From the IMG/VR virus record IMGVR_UViG_3300033067_000687, positions 1-40,545 of that record: a stretch of 40,545 nucleotides of DNA, one strand, 5' to 3'. This document shows positions 1 to 40,545 of this stretch, piece after piece. This stretch comes from a virus (taxonomy: Duplodnaviria; Caudoviricetes). The translations under genes were made by a program, and so were the position numbers. The number at the start of each line of letters is the position of its first letter. Positions within the stretch are counted from its first letter, which is position 1. The notes below the pieces were generated by a model. That model saw only the letters and a list, made by a program, of their open reading frames with translations, did not search any database and was not told where the DNA came from.

Positions 1-50
1 TCCCCCCCCCCCCCCCCGATGTCAAGACCCGGTGTCAAGAACGTCGGCGC

Positions 51-80
51 AAGCATATAGAACGTGTGTTCTATATGCTT
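51..80. promoter_or_regulatory. Perfect 13-bp inverted repeat whose core is a Gram-positive/Chloroflexota-type LexA (SOS) box
   Basis: AAGCATATAGAAC-GTGT-GTTCTATATGCTT; core AGAAC-N4-GTTCT at 59-72. Confidence 0.6.
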
Positions 81-121
81 CAAGAGTCTACCTCCCGAGT
101 GAGCGCCGCCGCGCACCAATC

Positions 122-156
122 AAAAGACCCGCCTCCATCACGGATGCGGGTCTTTT
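122..156. terminator. Bidirectional Rho-independent terminator ending the - strand structural operon
   Basis: AAAAGACCCGC...GCGGGTCTTTT stem with A/T tracts on both sides, 20 bp after the XRE stop. Confidence 0.8.
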
Positions 157-175
157 CTGCGTCCTGGGCGAGTAG

Positions 176-451
176 CTACGCCTGACAACGCGACCAGAGT
201 TCATCCATCGTCAGCCCGAGCACGGCCGCGAGTCGCGCGAACACCGCCACGTCATGCGGCTGGTTGAGTCCGTACTCCCACTTTCGATAGGTGCTGCTCT
301 CGACGCCGATCTCGACGGCCACGTCAAGCTGACGCAGGCCGGCGGCCCGCCGCAGTTCGGCCAAGTGCCGGCCAAAGTCCGTCCGATACTTCGCCACCGT
401 CACGCGCGGGCAGGGCGCGGAGAGGTCGCGCGACGCCCGCAGGTCGGTCAT
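176..451 (-). CDS. XRE/Cro-family HTH regulator
   Basis: LAELRRAAGLRQLDVAVEIGVESSTYRKWEYGLNQP fits the HTH_3 pattern. Confidence 0.85.
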   Translation of the reverse strand: MTDLRASRDLSAPCPRVTVAKYRTDFGRHLAELRRAAGLRQLDVAVEIGVESSTYRKWEYGLNQPHDVAVFARLAAVLGLTMDELWSRCQA

Positions 452-796
452 TCAGAGCGCCATCGCCGGGTGCTGCGTGACCGTCCCGTCCAGGTGGGTC
501 ATCGTGCCCGGCACGAAGCAATGCCCGCAGAACTCGCGGTCCTCAATCGGCACCCAGGCCAGCATCTGAACCGTCGAGCCGTCGTCGCGCACGGCCGTAG
601 CGGTGACGACCTCACGCATCGAGCGGGCCAGCATCGTCGCCTCGGCCGGGCAGGGGTGGGCCGGCACGACTTCGATCGTGAAATCGCGGATGATCTGGCC
701 GTCCTCGTCAAGCACGCGCTCGCCGTCGTCGTCCGTGATGACCCGCCACGCCAGCGGCCTCGTCGTCTCGGGGATGATCCCCTGGCACTTACGCAT
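452..796 (-). CDS. Hypothetical protein, possible Cys/His metal site
   Basis: Abuts neighbours; C4, HPC and FCGHC motifs. Confidence 0.55.
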   Translation of the reverse strand: MRKCQGIIPETTRPLAWRVITDDDGERVLDEDGQIIRDFTIEVVPAHPCPAEATMLARSMREVVTATAVRDDGSTVQMLAWVPIEDREFCGHCFVPGTMTHLDGTVTQHPAMAL

Positions 797-1082
797 CGCT
801 GGCCTCCGTCAGCGCCTTCCGGTCGGCGCTCCGCTTCAGGTCGAGCGCGTGGCGCACGTCGGCGCTGGCCGAGTACGGCAGGCCGGTCATGCTGGCGACG
901 CCGTGCGCGAGTTGGTCGATGGCCCCGACCATGCCCTCGGTGTGCTCCGCAGCCTCGCGCAGCGATTGGACGTGCCCGAGCAGCAGCGACAGACACGCCG
1001 CCGTGAACTCTTCGAGCGTGACCGGGTTCTCGCTGTCCGAAAGATAGTGCGCCCAGGACTTGGGCGTCCGCTTGACTGCCAT
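789..1082 (-). CDS. Hypothetical protein (97 aa, starts MAVKRT)
   Basis: GAGG RBS before ATG at 1082; tight packing after the fibre gene. Confidence 0.6.
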   Translation of the reverse strand: MAVKRTPKSWAHYLSDSENPVTLEEFTAACLSLLLGHVQSLREAAEHTEGMVGAIDQLAHGVASMTGLPYSASADVRHALDLKRSADRKALTEASDA

Positions 1083-1089
1083 GATGCCT

Positions 1090-2058
1090 CTAACTCTTGA
1101 TCGCCCAGACGACGGCGAACGACGGGATCGTCCAGGCGTCGGTCGAGGTCGCGCCGCCGCCGTCTGGGCCTCCGAAGCCGGTGTTTCCGGAGATGTCCAT
1201 AGCGCCCGGACCGTGGGTATGGTTGGTGGGCCGAACCGACGTGCTGCCGGTGGACTGCACGCTGTTCGTGCTGTCTGTCGAGGCGGCGGTGTTGCCGCTG
1301 AGTGACATGTCCGAGCCGGAATGGCTGTGATTCTGCGTCGTGTGGGCGTGGCTCCACGACGCGCCGTAGGCCGTGTTCTCGTTCCAGGTGACGGTGAACG
1401 TGGTGCCCGCTCCGACCGGGATGCGGCCATCCATGTTGGGGCGAGCCGGCGAACCGCCGCCGTCGCAGCGGTTCCAGCCCGACGCGATGGCGGCGGCAGT
1501 CCGGAACGACGCGATCAAGCCGGCCGGCACGGCCACGCCCGCGCTGCGCCACTGGAACTTGCCGGAGGTCAGGTCGTAGTGCAGGATCTGGCCGTCCGAC
1601 GCCGTGTTGTCGGAGTCGATCTCGTTGTGCTTCAGCTTGGCGAAGATCGGACGGATGACACCCGCGCCGATGTCTCGGGTGACGATGGGGAAGCCGGCGG
1701 CGGCACCGGGCGTGCCGGTGATCTTCAGACGGTCCAGCGCGACTCCCTCGACGGGAATGGAGCCGTTCGAGTCGGTGCCCGTCACCGTGCCGTTCGTCAG
1801 CTTGACATCGCCGTCGATGGCGTTGTCGGGAAGCTTCGCGGCCGGCACCGAGCCGTCTGCGAAGTCGGTGGCCGGGTCGAGCACCCGCCACACGCCGGCC
1901 ACGCCAGACGTGCTGACCAGGAACTTGCCCGAAGCGCCCGGTGAGCCGCTCCCGACCCGCTGGTGAAGGTCGCGCAGCGGCTCGTAGATGTTCTGCTGGT
2001 AGAACGGCACGGTGATCGCCGTACCGGCGACGGGCAGGACCGGATCGTACCAGGGCAT
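1090..2058 (-). CDS. Tail fibre protein with collar-like domain
   Basis: PAGLIASF...GWNRCDG...PNMDGRIPVGAG collar-like motif, H-x-H repeats (HAHT, HSHS, HTHG), last gene of the tail module. Confidence 0.75.
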   Translation of the reverse strand: MPWYDPVLPVAGTAITVPFYQQNIYEPLRDLHQRVGSGSPGASGKFLVSTSGVAGVWRVLDPATDFADGSVPAAKLPDNAIDGDVKLTNGTVTGTDSNGSIPVEGVALDRLKITGTPGAAAGFPIVTRDIGAGVIRPIFAKLKHNEIDSDNTASDGQILHYDLTSGKFQWRSAGVAVPAGLIASFRTAAAIASGWNRCDGGGSPARPNMDGRIPVGAGTTFTVTWNENTAYGASWSHAHTTQNHSHSGSDMSLSGNTAASTDSTNSVQSTGSTSVRPTNHTHGPGAMDISGNTGFGGPDGGGATSTDAWTIPSFAVVWAIKS

Positions 2059-2059
2059 G

Positions 2060-2464
2060 TCAGCCCTCCAGGCCGTGGGCGAGGTTGTCGGCGCGCACGT
2101 CCTCGACCGACTCGCCGGGTATCCAGGCCCGATTGACGTACGGGCGCATCACCAGCAGCCGCTGGATCTCGTCTCGGTCGGCCGGCACGGCGACTGGTCG
2201 CCAGCGACCGCCGATGGCCGTGTTCCAGCAGTTGTGACAGTAGAAGAGCGGCAGCGCGAGCCAGACAGCCTCGCTCATGCCGCAGTCGCAGACCACGATC
2301 CAACGCCCGCCGTTGATGCGGGCGAAGATCGGGGCGTCCTCGGCCACGTCAGCGACCGGCGGGAGCGCGCGGCCGGTCGCGGCCAGCAGATCCCGCTCCC
2401 ACGGCCAATCGAGCCGCTCGCAGCCGAAGAGCGCCGCCCCGTCGAGGATCGCGCCGACCGTCAC
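2060..2464 (-). CDS. Hypothetical tail-module protein with CxC/CxxC
   Basis: WIVVCDCG...FYCHNCWN; coupled to neighbours. Confidence 0.6.
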   Translation of the reverse strand: MTVGAILDGAALFGCERLDWPWERDLLAATGRALPPVADVAEDAPIFARINGGRWIVVCDCGMSEAVWLALPLFYCHNCWNTAIGGRWRPVAVPADRDEIQRLLVMRPYVNRAWIPGESVEDVRADNLAHGLEG

Positions 2465-2949
2465 TTCGGCCGCTCCGGCAGCGCCTCGACCAGCCCGTCA
2501 ACGATGTCGGCCATACCATCGAGCACGTCAATCAGCGCCGCCTTCGTCGCGGCCGGCAGGGCGCTCGCCGCAATTGCGGCTCGCTTGGCAGCGAGTCGCT
2601 GCTTACGAACGTCAGCGGCAGCAGCGATTCGCTCGTCGCGGGTCGGCTGCGGCTCCGGGATCGGGTCGGCGGCGGCGTCGTGCTGCTCAACCGCCTTGGT
2701 GATAGCCGACTCATCAGCCTCGATCGGCACCCACATCTCAACCCCGTCCTCAATCAAGTTGAACAGGACTTGCGTTGTGGCGTACTTCTCGCCGTCGCGC
2801 TTGATCGGCGCGAGCGCGCTGTCTAGGTCGGCCAGATCACCGGCGAGACGACGCAGATTGAACTGACCGTGGAAGCGCAGCACCTTCTGCGTCGCCGCTT
2901 CCTCGACTGGCTTGGCTTCCTCAGCCGCGCTAACGTCTTCCATTGTCAT
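2461..2949 (-). CDS. Hypothetical protein, possible fibre assembly chaperone
   Basis: 4-bp overlaps with both flanking genes; directly follows a fibre gene. Confidence 0.55.
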   Translation of the reverse strand: MTMEDVSAAEEAKPVEEAATQKVLRFHGQFNLRRLAGDLADLDSALAPIKRDGEKYATTQVLFNLIEDGVEMWVPIEADESAITKAVEQHDAAADPIPEPQPTRDERIAAAADVRKQRLAAKRAAIAASALPAATKAALIDVLDGMADIVDGLVEALPERPK

Positions 2950-3926
2950 CTCCCCAGGTAGACCGCGCCGAACGTCGTCACGCCGTCATAGTCGCCCATG
3001 TTCGACGGGTCCGGCCCATCGTGGTAGACGTTGTGCGTCACGTAGTCGGTCGTATTCGTGGTGATCGCCAGGGCGATACCGAAAGCCTGCACGTCGGACG
3101 AGGCGTGCTTGTAGTTCACCGGGAATGAGACAATCGTAGTTGCACCGCTGCCCGGCGCGAATCCACTCTGGCCTACGTATGTTGCGCCGGCGATATCGAC
3201 GCAGATGGTGCCGACCAGCAGCCACAGGCCGATCTGCCGCAGATTCCAGCGGGTCGGATTGACCGATGTGCTGTGGCCGGCAGAACTGCCTGACGGGAAA
3301 ATCTCGGTGACGTAGCTTGCGTCGGTGTAGGTGATCGGCACCAGCACCGCGCGGGCAGCGGATTGCGTCGTGATCTTCCGCGCCATCATCGCGTGCGTGT
3401 AGTAGTCGCCGGCGATGATGTTGCGGAATCCAGGGGTTGACGCTCCGGCGAACAGGGCTTGACCGTTGGTGCCGTTGACGATCTTGCTCGGGCCTACCGA
3501 GGTGACCATCCCGTCAACGATCTTCTGCATGGCGACCGTGGTGCCGCCGACCGTGGCCAGGACGGAGTTAGCGTCACCAGCGCCCGCGCCGGCCATCATG
3601 GCCGCGACGATCTTCTGGAGCGCGACCGTGGTGCCGCCGACCGTGGCGAGCACGGTGTTGGCGTCGCCTGCACCGGCCCCGGTCAGGTAGGCCGGCGACA
3701 GCTTGCCCCAATCGCTGGTGCCGGTGCCGGTGCCGCGAAAGGCGGTGTTGGCGGTCGGGGTGGACGCGCCTTTGCCCTGCTTCGCCTGAATCGCCTTGAT
3801 GGCGCGGTTAGCGACGTAGTGCTGATCGGCGTGCAGGAACCCGGTCTGATCCTGGTTGTTAGCGGCGGTCGGCTCGGGGAGCGACGTGCCGTCGTCAAAG
3901 TTCGCGGGCCAGTTTGTATCCGGCAC
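2946..3926 (-). CDS. Minor tail / fibre (receptor-binding) protein
   Basis: Gly/Thr/Ala-rich; N-terminal HADQH..ANRAIKAIQ anchor-like segment; internal 30-aa repeat; position. Confidence 0.7.
   Translation of the reverse strand: MPDTNWPANFDDGTSLPEPTAANNQDQTGFLHADQHYVANRAIKAIQAKQGKGASTPTANTAFRGTGTGTSDWGKLSPAYLTGAGAGDANTVLATVGGTTVALQKIVAAMMAGAGAGDANSVLATVGGTTVAMQKIVDGMVTSVGPSKIVNGTNGQALFAGASTPGFRNIIAGDYYTHAMMARKITTQSAARAVLVPITYTDASYVTEIFPSGSSAGHSTSVNPTRWNLRQIGLWLLVGTICVDIAGATYVGQSGFAPGSGATTIVSFPVNYKHASSDVQAFGIALAITTNTTDYVTHNVYHDGPDPSNMGDYDGVTTFGAVYLGR
3517..3685. repeat. Tandem 90-bp (30-aa) duplication inside the fibre gene
   Basis: GAGAGDANTVLATVGGTTVALQKIV and GAGAGDANSVLATVGGTTVAMQKIV; DNA period 90 (3517 vs 3607). 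Confidence 0.85.
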
Positions 3927-5633
3927 TTACAGCCCCCACAGGCCAGCGAGCGGATCGCTGTCGTTCACGCCCCACAACCCGGCACCGGGGTTGAGGACTG
4001 CCGCGTCGCCGGCCGGATCCCACTCGCTAGTGCTCCCGAGATAGAGGCCCGGACCCCAAATCGACCCGCTGGAGTCGGTCGATTTGGTGCATAAATAGGT
4101 CGCCGTGTGCAGTTTACCAGACCCCTTGAACTCGTGAACGATGCTTTCGATCCAGAAGTCGCCCGACCCGAGCGAGCCGGACGCCAGCCCCAGGTGCTGG
4201 TGGACGACCCGGATACGGTCGGACGGTCGCCGGACCGCCATCGCCGCCCGCTGGAAGCCGGTCAGGCCGACCACGCCGACTTCGACGGTCGGCCGCTGCT
4301 CCTGGTAGTAGAGCGCCACCGAGTCCACGACGGCCTGGGCGTACCCCTCCGACAGTTCGGCCCGCCCGCTGACCGCGTAGTCGTGCTCGTCGTACTTCGC
4401 CACCGAAGCCGTCGTGTCGATGCTCTGCTCGATGGTCTGCTCGGAGACGACGGTGACGGCCTGGGCGCGCAGACGGAGATTGCTCACCGTCACCGAGCCT
4501 GAGCCTGAAGCGGTGAAGCGGATCGCCACCGTCGTAGCGAACGCCAGCCCCGAGACGAGCGACACGGCCAGGGTCGCCGTGCCGCTCGTCGTGAAGTCGC
4601 CGCCGCCGGTGGACGGCACGACCGGGTTCTTGATCGGGTCGGTCAGCGTGGCGAAGATCGTTTTGGTCTGGCCCGACGAGAGCGTGAACGCCTGCCCGTA
4701 CTGCCAGACCTGACCGGACGCCTGCACCGCCCGGTTCTTTATCTGCATCGTGACCCGGTTGTAAACCTCGCTGAAGTGCTGGCGATAGACCAGACTGGCG
4801 TGCCACGACTCGGTGGTGCCGTTGTAGTCCATCGGCGCGTTGTACGGGAGCGGCGCGTTGTACGGGATCGTCTGGCCGGTCTGGTCGTACAGGATCTGCT
4901 GCACCGAGTTTGAGCGGGTGGTGTTGGTGCGGTAGTTCCGGTTCTCGAAGTGGAACGTCCCGTCCGGCAGTTCCAGCACCAGCGACGGCGGGCCTTCGAC
5001 GGCCACGAGATCGAGGATCGCCTGCCACGCGCTCTGCCCGTCGAGCCACCAGTACGCCAGGATCGTGTCGCCCGCGACCGGCAGACTCCGCTTGTCGGCG
5101 GGCCAGCCAATGTTGTCGAGAATCACCGTCATCGCCGCTGCGGTGTCGATGTTCTCGTACAGCGTCGTCTTGACGGTCTTCTTCGACAACAGTCGCTGGA
5201 GCGACCCCAGGCCGCGCACGTCGGTCCGCACCACGCCGATGTCCGGCTGGTGGGTGATGTCGTCCAGGGTGCCCTCGAAGAGCACCACGTCGGCCGTGCC
5301 GTTGTACAGCACTGGCGCGTTGTAGGCGACGTTCGCGTTGTAGAGGATCGTCTCTCCGACGCGCTCTTCGACCCGCATCGGACGGCCGGGCATCACCAAC
5401 TGGTAGAGCGGCGAGTTCGAGTTCTCAGGCGAGAGCAGGCGGTCCTTGTTGATGAGCGCGCCGTCCGCAGCCGGCACCATCGGCGGCGAGAGCGGGCGTG
5501 CGGTGTCCCGCCCGAGCGCGATCCGCAGGCCGGGTTCGGCCAGCATCCGCGCCGTCACATCGTCGTATGTGCCGCTGAAGTCGCCGTTGTTCTGCCAGTC
5601 GATCTTGACGGTCGGGCGAGCCTTCGTGGTCAT
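3927..5633 (-). CDS. Tail tip / baseplate hub protein (starts MTTKARP)
   Basis: ATG at 5633 overlaps the tape measure stop (ATGA); DGTFHFENR hub-like motif; position. Confidence 0.7.
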   Translation of the reverse strand: MTTKARPTVKIDWQNNGDFSGTYDDVTARMLAEPGLRIALGRDTARPLSPPMVPAADGALINKDRLLSPENSNSPLYQLVMPGRPMRVEERVGETILYNANVAYNAPVLYNGTADVVLFEGTLDDITHQPDIGVVRTDVRGLGSLQRLLSKKTVKTTLYENIDTAAAMTVILDNIGWPADKRSLPVAGDTILAYWWLDGQSAWQAILDLVAVEGPPSLVLELPDGTFHFENRNYRTNTTRSNSVQQILYDQTGQTIPYNAPLPYNAPMDYNGTTESWHASLVYRQHFSEVYNRVTMQIKNRAVQASGQVWQYGQAFTLSSGQTKTIFATLTDPIKNPVVPSTGGGDFTTSGTATLAVSLVSGLAFATTVAIRFTASGSGSVTVSNLRLRAQAVTVVSEQTIEQSIDTTASVAKYDEHDYAVSGRAELSEGYAQAVVDSVALYYQEQRPTVEVGVVGLTGFQRAAMAVRRPSDRIRVVHQHLGLASGSLGSGDFWIESIVHEFKGSGKLHTATYLCTKSTDSSGSIWGPGLYLGSTSEWDPAGDAAVLNPGAGLWGVNDSDPLAGLWGL

Positions 5634-8600
5634 GCGCGCCCCCGCCGGAGAGCCAGTTCGCGGCCCTCGATCCACAGATCCTCGACCACTCGCCCGCCGA
5701 TGATGACCGGGACGTGCATGACATCCTTCGCCTGCTGGCTCTTCCAGCCGGCCGGCAGCGGCACGATGGCCTCATCCTGCCCGGCCTCACCCGCTCGCAG
5801 GAGGGTGCCGCCGCGCCGGGCGCGCACGATGCCGCCCTCGGCCATCTCAGGGATGCCGGGGATGCCGTCGCCGCCCAGGATCGCCTGGATGTACTTCAGC
5901 GATTCCTCGTACGGGTCGCCGCGCTCCCAATGCCCCACGGCCCCGCCGCCGCCGTTGTACGCCACCAGCGCCTTGACCAGATCGTCGTACTCGCCCATGT
6001 GGCTGTTCATCAGCCGGGCGGCGTAGTCGAGCGAGTCGAACGGGTCGTAGACGTTGACGTTAGGGTGGTAGCGGCTCAGGATCTGCGCGATGCCCCGCGC
6101 CTCGTCTTCGCCGCGACTCGCGTACCGCCCCTGACCCCAGATCACGTCAGAGTTCCAGTTGGCCGACTCGTGGCGCATCTGCCGCATGAAGACCTCCGGG
6201 AAGGGGAAGCCGTTGCGGCGCGCGGCGTCCCGGGCAAGCTTGGCCCAATCGGAATCGTCCACGTCCACGCCCGAGAACAGGCCGATGAACTCCTTCATCG
6301 TTGACTGCGCGTCGGGGAAGATTTTCTTCACGCCGTTCAGGAAGCCGAGCATCGTGTTCTCACCGAGCGCAAACATGACGTGCGACGGCGAGCGGTGCTC
6401 CAGGCGGTCGCGGATGAACTTCGGAATCCAGTCGATGATCTTCTGGAACCAGTTCGCAGCCGTGCCCTCTTCCGACTCGTTGCCCCACACCGTCTTCAAG
6501 CCGTCCCAGAAGGCGTCGATCAGGCCGCGCCCCGACTCGAACAGCCACTTGACCTCGAACGGGTTGTTGGCGTCCAGGCCGAGCGCCCCGAAGATCGCCT
6601 TCTTGAAGTTGTTGAACCAGGGCGAGAGCGTCTCGGCCCAGAAACTGTTCATGCCCCCGAGCACGCCGTCGAGCACGCCCCGGCCAATGTTCTTCAGGTC
6701 TTCGACCCACGCCAGCCCGCCCTCGCCGTTCCAGCCGATGGCCCCGAAGATCAGGTTCTTCAGCCCCTGGAACCACTTTTCGAGGCCGTCCGTCGAGCCG
6801 CCCTTCCAGAACTCCTCCAGGCCCACCTTCAGCCCTTCGAGCACCGCCTTGCCGATGCTCTTCAGGTCTTCGAGCCATTCGAGCGCCCCGGACGCGCCGG
6901 TCCCGATCCAGCCGATGGCCTTGAACACGAGGTTCTTGAAGCCGCCGAACCAGCCCTCCAGCGTGTCGGTCCAGTATTTCGCCATGCCGTCCCGCAGCCC
7001 TTCGAGCAGGGCGGTGCCGATCTCCGCGAAGACGGTGGACGGCGACTGGATGCCGAACAGTTTCTTGACCGTCTTGATGATCCAGTCGGTCGCCTGCCCG
7101 AGATACGGCTCCAGCCACTTCCACGCGGCCTGGATGCCGTCCCAGATGCCCGAGAGCAGCGCGCCGCCGATCTCGACCGCGCCCTTCAGGATGGCCGGCA
7201 CGGCGGTCGTCGCCATCCAGATCGAGACGGCCAGCAGTAGCTTCGCGAGTTCGGCCAGCACCAGCGGGATACGCGGGCCGACCCAATCCACAATGGCCCG
7301 TCCCCACTCGCCCAACTTGGTCACGAGCGCCGGCAGGCCGTCGCGGACGACCCAATTCAGGACCGCCAGCAGCAGCCGGCCGAGTGCGTTCAGCATCGGG
7401 AAAATCTTCGGAGCGACCCACTCCACGAACGCCAGCCCCCACCGGCCGAGCGCGTCCAACAGGTCGCCGGCCTTCGCGCCGAGCCATTCGATGGTCTTCG
7501 CCAGTAGCGACCCTAGCTTCGACAGGAGGTTCGGGATCTCGGGGATCACCCACTCCACGAACGCCGTGCCCCATTCGAGCAACTTGACGGCAAGCTTGGC
7601 GCTGGCCTCCCCGACCCAATCGAGCACCTGGACAGCGAGCGTCCCCAGGTTGTCCAGCAACGGCCCGCCGGCCGCGAGCACGCTCTCTCCCAGGAAGCCG
7701 AGCACGGAGAGCCAACCGCCCGTCTCGAAGGCGCTCTTCAGGCGATTGGTGAAGTATTCGATGGCCGCGCCCAACTTGCCGCCGAGCACGTCCTGAAGTT
7801 TGTTGACCAGCGAGACGCCGAGCGTCGCGCCGATGCCCGCGCCGATGGGGCCGAAGGCCGCGCCGCCGAGCACCGCGCCGATGGAGCCGGCGACGATCTG
7901 GAACCAGTTCTTGTCGATCCAGTTCTTGACGCCGCTCGACATCTTCTCCGCGAGCATCTTGCCCTGGTCTTCGGCCCACTTCTCCAGCGATGCGTCGGTC
8001 TTCCGCTGGTACGACTGCGGGCCGGTCGGCGCGGCGGGACCGCCGGCCCCGGCAGCGGCCTTCGCAGCCGCCTTCGCCGCGGCTTCCTGCTCCTTGATGG
8101 CCCGGACGTTCGCCTCGATCTCCGACTTGACGCCCTGGTACTGGCTCTTCAGTTGGTTCAGGTCTTCCTTCTGGCGGGCGAGCGAGTCCAACTGCGCCAG
8201 CATCGGGGCCAGCGTCGCGGTCTGCTCATCCTTGATGGCCTTGACCTGGGCGAGCACCTCGGCCTTCATGGCGTCGGCCCCCATGTCGTTGAGCGCCTGC
8301 TGGATGGTGTGCTCTTCCTTGCGGACCGCGAGCAACTCGCGCTCTTTGGCGATCTCCGCGAGCTTGTTCTTGTCCACCATCCCGTCGAGGTCGCGCTGAA
8401 GCCCGAGTTCCTTCTCGCGCAGTTCGAGGTTCTTCAGCTTGTGCTTGTTGTCTTCGGCGCGCTGCTTGTCGTCGTCCAGGGCGATCTGGCGACGCAGGCG
8501 CAGTTCCTTCAACTGCCCTTCGAGGCCGTCCGTGTCCTTGTGATCCTTCTTGGCCTGCTTGATCCGATCCTGAAGTTCCTGCTCCTGGCGCGCGAACTGC

Positions 8601-10273
8601 ATCTCTTCGAGCCGAGCGCGCTTCCCATCGTCGTCAAGCTTGGCCCGCTCGCGCTTGATCGAGTTGATGTTGTCTTCCAGGCCGAGCGACTGCTGCTGCG
8701 CCTTGACGAGTTCGATCTGGCGCTGGATCTCGGCGCGACGGATCGGATCGCCCTTCGCGGCGACCTCGGCGCGGCGCAGTTCGATCTCCTGCAACTTGAA
8801 CTGGAGGCCGATCTCCTTCTCGCCCTCGTTGCGCTTCTCTTCGATCAGCCGAAGTTGCGCTTCGAGCGGCCGGAGTTGATCCTCGTATCCGCGCTTCAGG
8901 TCTTCGACCGTCCGCTTCAGGCCGGATTGCTCCATGTCGATGTCGCGGACGGTGTTGGTGATCTCGCGGATCTTGCCGTCCAGGTCGGAGATCGCGGCCT
9001 TTGCCGGACCAAGCCCGCCCTTCATGCCCTCGCCGTACGTCTCCATCAGCCGCTTGCCGGCGTCGTCAATCGTGGAGAGCGGCCCCTCGGGCGGCGGCGA
9101 GTTGCCGACCAGGAACGAGGCGATGGCGTTGGCAACGGCGTCCACCGCGCCCTGGATGACGGCAGCGCCGCCCTCGGTGATGCCGCGTGCGTACTCTTCG
9201 ACCAACTTCCAGCCGGACCCGAACATGTCGGAGCCGAACTGCTGCGCGGCCTTGACCGTCTCGGTGAACGCGGAGACGATGCCGCCGGTCAGGGTGGCGA
9301 ACGCGCCGCTGAAGTCGCCGTTGGTCGCCTGCATGAAGGCAGTCTTGATCGCCTCCCCGATGGGCGCGAGGCCTGCCAGGAACCCCTTCAGCGACTCCAG
9401 CGCCGACCCCATGCCGACCTTGAACGCCTGCGTCCACGCCTGGAACTCCTTCGTCTGAAGGAAGTCCGCGACCGCGACCGTCAGCTTGGTCAGGTCTTCG
9501 TAGAGCGGCCGGAACGCATCTGCGAGCGTCTGCTCGGTCACGTCCTTGATCGTGGACATCGCCCCGGCGATGGTCTTGGACGCCTTCTCCATCAAGCCGG
9601 CACCCTCGTACGCCTGCTTCATGGCCTCCCACATCGTCGTGCCGGCGACCTTGCCCTCTGTGACCATCTTGCGGGCGGCGGCTTCCGAGACGCCGAGTGC
9701 CTTTGCCAGCACGGTCCAGGCGTCGGCCATGCCGCCCTCGATCAACTGGTTCATTTCCTCGGCCTGCACCTTGCCCTTGCCGAGCATCTGGGTGATGGCC
9801 GTGGTGATGCGCCCCATGTTCTCCTGGGACAGCTTCCCCGACGCGGCGGCGGCGTTGCCGATGGCCTGGATCGTCGGGATGATCTCCTGCACCGGCACCT
9901 TCGCCGCCGCCAGTCGCGGGGCCAGGGTGGCGAGATCCTTGAACTCGAACGGCGTCAGCGCGGCGAACTGCTTCAGGTCGGCCATGAACGCGCCGAGCGA
10001 GCCGTCTGCCTCCTGCACAAACCGAGAGAGGGAAATCTTCGCGCTGTCGATGGTCTGGTTGAAGTCGATCACCGACCCCTTCAGGGCACCGGCGACCGCC
10101 TTGATGCCCTCGAAGGCAACCTCGAACACCTTGAAGCCGGCCGCGAGGCTCATGCCCTGCTTCATGGTGTCCAAGAAGCCGGCGACTTCCTGCTTGGCCC
10201 CGGCCATGCCGGTCTTCAGTTCGCCGGTTTCGGCTCCGACCGTCACATAGACGCGCGAGATTTCCAGACTCAT
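5630..10273 (-). CDS. Tape measure protein with C-terminal lytic transglycosylase (SLT-like) domain
   Basis: 1547 aa; FAALTPFEF...QMLGKGKVQAEEMNQL TMP motif, coiled coil, Trp-periodic repeats, SPS motifs; HES...GIAQI...ALVAYNGG near the C-terminus. Confidence 0.93.
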   Translation of the reverse strand: MSLEISRVYVTVGAETGELKTGMAGAKQEVAGFLDTMKQGMSLAAGFKVFEVAFEGIKAVAGALKGSVIDFNQTIDSAKISLSRFVQEADGSLGAFMADLKQFAALTPFEFKDLATLAPRLAAAKVPVQEIIPTIQAIGNAAAASGKLSQENMGRITTAITQMLGKGKVQAEEMNQLIEGGMADAWTVLAKALGVSEAAARKMVTEGKVAGTTMWEAMKQAYEGAGLMEKASKTIAGAMSTIKDVTEQTLADAFRPLYEDLTKLTVAVADFLQTKEFQAWTQAFKVGMGSALESLKGFLAGLAPIGEAIKTAFMQATNGDFSGAFATLTGGIVSAFTETVKAAQQFGSDMFGSGWKLVEEYARGITEGGAAVIQGAVDAVANAIASFLVGNSPPPEGPLSTIDDAGKRLMETYGEGMKGGLGPAKAAISDLDGKIREITNTVRDIDMEQSGLKRTVEDLKRGYEDQLRPLEAQLRLIEEKRNEGEKEIGLQFKLQEIELRRAEVAAKGDPIRRAEIQRQIELVKAQQQSLGLEDNINSIKRERAKLDDDGKRARLEEMQFARQEQELQDRIKQAKKDHKDTDGLEGQLKELRLRRQIALDDDKQRAEDNKHKLKNLELREKELGLQRDLDGMVDKNKLAEIAKERELLAVRKEEHTIQQALNDMGADAMKAEVLAQVKAIKDEQTATLAPMLAQLDSLARQKEDLNQLKSQYQGVKSEIEANVRAIKEQEAAAKAAAKAAAGAGGPAAPTGPQSYQRKTDASLEKWAEDQGKMLAEKMSSGVKNWIDKNWFQIVAGSIGAVLGGAAFGPIGAGIGATLGVSLVNKLQDVLGGKLGAAIEYFTNRLKSAFETGGWLSVLGFLGESVLAAGGPLLDNLGTLAVQVLDWVGEASAKLAVKLLEWGTAFVEWVIPEIPNLLSKLGSLLAKTIEWLGAKAGDLLDALGRWGLAFVEWVAPKIFPMLNALGRLLLAVLNWVVRDGLPALVTKLGEWGRAIVDWVGPRIPLVLAELAKLLLAVSIWMATTAVPAILKGAVEIGGALLSGIWDGIQAAWKWLEPYLGQATDWIIKTVKKLFGIQSPSTVFAEIGTALLEGLRDGMAKYWTDTLEGWFGGFKNLVFKAIGWIGTGASGALEWLEDLKSIGKAVLEGLKVGLEEFWKGGSTDGLEKWFQGLKNLIFGAIGWNGEGGLAWVEDLKNIGRGVLDGVLGGMNSFWAETLSPWFNNFKKAIFGALGLDANNPFEVKWLFESGRGLIDAFWDGLKTVWGNESEEGTAANWFQKIIDWIPKFIRDRLEHRSPSHVMFALGENTMLGFLNGVKKIFPDAQSTMKEFIGLFSGVDVDDSDWAKLARDAARRNGFPFPEVFMRQMRHESANWNSDVIWGQGRYASRGEDEARGIAQILSRYHPNVNVYDPFDSLDYAARLMNSHMGEYDDLVKALVAYNGGGGAVGHWERGDPYEESLKYIQAILGGDGIPGIPEMAEGGIVRARRGGTLLRAGEAGQDEAIVPLPAGWKSQQAKDVMHVPVIIGGRVVEDLWIEGRELALRRGRA

Positions 10274-10500
10274 CGCTGCTTCGCCTGATTCTCTCGGGCG
10301 ATCATCTCGGCCGAGTTGGCGTCAAGAATCCAGTTCACCCAGGCGTAGCAGTCGGCCGTTTCCGGGACGCCGGCAAGGACGCACGGGTGGACGTTCACCA
10401 GCCGTGCGGCCTTCACCACGTCGTACCAGTCGGGCACGGACCCCATCAGGCCGTCCGTGCTCAGGAACTGGCAGAGCCGTCGCCCCGGCGTCGGTTTCCC
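10270..10500 (-). CDS. Tail assembly chaperone -1 frameshift extension (gpT-like part of gpGT)
   Basis: -1 frame continues GKPTPGRRLCQFL...AKQR after the slippery site and stops overlapping the tape measure start. Confidence 0.8.
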   Translation of the reverse strand, partial: GKPTPGRRLCQFLSTDGLMGSVPDWYDVVKAARLVNVHPCVLAGVPETADCYAWVNWILDANSAEMIARENQAKQR

Positions 10501-10937
10501 ACGTCGCCCATGATTGCGCCGGTGATGGCGAACAACAGGTCGAGCGGGAAGCCTTCCAGAACGTCGCGGGAGAACTGGATCTTGACAGGCTTCGATCCGG
10601 TGCTGTCGATCACGTCCCAATCGAGCACGAGGCCCGAGTCGGGCTTGCCGGGCTTGCCGCCCAGGACGTTCAAGAGCGCGTCGAAGACCTCGTCCAGCGT
10701 CACGCCGGGCGTGTCGTCGGCCTCGGCCGCGTCGTCGCCTTCCTCGGACCCCTCCAGCGCGGCCTTCGCCTCGTTGGCCGTGGACTGGAGCCGCCCCAAC
10801 TCGTTGTGCAGGCGCGAGGAATAGCGGTGCGGCGCGTACGTGACCGAGAACTCGATCTGCTCGTTGTCGCTCGGGTCGGTCCACTTGACGAGCGCGTCAG
10901 CGGCCTTCCGCTGTAGCTTCGTAAGGTTCAGTGGCAC
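10461..10937 (-). CDS. Tail assembly chaperone (gpG-like)
   Basis: Lies between major tail and tape measure genes; in-frame slippery heptamer near its 3' end. Confidence 0.8.
   Translation of the reverse strand: MPLNLTKLQRKAADALVKWTDPSDNEQIEFSVTYAPHRYSSRLHNELGRLQSTANEAKAALEGSEEGDDAAEADDTPGVTLDEVFDALLNVLGGKPGKPDSGLVLDWDVIDSTGSKPVKIQFSRDVLEGFPLDLLFAITGAIMGDVGNRRRGDGSASS
10494..10500 (-). other. Programmed -1 ribosomal frameshift site G GGA AAC
   Basis: Minus strand reads GAC GTG GGA AAC CGA; X XXY YYZ heptamer in the correct phase. Confidence 0.85.
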
Positions 10938-11046
10938 GGTTGCTGCCCCTTCTTCCGGCGGCGCGCGGGGCGGCAGCGGGCTTGATGTGTCGTGTGTTGC
11001 CGGCTGGCCGTCGATGGGTAGGCCAACAGCCAGCCGGCGAGTCGCC

Positions 11047-12339
11047 TTAGAGGCCGGTCAGCGTATTCCGGACGCTGATCTCGAACGGCTTGCCCCAGGT
11101 CGGATCTTTGATCGCGGCCAACGGGAACTGCGCCGCGAACACGTTCGACTGGTCGCCCAGGCTGCTCGGTGCCTTCACCTGGGCGGCGAAGTCGATGCGG
11201 AGCCGGTAGTAGAGGCTCCCCTCGATCAGACGGCCGATGGTTTCGATGCGGAAGAACCGCGTCTCGTTGTCCCGGACCCGCTCCAGCAGGGCCATGCCCT
11301 CGGAGTCGGCCGACACCATCAGCGTGCCCTCGGCAGACGGCACCGTGTCCACGGTGTCGGACCACGACTCCTGGTCAGCGTCGAGCGTCCAGAACGGCGC
11401 ACGCCGACCAGCGATCCGGAACCCGGTCGCCATCGCGCCGGTCAGCTTGGTCGTCCCCAGGCCGGCGTAGGTGTCGTCCATGTAGACCTTCGCCGTGTTG
11501 CCCAGGACCGGCACCAGCGACAACTGCGTGGGCGCGACGCCGGGGGTCGGCGTGGTGACGGCGACGGTCGGAGACGTGCCGGTCAGCGAGCCGCCGTCAG
11601 CAGTCATGGCGTTGACGTTGGTCTGGCGGTACTGGCCCCGGAACTCCACGTCGTACGGCCCGCCGGCGACACCCGTCACCACCACGTCGCCAACGTCGAT
11701 GTTCGAGAGCGCCTCCAGCGCCGCCTGCACGGCCGACGCCGCCGCGTTGTAGGCGATGGTGCCGGTTTCCTGGGCGTCGAACGTCAGCTTGAACGTGCCG
11801 CCGGTGGCGTTGGTCAGCGTGACCCGCTGCACCTCGTTCGTGCTCATCTGCACGTCGTCGGTGTACTTCTGGGCCATCATCGCACCCGAGAGGTTGACGC
11901 CCTCCCGCCGGAACTCCAGGCCGAACTCGGTGAAGCAGGCGTGCTTGACGCGAGCCGCGCGCCGCTTGTCGCCGTGCTCGACGGTGTACGAGCGGTACTC
12001 GTCGGCGTTGTTGGCGAGCGGGGCGAAGACCCAATCGCGGGTGTTGGTGCCGCCGCCAGGGGTCGTTGGCGTCACGTCGCGGATGATCGACGCCAGGGCG
12101 TACGGCAGTTCCTGGTAGCTTGCGCCGCCGCTGACGGCCAGCGAGGACGCATCGTTGCCGATGCTGGTGCCCGACAGCCAGAGATCACCGGAGGGGCGAT
12201 GCTCGTTCGTGGTGATGTCGAGGCTCGGGGACAACTGCATCGCCGCAAGCTTTTTCAGGGCTGCGACGGCGGTCCCGCGTGCGGTCAGCGACTCCGCGCC
12301 GATCTGGATGGTCTGAAGAGCACTAGGCCGTGGGGCCAT
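11047..12339 (-). CDS. Major tail tube protein with an inserted accessory domain
   Basis: Position; 430 aa; internal NEVQRVTL...GGTFKLTF...TIAYNA...VQAALEAL domain. Confidence 0.8.
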   Translation of the reverse strand: MAPRPSALQTIQIGAESLTARGTAVAALKKLAAMQLSPSLDITTNEHRPSGDLWLSGTSIGNDASSLAVSGGASYQELPYALASIIRDVTPTTPGGGTNTRDWVFAPLANNADEYRSYTVEHGDKRRAARVKHACFTEFGLEFRREGVNLSGAMMAQKYTDDVQMSTNEVQRVTLTNATGGTFKLTFDAQETGTIAYNAAASAVQAALEALSNIDVGDVVVTGVAGGPYDVEFRGQYRQTNVNAMTADGGSLTGTSPTVAVTTPTPGVAPTQLSLVPVLGNTAKVYMDDTYAGLGTTKLTGAMATGFRIAGRRAPFWTLDADQESWSDTVDTVPSAEGTLMVSADSEGMALLERVRDNETRFFRIETIGRLIEGSLYYRLRIDFAAQVKAPSSLGDQSNVFAAQFPLAAIKDPTWGKPFEISVRNTLTGL

Positions 12340-12408
12340 CGGTCAACCCTCCTGCGAGGCTCTGACCGCTGCGGGTGCTCGCCAAAATCTTACACGGATC
12401 GACGGGGG

Positions 12409-12852
12409 CTACGACGTTGATTGGACCGAGAGCACGTAGACGCCGCCCTGGTGGCGGTAGATCGTCCCATCCTCAGCCGCTTCGATTTCCTCGAACGGCC
12501 GCTCGCGGTGGCAGGCCAGCACGACGCCGCCGGTGACGGTCATGACGGCCGCATCCTCGGCGTGGTCGAGCAGGGCATCCACGCGCGACATCGCAGCCTC
12601 AAGCGCCGTGATGTCGGTGTCGCGGATGATCCCGCGCACGATGAACCAGACGTTGACGTAGAAGCGGACGTTGTTGACGCCCCGCACGTCCTCGCTGGTC
12701 ATGTGCGACCAGAGCAGGCGCGGGAAGGTGGCCAGCTCGTCCTGCGGCACCGGGTCGTCGTAGAAGCGGCTCCCGAACGTCGCCTGGAGCGTGGCGTCGC
12801 CGGAGAGCCGCCCGTACAGCCAGCGGCGGGCGATGGTCGTCTCGGGTGTCAT
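12409..12852 (-). CDS. Tail terminator-like protein (DUF3168-like, starts MTPETT)
   Basis: WLYGRLSGDATL...RFYDDPVPQ...FPRL pattern; ATG overlaps the upstream stop. Confidence 0.7.
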   Translation of the reverse strand: MTPETTIARRWLYGRLSGDATLQATFGSRFYDDPVPQDELATFPRLLWSHMTSEDVRGVNNVRFYVNVWFIVRGIIRDTDITALEAAMSRVDALLDHAEDAAVMTVTGGVVLACHRERPFEEIEAAEDGTIYRHQGGVYVLSVQSTS

Positions 12853-13196
12853 CCTCGGATCTCGTCGGCAACGGTGCGGGCGGCAGTCGCCCGCTCGGCT
12901 TCGGCGGCGCGCTTCATGTAGAACTTGCCCGACACCCACCCGCCGCCGCGATGGTGGAATCCGACCTCCTGGGCGAGATCGTACGGCGTGTTGGGCGCGA
13001 CCACCCGCTGGAGCGGGGCCGGCTTGGTGACGTTGATCGAGCGCATCAGGGTCCGCGTCTTCTTCGGAACGAACTCCATCGCGCGGGCCTGGACGCGGCG
13101 CGCGACCTTCTCGACGCCAAGATCAGCCCGAGCGATGACCTGGGCCACAAACTCGGGCATCTTGTCGAAGACCAGCCGCGCGCCAACCTTGACCAC
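12849..13196 (-). CDS. HK97 gp10-like neck / tail completion protein
   Basis: VPKKTRTLMRSI...PYDLAQEVG...GKFYMKRA pattern. Confidence 0.75.
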   Translation of the reverse strand: MVKVGARLVFDKMPEFVAQVIARADLGVEKVARRVQARAMEFVPKKTRTLMRSINVTKPAPLQRVVAPNTPYDLAQEVGFHHRGGGWVSGKFYMKRAAEAERATAARTVADEIRG

Positions 13197-13198
13197 GA

Positions 13199-13378
13199 TC
13201 AGCCCTTCAGCGCCCGCGCGATGTCAACGCCGCCCTCGGCTACGAGGTAAGCGACGACGATGGGCACGATCTGGGAGATCGCGGCGTCGGTCGTGATGGT
13301 GCCCTGGAGCGCCCCGCCGGCGATGGTGAGGATCGTCCCGATGGCGACCCACAACTTCCGACTCTTCATCTTGTTCAC
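13199..13378 (-). CDS. Holin-like protein with two TM helices
   Basis: KMKSRKLWVAIG...IVVAYLVAEGGVD; GGAGG RBS before GTG at 13378. Confidence 0.7.
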   Translation of the reverse strand: MNKMKSRKLWVAIGTILTIAGGALQGTITTDAAISQIVPIVVAYLVAEGGVDIARALKG

Positions 13379-13437
13379 AGTTGGTCCCTCCTGGCGCATC
13401 TCCATGCGCTGGTACAGCCCGACGACGTACGGATCGT

Positions 13438-13770
13438 TCATCGCGGGCGGGGTTTGGCGTGGGCGGCGGCTTCGATGGCCGTCACCCGCGAGTCGATGGC
13501 CTTCATGTCCTCGGTGTTTTCGCGGACCTCACGGGTCAGCCCCGCGACCGCGCTGGCTACGTCGTTCATGGCCTGAGTGTTGGCCGACAGCGCCTTCAGT
13601 AAGACGCCGACCAGCCGCTGATAGGCGACCCACAACCCGCCGATGCCGACCGCCATGATCCCGTACCGCTCGAAGATGTCGGATGTCGGCAGGCCGCTCG
13701 TGACGACATCGACCGCAGCGAGGGCCAGGACCGGGGAAGACGCGACGACGCCCTCTAGGATCGGGTGCAT
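13438..13770 (-). CDS. Membrane protein with coiled coil (probably lysis-associated)
   Basis: Hydrophobic helix YGIMAVGIGGLWVAY followed by a heptad-rich tail; next to the holin. Confidence 0.55.
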   Translation of the reverse strand: MHPILEGVVASSPVLALAAVDVVTSGLPTSDIFERYGIMAVGIGGLWVAYQRLVGVLLKALSANTQAMNDVASAVAGLTREVRENTEDMKAIDSRVTAIEAAAHAKPRPR

Positions 13771-14093
13771 CAGAGAACCTCCGAACAGAGCAAAACGAGC
13801 CGCTCGTGCCGCTCTTCCGGGTCGATCACGGCGGCGATCTCGAAGCGCCGCCCCTGGTAGGCGACGCGCATCCTCGGGGTGACGCCGCTGCGGTGACGGA
13901 TCGTCACCCGGTGCGACAGGTTCGACTGCATCTGTTGGGCGCGCAGCAGTTCGCCGCCCGAGAGCGGTTCGACCGACGCCCAGACAGTCGCTACGGTGGT
14001 AGGAGCCGCGCTGGTCTTGCCGCCGACGCCGTTCGAGGACGTGGCGACCGACTGGAGCGTGACGCGGCGACGGAGCTTGCCGGCCTTCATCAT
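13770..14093 (-). CDS. Head closure protein (SPP1 gp16-like)
   Basis: AGKLRRRVTLQ...VWASVEPLSGGE...HRVTIRHR.GVTPRMRV. Confidence 0.9.
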   Translation of the reverse strand: MMKAGKLRRRVTLQSVATSSNGVGGKTSAAPTTVATVWASVEPLSGGELLRAQQMQSNLSHRVTIRHRSGVTPRMRVAYQGRRFEIAAVIDPEERHERLVLLCSEVL

Positions 14094-14731
14094 CAGATCA
14101 GCACCGTGCGGTAGGCGCTCAGGGCGTCCTGGGCGTCCTGGGGCAGCAGCACGCGGCCGTCGCGGTTGCTGCCGCCCTCGCGGTTCTCGTAGAGGTACGC
14201 CGTCGTGATGAGGATGGCGTCCTTGATCTCGTCAGGCACCGCTGCCGCATCGGCCCAGCCGGCCGTGTAGGTGAAGACGAGTCCGTCAATCGAGCGCAGC
14301 ATGATCGGCCAGACCGACGAACTCTTCAGACCAACCTTGCCCGGCCGGGCGTTGGTATCGACCCAATACGCAGACGCCGCGAGCGTCTCGGACGTGCCGT
14401 CGTCGTTGTAGCCGATGATGCTGGTCACGCCGATCAGCGGGTAGCGCGGCAGTTCCACGATGCGGCCCCACCGGCGATCAGGTCCGTCCTGGGTCCACCA
14501 GCGGTACGCCTCGCCCGAGAGGCTGTCCACCGGCGGGCCGTCGATGGCGTAGCGGAGCGTCTGCGGCAGGCAGGCCACTCGTGCCCATTCCTCGACCCGG
14601 CGGCGGGCGTTCTTCAACAGGCGGGCGATCAGCGCGTCGTCGTCGCTGTCGTCCACCCGCATCCACAGTTTCGCGTCGGCCGTCGTGACCGGCTCGGAGG
14701 CCGGCTGCGACGTGACCGTCAGACTGACCAT
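14093..14731 (-). CDS. Head-tail connector (phiE125 gp8 / gp6-like)
   Basis: EPVTTADAKLWMRVD...VPDEIKDAILITTAYLYENRE. Confidence 0.9.
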   Translation of the reverse strand: MVSLTVTSQPASEPVTTADAKLWMRVDDSDDDALIARLLKNARRRVEEWARVACLPQTLRYAIDGPPVDSLSGEAYRWWTQDGPDRRWGRIVELPRYPLIGVTSIIGYNDDGTSETLAASAYWVDTNARPGKVGLKSSSVWPIMLRSIDGLVFTYTAGWADAAAVPDEIKDAILITTAYLYENREGGSNRDGRVLLPQDAQDALSAYRTVLI

Positions 14732-14733
14732 GA

Positions 14734-15075
14734 CTAGACCTCTCCGGTCCCATCGGTCGGCGCTGCTGGCGGCTCGACTTCGCCGGACGCCACGGAAGCG
14801 CCCGTAGGCGCGTCAGGATCGTCCGATTCAGACGGGTCGGCCGGTGGGCCGTCTGGCGGGATCTCGGCCTTCTCGGTGGGCGCTGCTTCCTTCTTGGCCC
14901 GCTTCGGGGCGGGCCGTGCGGCCGGGGTGCTCTCAACGACGGTCAGCGAGTTGGAGCGCAGCCAGAGGTCGCCCTCGGGGGTCCGCACCTGACAGCCGAA
15001 GATGCCGGCCGCGAGCGGGCGCATGGCGATGACTTCGCCTTCGATCCGGACGATGGTGCCTGGGATGATGTCCAC
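14734..15075 (-). CDS. Hypothetical protein with Pro/acidic disordered tail
   Basis: AGGAG RBS; fills the gap between decoration and connector genes. Confidence 0.55.
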   Translation of the reverse strand: MDIIPGTIVRIEGEVIAMRPLAAGIFGCQVRTPEGDLWLRSNSLTVVESTPAARPAPKRAKKEAAPTEKAEIPPDGPPADPSESDDPDAPTGASVASGEVEPPAAPTDGTGEV

Positions 15076-15089
15076 GAACGACTCCTACG

Positions 15090-15130
15090 AAAACGGCCCC
15101 GGCGGTTGAAGGGGGAGAACCGCCGGGGCC
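15090..15130 (-). terminator. Rho-independent terminator after capsid/decoration genes
   Basis: 13-bp stem GGCCCCGGCGGTT/AACCGCCGGGGCC followed by GTTTT on the - strand. Confidence 0.75.
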
Positions 15131-15160
15131 ACGACTCACGGCTCAGCCGGGGGCGACGAC

Positions 15161-15553
15161 TTACGCCGGAGCCTTTCGGGGGAACCCGCGCACCACGGTC
15201 GCCCCGTAGACGCCGCCGGTGGTGGTGCCGGCCACGACCACCGGCACGCGGATGTACCGCTTGCTGCCGATGTAGCCGAACTCGAAGACGGCGTTGTCGT
15301 GCGCGGCCGTGGTGTCGAGCACCGGCTTGCTGCCCACGATGTCGGCGGCGGCGACCGCCGTCCAGGCCGAGTTGTCGGCCGACTCTTCGAGGCCGATGGT
15401 GTGGGTGCCGTCCGTGATGACCCCGGTGATGACCTGGATCATCGCGCCGTCGAAGCCGGCCAGATCGACGGCCGTGGGCGACGCGACGCTGGCCGTGCGG
15501 GCGGCGAAGGCCAGCGAGATCGCGGTGCTCAGGAGTTGATGGAGCGTCTTCAT
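15161..15553 (-). CDS. Probable capsid decoration/cement protein
   Basis: Immediately after capsid; VDLAGFDG...LEESADNSAWTAV...GSKRYIRV beta-rich pattern. Confidence 0.65.
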   Translation of the reverse strand: MKTLHQLLSTAISLAFAARTASVASPTAVDLAGFDGAMIQVITGVITDGTHTIGLEESADNSAWTAVAAADIVGSKPVLDTTAAHDNAVFEFGYIGSKRYIRVPVVVAGTTTGGVYGATVVRGFPRKAPA

Positions 15554-15625
15554 GGGGGCGTTCCTCCTTAGTAGGCTGGATGGCGGCAGCGGGAGAGTCG
15601 CCCCTCCCGCGCTGGCGTCAGCGGC

Positions 15626-16954
15626 TTACGACCACTTCAGCCGGATGAACGCCTCTTCGAGTACGGGCATCCCGTCCACTTCCTGGCGACCGATGAACCC
15701 GACCTCGTTGGTGGCCGCGTACAGTTCCACCAGCCGCTGCACCTGGAAGCCGAGCACTTCCGCGATCCAGTAGAAACTGAAGTCGGCCAGCATCCCGACG
15801 TAGTTCGAGCCGCTCATGGTCTTCGGCGCGAACTCGGAGAGCGTGTACGGCTGGTCGAGGATCATGTTCGGCAGATCGCCCTGGAGGCCCGGCTGCCAGA
15901 CGTACACGCCGTTGAGATCCTTCAGCTTGCGGACCTCGCGCAGCACGTCCCGGTGGAACATCCAGCGGGCGCGGGCGTAATACTGCGGCTTCAGGGTGTA
16001 CTTCGCGGCGATCAACTTGTCGGCGTCGAGCGCGGACGACGTGGACACCACCACGTCGCGGCCAGTCGAGATGCCGTCTGCCGAAGCCGTGAAGACGCCG
16101 AGCGGCTGCTGCGAGCCGGTGCCGGTCAGGAAGCCCTTCTCCTGGGTGACGGCGAACTTGTAGGCCAGCCGCTCCCGCACGAACGACTCGGGGTTGATGA
16201 CCCGCGCCCGCTGGAGCAGCGTATTGCTGACCTTCGTCCGCTTCGCCATCGGGTGGGGACGGAGGGCGCGCTTGCCGAAGCGGAGCGCCGTGTCCTCGGA
16301 CCCGGTGCCCAACTCGGTCGTCCACTCGGCGTCGTCCATGTCGGTGTCGAAGGTGGGCACGCCCAGGCTGTCGGCGCTGTCCACCGGGATCACCGTCCCG
16401 AACTGGCGCATGAACACCGCGTCGTCCACGAAGCGGATCAACTCGGCGCGGAACTGCTCGGGCGCGGTCAGGAACCCGCCCAGGTCGTCCGTGTTGCCGA
16501 CCAGCGTCTTGTACTCTTCGCCCGACAGGAACTGCGGCCCGGCCTTGATGAACTTGCTGAACGCGCGCTCCTTCGCGGCCTCGGACTCGGAGATGCCGCC
16601 GGCCTGCGCGAGCAGCCAGACCTGGGTGGCGTAGTCCAGCCCCTTCATGCCGCGCACGGCCGCGACGATGCGGGCACGCTCGTCGGCCGGCAGCGCCTTC
16701 TCTTCGGTCACGACGGGCGTGATCGGGAGTTCGGACGCCGGCTGGCCGAACTTCTCCAGCAGCGCCTCGGCGCGTGCCTTCTGGGAGGCGCTGGTCTTCT
16801 CGGCCGACGCCTGGGCGGTCTTCGCCTCGGCCTCATCGAGCAGGCGGTTGATCTGCTCTTCGACCTCGGACGGGCGGGCCTTGCCCTCGTAGGTGTCGAT
16901 CAGCGCGCGGGCCTGATGGGTTAGTTCCCCGGCTTCTTGAAGAAGCGTCTTCAC
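15626..16954 (-). CDS. Major capsid protein, HK97 family
   Basis: Delta-domain coiled coil, GGFLTAPEQF, FLTGTGSQQPLG, YVWQPGL, EVGFIGRQEVDG. Confidence 0.95.
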   Translation of the reverse strand: MKTLLQEAGELTHQARALIDTYEGKARPSEVEEQINRLLDEAEAKTAQASAEKTSASQKARAEALLEKFGQPASELPITPVVTEEKALPADERARIVAAVRGMKGLDYATQVWLLAQAGGISESEAAKERAFSKFIKAGPQFLSGEEYKTLVGNTDDLGGFLTAPEQFRAELIRFVDDAVFMRQFGTVIPVDSADSLGVPTFDTDMDDAEWTTELGTGSEDTALRFGKRALRPHPMAKRTKVSNTLLQRARVINPESFVRERLAYKFAVTQEKGFLTGTGSQQPLGVFTASADGISTGRDVVVSTSSALDADKLIAAKYTLKPQYYARARWMFHRDVLREVRKLKDLNGVYVWQPGLQGDLPNMILDQPYTLSEFAPKTMSGSNYVGMLADFSFYWIAEVLGFQVQRLVELYAATNEVGFIGRQEVDGMPVLEEAFIRLKWS

Positions 16955-17026
16955 AACGTCCCTCCCCTGTGGGGTGGGGCGCTGCCCGCATGGGGGCTGG
17001 CCGCGTGCTATTCGTGGGACCGACCC

Positions 17027-17203
17027 TTAGCGGGCCGGTCGTGGCTCCTTCGACAAGATCGTGACCTTGCCGTCGATCCCGACCTGATAGCGAATGGTGT
17101 TCTTGCACCGACAGTTGATCTGATGCGTCGCCGGGTCGAGGGCCGGCGTCTTGCGGTCCCAGAGCATCCCGCAGCCTGGAAGCGGGCACCGAATCTCGAT
17201 CAT
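17027..17203 (-). CDS. Small zinc-finger protein resembling the Mu Com family
   Basis: MIEIRCPLPGCGMLW...INCRCK. Confidence 0.55.
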   Translation of the reverse strand: MIEIRCPLPGCGMLWDRKTPALDPATHQINCRCKNTIRYQVGIDGKVTILSKEPRPAR

Positions 17204-17210
17204 CGACTTG

Positions 17211-18209
17211 TCAGGCACGGAGTTGCTCCTGCTGAAGCGCCAGAACGCGGAGGCGGGTCTTCGCATCGAACGACACCGGCGCAACCTCGGACTCGCCGTC
17301 GTCCTTGCCCTCGCCGCTGTCCGACTCGTCGTAGAGCGCCTTCAACTCGGTGACGGCGTTCTCCATGTGGCCCATGCACTTGCCCAGGCGCTCGCGGTTG
17401 CCGCGCGAGATCATCCGGCCGATCTTCTCGTCCAGCGCCTTGACGGCCGGCACGAACGCCTGCTCGACCTCTACCGACTCACCAAGCGACGGCGAGCCGT
17501 CCTCGTTGAATGAGTACGGCACCTGGAAGTACCGCTCGCGAGTGACGGACGGCCCCTCGTCGTCGTAGTTGTAGGCGCGGAAGACGAGGCGGTCCGGGTA
17601 GGTGGCGACGATCCAGCCGCTGCCGAAACGAGTCCGGCACATGGTCGCCAGCATGCCGGCCAGTTCCTCGTAGGAACCCCGGTACGCCTTCGTCTCGACG
17701 GCCGGCTCGTCGCTCTTGGCCGAGACGGTCACGGTGGACTCGTTCGCGCCGACCAGCACCGGCGACCACTCGTGCAGCCGGCCCTTCACCAGATCGCGGA
17801 CGCCCTTCGCGTCGTAGCGGTCCTCGGTGACTTGGTAGCCGATGCTGTACTGGTCGATGATGCCGTGCTTGATGTCGGAGAACGCCTCGCGACCGCGCTG
17901 CGTCTCCAGGTTGAACTGGCTCTTGATGTACAGCCCGCCCAGGTTCTTGAGCGACGGCGGCAGAGCAGGGTCGCCCGGCGCAAGTTCGCGGGCTTCGAGC
18001 GTCTTGGCGACCGGCTGCTTCCAGTCGTGCATCCAGACGCCCTTCGGGAGACGGGCGGCGATGGAGTCCTTGAAGAAGCCGGGCAACACCCGCTCCTTCT
18101 GGGAGTCCACGTTGCCGAAGACGCTGACGATGGCCTCGACCACGCCGAGATCACCCTCGGTCGTCGCGGCCTTGATCTCCGTCTCGAACGTGCGCCGAAT
18201 CAGATCCAC
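17211..18209 (-). CDS. HK97-family prohead protease with C-terminal extension
   Basis: SVFGNVDS...WMHDW...YSIGY...LHEWSPVLVGAN. Confidence 0.92.
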   Translation of the reverse strand: MDLIRRTFETEIKAATTEGDLGVVEAIVSVFGNVDSQKERVLPGFFKDSIAARLPKGVWMHDWKQPVAKTLEARELAPGDPALPPSLKNLGGLYIKSQFNLETQRGREAFSDIKHGIIDQYSIGYQVTEDRYDAKGVRDLVKGRLHEWSPVLVGANESTVTVSAKSDEPAVETKAYRGSYEELAGMLATMCRTRFGSGWIVATYPDRLVFRAYNYDDEGPSVTRERYFQVPYSFNEDGSPSLGESVEVEQAFVPAVKALDEKIGRMISRGNRERLGKCMGHMENAVTELKALYDESDSGEGKDDGESEVAPVSFDAKTRLRVLALQQEQLRA

Positions 18210-18273
18210 GGTGCGCCCTCCTGCTCAGGACGGGGCGCACGGCCGCTGCTGGCTGACATCTGCATGCTACCAG

Positions 18274-18663
18274 TTACGATCCGGGGCGGTCAAAGTGACC
18301 GCCTTTTGTTGCCACATGTGATCGCACGTAGCGGAGCACCTGTTCGAGCGTGACGCCGCCCCAGGCCAGCGACGAGCGGTCCGGCCAGCCGATCTTGACC
18401 ACCCACCAGCCGCCTTCGTCCACGATTCGGCCTCCCGGAGACACGAACTTGGCCGGCGGCGAGTACGTGATCTGAATGTGACAGCCTTCGAGCACCAGGG
18501 CGTCGAGCGCGCGGACGCCGGCCATCGTGACCAGCGGGCGGCTCGGCGTGCGGACCTTGACCGGCTCGGCGCGGAACAGGCTCTTCACGGCGTCGATGAT
18601 CGCCCGTCCGACCTCGCGGAAGAAGTCGAAGACGGCCGCCACCATGTCCTTCACGATGTTCAC
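18274..18663 (-). CDS. Hypothetical protein
   Basis: RBS and overlap with the upstream ORF. Confidence 0.5.
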   Translation of the reverse strand: MNIVKDMVAAVFDFFREVGRAIIDAVKSLFRAEPVKVRTPSRPLVTMAGVRALDALVLEGCHIQITYSPPAKFVSPGGRIVDEGGWWVVKIGWPDRSSLAWGGVTLEQVLRYVRSHVATKGGHFDRPGS

Positions 18664-18866
18664 GACTGCCCTCCCTGCGCCGCCCCGAGCACCGACTTCT
18701 GGTAGTCCAGCGTCAGGGCCAGCGCCTCATCGCGGGTCAGACCCGCCTCGACCAGCGTCGCGTGGTACGAGGCGACGGTCCGCGCAAAGTTCAGCATCGC
18801 CGCCAACCCCTGGTCGAAGTCGGCGTTCGTCTTCAACTCGCGGGCGATGTCGTCCAGCCCGCCCAT
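18660..18866 (-). CDS. Hypothetical protein
   Basis: YHATLVEAGLTRDEALALT, a pattern common in small phage proteins; coupled. Confidence 0.6.
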   Translation of the reverse strand: MGGLDDIARELKTNADFDQGLAAMLNFARTVASYHATLVEAGLTRDEALALTLDYQKSVLGAAQGGQS

Positions 18867-19120
18867 CAGGACTGGCCTGCCATCGCCGCCTTGATCTTCC
18901 GGATGATCGAGCCGGGCGCTTCGCTGGTGAAGACGGCGTTCTCGTCGCCGCCGTTCTGCTTCAGGACGATGGCCGTCTTGACGATGGGCGACGGCGACAG
19001 CGCGGTTGGGGAGGAACTGACCAGCAGGACCGAGCCAGCGTCGATGTACACGTCGGCCGTGGCGATGATCTCTTTGGTGCGGGTGTTGACGATGATGCTC
19101 CTGACCCTGAACGGGTGCAT
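18866..19120 (-). CDS. Hypothetical protein
   Basis: AAGGAGG RBS. Confidence 0.55.
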   Translation of the reverse strand: MHPFRVRSIIVNTRTKEIIATADVYIDAGSVLLVSSSPTALSPSPIVKTAIVLKQNGGDENAVFTSEAPGSIIRKIKAAMAGQS

Positions 19121-19170
19121 GGTGTCCTCCTTGCCGACCCGCGTCCGTTACACTCGGCGCGGGAGGCTCT

Positions 19171-19656
19171 ATGCGGTGGATGGCGTTACTGGCAGTCCTG
19201 TTCTCGTTGCTGGCGTCCGAAGCGTCGGCCCAGGAGATGTACGCAACGGACCTGATGCCCCCGAAAGAGGCGATCCCGGCCGGCTTCGTCTACTTGCCGT
19301 CCGAGAGTTGGCTCTGCTGCCAGGGGATGGCGATGGAACGTAGCTACGGCAAGACCTCGAACCGCTGGAAGGTCAGCGCCGTCGTGCTGCCGACCGCCGA
19401 AGATGCCGTCGCTCGCTGCCAGGAGATCGTCGCGGGTCGCCCCGGTGAGATCACCGAAGAGGCCGGCTACGGCGAGCGGGCGTGGCGCACCATTCGACAG
19501 ACGCCCCTGATCCGGTTCGAGTCGCTCTACTTCCAGCAGGGCGGCGTCTGCGCTGGCGTGTCTCAGGAGGCCGACTCGCGCCTCGACCCCGCCGAGCAGG
19601 CAGCGAACCTGGAGATGCTCGTCAGGCTCGTGGAGTCGAAGGCGCTCGGTCGGTAG
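19171..19656 (+). CDS. Secreted protein on the opposite strand (moron-like)
   Basis: GGGAGG RBS; signal peptide MRWMALLAVLFSLLASEASA; fills a gap with no credible - strand gene. Confidence 0.7.
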   Translation: MRWMALLAVLFSLLASEASAQEMYATDLMPPKEAIPAGFVYLPSESWLCCQGMAMERSYGKTSNRWKVSAVVLPTAEDAVARCQEIVAGRPGEITEEAGYGERAWRTIRQTPLIRFESLYFQQGGVCAGVSQEADSRLDPAEQAANLEMLVRLVESKALGR

Positions 19657-19658
19657 CA

Positions 19659-19943
19659 TCAGGCGCGCTCGCCCAGGTCGAAGACGTGGCGGGTCGCGAG
19701 GCCGTAGTTGTAGCAACTCTCAAACTCGAACGAGCCGACGTAGACGGCCCCGTCCGGCACGATCATGTGCGAGCCGATCACATCGAACTCGCGGACGACC
19801 CTCGGCGCGGCCTCGTCTTCGAGCACGGTCAGCACACAGCCGAAGTGTCCAGCCGGGGCCGTCACCCTGAGCAGTTGCGCGCCCTTACGGAGCGAGAGGG
19901 CCATGTGGCCCGGCGCGAGCGGGTAGGTGTTGACGATCCTCAC
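19659..19943 (-). CDS. Conserved-looking phage hypothetical protein
   Basis: RIVNTYPL...GAQLLRV...FDVIGSH...YVGS...HVFD pattern; GTG overlaps the upstream stop. Confidence 0.6.
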   Translation of the reverse strand: MRIVNTYPLAPGHMALSLRKGAQLLRVTAPAGHFGCVLTVLEDEAAPRVVREFDVIGSHMIVPDGAVYVGSFEFESCYNYGLATRHVFDLGERA

Positions 19944-20161
19944 GGCTGGCCGTCCCTCTCGACGCCGTAGCGAGCGCAGTCCTGCGAGCAGAAGTGGAGC
20001 GGCTCTGCCCGCTCGTCGGTGACGTGCTTGACGATCCACCAGCCGGCCGGCACGTCCTGGTAGCGGCCGGTCGGTGCCTCGGCGTCGCACTCCACACGGT
20101 CGCAGCGGATGACGCTGATCGTGACCGTCGCGACCTGTTCTACGGTCTTCAATGCAAACAT
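19940..20161 (-). CDS. Small zinc-binding hypothetical protein
   Basis: CDRVEC...HFCSQDC. Confidence 0.6.
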   Translation of the reverse strand: MFALKTVEQVATVTISVIRCDRVECDAEAPTGRYQDVPAGWWIVKHVTDERAEPLHFCSQDCARYGVERDGQP

Positions 20162-20169
20162 CGCGGTCC

Positions 20170-20433
20170 CTACCTGGAACGCGGGAGCGCCTGCACGACG
20201 CGCTCGCAGATGGCCTCGGCCGTGTCAGTGCAGAACACATCGCCCTGGCCTTCGATGTGGACGAGGGTGCAGTTCTTCTTGACCGGCGCGATGGCGGCCG
20301 GGATGGCCGTAGCCGAGACGAAGGCCGACGCCAGGAAGTAGAACGGCAGCACGCGCGGCTTCGGCTCCGCACCGACGAACGCCGGCGGCTCGGGCGGGTG
20401 GTTGATGGCGTAGACGGAGGTCTTGACGATCAC
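20170..20433 (-). CDS. Hypothetical protein
   Basis: Purine-rich RBS; tight packing. Confidence 0.5.
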   Translation of the reverse strand: MIVKTSVYAINHPPEPPAFVGAEPKPRVLPFYFLASAFVSATAIPAAIAPVKKNCTLVHIEGQGDVFCTDTAEAICERVVQALPRSR

Positions 20434-20460
20434 GGTTCCCCCTTCGAGTGGGCTGTCGCG

Positions 20461-20709
20461 CTACTGAGAATCGCCCGGCGGGACGAACTGCGTCAGCGCG
20501 ACGAACTTGACGCAGCCGTAGGTGGGTTCGGTGGCGAGACGGGCGTAGGTCTGGACCCGTTCGCCCGAGAGCGGACGCATCCGCACCAACGCGGCGATGG
20601 GCGAGACGGGCTTGCCGATGTGCTCGACGCCCTCGACCGCCTTGCAGTAGCCGAAGCCCGCCCCCGGACTCGGCTCCCAGAAGCGGCAGTTGGCGCAGAC
20701 CGGCTCCAT
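20461..20709 (-). CDS. Small Cys-rich protein (starts MEPVCANCRFW)
   Basis: CxxC-x-F-W...GYC...YGCVKF. Confidence 0.6.
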   Translation of the reverse strand: MEPVCANCRFWEPSPGAGFGYCKAVEGVEHIGKPVSPIAALVRMRPLSGERVQTYARLATEPTYGCVKFVALTQFVPPGDSQ

Positions 20710-21050
20710 CAGAACGGCACGGTGATAACGGGCCGCGTCCAGCCGCCCTCGACCAGACTGACCACGTTGGCGCGGTGCTCCGGCAGCACGTCGCGATAGG
20801 CTCTCGCCCGGACCAGGAGGTGTGGGCGGGTCTTCCACCACTCGATCACCTCGACGGTGACAGGACCGGCGATGACCGTCTGCTCGCCGGAGACGCGCCG
20901 CACCCACCGCTCGGCAACCTGGGTGATGTGGTCGGCGTCGAGCAGGGCGTAAGCGCCGTCTTCCGGTGACCACGCGCCGAGACGGTCGCGGCGAATGCGG
21001 AGGGTGACGACGAAGCCGCCCAGGATGTAGGCTGCCTGCGAAGCTTCCAT
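20709..21050 (-). CDS. Hypothetical protein
   Basis: TGATG coupling on both sides. Confidence 0.5.
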   Translation of the reverse strand: MEASQAAYILGGFVVTLRIRRDRLGAWSPEDGAYALLDADHITQVAERWVRRVSGEQTVIAGPVTVEVIEWWKTRPHLLVRARAYRDVLPEHRANVVSLVEGGWTRPVITVPF

Positions 21051-21202
21051 CAGAACGGCAGCGGCGGCAACTTGCCGGCGAGGCCGACCGATGCGAGCCG
21101 TCCCTTGCGGCGGGCAAACTTCTTGGGGTCGGTCGATCCCCAGGTCTTCAGGTACGACGCGCGGTTGCTCGACTTACTCGGCCGGATGCGTGACTTCCGC
21201 AT
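21050..21202 (-). CDS. Small basic protein (50 aa, starts MRKSRIR)
   Basis: GGAGG RBS, ATG at 21202. Confidence 0.55.
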   Translation of the reverse strand: MRKSRIRPSKSSNRASYLKTWGSTDPKKFARRKGRLASVGLAGKLPPLPF

Positions 21203-21216
21203 GATGCCTCCCTCGG

Positions 21217-23256
21217 TCAGTCCACGATGGGGATGAAGGCGCGGCGGCACCTGGGGTGGGCCAGGAGGTTGTTCGCCGCATGCGCCAGCGTCCAGGTCTT
21301 GCCGTTGGTCTTCTTGCACTCGTCGTCGTAGTCGCCGTCGTGAACCTTCACCTTCGAGACGACGCCCGACTTGGCGTAGGAGAGCAGTTGGCCGGCGTTG
21401 TAGGCGTTGCCGCTCTCGGTGAGCGCGATGGTCATGGCGCGGTTGCGGTACGTCTGCTCAACGTGCTCGCGGACCGCCTTCGCCAACTGGTCGGGGGACG
21501 CGCCGCCCTCGCGGCCGAGCATCTTGCCGATCAGCGAGCGGATGTCGGCCTTCGTGGTGTCGGAGATGCCGACGATCCGGGAGGCCAGGGTGTCGAGCAC
21601 GTCCTGAACCTCGGGCATCGGCCGGCTGAAGGTCGCCTTGACGCCCAGGAACGGGGCCAGATCGGCACCGGCGGCGTTGAGCGCCTGTAGCGTTGCGTCG
21701 TCCAGGGCGTCCTTCACGTCGTCGTGGTCGAGCACGTCCAGCCAGACGGTGATGTCGTCTTCTGTCGCCTTGTACCGGAATGGTTCCGGGCCGAAGTGCA
21801 GGACAACCGCGTCCGTCTCCTTCTGCTGGATCGCGCCGACGACCCGATCACCCATCCGCTTGAACGACAGGAACAGTTGCTCGGTCAGGGCGTCTTCGAT
21901 CCCCTTCAGTGAGGCGTCGCGCTTGCGGACCAGCGTCTCAGCCGAGAACGGGCGGCGGCGGGCCTTCGCGCCCTTCGGAGCGTCCTCGGGGTCTTCCTCG
22001 TCGTCCGCTCCCTCGGGATCAGCCTTGCCCGGCTTCAGCGCCTCGGGGATCTCTTCGACCACCACGTCGGCGCGCGGATCAGTGTCCTTCGGGAAGTTCA
22101 TCCCGACGCGAGCCTCGTTCAGCGAGATGATGCGGTCACGGCGGGCGGCTCCCAGGCGAGTCCAGAGCGCATCCACGTCCTCGGAGAGCGAGCGGACCTC
22201 GCTGGTGTCGAAGGCGGCGTAGTAGCTGTCGTCGTCGGTGAAGTCGGCGTACAGCAGGCCGAGCGTGAAGGCGTCAGCGACCAGATCCCACCGGGGGATC
22301 AGCGTCGTCTCGGTCCAGAACTGCTTGAGCGTGGTCGCATTCGAGTAGGTCGCGGAGTCCAGGCCCGCGCCGAGTCCGGCCAGGATGGCGGGCACTTCGT
22401 ACGCGGCCGAGATCCGCGTCTCGGGCACCCGGCGCAGGGCGGCGTCTGCGAGTTCCGAGAGGTTCAGGCCGATCCGATTGACGGCCATCTCGCTGCCCTC
22501 GGCAATCATGATGTCGCCGCGATTGTCGCCGCCGAAGCGGGTGCGGAACTGCTGCTGGATGCGCTGGAAGGCGTCTTCCCGGAGGTTGCCCTTGACGGTG
22601 ATGACCGTTCGGGGCGTGGCGTCGTTCTTCAGCAGCGCGTGGACGTAGCGCCCGGCCTCGTTGTCGGTGTCAACCTCGCGGGCGATGGCGACGATGGGGC
22701 TGAGGCCGACCTGGGGCTGGCGCGGGTCCGGTGCCCACCGCAGGACGATCACGTCCTCGGGCTTGATGGTCGGGTCGAGACGGAAGGTGCCGGTCTGGTC
22801 GAGCGTCTTGTAGCCGACGATCCAGTTCCGGGAGTCCAGCACCGGCTGGATGACGCCGGGATGGAGCGGCCACAGTTCGACAGGCGTCCGGCCGTCCACG
22901 GCCGAGCGGCGCTTCAGCACGTAGCACGTCCCGCCGATGGCCTTCCAGGTGTAGACGAACGACATGAACTCTTTGCGGCCCATGTGCGGGTTCGGTCGGT
23001 TCAGCAGCCGCGTGAACGGATGGTTCGGGACGATCTCGGAGCCGTTGGCGGTGCGCTTCTTGACGACCATCGGCGGCTCGGGGAAGGCCAGCGCGCCGGC
23101 GCGGATGCACGAGAAGACGGCGCTGTTCTTGCGGTAGCCCTCGCTGACGAGGGTGTCCCACGCCTGATCCATGACGGGGGCGTCCTGCCACGGCATCGTG
23201 AAGCGAGCGACCGCCGATTTGGTGCTGGCGAGCATCCTGCCGAGAGCGTCGAGCAT
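21217..23256 (-). CDS. HK97-type portal fused to a MuF (Mu gpF-like) minor head domain
   Basis: Portal motifs AVFSCI, HPFTRLLNRPNP, ELWPLHP, GLSPI, SLNEAR; then RAMTIALTE...DDECK..NG...HPRCRR. Confidence 0.88.
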   Translation of the reverse strand: MLDALGRMLASTKSAVARFTMPWQDAPVMDQAWDTLVSEGYRKNSAVFSCIRAGALAFPEPPMVVKKRTANGSEIVPNHPFTRLLNRPNPHMGRKEFMSFVYTWKAIGGTCYVLKRRSAVDGRTPVELWPLHPGVIQPVLDSRNWIVGYKTLDQTGTFRLDPTIKPEDVIVLRWAPDPRQPQVGLSPIVAIAREVDTDNEAGRYVHALLKNDATPRTVITVKGNLREDAFQRIQQQFRTRFGGDNRGDIMIAEGSEMAVNRIGLNLSELADAALRRVPETRISAAYEVPAILAGLGAGLDSATYSNATTLKQFWTETTLIPRWDLVADAFTLGLLYADFTDDDSYYAAFDTSEVRSLSEDVDALWTRLGAARRDRIISLNEARVGMNFPKDTDPRADVVVEEIPEALKPGKADPEGADDEEDPEDAPKGAKARRRPFSAETLVRKRDASLKGIEDALTEQLFLSFKRMGDRVVGAIQQKETDAVVLHFGPEPFRYKATEDDITVWLDVLDHDDVKDALDDATLQALNAAGADLAPFLGVKATFSRPMPEVQDVLDTLASRIVGISDTTKADIRSLIGKMLGREGGASPDQLAKAVREHVEQTYRNRAMTIALTESGNAYNAGQLLSYAKSGVVSKVKVHDGDYDDECKKTNGKTWTLAHAANNLLAHPRCRRAFIPIVD

Positions 23257-23314
23257 CGGTCCTCCCGTGCTGATGGTAGCACAGAGATGCCGTGTTGACC
23301 GCCTGTTGATGTCA

Positions 23315-24793
23315 CTATGCCGACAGTGAGCGGACGCGAACCTCGGGCGTGCTGCGGTAGGCCCACCATGCGATAGCGGTCGCCATCACGCAGTCGTCGT
23401 GCATGCCTTCGGGGGCGCTGTAGCGGAGCATCCCGCTGCCGGCCCGCTCCGACTCGAACGCCTGGAGTTCGCCCAGGTAGATCGGGTCGTTGATCGTCTC
23501 GATCTCCCGCCGCTCGTAGGCCAGTTGCAACGCTTCGATGGCCTCGACTTTGCTGGAGGCGGTCGTCATGAACGGCTCGATGGGCAGGCCGTCGCGGTAC
23601 TCGCCCTCCCGCCAGACCTGATCGGCGCGTGGATCGACCTCGAAAGCCAGCACCCGGCCGTGTCGAACCTCCCGCAATGGGTACGGCAGGCGGTCCGGAT
23701 CGACCACGGTCAGCGTGTCCAAGTGGCCGTCGCGTCGGAGCATGAACGTCTGACTGCCACGGACGGCGATCCGGACGTAGGCCACGTCGGGCTGCTCGCG
23801 CTTCTCGGGCCGCATCAGGCTCTCGATGATCGGCACGCCGATGCTGTTCGCCTCGGGGGCGACGACCTCTGGCTCGAACAGGTCGTAGAGCGCCCGCAGC
23901 CGGCCGGTCTGGACGGCGTAGTCGATCATGTTGAACCGCTCGACGCGGACCACGCGGCGGCAGCAGGCGTCGAGCACGACGATCACGGTGAAGTCGTTCA
24001 GCTTGCCCCAATCGACGCCGAAGACGTACCGATGGCCCGGCACCGCCTCTTCCTGGTACTCGGCCACGGCCTGCTCCGCGACGAAGCGGAAGACGCCGTT
24101 GGTGTCGTCCAAGAATTGCGCCATGTGCTCTTGGAGGAAGATCAGTTCGGGCATCGACGCGCGGGCGTCGTCAATCTCGGACGGCGGGATGAACGGATTG
24201 GCCGTGGTCGGGAAGTGGAACGTCTTCCAGAGCGGCTGCACCGCGTCCAGGCCGCGCTGGTAGACGTGCCAGAACCAGTTCCGGCCCTTCGGCGTGCTGA
24301 TGAAGAGCGCCTTGCCCTGGCGGTCAGCGAGCGCCGGCCGGATGACCTCGGTCCAGGCCCGCTCTTTGATGAACGCGGCCTCGTCAAAGACCACGAAGTC
24401 CAGACCCTCGCCGCGTAGGTTGTCGGGGTCTTTGGCCGACTTGCAGCGGACGAAGCCGCCGTTCGGGAACTCCACCGAGAAGTCGCCGTCGCGGATGTCT
24501 GCGCCCGGCACCTTCTGGGCGACGGCCCGGACCATCCTCCAGCCGATCACGGCGACGCCGTAGGTCGGGGCGACCCACCAGCACTTCTTGCCGGCCGCTG
24601 CGAGCAGGATGCAGAGCAGCGCGCCAAGCTTCGTCTTGCCGAAGCGGCGACCGGCTGCGACAACGACGAAGCGGACCGTCGTCTCCAGCAGCGTCTTCAG
24701 GATCAGCGTCTGGCCCGGATGGGTGCGCGGCGGCTTCAGGACGATCCGCTCGGCCCCTTCCGGGACCGGGACGCTACTCCGGCGGGACGGCAT
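23315..24793 (-). CDS. terL: Terminase large subunit
   Basis: Walker A AGRRFGKT, LRGEGLDFVVFDEAA, ISTPKGRNWF, GVDWG, HDDCVMA; start codon uncertain. Confidence 0.95.
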   Translation of the reverse strand: MPSRRSSVPVPEGAERIVLKPPRTHPGQTLILKTLLETTVRFVVVAAGRRFGKTKLGALLCILLAAAGKKCWWVAPTYGVAVIGWRMVRAVAQKVPGADIRDGDFSVEFPNGGFVRCKSAKDPDNLRGEGLDFVVFDEAAFIKERAWTEVIRPALADRQGKALFISTPKGRNWFWHVYQRGLDAVQPLWKTFHFPTTANPFIPPSEIDDARASMPELIFLQEHMAQFLDDTNGVFRFVAEQAVAEYQEEAVPGHRYVFGVDWGKLNDFTVIVVLDACCRRVVRVERFNMIDYAVQTGRLRALYDLFEPEVVAPEANSIGVPIIESLMRPEKREQPDVAYVRIAVRGSQTFMLRRDGHLDTLTVVDPDRLPYPLREVRHGRVLAFEVDPRADQVWREGEYRDGLPIEPFMTTASSKVEAIEALQLAYERREIETINDPIYLGELQAFESERAGSGMLRYSAPEGMHDDCVMATAIAWWAYRSTPEVRVRSLSA

Positions 24794-25286
24794 CGGCCGG
24801 CACGTCTGGCTGCGGCGAGTGCATCTCCCAGGCGTCGGTGCCGTCGCCCCATTCAAGCTGAACGGTGACGGTCTTCTCCCGGTCCGCGACGCTGACCTCG
24901 GCCTTGCCAGTTGGGGAGGCGTACAGCCCGAGCAGGCGGGCGCGCATGCCCATCATGCCGGTCACGCGGTCGAACGCCATGTAGTCGCCGGCGACGGCCT
25001 TCGGCCAGAGCTTGGCGAACAGTTCGTCCAGGCGTTCGAGTTCGAGCACGCGGGCCTGCTCGACGGTTTCGGCGCGGTCGGTCCGCTGCCGTTCGAGCGC
25101 CGCGATCACGTCGGCGTGGGCGTTGCGCTCGCTGTAGCCCTTGCTGACGACGCCCCGCTGTCGGAGGGCTTCAGCGATGCGGCGGTAGGAGCCGCCCTGC
25201 TTGCGGAGGGTCAGCGCGGCGAACTCGCGGTCCTCGCGGCGCAGGCGCGCGGGCGCGGTGGGGTTGTTCTGGAGGTTGTCGGCCAT
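24774..25286 (-). CDS. terS: Probable terminase small subunit (HTH)
   Basis: ALTLRKQGGSYRRIAEAL...ELERLDEL...RARLLGL; directly upstream of and overlapping terL. Confidence 0.75.
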   Translation of the reverse strand: MADNLQNNPTAPARLRREDREFAALTLRKQGGSYRRIAEALRQRGVVSKGYSERNAHADVIAALERQRTDRAETVEQARVLELERLDELFAKLWPKAVAGDYMAFDRVTGMMGMRARLLGLYASPTGKAEVSVADREKTVTVQLEWGDGTDAWEMHSPQPDVPADAVPPE

Positions 25287-25365
25287 ACGGAGGCGTCGCT
25301 CGCTTTACGAGAACGCCGCCGCCGTATGCCTGGAAGGCAACCCGGCGTGCGGACGGGTGGATCAG

Positions 25366-25494
25366 TTAGCTACCGCTGGTCCGACCTTCAGCCGGAGCGG
25401 CAGCGCGGCGGCCGGTGACGCGGGCCACGGCCCGGCCGGCGGCACCCAGAAGATTCCGAGCACCAGCGCCAATGCGACCAAACAGGTTCCGCAC
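25366..25494 (-). CDS. 42-aa Arg/Ala/Gly-rich peptide absent from the ORF track
   Basis: AAGGAGGT RBS then GTG; MRNLFGRIGAGARNLLGAAGRAVARVTGRRAAAPAEGRTSGS. Confidence 0.7.
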   Translation of the reverse strand: MRNLFGRIGAGARNLLGAAGRAVARVTGRRAAAPAEGRTSGS

Positions 25495-25511
25495 GATGAG
25501 TTACCTCCTTC

Positions 25512-25940
25512 CTACGAGAGATCCCGGAAGCGACGGTCGATGCGAAGCAACGGCTCGGGGGGCACCGCTGCTTCGAGTTGGATGCCGAGTCGTTCTGCCA
25601 GAAGCATACCGTCAAGGTACTTGTCGCCGTGCTCCATTAGGTCGGTCTTCTGGAGGAACTCGTCCTTCTGCGCCCGCGACTGGAAGCAGACCGCGACCCA
25701 ATACTCCGAGTCGGTGGTGTCGGTGAAGCGGTCTTCCTCGCGAGCCGAGCGAGCCTTGAAGCCGGCCAAGACCTCCGACAACTCTTCCTTCGCGAGCGCC
25801 TCGGCCTCGTCAATCGTGGTCGGCTGGCCGTCGTCGTCGCCCCCGCCGTCGAGGGTGAGCGACTGGTCGTCCCCGAGCGCGAAGTCGTCCCCGCCGAGCG
25901 AGAACTCCAGATCCTGGCTGCTGGTGCGGCGTGGTGGCAC
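25512..25940 (-). CDS. Acidic protein, likely partner of the PP-loop enzyme
   Basis: AGGAGG RBS; Asp/Glu-rich N-terminus; DSEYWVAVCFQSRAQKDEFL...GDKYLDG. Confidence 0.7.
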   Translation of the reverse strand: MPPRRTSSQDLEFSLGGDDFALGDDQSLTLDGGGDDDGQPTTIDEAEALAKEELSEVLAGFKARSAREEDRFTDTTDSEYWVAVCFQSRAQKDEFLQKTDLMEHGDKYLDGMLLAERLGIQLEAAVPPEPLLRIDRRFRDLS

Positions 25941-25948
25941 GGTGCCTC

Positions 25949-26164
25949 CTACAGTCGGCCGGTCAGGCCGAAGATGATGACGGCGAGGGCAGCGCCGACG
26001 ACGATGCCGGCTCCGACCGAGACGCAGATCAGCGAGAAGACCCAGGTGACGACTTGGTAGGCGAGCATCGTCTCCTGCATCGACGTGTCCGGACTGTGAT
26101 CCTCGGGCGCGGAAGGGACCGGCCAGATGGCCGGCATCTCCTGGGCGTCAGGCGTAGAAGTCAC
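25949..26164 (-). CDS. Small membrane protein
   Basis: Long hydrophobic C-terminal segment; start uncertain. Confidence 0.5.
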   Translation of the reverse strand: MTSTPDAQEMPAIWPVPSAPEDHSPDTSMQETMLAYQVVTWVFSLICVSVGAGIVVGAALAVIIFGLTGRL

Positions 26165-26855
26165 GGCGGCGCTCCATCCGGAACAGTTCGAGGTCCGCGA
26201 GCGGGAACCACTCCAGCACCCGCTGGAAATCGCGGGGCGACTGCTCGCGGAGCGGGGCCATGAACCGATAGTCGAGGCCGTCGAAGGTCCGTCCGAACCA
26301 CTTGTAATCGACGGGAAGCTTGACGCCAGACTGCTTGATCTCGGAGATCAACTGCTCTTTGCGCCAGTCGAAGACCGGGAAGAAGGTCCGCTTGCCCTCG
26401 TTGAGCGGGCCGTGGCGCTTGATCGCGGTCCACCGCTGCGGACTGTCAACGGCGCGGACGCCGACCGCGCAGAACGTCTGCTGCGGAAGGCCGAAGATGT
26501 GCTTACTGACGACGAAGGCGTCCGGGTAGTCGTACTTCAGGAGGTTGGCCTGCTCGATGATGGCGCAATGCTCGGGCGGCTGGAAGATCAGCGCGTTCAG
26601 CCAGCGGTAGAGCGAGGGGTGCGGCAGGCGCAGGATGCGGGTGTCGAAGACCCGCTCGTAGTAGCGGAGCGACCGCTCGATGAACTCCAGGTCCGGCACG
26701 AGGTACATGTAGACGGGGAAGACCTCGATACCGTGCTTCCGCAACTGGAGCCAGCAGGCGATGGAGTCCTTGCCCGTCGAGAACGAGAGCAGCGCCTTGC
26801 CACCGCCCTGCTCTTTGACGTAGCGGCAGAGTTCGTCGGACGACTCGAACTGCAC
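26148..26855 (-). CDS. PP-loop adenine-nucleotide alpha-hydrolase (PAPS-reductase/DndC-like fold)
   Basis: LLSFSTGKDS PP-loop, VGVRAVDSPQR, FPVFDW; AAAGGA RBS. Confidence 0.8.
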   Translation of the reverse strand: MQFESSDELCRYVKEQGGGKALLSFSTGKDSIACWLQLRKHGIEVFPVYMYLVPDLEFIERSLRYYERVFDTRILRLPHPSLYRWLNALIFQPPEHCAIIEQANLLKYDYPDAFVVSKHIFGLPQQTFCAVGVRAVDSPQRWTAIKRHGPLNEGKRTFFPVFDWRKEQLISEIKQSGVKLPVDYKWFGRTFDGLDYRFMAPLREQSPRDFQRVLEWFPLADLELFRMERRRDFYA

Positions 26856-26906
26856 GTATCGGCATCCTTTCTCGGTCGGTCTGGGTGCTCCAGACGGTCA
26901 AATGTG

Positions 26907-26915
26907 AGCATAGCA
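26907..26915 (-). promoter_or_regulatory. Extended -10 (TGcTATGCT) for the packaging/late operon
   Basis: About 50 bp upstream of the PP-loop gene; similar TGn-10 elements precede portal and protease. Confidence 0.45.
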
Positions 26916-26930
26916 CGGCCCGGCGGCCGG

Positions 26931-27165
26931 CTTCCTGGGGCCATCCTGGTAGCCTCCTGGGGCCATCCTGGGGCCAGTACGGTGATTCTTGCCTCCTGGG
27001 GCCATTGTGGGGCTTCCTGGGGCCATTGTGGCATCTCTAGGGATGATACGGCTTCCGGGGCTTCCTGGGGCCATTGTGGGGCCAGAATCGGCCATCCTGG
27101 GGCCATTGTGACCAGGATGGGGCTACCGGGCCATTCTGGGGCTTCCTGGGGCCATTCCGGGCCAG
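26931..27165. repeat. Left repeat array: 8 x CCTGGGGCCA, including 3 exact GGGGCTTCCTGGGGCCATT
   Basis: Copies start at 26934, 26956, 26967, 26995, 27016, 27064, 27096, 27145. Confidence 0.9.
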
Positions 27166-27181
27166 TCTGCCATCTCTAGGG

Positions 27182-27199
27182 CTGTTACATATGCAACAG
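27182..27199. promoter_or_regulatory. Imperfect palindrome CTGTTACATATGCAACAG upstream of the -35
   Basis: 8 of 9 positions pair; AT-rich UP-element position. Confidence 0.5.
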
Positions 27200-27209
27200 T
27201 CAAAATGGG

Positions 27210-27238
27210 TTGACAACCATCTCTAGGGATGGTAGAGT
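27210..27238 (+). promoter_or_regulatory. Sigma70 promoter with a palindromic operator filling the spacer
   Basis: TTGACA (27210-15), 17 bp, TAGAGT (27233-38) with extended TG; ACCATCTCTAGGGATGGT at 27216-33; related copies at 27032 and 27171. Confidence 0.8.
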
Positions 27239-27288
27239 CAATCTTGCCAGGAGGCACTAGCCTCTTGAGCCAGCCAGGAGATACCACG

Positions 27289-28053
27289 GTGACAATCAAG
27301 GCTTCGGATCTGTCCTTTGGGGTTGAGATTGAATGCCTCATGCCAGCGGGCCGGCAGTTTGCAGCCGGTGGCTACCATCGGGGCCAGCAGATCCCGTCGC
27401 TCGGGGAGTGGTCGGCGGCCGGCTGGAATGCTCAGGCAGATTCGAGCGTGTCGGGCGGCGTTGAGGTTGTCTCTCCCATCCTGACCGGGGAAGAGGGGCT
27501 GTACCAGACATGGGCGGTCGTGGAGTACCTCGCTTCCATCGGCACCCAGGTTGACCGGCGGTGCGGCCTGCATGTGCATGTGGACGCACGGTCGCTCACG
27601 GAAGCCCAGGTGCGGACCATCCAACGGGAGTTTCAGAAGGTCGAGCGAGCGTTCTACGCGCTGAACGCTGAGAAGGCCGGGGAGCGGTGGGGCAGCATCT
27701 ACTGCATGCCGTACTCGCGGGTGGGGGCCGCTCAGGCAGACGGCACCCGGTACATGAGCCTCAACATTCAGAACTGGCTCCGGGGGACGCGCTCAAAGAA
27801 GACTCTGGAGTTCCGGCTCTTCGCTGGCACGATGGACCCTCGCAAGGTCATGACGGCGGTCCTGATGTGTGTCTCTCTGGTGGCGGCAGTTGCCAACGGC
27901 GAGACGTTCGCAGAGAAGCCCGATGCGGTGGGCCAGACCAAAGTCCTCATCAAGCAGGCTATCCAGAAGCATCGCATCGTTGAGGGCCACGGTGTCTCGG
28001 ATGTGCTGCGGTACATGCTAGAGGAAGTGGGCCGGGCCACCATACCGGCCTAA
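27289..28053 (+). CDS. Putative amidoligase (COOH-NH2 ligase, Amidoligase_2-type)
   Basis: FGVEIE, DSSV..GVEVVSPIL, CGLHVHV, RYMSLN, TLEFR; AGGAG RBS before GTG at 27289. Confidence 0.88.
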   Translation: MTIKASDLSFGVEIECLMPAGRQFAAGGYHRGQQIPSLGEWSAAGWNAQADSSVSGGVEVVSPILTGEEGLYQTWAVVEYLASIGTQVDRRCGLHVHVDARSLTEAQVRTIQREFQKVERAFYALNAEKAGERWGSIYCMPYSRVGAAQADGTRYMSLNIQNWLRGTRSKKTLEFRLFAGTMDPRKVMTAVLMCVSLVAAVANGETFAEKPDAVGQTKVLIKQAIQKHRIVEGHGVSDVLRYMLEEVGRATIPA

Positions 28054-28445
28054 CGGCCCGGCCCCATCCCTACCAGGAAGCCCCCGGAAGCCGGGGGCTT
28101 CCTACATGACCGGCCCATGCGGGCCGGCACATGTGGCCCGGACGGAAGCGGCCGGGCCACATGTGCCGGTAGCAGAATCGGCCCAGGAAGCCCCAGGAAG
28201 CCCCCGGATCGGCCGGGTGCTATGGGGATAGTACCGGCCCCCATTCCGGGCCTCCTGACGGCCATCTGGCCCCATTCTGCGGCATTTTATGTTGTCAGTC
28301 TGGCCCCATGTGATGCCAGAACGGTCACAGGAAGCCCCAAACCCGGCCGGCTGGCCCCAGGATCGGCCCGGCCGGAATCGGCCCCCGGAAGCCCAGGAAT
28401 CAAGCCCCAGGATCGGCCGGCAACGGCCCGGCCTACCAGACCAGA
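28054..28445. repeat. Right repeat and hairpin array, inverted relative to the left array
   Basis: CAGGAAGCCCC x4 (28074, 28184, 28194, 28328) and TGGCCCCAGG (28352) are reverse complements of left units; 13-bp hairpin 28075-28103; 18-bp hairpin 28124-28169. Confidence 0.85.
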
Positions 28446-28461
28446 CCAGGAGGGTAGAGAG

Positions 28462-29172
28462 ATGACAACAGGCACACAAGAGCTAATCCAGAAGGCGCTG
28501 TCGCTCGGCGGGCACAAGCGGAAGGCCGGCAAGCCGGTCCAGAAGAAGCGCCGGATCGTCTGCCACGAGGGGACGGGCACCGGCATTGTCAAGGCCGTAG
28601 TCGAGCGGCTCGGCGGCGTGCTGCGGGTGGTCAATACTCTGGAAGAGGCGCAGACGCTCTCGTTCGACGGGCTGCTGCTCCTGGGTGGGGCCGACATCAA
28701 CCCGGCGTGGTACGGCGAGGCCATCACCCATGCCACCCGGATCGACCAGAAGCGCGACATCATCGAGTGGTGCCTGATCCGGCGGGCCATCACGGCGGGC
28801 GTCCCGGCGATGGGCATTTGCCGGGGCAACCAGATGCTCGCGGCGGCGCACGGCGGGAGTCTGTACCAGGATCTGCTGGCAGACGGCGTGACGACGCGCA
28901 ATCACAGCGGCCGGGGCCACCGGCTGGTGGACGTGATGCGCCCACTGGCCCGCCACATGCCGGGCACCCGACAGGTCAACTCGTACCACCATCAGGCCGT
29001 CAAGACGGTCCCGCACGGCTTCGACGTGGCGGCAGAGTCCGAAGACGGGGTGATCGAGGCGATCTGGCGACCGGGCTACCTGGGCGTCCAGTGGCACCCG
29101 GAGTTGCTGATCGGCCAGGGCGATTCGGATTGGGTGACGCTGTTCAAGTGGTTCATGGCCGGGCTAGACTAA
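28462..29172 (+). CDS. Class I glutamine amidotransferase / peptidase C26 (PuuD-like)
   Basis: DGLLLLGGADINP, MGICRGNQ (catalytic Cys), VNSYHHQAV, GVQWHPE; GGAGG RBS before ATG at 28462. Confidence 0.92.
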   Translation: MTTGTQELIQKALSLGGHKRKAGKPVQKKRRIVCHEGTGTGIVKAVVERLGGVLRVVNTLEEAQTLSFDGLLLLGGADINPAWYGEAITHATRIDQKRDIIEWCLIRRAITAGVPAMGICRGNQMLAAAHGGSLYQDLLADGVTTRNHSGRGHRLVDVMRPLARHMPGTRQVNSYHHQAVKTVPHGFDVAAESEDGVIEAIWRPGYLGVQWHPELLIGQGDSDWVTLFKWFMAGLD

Positions 29173-29180
29173 GAGCGCGA

Positions 29181-29208
29181 GGGATGGCAGACGGGCGTCT
29201 GCCATCCC
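29181..29208. promoter_or_regulatory. Perfect 12-bp hairpin before the HTH gene, sharing the operator half-site
   Basis: GGGATGGCAGAC-GGGC-GTCTGCCATCCC; GTCTGCCATC also at 27165. Confidence 0.5.
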
Positions 29209-29225
29209 GTCACTGGAGGCCCGAC

Positions 29226-29486
29226 ATGACAGCGCCAGCCACGAAGAGGAAGCCGCGAAGAAAAGCGGCACCCCGGACGTACTCAACCCAAGAGGTCGCG
29301 GACATGGTGAACCGTGCCCGCGTGACCGTCCGTCAGCTTGCACAGAAGTACGAAGACGACCCGAAGCCCATCGGCCAGAAGATCGGCCGCGACTGGCGCT
29401 TCACCGACGAGGACGTAGAGCGTATCAAGGTGCTTCAGCCACCCGACGAGGCTCGTCTGCGGCGGCTCCCGGAAGTCGCGCCCTGA
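29226..29486 (+). CDS. MerR/excisionase-like HTH DNA-binding protein
   Basis: YSTQEVADMVNRARVTVRQLA...KIGRDWRFTDEDV; GGAGG RBS. Confidence 0.8.
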   Translation: MTAPATKRKPRRKAAPRTYSTQEVADMVNRARVTVRQLAQKYEDDPKPIGQKIGRDWRFTDEDVERIKVLQPPDEARLRRLPEVAP

Positions 29487-29493
29487 CCCTGGC

Positions 29494-29703
29494 TCAGTTC
29501 ACCGAAAAGCCCGCCCGATCCTTCACGTTCTGCGTGAGGGTATCGAGGCGGGCTTTTTGCTGCTCGGAGAGCGGCTCGACGGCGAGTTCGGCCGCGCGCT
29601 GCTCGACATGCTCCAGCGTCAGCGTGCCGCCGACGTAGAGGATCTCCAGGGTGTCGATCTGCGAGTCGATCAGCGCCGCCCTGAACCGTGCCTGTGCATC
29701 CAT
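29494..29703 (-). CDS. Hypothetical protein (starts MDAQARF)
   Basis: GGAGGGG RBS; TAGAAT -10 at 29723-28. Confidence 0.55.
   Translation of the reverse strand: MDAQARFRAALIDSQIDTLEILYVGGTLTLEHVEQRAAELAVEPLSEQQKARLDTLTQNVKDRAGFSVN
29505..29558. terminator. Long hairpin terminator closing the + strand island
   Basis: AAAAGCCCGCC-CGAT-CCTTCACG loop CGTGAGGG-ATCG-GGCGGGCTTTTT; overlaps the 3' end of the convergent ORF. Confidence 0.7.
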
Positions 29704-29729
29704 GACGCCCCTCCCGTCATGGATTCTAC

Positions 29730-30179
29730 CTACGCGGACTTCGCCCCTTGCGCCACGCGGACGTAACGGATCGTCCCGTCGAGCGCGAAGACCATCTTCA
29801 CCCGCCGAGTGGCGAGCAGGCGGTCCAGGGCGGCGAGCCACTCGCGCCGCGTGGCATCGACCTCGACGGCCTCGGCCAGCGCGACCGCCGACATCGAGCC
29901 GTGCGGCTGGAGATCGAGCAAGTTGTAGATCGCCGTCTCAAACTCGGCGGTGCGCTTCGGGTCGGGCGGCGCGTTCTTCGGAGGACGGCCGCGACGGGGA
30001 CGCTCCGGCTCCACGACCGGCCGGGCCACGATCACGCGGGCGACCACCGACCGACCGCACATCAGGCAGTCCACGTCGTCGTCTGCGATGTGCGAGACGT
30101 AGCTTGACGGCCCGGCTCCGCAGGCCGGGCAGGACGGGTGCAGCACCACCTTGCGCGGGGTCATCACGAGCGTAGCCAT
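29730..30179 (-). CDS. Zinc finger plus wHTH-like protein, candidate late regulator
   Basis: CPACG...CLMCG, AT-hook-like RRGRPPK, C-terminal helix/wing pattern. Confidence 0.55.
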   Translation of the reverse strand: MATLVMTPRKVVLHPSCPACGAGPSSYVSHIADDDVDCLMCGRSVVARVIVARPVVEPERPRRGRPPKNAPPDPKRTAEFETAIYNLLDLQPHGSMSAVALAEAVEVDATRREWLAALDRLLATRRVKMVFALDGTIRYVRVAQGAKSA

Positions 30180-30586
30180 GCGTCGTCTCCCTCCAGTTCC
30201 CTGCTCAGGCGCTTGATCGCCGCGTTGAAGGCGGCGAGAACGGCCTCGTGGCCCTCGTACTTGTTGAGCCAGGAGATGTGCGTGTCGGTGCCGTTGGTCG
30301 GGTCGAGCGCCGCGTTGCAAGCCCGCTGGAGTTCCCAGGTCGGGCAGACGCGCCAGACCGCGCCGAGTCCGGTGAAGCGGACGGCGTGCGGGCTGCGGTA
30401 GTCGCAGGCGACGCCGTTGGCGTCCTGGGCCAAGTCGTAGCGGCTCCAGTTGGCCGGCTTGACGATCAGGCGGCGAGCCTTGCGGAGCGCGTCCAGCACG
30501 GCCTGGGCCGAGATGATGATGTCGTTGCGGCCGACCTTCTTCGAGAACTGGCCGGAACGACGGTCGAGAGAGATGACACGATCCAC
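30164..30586 (-). CDS. Conserved-looking phage hypothetical protein
   Basis: AGGAGG RBS before GTG at 30586; ALRKARRLI...W...GAV...HEAVLAAFNAAI. Confidence 0.55.
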   Translation of the reverse strand: MDRVISLDRRSGQFSKKVGRNDIIISAQAVLDALRKARRLIVKPANWSRYDLAQDANGVACDYRSPHAVRFTGLGAVWRVCPTWELQRACNAALDPTNGTDTHISWLNKYEGHEAVLAAFNAAIKRLSRELEGDDAWLRS

Positions 30587-30596
30587 CGAGAGCCTC

Positions 30597-31136
30597 CTAG
30601 CGGGAGAGAATCGCGGCGACCTCGCTATCTGTCGGGCGTCGGTGTCCCTTGCTGCGATTGCAGGGGTGACACGACGGAACAAGGTTCTCCATCGTGTTCG
30701 AGCCACTGTGACAGAGCGGAAGGACGTGATCCCACGTCTCTTGTTCGCCGCCGCAGTAGCGGCACGGGCCAACGAGCAATTTCAGCAGGCGACCTTGGAG
30801 ACGACCGGGTACTCCCCATCGCCGCGCTCGTGCATTGGCTCTGACAGCAAAAGAGATCGAGCGGTACGACCAGGATTTCGCCTGCGCGTACAACCGCGAC
30901 CTCTCGTTGTGTTCCGTCTTGTGTTCGCTGTAGTAGCGTCTCTGTCGTTCGTTCAGTTCAGATCGGTGCCGCTCCTTGTACCGTGTCCGATTTTCTCGGA
31001 CCTTGGCTGGATCTCTTCCTGTGCCAGTCCCGCGCAACGATGCGGCGTAACACTGGCGCGAGCAATACGGGCGATTTGCGTAACTCGGGCTGACCAGTTC
31101 GATCTGCCCGCACCGGCGGCACGTCCTTTCGACCAT
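30597..31136 (-). CDS. HNH endonuclease
   Basis: CRYCG...WDHVLPL..SGSNTMENLVPSCHPCNRSKG; N-terminal CxxC/YCS..C; visibly lower GC. Confidence 0.9.
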   Translation of the reverse strand: MVERTCRRCGQIELVSPSYANRPYCSRQCYAASLRGTGTGRDPAKVRENRTRYKERHRSELNERQRRYYSEHKTEHNERSRLYAQAKSWSYRSISFAVRANARARRWGVPGRLQGRLLKLLVGPCRYCGGEQETWDHVLPLCHSGSNTMENLVPSCHPCNRSKGHRRPTDSEVAAILSR

Positions 31137-31138
31137 CG

Positions 31139-31543
31139 CTACCTCGCTAGAACTTTGAGGATCTCGGGCCAGTCAGAGGGCTTCCATACGAACACCTCGA
31201 CGCCTGGGATCTGACGGAACAAGTCGAGCCACTCCTGCTGCTCGGGGCTGACGCGCCCCTTCTCGCTCTTCAGTTCGGCCACGATCAGGCGCGAGCCTCG
31301 GAACAGGAACAGGTCGGGCCAGCCCTTCTTGTTGCGTCGGCGCTTGACGGCTTCGCCGCAGCGGTCGCACTTGCGCGGCGTGTTGGTCGCCTCGTCGTGC
31401 CAGGAGGCCCACCCCATCAGGTCGGCCGTGGCGACGACTTGGCGGTGCAAGACCCGCTCGGGCACGGATGCCGCGAGCGGGTCGATGGCGGTCGAGCGGT
31501 AGCCGAGCGGACGGCCACGCTGTCCTGTGAAACGGGCTACCAT
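31139..31543 (-). CDS. VRR-NUC domain nuclease
   Basis: GWPDL...AELKSEKGRVSPEQQEW...VWKPSD. Confidence 0.88.
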   Translation of the reverse strand: MVARFTGQRGRPLGYRSTAIDPLAASVPERVLHRQVVATADLMGWASWHDEATNTPRKCDRCGEAVKRRRNKKGWPDLFLFRGSRLIVAELKSEKGRVSPEQQEWLDLFRQIPGVEVFVWKPSDWPEILKVLAR

Positions 31544-31549
31544 GTTGTC

Positions 31550-31578
31550 ATTTTAGCAAACATTTGTTGTCACTACAA
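31550..31578 (-). promoter_or_regulatory. Sigma70 promoter giving a probable leaderless mRNA
   Basis: TTGTAG, 17 bp, TAAAAT (with extended TG), ATG 6 nt later; TGACAACA direct repeat 22 bp apart. Confidence 0.65.
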
Positions 31579-31585
31579 GGGAGCA

Positions 31586-31774
31586 TCAGGCGAGCCGCGT
31601 GCAGCCGCTCTCGGTCATCGTGATGTCCTTGCCGTCCTGCATCAGCCGCCCGATCTCCCGCCGGACGATCTGCGGCGTGCTGCCCACCTGGACCGCGATC
31701 TCCTGGTACGTCGTCCAGCGGTCGGACGGGATCAACGTCAGCAGGACGTACGGGTCGATGCTCCGCTCGATCAT
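31586..31774 (-). CDS. Small winged-HTH protein
   Basis: TTYQEIAVQVGSTPQIVRREIGRL. Confidence 0.6.
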   Translation of the reverse strand: MIERSIDPYVLLTLIPSDRWTTYQEIAVQVGSTPQIVRREIGRLMQDGKDITMTESGCTRLA

Positions 31775-31971
31775 GCCGCCGTCGCCGCTTGCTGCTTGTG
31801 GCGCTTGCCGGCCCGGTGCGCGTGGGACGGCTTCGGCGTGGCCTTCGCCTGCATCCAGCCGCACTCGCAGCGGGCCTGATAGTGCGTCTCGATGCCGTGC
31901 GGCCCCCGGACCGGCACCGGCTGGTCCCAGGTCCGATGCTTCACAGGTCGAGTTTCCATTCGTCCTCCCAC
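31771..31971 (-). CDS. Small zinc-binding hypothetical protein
   Basis: YQARCECGW...H...H; start uncertain. Confidence 0.45.
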   Translation of the reverse strand: MGGRMETRPVKHRTWDQPVPVRGPHGIETHYQARCECGWMQAKATPKPSHAHRAGKRHKQQAATAA

Positions 31972-32084
31972 GGCTCCCGGACGTAGGCGTTCTGCGGCCC
32001 CAGGTCAACCATCGCCAGGACGCCGATCAGCACCCCGACGATGGCACCGGCACAGAACGCGACGGCGATCTTCAAGACGGTCAC
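31941..32084 (-). CDS. 47-aa single-TM peptide
   Basis: MTVLKIAVAFCAGAIVGVLIGVLAM...; translated by hand, below the ORF track cutoff. Confidence 0.4.
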   Translation of the reverse strand: MTVLKIAVAFCAGAIVGVLIGVLAMVDLGPQNAYVREPWEDEWKLDL

Positions 32085-32142
32085 GATCCCCCCGATCTCG
32101 CGTTGAAGGGGAAGCCCCGCCCCGCGCGCGGCTTCGAGTCGG

Positions 32143-32331
32143 TCATCGCGAATCCCTCATGACATGGATGCTGCCGTCCCAGAACGGCAGCAGGAAGACC
32201 TCGAAGACCCATTCGAGCGGCCGACTACAGGTCATCGTCGCCTCGCCGCAGCAGAGGCAGTAGACGCCCTTGAACGGCCAGCGCCAGATGTAGGCCGGCA
32301 GGAGCGACGGCTCGTCGCAGCACGGCGTCAT
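32143..32331 (-). CDS. Hypothetical Cys-rich protein
   Basis: ATGA coupling. Confidence 0.45.
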   Translation of the reverse strand: MTPCCDEPSLLPAYIWRWPFKGVYCLCCGEATMTCSRPLEWVFEVFLLPFWDGSIHVMRDSR

Positions 32332-32576
32332 CGCGCCGCCAATTCCAGGCGCACGAGCGTCGTCTCGACGTGCTCGGGCGTCTCGCCGGTGATCTCGTAG
32401 GTCGCCACGTTCCGGATCGTCTTCACGATCAGGAGGTTGTCCACGCGCTCTAGGAAGCTTGGGTCAGCCGTCCGCAGCAACTCCTTCGACCACGAGGCGT
32501 CGAACTCCCAATCGCCCCGCAGCGCGACGCCGGCGACCGTGCCGTCCTGCTCGTAGATCATGTCGAAGTACATCAA
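32328..32576 (-). CDS. Hypothetical protein
   Basis: Coupled ORF. Confidence 0.5.
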   Translation of the reverse strand: MMYFDMIYEQDGTVAGVALRGDWEFDASWSKELLRTADPSFLERVDNLLIVKTIRNVATYEITGETPEHVETTLVRLELAAR

Positions 32577-33118
32577 CCCTCACCCTCCTGAGTCGCTCTC
32601 CAGGCCGCGAGCAGCCGGCCGAGTTCGCACGCCTCGGTGTGCCCCTGCTCGCGGGCGTTGAAACAGGTCGCACACACGTCGGTCGGCCGTTCCTGGTTGA
32701 AGTACATCCCCTCCCACTCGCGGGCCTCGACCCACCGGGCGAGCATCTCGCCGGCGTTCAGGCGGTCGATGGTGGCGTCGTCGGGGATGCAGACGATCTG
32801 GCTCCCCTTCCCGAAGGCGACGTTTCCAGTGCAGACCGCCCGCGCCGCCTCGGTCGCCGTCTCCAACTGCGCGAACGGCTCGGGGCGCTCGCCGCGATCC
32901 CAGGCCGCGCACGCCTCGATCCAGCGGTATCGCTCGTCAATCGTGCTGGCCTCGGGGTCAGGACGGAAGCGGCGCGGGTCGCCGCCCAGGAAGGTGCCGT
33001 ACTCCCACCCGGCCCGGTGGCACCCGCTCTTCAGCGCGGCGACCTCCTGTTCCAGCCTGACGGCCAGGGCGCGGGCGTCATCCCGCTGGCTCTTCAGCAC
33101 GGCCTTCGTTTCGCTCAT
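32573..33118 (-). CDS. Hypothetical protein
   Basis: GGAGG RBS; C-terminal CATC...GH..AC. Confidence 0.55.
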   Translation of the reverse strand: MSETKAVLKSQRDDARALAVRLEQEVAALKSGCHRAGWEYGTFLGGDPRRFRPDPEASTIDERYRWIEACAAWDRGERPEPFAQLETATEAARAVCTGNVAFGKGSQIVCIPDDATIDRLNAGEMLARWVEAREWEGMYFNQERPTDVCATCFNAREQGHTEACELGRLLAAWRATQEGEG

Positions 33119-33128
33119 GGGCTTCCTC

Positions 33129-33533
33129 CTATGCGGGCATCGGCAGCGCCAGCCCCCGGCGCTGCCATTCGAGCCACGCCTTCAGGGCGGCGAGGCGGCT
33201 CCGTTTCGTCGGCGGGCGGTCGTCGTGGTGGCAGGGCGAGCACTTGAAGCGCGTCAGCACCAGGGCGACGGCGATGCCGGCGACGGCGACCGCGATCTCG
33301 CCCTGGAGGCCGTCAACCACCGACTCCACGGCCGAGAGCGCGACCAGCAGGCGCATGCCGATGGTATGGAGCCAACGCTGCCAGGGGAGCACTTCAAGCT
33401 GACGGGTCAGGTGCAGCAGGAAGGCGGCGAGCGACGGCAAGGCGAGGCCCAGGCCGACGATCTCCAGCGCGGCGTCGATCAGTTCGAGTAGGTCAACGTA
33501 GGTCATCCGTACCTCCGCTGCGTGGTCGCCCAT
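33129..33533 (-). CDS. Hypothetical membrane protein
   Basis: Three hydrophobic segments; start may be MTYVD. Confidence 0.5.
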   Translation of the reverse strand: MGDHAAEVRMTYVDLLELIDAALEIVGLGLALPSLAAFLLHLTRQLEVLPWQRWLHTIGMRLLVALSAVESVVDGLQGEIAVAVAGIAVALVLTRFKCSPCHHDDRPPTKRSRLAALKAWLEWQRRGLALPMPA

Positions 33534-33727
33534 TCGGCGCGCAGCATCGCGGCCATCAGTCGCTTGCCGTGCTCGATCCTGCCCTCGCCCTCGCGGGGAG
33601 GGGAGAGCAGGACGCAGACGGCGCAGTCGTCGGGCGTCTCACAGGGGAGCGCGCCCGACTCGTCGTGGAGGATCTCCACGAAGATCGCGTTGCGCGGGCC
33701 GTTCGAGTCGGTCTTCGTGGCGGTCAC
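33503..33727 (-). CDS. Hypothetical protein
   Basis: Packing; H...C...CxxC. Confidence 0.4.
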   Translation of the reverse strand: MTATKTDSNGPRNAIFVEILHDESGALPCETPDDCAVCVLLSPPREGEGRIEHGKRLMAAMLRAEWATTQRRYG

Positions 33728-33733
33728 AATCGG

Positions 33734-34450
33734 CTACGACTCTGCTCGCCCCTGAATGGAGCGGGCATCCGTCACCAGGGCGGCGAGGCCGGTGATCGAG
33801 ACGTAGCGCGGCAGCGGACGACCCGCGAACGTCACCAGCAGTTCGAGCGCGTCGGTAAGTTCAGCCAGGAGCGCGGTGTGTTCGTCCTGACGGGGCGGCG
33901 CTGGGGACTGATGCTGCGGCGGCGCGGTCTTCATGGTTTCGTTCCTCCACTCGGGCTTGGTGGCGAGAATGCCCTGGGTCCACTCGGCGTACATCTCGCC
34001 GTTCCAGATCCCATCGACCCAGGACTCGGGGATGGCGTAGGCGATGGCGGCATCCTCGGCGGGGGTGCCTTCTGCCATGAGGGTCCAAATCTCGCGGACT
34101 TCCTCGCGGGTCAAGGTGCGGATCGGGGATGGAGCGTCTGGATGGTCGGGAGTCGTAGATTCCTCAGTGATCGAGGCGTCAATCACCTGGAAGTCGCCGC
34201 GCCGCTCCATCGCCCGGAGTTCCTGCTGCCGATCCTCGGCCTCGTGCAAGATCGCGAACCGATGGATGAATGCGGCGCGGTGCAGGCTGTGGGTCCGAGA
34301 ACGGTCAACCCCGCGACCGACCGGGCGAAACTGGACGTTGTTCGGAGTGACGCGAACGATCTTGACCGGGACTCCGCGCCCCTGAGCCGACACGCAGACC
34401 CACGAGTCCCCCTCCTTCGGCTCGACGGTCCTCATTTGCCCTGCTTCCAC
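33734..34450 (-). CDS. Hypothetical protein with HTH-like segment
   Basis: LTREEVREIW...AAIAYAIPESWVDGIWNG. Confidence 0.55.
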   Translation of the reverse strand: MEAGQMRTVEPKEGDSWVCVSAQGRGVPVKIVRVTPNNVQFRPVGRGVDRSRTHSLHRAAFIHRFAILHEAEDRQQELRAMERRGDFQVIDASITEESTTPDHPDAPSPIRTLTREEVREIWTLMAEGTPAEDAAIAYAIPESWVDGIWNGEMYAEWTQGILATKPEWRNETMKTAPPQHQSPAPPRQDEHTALLAELTDALELLVTFAGRPLPRYVSITGLAALVTDARSIQGRAES

Positions 34451-34950
34451 TAGGCGCTCTCCCTCATGGCCCGACGAGCAATGGACGCCAGGAACATCCA
34501 GCCGGGCGGCGCGGTATCTCGGTGGGGGGCCGGGACTTTGACGACCGCGCGAACCTCGGGCTGACCCTTCGGCCAGCGGGCGCGGTGCCAGTCGTCAAGC
34601 TCGACCGGCTCGACTTCGATCAGGCCGCACTCGGGCGGGATCTCTTCGGGCTTCAGCAGTCCGGATGGCGTCGCGAAGTAGAAGTAGTTCGAGTAGAGCA
34701 GGCCCATGCGGCGCTTCAGTGGCTGCTTGATCTCACGCCGAAAGTCGCCGCGGCTGATTTTGACCTCGTAGGCGAAGCGGTTCTGGCCGGTCGAGGGCCA
34801 GAGGCTCATGGCCCAGGCGTCGAGCCGCTGCTCGACGCCCTTCCCGTAGCCGGTCCCGATCCGCAACTCGCGGAAGAACGCCCACCGTTCGGGCGGCGAA
34901 TGGCGCATGGCGAGCGCGGCCAGGATCTCGTGGTTGCCGATCTCGGTCAT
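34450..34950 (-). CDS. MmcB-like PD-(D/E)xK nuclease
   Basis: RLDAWA...YEVKISRGDF...YFYFATP.GL..PEEIP..CGLI. Confidence 0.8.
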   Translation of the reverse strand: MTEIGNHEILAALAMRHSPPERWAFFRELRIGTGYGKGVEQRLDAWAMSLWPSTGQNRFAYEVKISRGDFRREIKQPLKRRMGLLYSNYFYFATPSGLLKPEEIPPECGLIEVEPVELDDWHRARWPKGQPEVRAVVKVPAPHRDTAPPGWMFLASIARRAMRESA

Positions 34951-35819
34951 GACGCCTTTGCTCGCAGCGCCCGCTCGATGTCGAACGGGGATGGCGTCAG
35001 ACGGCAGATCAGCCCGTTCCAGGTGAAGGATGTCGCGCCGCGAAGGTACTCGTGGACCAATACCTCGTCAGTCCCGTCGCGACGGCCGCGCCAGTGCTCG
35101 CTGACCCAATGGCGAAGGGCGGCACGGCGCGACTTCCCCTCGGGGATGTCACGAAGGCGAAAGACCGCCCTCGCCCCCTCCGGATCAGTGGGGAACTCGA
35201 CGCCGGGGAAGCCTTCGTGCGCCAGATACACTCGCCACTGGTAGCGTTTCGTGAACTGCATGCCGAGCGCGACCTGGAGGCATAAGTTCCGATGTTCGCT
35301 GTCGGTAAAACCGTCGCCAAAGGCGTAGCTTGCGAAGCCGGTCTGCTCGACCAGTCGTTTTGGCCCGGTCACCATCCAGTCAGTCCCGCTGCGCGGGGCG
35401 TAGTAGAACCGCGTCAGTTCATCAAGGCGACCGCCTCCCCCGATAAGCGCGGTGGTCATTTCGATGTGCTGCGGCCGACCCGGCAACACCAGCCCCTTCA
35501 CTTCCTTGAAGGGGGCTTGGCGATACCGGACCAGGGCGTAGCCTTCCGGACACCCGGTAAACCCGACGATGAGGCGAACGTCGACCGGCGTATCAAGGTC
35601 GTCTAGCTTGGCGTCCGAGAACAGGGAGTCGCGGTCGCCGTCGTGGGTCATGTCGGCGTCAAGGAGCGGCTCGGCGCGGTCGAAGAACTTCGCCGTGACC
35701 TTCTGCTCCGGGCCAATCAACTGCTTCGGCTTCCACTTCGCGTCGGCAAGCAGATGGTCGATGGTGCGGTCGATCATCGCTTCAATCGCGGCAGCCCTGG
35801 CCTTGTCAACTTTCGGCAC
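34947..35819 (-). CDS. Hypothetical protein (290 aa)
   Basis: Long ORF; RRAALRHWVSEHWR...VHEYLRG C-terminal motif. Confidence 0.65.
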   Translation of the reverse strand: MPKVDKARAAAIEAMIDRTIDHLLADAKWKPKQLIGPEQKVTAKFFDRAEPLLDADMTHDGDRDSLFSDAKLDDLDTPVDVRLIVGFTGCPEGYALVRYRQAPFKEVKGLVLPGRPQHIEMTTALIGGGGRLDELTRFYYAPRSGTDWMVTGPKRLVEQTGFASYAFGDGFTDSEHRNLCLQVALGMQFTKRYQWRVYLAHEGFPGVEFPTDPEGARAVFRLRDIPEGKSRRAALRHWVSEHWRGRRDGTDEVLVHEYLRGATSFTWNGLICRLTPSPFDIERALRAKAS

Positions 35820-35849
35820 GCTCTTTCCCCCCTTGCTTGACTTCGCCCA

Positions 35850-36113
35850 TCAGTTCCCCTCGGGCACCGCCGTCGCCAGCGACCGCAGCCGCCGGTAGCA
35901 GGGGCGGCAGGACGGGTTGACCTCGGCGTCGTTCATGTCGGTCGCGCCGAGCGGGTACGCGATCAGGAACAGCGTCGCGGGAGCCTCGCAACCGATCCCG
36001 TCCGGGCCGTTCGGCAGGCCGGTGCAGCGCACGTCGATACCCTGCGGCACCGGGACGGCCTGGGCTTCGATCAGGGCGTCGTCCCGCATCGTCGCCATCG
36101 TCTTGATCGTCAT
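35850..36113 (-). CDS. Hypothetical Cys-containing protein
   Basis: ATG overlaps the methyltransferase stop. Confidence 0.45.
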   Translation of the reverse strand: MTIKTMATMRDDALIEAQAVPVPQGIDVRCTGLPNGPDGIGCEAPATLFLIAYPLGATDMNDAEVNPSCRPCYRRLRSLATAVPEGN

Positions 36114-36880
36114 GCGACCCCCGGCAGCGCAGCCTGGAGCACGACGGCCTCCAGCATCGGCCAGTAGCCCGGCTCGCGCTCGATCAGCCACGCCTCGCGT
36201 CCGTAGGCGCGGGCGACCTTGCCAGTCGTGCCGGTGCCGGCCCACGGGTCGAGCACCACGTCGCCGGGGCTACTGAACAGGCCGATCAGGCGGGCGACCA
36301 GCGCCTCGGGGAAGGCCAGCGGCTGGCCCGCCCCCGAGCGCCGTCCGGGCGGTAGCACCCACACGTCTTTGGTCGCTTCGAGGTAGTCGGCCACTCCCCA
36401 CTCGTTGGACATGCCGGCGACGCTGTACGTCTCCTTCGAGGCCAGCAGCACCATCTCGTGGACCGGCCGGGCGTACGGGTTGGTCGGCGCTCCGAACGCC
36501 GTCGTGGAGGCCGTGGGCGTCACGCCGTCCGTGGCCTTGACCCACACAATCGGCTCGCGCAGCAGCCAGCCCATCGGCAGGAGCAACTGCGCCGCGATCA
36601 CCGACGCCAGCGGGTAGGCCCGGTGGTGCGCCGTGCGGATCGTCTGCGGCACGTTCAGCGCCAGGACGCCGCCCGTCTTCAGCACGATCTGAAGGTGCGC
36701 CAGGGTGCGGCCGAGCATGTGGAGATACTCGGGTAGCGGCAGCGAGTCGCCAGCGCCGCCGTCGCGGTAGTCGTAGCCGACGTTGTAGGGCGGGCTGGTG
36801 ACGACCAACTGGACGCCGCCGGCCTCGATATCGGACAGGGCGGCGAGGTTGTCGCCCCGATAGAGCCTGCTCTCGCTCAT
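36110..36880 (-). CDS. Orphan DNA methyltransferase, beta class (N4-C / N6-A)
   Basis: VTSPPY catalytic motif before VLDPWAGTGTT SAM motif; AFPEALV. Confidence 0.9.
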   Translation of the reverse strand: MSESRLYRGDNLAALSDIEAGGVQLVVTSPPYNVGYDYRDGGAGDSLPLPEYLHMLGRTLAHLQIVLKTGGVLALNVPQTIRTAHHRAYPLASVIAAQLLLPMGWLLREPIVWVKATDGVTPTASTTAFGAPTNPYARPVHEMVLLASKETYSVAGMSNEWGVADYLEATKDVWVLPPGRRSGAGQPLAFPEALVARLIGLFSSPGDVVLDPWAGTGTTGKVARAYGREAWLIEREPGYWPMLEAVVLQAALPGVA

Positions 36881-37374
36881 GCGAATCCCTTCATCAACAT
36901 GAATCTCTGGCCGGCGCGACCGCACTCGTCATCGCACCAGACGTTGTGTTTGCTGACCGGCCCGCCCCGTTTGCCGACGCCGGCCTGCAACTGCGCCTTC
37001 GTCGGGTGGCCGTCAAGCCGCACGTAGTCGAGCGCCCTGAGCCGCCCGAGCACCATCGCCATCCGTCGCCGCCACTCCAGCGGGATGCCGGTCAGGCGGG
37101 CGTCGTCGCGGAAGCGTCGGATCGTCACCAGCGAGTCGGTGCAGACCTTCCCGGACCAGCCGTACGGCAGCGCCTCCAGGCCGGAGAGCAGCGCGTAGAA
37201 CTCGGTCTGGTTGTTCGTGACCGGCCCGCCGACCTCGGACGGCAGGATCACGCCGCTGGCGTGCCAGATGCGGTAGTCGTCAGCGTCCACATGGCACGTC
37301 GCCCAGGTGCCCGCGATGGGCGACGGGTTGACGCGCAGCACCCCGCCGTCCGCATAGATCGCCGCCGCGCTCAC
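36877..37374 (-). CDS. RNase H-like protein
   Basis: IYADGG...TNNQTEFYA...VCTDS...GHP...NVWCD; GTG at 37374. Confidence 0.8.
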   Translation of the reverse strand: MSAAAIYADGGVLRVNPSPIAGTWATCHVDADDYRIWHASGVILPSEVGGPVTNNQTEFYALLSGLEALPYGWSGKVCTDSLVTIRRFRDDARLTGIPLEWRRRMAMVLGRLRALDYVRLDGHPTKAQLQAGVGKRGGPVSKHNVWCDDECGRAGQRFMLMKGFA

Positions 37375-37853
37375 GGCGCGACCGCCGGCATGTCGCCGCA
37401 GTAGGCGCACCAGCCGCGCCCACCGTCGCCCTCGTGGCCGGGGCAGACCTGACGGAAGCGGTGCTCCCACAGGTCGCCCTCGGTGGCGGTCAGCAGGCCC
37501 ACCGCCACGAACGCGCCGACCGCGCCGTCCGTCATGTCGAGCACGGCCGGCTCGATGCCGTTCCGCATCTCTTCGTGCATCTGGCGCAGGAAGGTGTCGG
37601 CCTTTGCCCGCATGATCGCGGCCGACTCCGAAGCCGGCCTGCCCTCGGTGCCCGAGTCGCGCTTCAGCATCCCGAGCGTGATGTAGCTGAAGGCGTCCAC
37701 CAGTTCGGCCAGCCCGTATTCGAGCGGGTCGATCTTCGAGTCGAGGTTCAAGAGTTCGCCGTACTCCTGCAACCCCTTCTGCTCCTGCTGTTCGAGCAGC
37801 ACCCGGAACATGGTCCGGACGTGCAGCCCGATGGGTTCCGATCCTCCGAGCAT
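37371..37853 (-). CDS. Hypothetical protein, N-terminus resembles all-alpha NTP pyrophosphatases
   Basis: KGLQEYG..L...AELVDAFSYI. Confidence 0.4.
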   Translation of the reverse strand: MLGGSEPIGLHVRTMFRVLLEQQEQKGLQEYGELLNLDSKIDPLEYGLAELVDAFSYITLGMLKRDSGTEGRPASESAAIMRAKADTFLRQMHEEMRNGIEPAVLDMTDGAVGAFVAVGLLTATEGDLWEHRFRQVCPGHEGDGGRGWCAYCGDMPAVAP

Positions 37854-38167
37854 CAAGCCACCACGCTTTCCGCAACCTGGGCGACGCACCAGACCACGGC
37901 CATTCGGCCGCTCATGGTCCGGCGGCGCTGGCCGCTGTCGATCACCGAGCGGCGCAGCACCAACTCGCGGCGGCGGGGCCGCTCGGTGTTGGCCGGCATC
38001 GCCAGGATCGCCTGGATCTCTTCGTCGGTCGCGCCGCGCTCGCCGCGCTTCACCAGCAGGGCGAGCACCTGGGCGCGCAGCGTGTTCGGGTCGCGGACGG
38101 CCCGCGCCGCCGCCTCGGATGTGTCGGAGCCGGCCACGAACGGCGGGACGCCGTTGTACTCGGTCAT
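37853..38167 (-). CDS. Phage winged-HTH protein (starts MTEYNG)
   Basis: DTSEAAA...GATDEEI...RPRRRELV...DSG.RR..SGR.AVVW. Confidence 0.7.
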   Translation of the reverse strand: MTEYNGVPPFVAGSDTSEAAARAVRDPNTLRAQVLALLVKRGERGATDEEIQAILAMPANTERPRRRELVLRRSVIDSGQRRRTMSGRMAVVWCVAQVAESVVA

Positions 38168-38748
38168 AGCCGGGGCATCCGCTCTTCGCGCAGCGCGCCG
38201 CAGTAGTAGCCGGCGCTCGGCACGGTGCAGATGAACTTGAACTCGCCCTTGCCCTTCGTGGCCTCCGGCTCCAACTTGGCTCGCAGGCGGGCGATGTTCA
38301 CTCGCAGGAGATGGAACTCGCACTCGTACTCCTGGCCCCACACCAGCGTCAGCAGCCGGGAATGGGGCACCACGAGGCCGTTGGCCCCGATAACCACCAT
38401 CAAGATGCGCCACTCGACCGGCGTCAAGTGGACCTTCTTGCCCTTGCGCCGGACCTCGAAGTAGCCCGGCGAGATGACCCAATCGCCCACGCGGATCACC
38501 TCGGAAGGGCCAGCGACGCCCTCGACCAGCGTCTGGAGGGTTCGCGCGTCGATGACCGCGAGGCCGGCGGCTTCGAGCCGCTGGACGGCCTGACGGGTGA
38601 CAGCGGCCGTGGCGCGGCGGCGGGCGGCGGCGAGCAGATAGGGGTCGGGCGCGTCGCGGTCGTCGGCCCGCCAGCGGGACATGCTGGTGCGCGGCTCTGC
38701 GAGATTTGCTACCACGATGTTCTCTCCAGAGGTTGTTTCGGATGCCAC
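38164..38748 (-). CDS. OmpR/PhoB-type DNA-binding domain without a receiver domain
   Basis: VHLTPVEWRIL...LLTLVWG.EY...LRVNIARLRAKLE...ICTVPSAGY, KdpE-like. Confidence 0.85.
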   Translation of the reverse strand: MASETTSGENIVVANLAEPRTSMSRWRADDRDAPDPYLLAAARRRATAAVTRQAVQRLEAAGLAVIDARTLQTLVEGVAGPSEVIRVGDWVISPGYFEVRRKGKKVHLTPVEWRILMVVIGANGLVVPHSRLLTLVWGQEYECEFHLLRVNIARLRAKLEPEATKGKGEFKFICTVPSAGYYCGALREERMPRL

Positions 38749-38797
38749 AGGCGGTCAGCGCGGGCCACAAAGAACGGCCGACGCTGACCGCCGACCG

Positions 38798-39718
38798 TTA
38801 CGCCTGGACAGCGGCCGGCAGGATCACCCGCTGGCCGTCGTACGGCGTCCCCTCGATCTTGATGGGGTAGAGCGTGGTCCGCTCGTACGGCCGCGCCTTG
38901 AACGTCCGACCCTCGAACGCCCCGTTCCAGCAGGCCGCGACCACCCGCGCCACGATGGCCGGCGCGCGGCGAGCCAGCGGCGTCGTCAGCATGTACTCGC
39001 GGAGCACCAACTCCGGCGACTCAGCCCGCAGTCCGTCAGCTTCGGCCGTGGTGCGCCAGAACGACTCGGCCAGTTCCGGCTGGTGACGGAACGTGATGAG
39101 TGCGACCGCGAAGCACGCCCCGGTGTACAGCCGTTTCGAGTGTCGCCCCTTGCCGATGACCCTGGACGCCTCGCGAACCTCGGGTGCCCACTCGAAGATC
39201 AGCGCCTTGCGGGCGTCGGGGTGGACGCCGCGCGTGCCGCGATCCATCTTGGCGAAGCCGGTGCCGATCAGCGAGACGGCCGCGCTGGCGTTCTTCACGT
39301 CGAGCGCCGTCAGGCCGATCCGCTCGAACGCCCCTTCGGCGTGCAGCACGTCCCGCAGGGTGCGGCCGATGCCCCGGTCGAGCCGTCCGTACTCGGCGTC
39401 GAGTTCGCCCTCCGACTCGCAGGAGGCTTCGATCACGACCACCGTCGCCGGCATGCCTGACAGCACGATTGCGCTCAGGCGGTGCTGGCCGTCGATCAGG
39501 TAGGTTCGCTTGCCGACCGTCCGGACCTGGATGGCCGTCGTCTCGAAGGTGCCGCGCCGAATCGTCGCGGCCAGCATCTCGACGTGCCCCTCCCGCAACG
39601 GCCGCTGTCGCGGGTACTTCCAATCGGTGAGCCACCGCGCCGCCATCTCGGGCGTCACGGTCACGACGCGCGTGTCCAGCAGCCCGCTCGGCGCGGGCCA
39701 GATTCCTTGTGCCACCAC
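38798..39718 (-). CDS. ParB/Srx-like DGQHR-motif protein
   Basis: VTPEMAARWL...QRPL...LIDGQHRLSAI...LDRG..RT. Confidence 0.75.
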   Translation of the reverse strand: MVAQGIWPAPSGLLDTRVVTVTPEMAARWLTDWKYPRQRPLREGHVEMLAATIRRGTFETTAIQVRTVGKRTYLIDGQHRLSAIVLSGMPATVVVIEASCESEGELDAEYGRLDRGIGRTLRDVLHAEGAFERIGLTALDVKNASAAVSLIGTGFAKMDRGTRGVHPDARKALIFEWAPEVREASRVIGKGRHSKRLYTGACFAVALITFRHQPELAESFWRTTAEADGLRAESPELVLREYMLTTPLARRAPAIVARVVAACWNGAFEGRTFKARPYERTTLYPIKIEGTPYDGQRVILPAAVQA

Positions 39719-39733
39719 GTTGTCTGCTCCTGG

Positions 39734-40543
39734 TTACAGTGCGCGTAGGTCGGTGTGTCGGACCTCGAACGTCTTCCCCTTCGCCATCTCTCGGATGCGG
39801 CTGGCGCTCCGTGGGCCGATGCGCTCCATCAGAGCCGGGGGCTTCAGGTTGGTCGTGATGATCGTCCGCGCGTTCCGGTTGTACCTCCTGTTGAAGAGAT
39901 CGAATATCGTGGCTTCCAGCCACTCGGCTCCGGCCTTCTCGGTGCCCAGGTCGTCAAGGAACAGCGCGTCCACGCCGACCAGGGCATCGGTGATGTCCGT
40001 CTCCGAAAATGCCGAAGTCCGGGAGTAGGTCGATTTGATGCGCGCCAGCAGTTCCGGCGCGCTCTTGAACAAGACCGTCTGCTCGCGGAGCGCAAACTCG
40101 TGCAGCAGGGCGATAGCAAGCGCCGTCTTGCCGTGACCGGGCGGTCCATAGAGGATCAGCCAGGAGTTCGACTGGTCTAGCCATTTCCGCATCCGCACCA
40201 CCACGTCTCCGGCCCAGGCCACGTCCGGGTGAGCGGCGGCGAACCAGTCGAGCGTCGCGTGCTGGTAGCGGGGAGGGACGGCCTCGTCGTGCCAGAACGT
40301 GGCGAGTTTCGTGCGGACCCGCCGGTCGTGCCAGTAGCGCCGCACCCGCTCTCGGTACTGCTCGGCGGCGACCTTAGCCGCGTCGGCCTCCGGGCAGGAG
40401 CACCACTCGCGGTAGGCCATCGGCGGGTCTTCAGGATCGTCAGGGATTACGCCCAGACGCTGGCCGTTGTCGTCCACCGGCAGCGGCACGTAGCCCCATT
40501 TGCCGCCGTTGCCGCCACACCAGCAGTCGGCCGGTCGCTCGGT
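39734..40543 (-). CDS. DnaC/IstB-like AAA+ helicase loader (5' end truncated by the window)
   Basis: GPPGHGKT, LFLDDLG.E, RYN...TIITTN, SRI; frame stays open to the window edge. Confidence 0.9.
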   Translation of the reverse strand, partial: TERPADCWCGGNGGKWGYVPLPVDDNGQRLGVIPDDPEDPPMAYREWCSCPEADAAKVAAEQYRERVRRYWHDRRVRTKLATFWHDEAVPPRYQHATLDWFAAAHPDVAWAGDVVVRMRKWLDQSNSWLILYGPPGHGKTALAIALLHEFALREQTVLFKSAPELLARIKSTYSRTSAFSETDITDALVGVDALFLDDLGTEKAGAEWLEATIFDLFNRRYNRNARTIITTNLKPPALMERIGPRSASRIREMAKGKTFEVRHTDLRAL

Positions 40544-40545
40544 CG

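Follow-up and report, generated by a model that had tools for sequence, protein, structure and literature searches.

A PP-loop enzyme, a small partner subunit and an Arg-rich peptide form a conserved cassette ahead of the phage terminase genes, and close to this cassette, in 30 of 66 loci surveyed, a short CG-containing word is missing from long stretches of DNA on the terminase strand. The cassette probably writes some bulky, word-specific mark on virion DNA. The reading we favor goes further. Phages of many bacterial phyla would decorate one strand of the virion DNA with Arg-rich ribosomal peptides, covalently bonded through Ser, Thr or Tyr at sites activated by adenylation; the target word could then be read from the word-free zone together with a single residue of the enzyme. 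We put the probability of this reading at about 40%.

Gene order in the window

The window is the whole stretch of DNA analyzed, 40,545 nt of the linear virus record IMGVR_UViG_3300033067_000687, with an estimated completeness of 52% and a GC content of 67%. All replication, packaging and structural genes are carried by the minus strand. One short operon, amidoligase-GATase-HTH (27229-29486), lies on the opposite strand immediately upstream of the enzyme cassette. The order on the minus strand is enzyme, membrane ORF, partner, peptide and putative terS, then terL and portal (Table 1). The five ORFs from the SFSTGKDS enzyme to terS, on which the original prediction was built, are all present on the minus strand where it had placed them. 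The name terS is kept as putative, on position and the weak HTH-type match to phrog_645, and has no stronger basis. TerL is itself a P-loop ATPase. Clear ribosome-binding sites precede the enzyme, the partner and the peptide, that of the peptide being AAGGAGGT. No tRNA was found in the window, and no Rfam match at E ≤ 0.1.

Table 1. Features of the window (positions in nt; tracts are given for the plus strand)
Feature	Position	Strand	Remarks
Terminase large subunit ORF (terL)	23315..24856	-	Pfam Terminase_6N, E 2e-11
Putative terminase small subunit (terS)	24774..25286	-	Position and weak HTH-type match, phrog_645
Arg-rich peptide ending R-T-S-G-S-stop, candidate co-substrate	25366..25494	-	42 aa; K/R 8, D/E 1
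Partner subunit	25512..25940	-	142 aa; D/E 33 vs K/R 16
Membrane ORF, one hydrophobic helix	25949..26164	-	71 aa; local insertion
PP-loop adenylyltransferase-fold enzyme (PAPS-reductase/FAD-synthase type)	26148..26855	-	235 aa; SFSTGKDS at residues 24-31
Tract 1, no CGH on + (no DCG on terminase strand)	26856..27394		539 nt
Sigma-70-type promoter match, TTGACA-17-TAGAGT with TG extension	27210..27238	+	Operator-like palindrome overlaps
Amidoligase_2 gene, divergent, likely early	27229..28053	+	
Tract 2, no CGH on +	27979..28495		517 nt
Peptidase_C26/GATase gene of divergent operon	28462..29172	+	
HTH_17 regulator	29208..29486	+	Last gene of divergent operon
N6/N4 methyltransferase gene	36110-36925		

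Conservation of the cassette

Loci were fetched for the best 80 of 424 viral and the best 80 of 125 genomic hits, and later hits were added. Dereplication at 85% enzyme identity left 93 clusters, 82 of them in the core family; the tree of loci is a quick version. In this sample the partner adjoins the enzyme in all 82 core-family loci, and the two are fused in 8 of 150 representative enzymes. A small basic ORF follows the partner in 67 of the 78 loci with enough sequence; these calls were made without a C-terminal filter, and one or two of the 67 are probably spurious. In most loci the terminase lies downstream on the cassette strand. Three loci have a head protease in its place (L121, L131, L149), and in two others the enzyme and partner are inverted while the peptide stays with the terminase (L003, L022). 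Hosts named in the cassette records belong to Actinomycetota, Pseudomonadota, Bacillota, Verrucomicrobiota and others.

The conserved unit beside the terminase, as originally proposed, thus stands for enzyme, partner and peptide. It does not extend to the 71 aa membrane ORF, which has no homologue among 344 loci searched and, on this comparison of sequences, is local filler and not a conserved member. The strong acidity of the partner is true of the window; as a defining trait of the homologues it fails, with a net charge of -10 or lower in 26 of 106 and of zero or above in 27 of 106. What the partners share is an architecture, i.e., a variable N-terminus, a long helix and a conserved DSEYW...GDKYLDG core. 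A fold search with the whole partner returned generic long-helix matches only (Z ≤ 5.1), and no Pfam or PHROG match to ParB was obtained. A co-fold of enzyme, ATP, partner and peptide scored 0.01 (mark 0.32; no controls folded) and carries no weight either way.

The enzyme

Among 1102 candidates 940 are homologues of the enzyme, and the family comprises 483 clusters (50% identity, E ≤ 1e-30). Viral homologues were found by an alignment scan; a scan with the single protein gave none. Matches occur in 31 of 50,697 GenBank phage records. Among the PHROGs, phrog_2302 ('PAPS reductase') matches the enzyme at E 7e-27. Hits in the ESM Atlas were all viral clusters that are hypothetical or labeled PAPS_reduct, a Pfam search gave no match for enzyme, membrane ORF, partner or peptide, and in a PDB sequence search with the enzyme profile the best hit was GMP synthase at an E of only 0.055. 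A profile of SspD matched 2 of 33 family members weakly (best E 1e-4) and did not match the window enzyme.

The AF2 model (pLDDT 97) is a PP-loop α/β fold in a single 235 aa domain. Its top structural match is the PAPS domain of FAD synthase (Z 12.8, rmsd 3.2, 157 aligned), followed by PAPS/APS reductases (Z 12.0-12.2), CysD (11.7) and TilS (11.5). Foldseek ranked TtuA and GMP synthase first and had the TtuA-TtuB complex among its top matches. With TilS at 11.5 and TtuA and GMP synthase first in Foldseek, the fold therefore does not fix the chemistry. PP-loop enzymes adenylate carboxylates, and the folds closest to this enzyme transfer AMP to or from oxyanions. The fold indicates an ATP-dependent adenylation and leaves the substrate unspecified.

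Across 270 aligned enzymes the PP-loop residues S26, G28, K29 and D30, the G132-x-R134-x-x-D137 loop, R141 and a GRxFDG motif are conserved at 87-100%. The catalytic C-terminal Cys of PAPS/APS reductases lies in an ECG[LI]H motif, and the cluster ligands of APS reductase lie in CC..CxxC. Neither motif occurs in any of the 270, and no Cys column exceeds 35%. Because the family has no conserved Cys, sulfate reduction, sulfur insertion and Fe-S sulfur transfer are unlikely. This agrees with the original prediction, which had disfavored sulfate assimilation on the missing C-terminal Cys motifs of the window enzyme. The phosphorothioation chemistry that it had brought in from enzymes of the same fold finds no support, both for the absent cysteines and for want of a desulfurase regularly nearby: a crude cysteine desulfurase motif matched just 2 frames across the 93 representative loci. 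A host IscS can substitute for a linked desulfurase.

The peptide

Conservation of the peptide is limited to its last five residues, and the rest of the body drifts freely. The last residue in the 67 loci is Ser in 33, Thr in 19, Tyr in 3, Arg in 8, Ala in 2 and Gly in 2; a hydroxyl residue hence ends 55 of the 67 peptides and is missing from 12. Position -3 is Ser in 46 and position -5 is Arg in 41. The usual tail is R-[ST]-S-G-[ST], or R-[STA]-S-G-[ST] in a slightly broader form. A strict form, [RK][STAQV][SA][GSN][ST]-stop, was found in 37 of 80 loci vs about 0.006 expected per locus; elsewhere it matched 13 times in 1864 strand-kb, and 7 of these 13 resemble relocated peptides. Several loci (L001, L017, L080, L094, L156) carry two paralogues in tandem whose bodies differ but whose tails agree. 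The eight peptides that end in Arg are extended. The pattern of a RiPP cluster, i.e., a conserved leader, a variable core and a peptidase or transporter, is absent; terS and terL follow the peptide.

Word-free tracts in the window

The two CGH-free tracts next to the cassette, which the original prediction had pointed out, are real. Together they hold 57 CG, and all 57 are followed by G. Base shuffles of the tracts contain on average 33 and 39 CGH, with minima of 17 and 22 in 2000 shuffles, and the next-longest CGH gap in 40.5 kb measures 73 nt. On the opposite strand of the tracts DCG is kept at a reduced 24-31 per kb; elsewhere both strands carry about 100 per kb.

Tract 1 begins at the start codon of the enzyme, spans the divergent promoter and reaches into the amidoligase gene. 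Its sigma-70-type match is the sole one in the 4.4 kb scanned. Tract 2 extends from the end of the amidoligase gene through intergenic repeats, inverted with respect to tract 1, to the start of the GATase gene. In the middle of the amidoligase gene CGH is halved, and CGG accounts for 14 of 18 Arg codons. Tract 1 contains about 10 degenerate repeats of 10-11 nt. As a shared cis-element these repeats found no support: a 13-mer is repeated only in L149 among 349 loci, and a 19-mer had no match in viral contigs. They may simply follow from a high GC content combined with the lack of DCG.

Tracts in other phages

The original prediction had proposed as a check that the enzyme should co-occur with CGH-free tracts across homologous phages. 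This was surveyed in 66 dereplicated cassette loci with at least 3 kb upstream, a positive being an xCG-free gap score of at least 15 on the terminase strand. Of these, 30 were positive vs none of 83 cassette-free controls on either strand (42 terL, 37 amidoligase and 4 DUF932 relatives; Fisher 2e-13, a p-value that overstates independence because a single actinobacterial clade supplies 14 of the 30 positives). At a GC content of at least 58% the counts are 23 of 45 vs 0 of 43. On the other strand an xCG-free gap of that score was seen in 5 cassette loci. Every one of the 30 positive tracts lies within -3.5 to +1.5 kb of the enzyme. The genes in the tracts are of early or anti-defense types (ArdC-N, DUF932, DUF2786, DUF2958, amidoligase), and no eraser gene common to the tracts was found. 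The 36 cassette loci that are negative for an xCG tract at this threshold count against the main reading. Some of them avoid other words, namely ACY in Pm86, where it is missing over 1251 nt, MGC in L253 and KAC in L146.

A control within one family comes from gut phages. In the 800 nt upstream of a shared early gene CGT (ACG on the terminase strand) stands at 2.35 with the cassette (n = 20) and at 11.3 without it (n = 16), against about 19 elsewhere, in members that are related but whose upstream DNA is not always homologous. The reverse word ACG is unchanged with or without the cassette.

Cultured phages give a mixed picture. Two phages of Gordonia rubripertincta show depletion on both strands at early promoters: in Cafasso a stretch of 595 nt, where divergent promoters of TTGACA type are clustered, holds a single CG, and VanLee has 340 nt without CG. 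BigBern1 is ACG-free over 922 nt (score 11). No tract stands out clearly in the complete phage CA1NRNZ, where the best DCG score is 6.6. In Clawz, from the same Gordonia host, and in DBQu4n, Sicarius2 and Laroye, all four outside the 31 GenBank enzyme matches, no CG-type tract was present in the 12-13 kb pieces tested.

Strand polarity and word specificity

It is the terminase strand that lacks the word, whatever direction the local genes take; the original prediction had noted neither this nor the conserved hydroxyl-ending tail of the peptide. In the window, L012 and L028 it is absent from the template strand of leftward genes; in L011, L007, L122 and L156 the genes point rightward and their coding strand is the one that lacks it. 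Thus, L122 lacks it on the DUF932 coding strand and the window on the amidoligase template strand. The four rightward loci rule out a model in which only the template strand matters. In the inverted L022 the polarity of the word tracks the terminase and not the enzyme gene, which rules out a polarity set by the latter. Locus L014 carries an inverted amidoligase and is depleted in both GCG and CGC, as expected if selection restarted after the inversion.

The word differs by clade, i.e., DCG, RCG, GCG, ACG, ACY or MGC. In a sister enzyme clade with a ParB-like partner (RAP44) GGA and TCC are missing near the amidoligase on both strands; there, gaps together with small basic ORFs were seen in 4 of 20 loci. 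Most of the words have C in the middle (DCG, RCG, ACG, GCG, ACY, TCC).

Residue 143, two positions after the invariant R141 and Thr in the window, sorts the words best among the enzyme columns, having been chosen from about 230 of them. V/I/L occupies this position in 7 of 10 ACG loci from three phyla; all 14 GCG/RCG loci have A/S/T there, and 13 of 15 DCG loci have M, with overlaps, since Ala goes with both ACG and RCG and Thr with both DCG and RCG. All 12 V/I/L loci that had been held out showed a larger gap for ACG than for CGT; the held-out contrast of ACG vs GCG is weak (p 0.04). This co-variation is suggestive of an enzyme that reads the word. Together with the co-occurrence and the control within the gut-phage family, it upholds the original proposal that the PP-loop enzyme is the best candidate writer for the avoided word.

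Mechanism and alternatives

We propose that the pair of enzyme and partner would recognize xCG, in the window 5'-DCG-3' on the terminase strand, and spend ATP to adenylate the DNA there. The terminal Ser, Thr or Tyr hydroxyl of the peptide would then act as nucleophile and displace AMP, so that peptide and DNA end up joined. Phospho-links between proteins and DNA are formed by Ser, Thr and Tyr. The activated group may be a backbone phosphate, as the analogy with same-fold enzymes of the SspD/TdpC type suggests; it is preferred because the closest folds move AMP to or from oxyanions and SspD marks the backbone. The bulky basic tag would shield DNA from host nucleases. It would also hinder host RNA polymerase, so that the promoters and genes read first would purge the word. 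Tagging would be partial, at only a fraction of sites, because tags of about 4 kDa at all 3845 sites would put about 16 MDa on a DNA of 26 MDa. The polarity suggests that the cassette acts on DNA of fixed orientation, as offered by the packaging motor or by rolling-circle replication, yet some clades purge both strands. A coupling to packaging, as originally envisaged, is plausible. The peptide-transfer mechanism as a whole, DNA adenylation and then attachment of the peptide via its terminal hydroxyl, we rate just short of even odds; the tie between peptide and DNA is one that we infer, and this counts against it.

The same word could also be marked by something small: AMP, a group linked to phosphate, or a cytosine modified in the manner of TilS. 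The peptide would then not stay on the DNA and would serve as DNA-binding cofactor, activator or donor. A small mark would account for all of the tract evidence, it has no mass problem from the about 3845 sites, and it suits both the C in the middle of most words and the nearly tied fold of TilS. A mere DNA binder, however, would need no fixed S/T/Y tail at its stop codon while the body drifts, nor would it explain why tandem paralogues with different bodies keep that tail. We consider a small mark possible, though doubtful. A ubiquitin/Pup-like or RiPP-like route, in which the enzyme adenylates the C-terminal carboxylate of the peptide and either couples the latter to TerS, the capsid or a host defense protein or matures it into a product, is unlikely. 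It fits a variable body with a conserved C-terminus of small residues, a carboxylate adenylation known for PP-loop enzymes and the TtuA-TtuB match in Foldseek; but the tracts would then have another cause, and their tracking of the cassette within a family and of an enzyme residue by the word would go unexplained. Further, 8 of the 67 peptides are extended to Arg, and the free carboxylate is therefore not at an invariant place.

That the tracts reflect avoidance of a host defense or of another phage enzyme, e.g., the N6/N4 methyltransferase encoded in the window, with the cassette co-traveling or acting as counter-defense for the rest of the genome, is quite improbable. The tract genes are indeed typical early or anti-defense genes. 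Yet the same xCG word family recurs across hosts of several phyla, cassette-free relatives with the same early genes have no tracts, and a homologue of the methyltransferase was found in only 1 of the 30 positive loci, as judged from fetched flanks (the window's own copy lies outside its excerpt). Least probable is sulfur chemistry, be it sulfate assimilation by a PAPS reductase, phosphorothioation or tRNA thiolation. It has in its favor the database label of the enzyme, the weak SspD profile match and the fact that SspD also marks a single-stranded 3-mer (PMC12914056). The cysteine and desulfurase counts given above and a window without tRNA speak against it.

Significance and relation to known systems

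The cassette is real, widespread and apparently undescribed; an earlier prediction in the ParB-Tls or TdpC literature is possible. A literature search, largely of titles and abstracts and with thin coverage of subscription papers, found no description of the cassette, the peptide or the tracts, nor of a ribosomal peptide as co-substrate in DNA modification. If peptide transfer is true, a ribosomal peptide would be such a co-substrate; phages would have a novel way to resist nucleases, and peptides could be coupled to DNA in a sequence-specific manner with the enzyme. Should the mark be AMP or another small group, the system would be less novel, a further kind of phage DNA modification. In that case, too, many phage 'PAPS reductase' genes (483 clusters), which PHROGs treats as auxiliary metabolic genes, would be re-annotated. 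The tracts offer a prediction of the target word of a modification from sequence only.

An et al. (2025) reportedly name an adenylated intermediate, for TdpC, in their title. Among the writers SspD, DndC, BrxP and TdpC an ATP pyrophosphatase step is proposed to activate DNA (PMC12914056, PMC10853773, PMC12839542). SspD has a PAPS-reductase-type fold and marks a one-strand 3-mer on the backbone, the word of SspABCD being CCA (PMC12914056). The cassette enzyme shares with this group the PP-loop fold of PAPS-reductase type and a short, non-palindromic one-strand word. It differs in having no conserved Cys or Fe-S motif and no desulfurase regularly nearby, in being phage-encoded beside the terminase with an obligate small partner and a ribosomal peptide, and in its word-free zone. 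For ParB-terminase (ParB-Tls) phage loci a DNA modification during packaging was predicted and methyltransferases are described (PMC4738411). The position is alike: a candidate DNA-modifying gene sits directly upstream of the terminase in phages and prophages, and our sister clade has a ParB-like partner. In the cassette clade itself ParB is lacking, and a PP-loop enzyme is combined with a short helical partner and a peptide instead.

FAD synthase, PAPS/APS reductase and CysD are the best fold matches and share the PP-loop, the G-x-R-x-x-D arginine loop and a P-x-x-D-W motif; the identity to them is 10-14%, and the cassette enzyme has no catalytic C-terminal Cys and a non-metabolic context. 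The tRNA-modifying PP-loop enzymes TilS, TtcA/TtuA and MnmA possess extra tRNA-binding domains or CxxC clusters, unlike the single 235 aa domain without conserved Cys found here. The ubiquitin-like carriers TtuB and ThiS and the modifier Pup end in a Gly-Gly or GGE/Q tail. The peptide resembles them in its small size, in the conserved tail at its C-terminus and in having an adenylating enzyme as neighbor; it is, however, devoid of a β-grasp fold and of a Gly-Gly/GGE tail, it is Arg-rich, and it is tied to a DNA word. Terminal proteins, relaxases and topoisomerases bond to DNA via Ser, Thr or Tyr; the phospho-ester link proposed here would be made through these residues too, as they are the ones at the peptide ends. 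In those systems one protein acts, at a DNA end, by priming or transesterification; the cassette, in contrast, would serve many internal sites after activation by ATP.

Rearranged loci and the shared repeat

The surroundings of the cassette are rearranged in four Burkholderiales elements (L121, L131, L147 and L149), in which a protein of 870-890 aa comes next, in the place of terminase. In L121, L131 and L149 this protein matches a head protease, and in the same three elements the peptide is relocated upstream. RCG-free tracts are still present in L131 and L149. The tract of L149, a Hydrogenophaga prophage, contains a 20-nt repeat unit identical to one in DCG-free tract 2 of the window; in L149 it codes for the Pro/Ala-rich tail of a sliding-clamp protein. 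Among the viral contigs searched the repeat had no match.

Peptide genes in other loci

Pm86, with two copies (L001 5101-5349), and VanLee (L419, after 14244) carry peptide genes that their GenBank entries leave unannotated. Lactobacillus phage LR1 (L005), a member of an intermediate clade, encodes a basic protein of 141 aa 3' of the enzyme (4621-5046), ending in a Gly/Ser/Lys tail; possibly this is a long form of the peptide.

Gaps of other words

Loci L322 and L323 are free of GGA around an amidoligase. No enzyme gene lies within the fetched locus, and the sister cassette may be located farther off, beyond it. In Arthrobacter phage Sicarius2 (L423) one strand lacks TTG/TTD upstream of a ParB-like and acetyltransferase gene pair; this may be codon bias or the footprint of another modification. 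There are two further gaps: a CGS gap in control locus L227, and an HTT gap in cassette locus L139, in which no peptide was found.

Other window genes and the divergent promoter

Coordinates of window features, the shared repeat and word gaps
Feature	Locus	Position	Extent or setting
Portal with fused MuF-like minor head domain	window	21217-23256	
11-nt operator-like word, three copies	window	27032-27042, 27171-27181, 27218-27234	
20-nt repeat	window	28175-28194	
20-nt repeat	L149	7068-7087	
N6/N4 DNA methyltransferase and ParB-like (phrog_5931) gene	window	36110-39718	replication arm
GGA-free	L322/L323	6152-9975	3823 nt
TTG/TTD-free	L423	2306-5515	3.2 kb
CGS-free	L227	581-1125	544 nt
HTT-free	L139	~6795-7229	434 nt

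The methyltransferase and phrog_5931 gene of the window stand apart from the cassette. At the divergent promoter, the third copy of the operator-like word is an imperfect palindrome which spans the sigma-70 promoter spacer; the HTH protein encoded at 29208-29486 may bind there.

What the first reader, a model, noticed from the sequence alone, without database searches (positions are those of the whole stretch)
26858..28495. Strand-specific absence of CGA/CGC/CGT around the + strand island
Seen: by hand count, all ~20 CpGs in 26858-27394 and all ~37 CpGs in 27980-28495 read CGG on the + strand. ACG, TCG and GCG are common there, so the bias is asymmetric. The rest of the window is full of CGA/CGC/CGT. 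The tracts cover both promoter regions and RBSs and extend into non-repetitive coding sequence; 14 of 18 amidoligase Arg codons are CGG. The two flanking arrays are inverted, yet the avoidance stays on the same strand. Inference: selection against a strand-specific target (CGH on +, equal to DCG on the template strand). It could be the phage's own DNA modification, which would block host RNA polymerase on immediate-early DNA, or a host nuclease or toxin acting on the first DNA to enter.
Basis: partly seen in the sequence, partly recalled or inferred. Interest (0 to 1): 0.88.

Follow-up and report, generated by a model that had tools for sequence, protein, structure and literature searches.

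The report
One-strand motif desert beside phage enzyme
A phage keeps one DNA strand of a small gene cassette free of a three-letter word, and dozens of phages that carry the same unstudied ATP-using enzyme beside their packaging genes do the same, which likely reveals the target of an undescribed phage DNA mark.

Summary
The desert follows the neighbouring PP-loop (PAPS-reductase-like) gene and its partner, not the amidoligase. An xCG desert (DCG, RCG, ACG or GCG) lies near this gene in 54 of 90 non-redundant loci, against 0 of 41 loci without it; among terminase-matched loci, 19 of 22 against 0 of 17. The strand is fixed to the PP-loop/terminase direction, not to transcription: one desert holds genes in both directions. 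The word changes with enzyme clade, even within one host genus; a distant clade avoids GGA/TCC. Best reading (0.6): the enzyme writes a bulky mark on one strand of virion DNA, and the cassette read first is kept unmarked. Mark, chemistry and timing are inferred, not shown. The protein lacks CysH and DndC catalytic motifs. Cultured Gordonia phages carry it, so the test is direct.

The parts
26858..27394 (.). Desert 1: no CGH on + (no DCG on the PP-loop/terminase strand); begins at the PP-loop start codon and runs about 105 nt into the amidoligase gene
27980..28495 (.). Desert 2: end of amidoligase gene, intergenic array and hairpins, first 34 nt of the glutamine amidotransferase gene
26148..26855 (-). 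PP-loop ATP pyrophosphatase of the PAPS-reductase-like fold (235 aa; STGKDS, GVRAVDSPQR); inferred writer of the mark. Its own coding region is not depleted here
   Evidence: phrog_2302 E 7e-27; model pLDDT 97; fold searches; motifs; 88 CGH/kb
25512..25940 (-). Partner protein (142 aa) of no known family, conserved TDSEYW...GDKYLDG; follows the PP-loop gene in nearly all loci
26916..27234 (+). Array 1: imperfect 10-11 nt GGGGCC/CTTCCTGG repeats, CpG-poor filler upstream of the promoter
   Evidence: families D1, D2, D4, D8; bounds as set
27210..27238 (+). Sigma-70-like promoter TTGACA-17-TAGAGT with extended TG; the only match in 26500-29800
   Evidence: consensus match only
27289..28053 (+). 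Amidoligase_2 gene; recoded against CGH (29 against 65 expected). Start taken at the GTG after a GGAG; the longest ORF starts at 27229
28032..28431 (+). Array 2, inverted relative to array 1, with two hairpins (28075-28103, 28124-28169) whose arms use only CCGG, the one CpG context that is free of the word on both strands
28462..29172 (+). Class I glutamine amidotransferase (Peptidase_C26); only weakly depleted (43 against 51)
29226..29486 (+). HTH_17-like small DNA-binding protein closing the cassette; not depleted
29493..29569 (.). Inverted repeat with a T run, likely the cassette's terminator
   Evidence: I23
24774..25286 (-). Likely terminase small subunit by position (PHROG label is 'RNase E')
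   Evidence: identity inferred
23315..24856 (-). Terminase large subunit, same strand as the PP-loop gene

Best explanation
The two tracts are a selected, one-strand desert of the word DCG next to a PP-loop gene and its partner, and this gene pair likely writes a bulky ATP-dependent mark at that word on one fixed strand of the packaged phage DNA, so that the cassette that would be read first after infection is kept unmarked. Shown: the desert, its recurrence with the gene pair, its fixed strand, its change with enzyme clade, and synonymous recoding of cassette genes. Inferred: (1) the enzyme acts on DNA; its closest folds adenylate a phosphate or sulfate (FAD synthase, CysD; chemistry recalled) and its DNA-acting relatives modify the backbone, so a backbone adduct is somewhat more likely than a base adduct; (2) one strand only is marked because the enzyme works with fixed polarity, most simply at the packaging motor, whose genes it precedes; (3) the mark shields virion DNA from host nucleases but hinders host RNA polymerase or other early handling, so the strong promoters and early genes upstream of terminase purge the word: fully where sequence is free, partly in coding regions; (4) the rest of the genome is recovered from the clean strand or by an eraser. 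That DNA upstream of the small terminase gene is packaged last and enters first is recalled from lambda and SPP1, not tested here.
For: 54 of 90 non-redundant PP-loop loci have an xCG gap score of 20 or more on the PP strand, all within -5 to +1.5 kb of the gene; reverse complements 10 of 90; loci without the gene 0 of 41. Terminase-matched: 19 of 22 with the gene, 0 of 17 without, including L271 (terminase 93% identical, cassette absent) and L307 (DUF932 beside terminase, no PP gene). PP gene on the terminase strand in 51 of 53 loci with a terminase hit. In ACG-type deserts ACG is 0 over 16.7 kb pooled while CGT is 1.0 of expected. Within Amycolatopsis hosts one PP clade avoids RCG and others DCG. 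DUF932 of L211 has Ala GCG 0 of 34 and Thr ACG 0 of 26 against 31 of 68 and 9 of 24 in its terminase. L246 lacks ACG on the PP strand in genes of both directions (0/8, 0/14, 0/4). CCG rises in deserts, which means escape by changing the flank. Promoter-like sites are about six-fold denser in deserts: 37 in 46.9 kb against 122 in 961 kb. In 11 whole records the main deserts lie within 6 kb upstream of the gene. Fold: PAPS-reductase-like PP-loop, Z 11.5-12.8; PP motif in 118 of 120 homologues.
Against: No mark, activity or expression was observed. 36 of 90 PP loci show no xCG desert at the threshold, and a wider motif scan gave no common substitute for them. The PP pair and the cassette travel as one block (L271 lacks both), so the association cannot separate writer from fellow traveller; many positives are related Pseudonocardiaceae prophages. 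Inverted DUF932 genes in L232, L233, L234 and L287 are not depleted on either strand, and DUF2786 genes only mildly. In Gordonia phages Cafasso and VanLee, and in L097 and L145, both strands are depleted; the Bacteroides-type clade avoids GGA (top word in 10 of 21) and TCC (4 of 21), so the strand rule and the identity of the marked base do not carry over simply. In Kingella-type loci the PP and partner genes themselves lie in the desert, which a purely late writer would not need. Immunity and replication genes have no desert, so an eraser or tolerance must be assumed, and no cassette gene is universal. Only 16 of 54 deserts hold a consensus promoter match.
Confidence: 0.6

Rival explanations
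1. A host nuclease or DNA toxin attacks xCG on the first DNA to enter; the PP-loop pair is an early counter-defence or repair enzyme, and the cassette avoids the host's word until it is expressed.
For: Early injected regions avoid host restriction motifs (PMC12455610, abstract). Cassette genes are of the early, variable type (DUF932, DUF2786, DUF3560, DUF2958, DnaJ, WYL_2). In some loci the PP and partner genes lie inside the desert.
Against: Prophages of one host genus differ in the word by PP clade; the same xCG family appears in hosts of at least four phyla; phages without the pair in like hosts have no desert; in the window the PP and partner genes, which lie nearer the terminase, are not depleted.
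Confidence: 0.15
2. The pair acts after entry or only locally, for example loaded near the packaging site or on DNA made single-stranded there, and the desert is self-protection of the nearest 2-3 kb against the phage's own enzyme; virion DNA as a whole is not marked.
For: Depletion is confined to about -2.5 kb to 0 from the PP start; no desert at immunity or replication genes; distal inverted DUF932 genes escape; the Bacteroides-type partner carries a ParB-like domain.
Against: The PP coding region itself, nearest the supposed loading site, is mostly not depleted; Cafasso has a second small CpG gap 17.8 kb away.
Confidence: 0.12
3. Local strand-biased mutation (for example deamination of a marked or exposed C) has eroded the word; no selection is involved.
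For: ATG and TTG rise 1.3-1.6-fold in some desert classes; the other strand is partly depleted too.
Against: No single product dominates, CCG rises, and Arg codons move to CGG, a change of the flanking base that mutation of the target cannot give; Ala and Thr are kept with other codons.
Confidence: 0.05
4. The word is avoided in mRNA, to escape a sequence-specific ribonuclease.
Against: The missing word in the mRNA flips with gene direction (CGH in the window's amidoligase, RCG in DUF932), both directions occur in one desert (L246), and about 350 nt upstream of the promoter match are covered.
Confidence: 0.04
5. A by-product of the repeat arrays, or chance.
For: 44 of the 57 CpGs lie in the arrays; some deserts elsewhere are tandem repeats (L187, L197, L265).
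Against: 13 of 13 non-array CpGs obey the rule, coding sequence is recoded, and 2-kb deserts over unique genes exist (L211, L246, L196).
Confidence: 0.01

Closest known systems
Dnd / Ssp / BREX-4 / Tdp phosphorothioation (DndC, SspD, BrxP)
   Same: A PAPS-reductase-domain protein acts on DNA at short words; Ssp marks single strands at CCA (PMC12914056, passages). An adenylated DNA intermediate is named in a title of its reference list (An et al. 2025; title only).
   Different: Here the gene is in phages beside terminase, with no invariant cysteine, no PADLOC match and no partner NTPase or cysteine desulfurase seen next to it; the strand is fixed to genome direction, which Ssp marks are not known to be (recalled).
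Motif avoidance in the early injected region (Murciavirus against Type I RM; T7 and T5 recalled)
   Same: A word is missing only from a variable cassette near a genome end (PMC12455610, abstract).
   Different: That word is a long host motif; here it is three letters, one-stranded and tracks a phage gene. Plasmid leading regions are not consistently depleted of palindromes (PMC13478746, abstract).
Post-replicative phage DNA hypermodification (thymidine pathways; Mu Mom recalled)
   Same: Context-specific marks written on the polymer before packaging; amidoligase and amidotransferase genes co-occur with such pathways (PMC8989533, passages).
   Different: No 5-hmdU or deazaguanine pathway genes were found among the 60 window proteins scanned (record 52% complete); another enzyme family; the amidoligase is present in only 6 of 90 window-type loci.
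CysH (PAPS reductase) reported as a viral sulfur-metabolism gene
   Same: Same fold and PHROG label; viral cysH is read as sulfur assimilation in PMC12647753 and 10.64898/2026.09.14.751636 (passages).
   Different: The catalytic ECG(L/I)H motif (recalled) is absent in 120 of 120 homologues; no Pfam or NCBIfam match for the window protein. Whether those papers' genes belong to this family was not checked.
YqfB, ASCH-domain N4-acylcytosine amidohydrolase
   Same: An ASCH gene lies just upstream of the PP gene in 21 of 21 Bacteroides-type loci, a candidate eraser (PMC6972931, abstract).
   Different: No ASCH gene in the window; catalytic residues not compared; the Pfam match is weak.

Membership tests
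PP-loop ATP pyrophosphatase superfamily | SxGxDS PP-loop on a Rossmann-like fold | tested here: met
   STGKDS at 26-31; S.GKD[SA] in 118 of 120; 31 chains with Z >= 8, those listed being PP-loop enzymes
PAPS-reductase-like branch (CysH, CysD, FAD synthase) | GxRxxE/DSxxR motif and closest fold | tested here: met
   GVRAVDSPQR, 108 of 120; best Z 12.8 FAD synthase PAPS domain, rmsd 3.2, 160 aligned; TilS at 11.0-11.3 is close behind
CysH PAPS/APS reductase | C-terminal ECG(L/I)H catalytic cysteine (motif recalled) | tested here: not met
   0 of 120; no TIGR00434 match for the window protein
CysH PAPS/APS reductase | reduction of PAPS or APS | not testable with these tools
   needs an assay
Dnd/Ssp/BREX-4 phosphorothioation | PAPS-domain protein with conserved cysteines for a cluster or persulfide (recalled) | tested here: not met
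   no invariant Cys; best column 72 of 120; CC...CxxC 0 of 120
Dnd/Ssp/BREX-4 phosphorothioation | neighbouring P-loop NTPase (DndD, SspC, BrxC) | tested here: inconclusive
   none among window proteins, PADLOC 0 hits for PP and partner; the terminase ATPase lies 2 kb away and the record is 52% complete
Dnd/Ssp/BREX-4 phosphorothioation | sulfur in the DNA backbone | not testable with these tools
   needs LC-MS or iodine cleavage
Leading-region avoidance of a host restriction motif | motif set by the host | tested here: not met
   RCG and DCG clades in one host genus; no desert without the phage gene. Host defence content was not compared.
Leading-region avoidance of a host restriction motif | region is the first DNA injected | not testable with these tools
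   genome ends of the window unknown; position upstream of terminase shown
Phage DNA hypermodification | a non-canonical nucleotide in virion DNA that depends on a phage gene | not testable with these tools
   only assembled contigs were available
mRNA-interferase site avoidance | same word missing from the sense strand whatever the gene direction | tested here: not met

The most novel reading that the evidence does not exclude
A widespread two-gene phage module rides the packaging motor and adenylates or otherwise caps one strand of the virion chromosome at a clade-specific three-letter word: a polarised, reversible cloak that never touches replicating or prophage DNA, leaves the other strand as a clean template, and has forced an unmarked start-up cassette next to the terminase genes. 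Such deserts would then let the target word of unknown modifying enzymes be read from sequence alone.
Probability: 0.3. Interest if true: 0.95.

Novelty: new variant of a known kind. Interest (0 to 1): 0.86.

Why it matters
It gives a predicted substrate word, strand and test phage for a common phage gene that is labelled PAPS reductase (about 2,900 stored IMG/VR stretches match its patterns by the tool's estimate, of which 145 of the first 598 were confirmed). If the reading holds, part of what is counted as viral sulfur metabolism is DNA armour; phage DNA can be marked on one strand by genome direction, which I found described nowhere in ten literature searches (open-access library only); and local motif deserts become a way to find modifying enzymes and first-read cassettes.

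Tried and rejected
Direct search of viral contigs with the single PP protein found nothing; the alignment worked. A metagenome search with the 74% identical amidoligase P0002 gave no locus, so no close orthologue could be compared. No RNA holder was listed and only contigs were available. A scan for residues that set the word was confounded by descent and gave nothing usable. The partner has no named relative in the Atlas and no fold match; its model is weak (pTM 0.46). The window's N6/N4 methyltransferase has a homologue in 1 of 11 whole desert-bearing records, so it was dropped as the cause. The PP gene is in 1 of 72,556 plasmids, so conjugative single-strand transfer was dropped; no E. coli DNA match. 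The idea that every word has a central C on the terminase strand failed in the Bacteroides-type clade, where GGA leads on that strand. The two loci with PP opposite to terminase (L010, L155) show no clear one-strand desert, so PP direction and terminase direction could not be separated. Desert 1 does not fold better than shuffles (z -1.2); desert 2 does (z -5.2) through its hairpins. One paper sought by a recalled id was not held. Three of four look-ups of earlier findings were blank.
Full report
Observation. The window is an IMG/VR virus record of 40,545 nt, about 52% complete, a tailed phage with nearly all genes on the - strand. CGA, CGC and CGT occur 3,845 times on +, yet are absent for 540 nt (26855-27395) and 518 nt (27978-28496); the next gap is 73 nt. 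All 20 and all 37 CpGs in the two tracts read CGG, and 14 of 18 amidoligase Arg codons are CGG. The 13 CpGs outside the arrays all obey the rule; 0 of 3000 shuffles of either tract reach zero; the amidoligase gene has 29 CGH against 65 expected, the amidotransferase 43 against 51, the HTH gene 26 against 27. The reverse words are reduced too (29 against about 106), so the bias is absolute on one strand and partial on the other.

Anatomy. On the - strand lie a PP-loop gene (26148-26855), a 142-aa partner (25512-25940), a likely small terminase and the large terminase. Opposite them, a + strand cassette holds a sigma-70-like promoter, an Amidoligase_2 gene, a Peptidase_C26 amidotransferase and an HTH gene. 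Desert 1 starts at the PP-loop start codon. The hairpin arms in desert 2 use only CCGG, as expected if one strand must lack the word in both arms.

The desert follows the PP-loop gene. Among 80 amidoligase loci, the three with the window's PP-partner pair had CGC, CGC and CGH gaps at the amidoligase. I then collected PP loci from viral contigs (80), prokaryote genomes (80) and cultured phages. Of 173 loci, 90 remained after removing near-duplicates and those with under 2.5 kb upstream or under 6 kb in all. On the PP strand, 54 of 90 have a gap in ACG, GCG, TCG, RCG or DCG with 20 or more expected sites missing, all within -5 to +1.5 kb of the gene; the reverse complements reach this in 10 of 90 near the gene. 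Of 77 loci without the gene, 41 were non-redundant (35 amidoligase loci, 6 stretches of cultured actinophages) and 0 of 41 reach it on either strand. Four Bacteroides-type loci (L004, L005, L038, L042) were left out of the controls because they have GGA/TCC-type gaps and their PP gene could lie outside the fetched stretch. The motif set and threshold were fixed after looking. A terminase-matched set used the same rule: 46 of 80 loci had 5 kb upstream, 39 were non-redundant, and deserts were found in 19 of 22 with the gene and 0 of 17 without; many of the 22 are prophages already seen. L271, with a 93% identical terminase, lacks both cassette and desert, so gene pair and cassette move together. 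What makes the pair the common factor is that cassette content varies (DUF932 in 23 of 90, amidoligase in 6 of 90, DUF2786 in 8 of 90) and the same genes outside this setting have no desert.

Strand. The PP gene shares the terminase strand in 51 of 53 loci with a terminase hit; 37 had no hit. In that orientation the missing word is xCG whether the cassette gene runs against it (amidoligase of L016: GCG 1 of 19 expected; L095: ACG 0 of 9, GCG 0 of 9) or with it (DUF932 of L211: ACG 0 of 19, GCG 0 of 31). L246 has genes of both directions in one 2.6-kb ACG desert. Pooled ACG-type deserts have ACG at 0 and CGT at 1.0 of expected. This rules against template-strand and mRNA readings. Against a simple rule: four inverted DUF932 genes are not depleted; Cafasso, VanLee, L097 and L145 lose both strands; 36 of 90 loci have no desert at the threshold.

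The word follows the enzyme lineage. On a quick tree of 89 PP proteins, one clade in Amycolatopsis-type hosts (support 100) avoids RCG and tolerates TCG, while other clades in the same genus avoid DCG; ACG types occur in Kingella, Rhodobacterales, Bacillota and an acidobacterial bin. Phage lineage and PP lineage are confounded here. A distant clade (22-27% identity, with a ParB-like partner, found in Bacteroides and Riemerella phages) has GGA or TCC as its top missing word in 14 of 21 non-redundant loci (from 68 usable of 83) and an xCG desert in 1 of 21.

Place. Averaged over the 54 loci, depletion spans about -2.5 kb to 0 from the PP start. In 11 whole or near-whole records the main deserts lie within 6 kb upstream; exceptions are a small CpG gap 17.8 kb away in Cafasso and a CGC gap 9 kb away in G004. 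Promoter-like sites are six-fold denser in deserts and point both ways (21 and 16), though only 16 of 54 deserts hold one.

The protein. The model is confident (pLDDT 97). Foldseek gives TtuA, GMP synthase, TilS and PAPS reductase at TM about 0.45-0.54; the wide search ranks FAD synthase, APS/PAPS reductases and CysD first (Z 11.5-12.8), TilS next. It keeps the PP loop and the GxRxxDSxxR motif, lacks ECG(L/I)H in 120 of 120 and has no invariant cysteine. It is therefore not a CysH and not a DndC-type sulfur transferase, but it can plausibly adenylate an oxyanion. PAPS-domain proteins do modify DNA in Dnd, Ssp and BREX-4 systems (PMC12914056, passages). The partner has no known family or fold.

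Mechanism. I take the desert as the footprint of the pair's target. A mark written with fixed polarity at packaging would explain the gene position, the single strand and the safety of prophage and replicating DNA. The cassette upstream of terminase, likely the first DNA read, must work before the mark is removed or diluted, so it purges the word. Amide-hydrolysing cassette genes could be erasers in some lineages: an ASCH gene precedes the PP gene in 21 of 21 Bacteroides-type loci and E. coli YqfB hydrolyses N4-acylcytosines (PMC6972931, abstract); this is a lead only. All of these steps are inference. The host-attack and local-action rivals remain open.

Literature. Ten searches found no study of this gene pair or of such deserts. 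Seen: abstracts of PMC12455610, PMC13478746, PMC6972931; passages of PMC12914056, PMC8989533, PMC11318856 (amidoligase as a proposed cell-wall modifier), PMC12647753 and 10.64898/2026.09.14.751636; one reference-list hit in PMC7824862; a listing of PMC11541004. No supplements were read. Subscription papers are not covered. Packaging and ejection order, Mu Mom, T7/T5 leading regions, the CysH and DndC motifs and enzyme chemistries are recalled.

Verdict. Real, selected and widespread; tied to an uncharacterised phage gene pair; mechanism likely a one-strand DNA mark (0.6). Interest 0.86.

Noticed in passing
L004/L005 4152-8119: GGA and TCC are both absent for about 3.8 kb across a cassette of HTH, WYL_2, amidoligase, class II amidotransferase and ASCH genes beside an integrase; no PP gene in the fetched stretch.
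   Followed up: partly
L014 44180-44775 (Gordonia phage Cafasso 81337-81932) and L265 (VanLee): Cultured phages with a both-strand CpG desert (one CG in 595 nt at 67% GC) in a divergent promoter region with 10-nt repeats; ready test systems.
   Followed up: partly
L481 1652-3515, L492: PP loci with a divergent amidoligase where the missing words are GGG and CCC, a further variant.
   Followed up: no
L457 (1744 nt): Amidoligase 41% identical to the window's; CGC 4 against GCG 38 on its strand; contig too short to hold the PP gene.
   Followed up: no
L011 22292-23543; L126, L133, L191: Pasteurellaceae-type and some other loci lack ACY, ACB or ACS on the PP strand over the PP and partner genes.
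   Followed up: partly
L145, L125, L194: GC-based words (MGC/GCK, or GC itself) are missing in place of xCG.
   Followed up: no
window 28175-28199 and L239 desert: The array unit GAATCGGCCCAGGAAGCCCC also occurs in the desert of a Hydrogenophaga prophage, in the opposite orientation to its PP gene.
   Followed up: no
window 25949-26164 (-): A 71-aa ORF with a hydrophobic C-terminal stretch sits between the PP gene and its partner; no family match.
   Followed up: no
window 36110-36925 and 38798-39718 (-): An N6/N4 DNA methyltransferase and a ParB-like gene lie in the replication region; neither tracks the desert in 11 whole records.
   Followed up: partly
L208 desert; L239 desert: Deserts run into low-complexity Ala/Lys/Pro-rich coding sequence (a histone-like repeat protein; the tail of a sliding-clamp-like gene).
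   Followed up: no
L010 about 30800-31250 (Cutibacterium phage CA1NRNZ): PP gene inverted against terminase; a short both-strand CpG-poor patch in the non-coding right end.
   Followed up: partly
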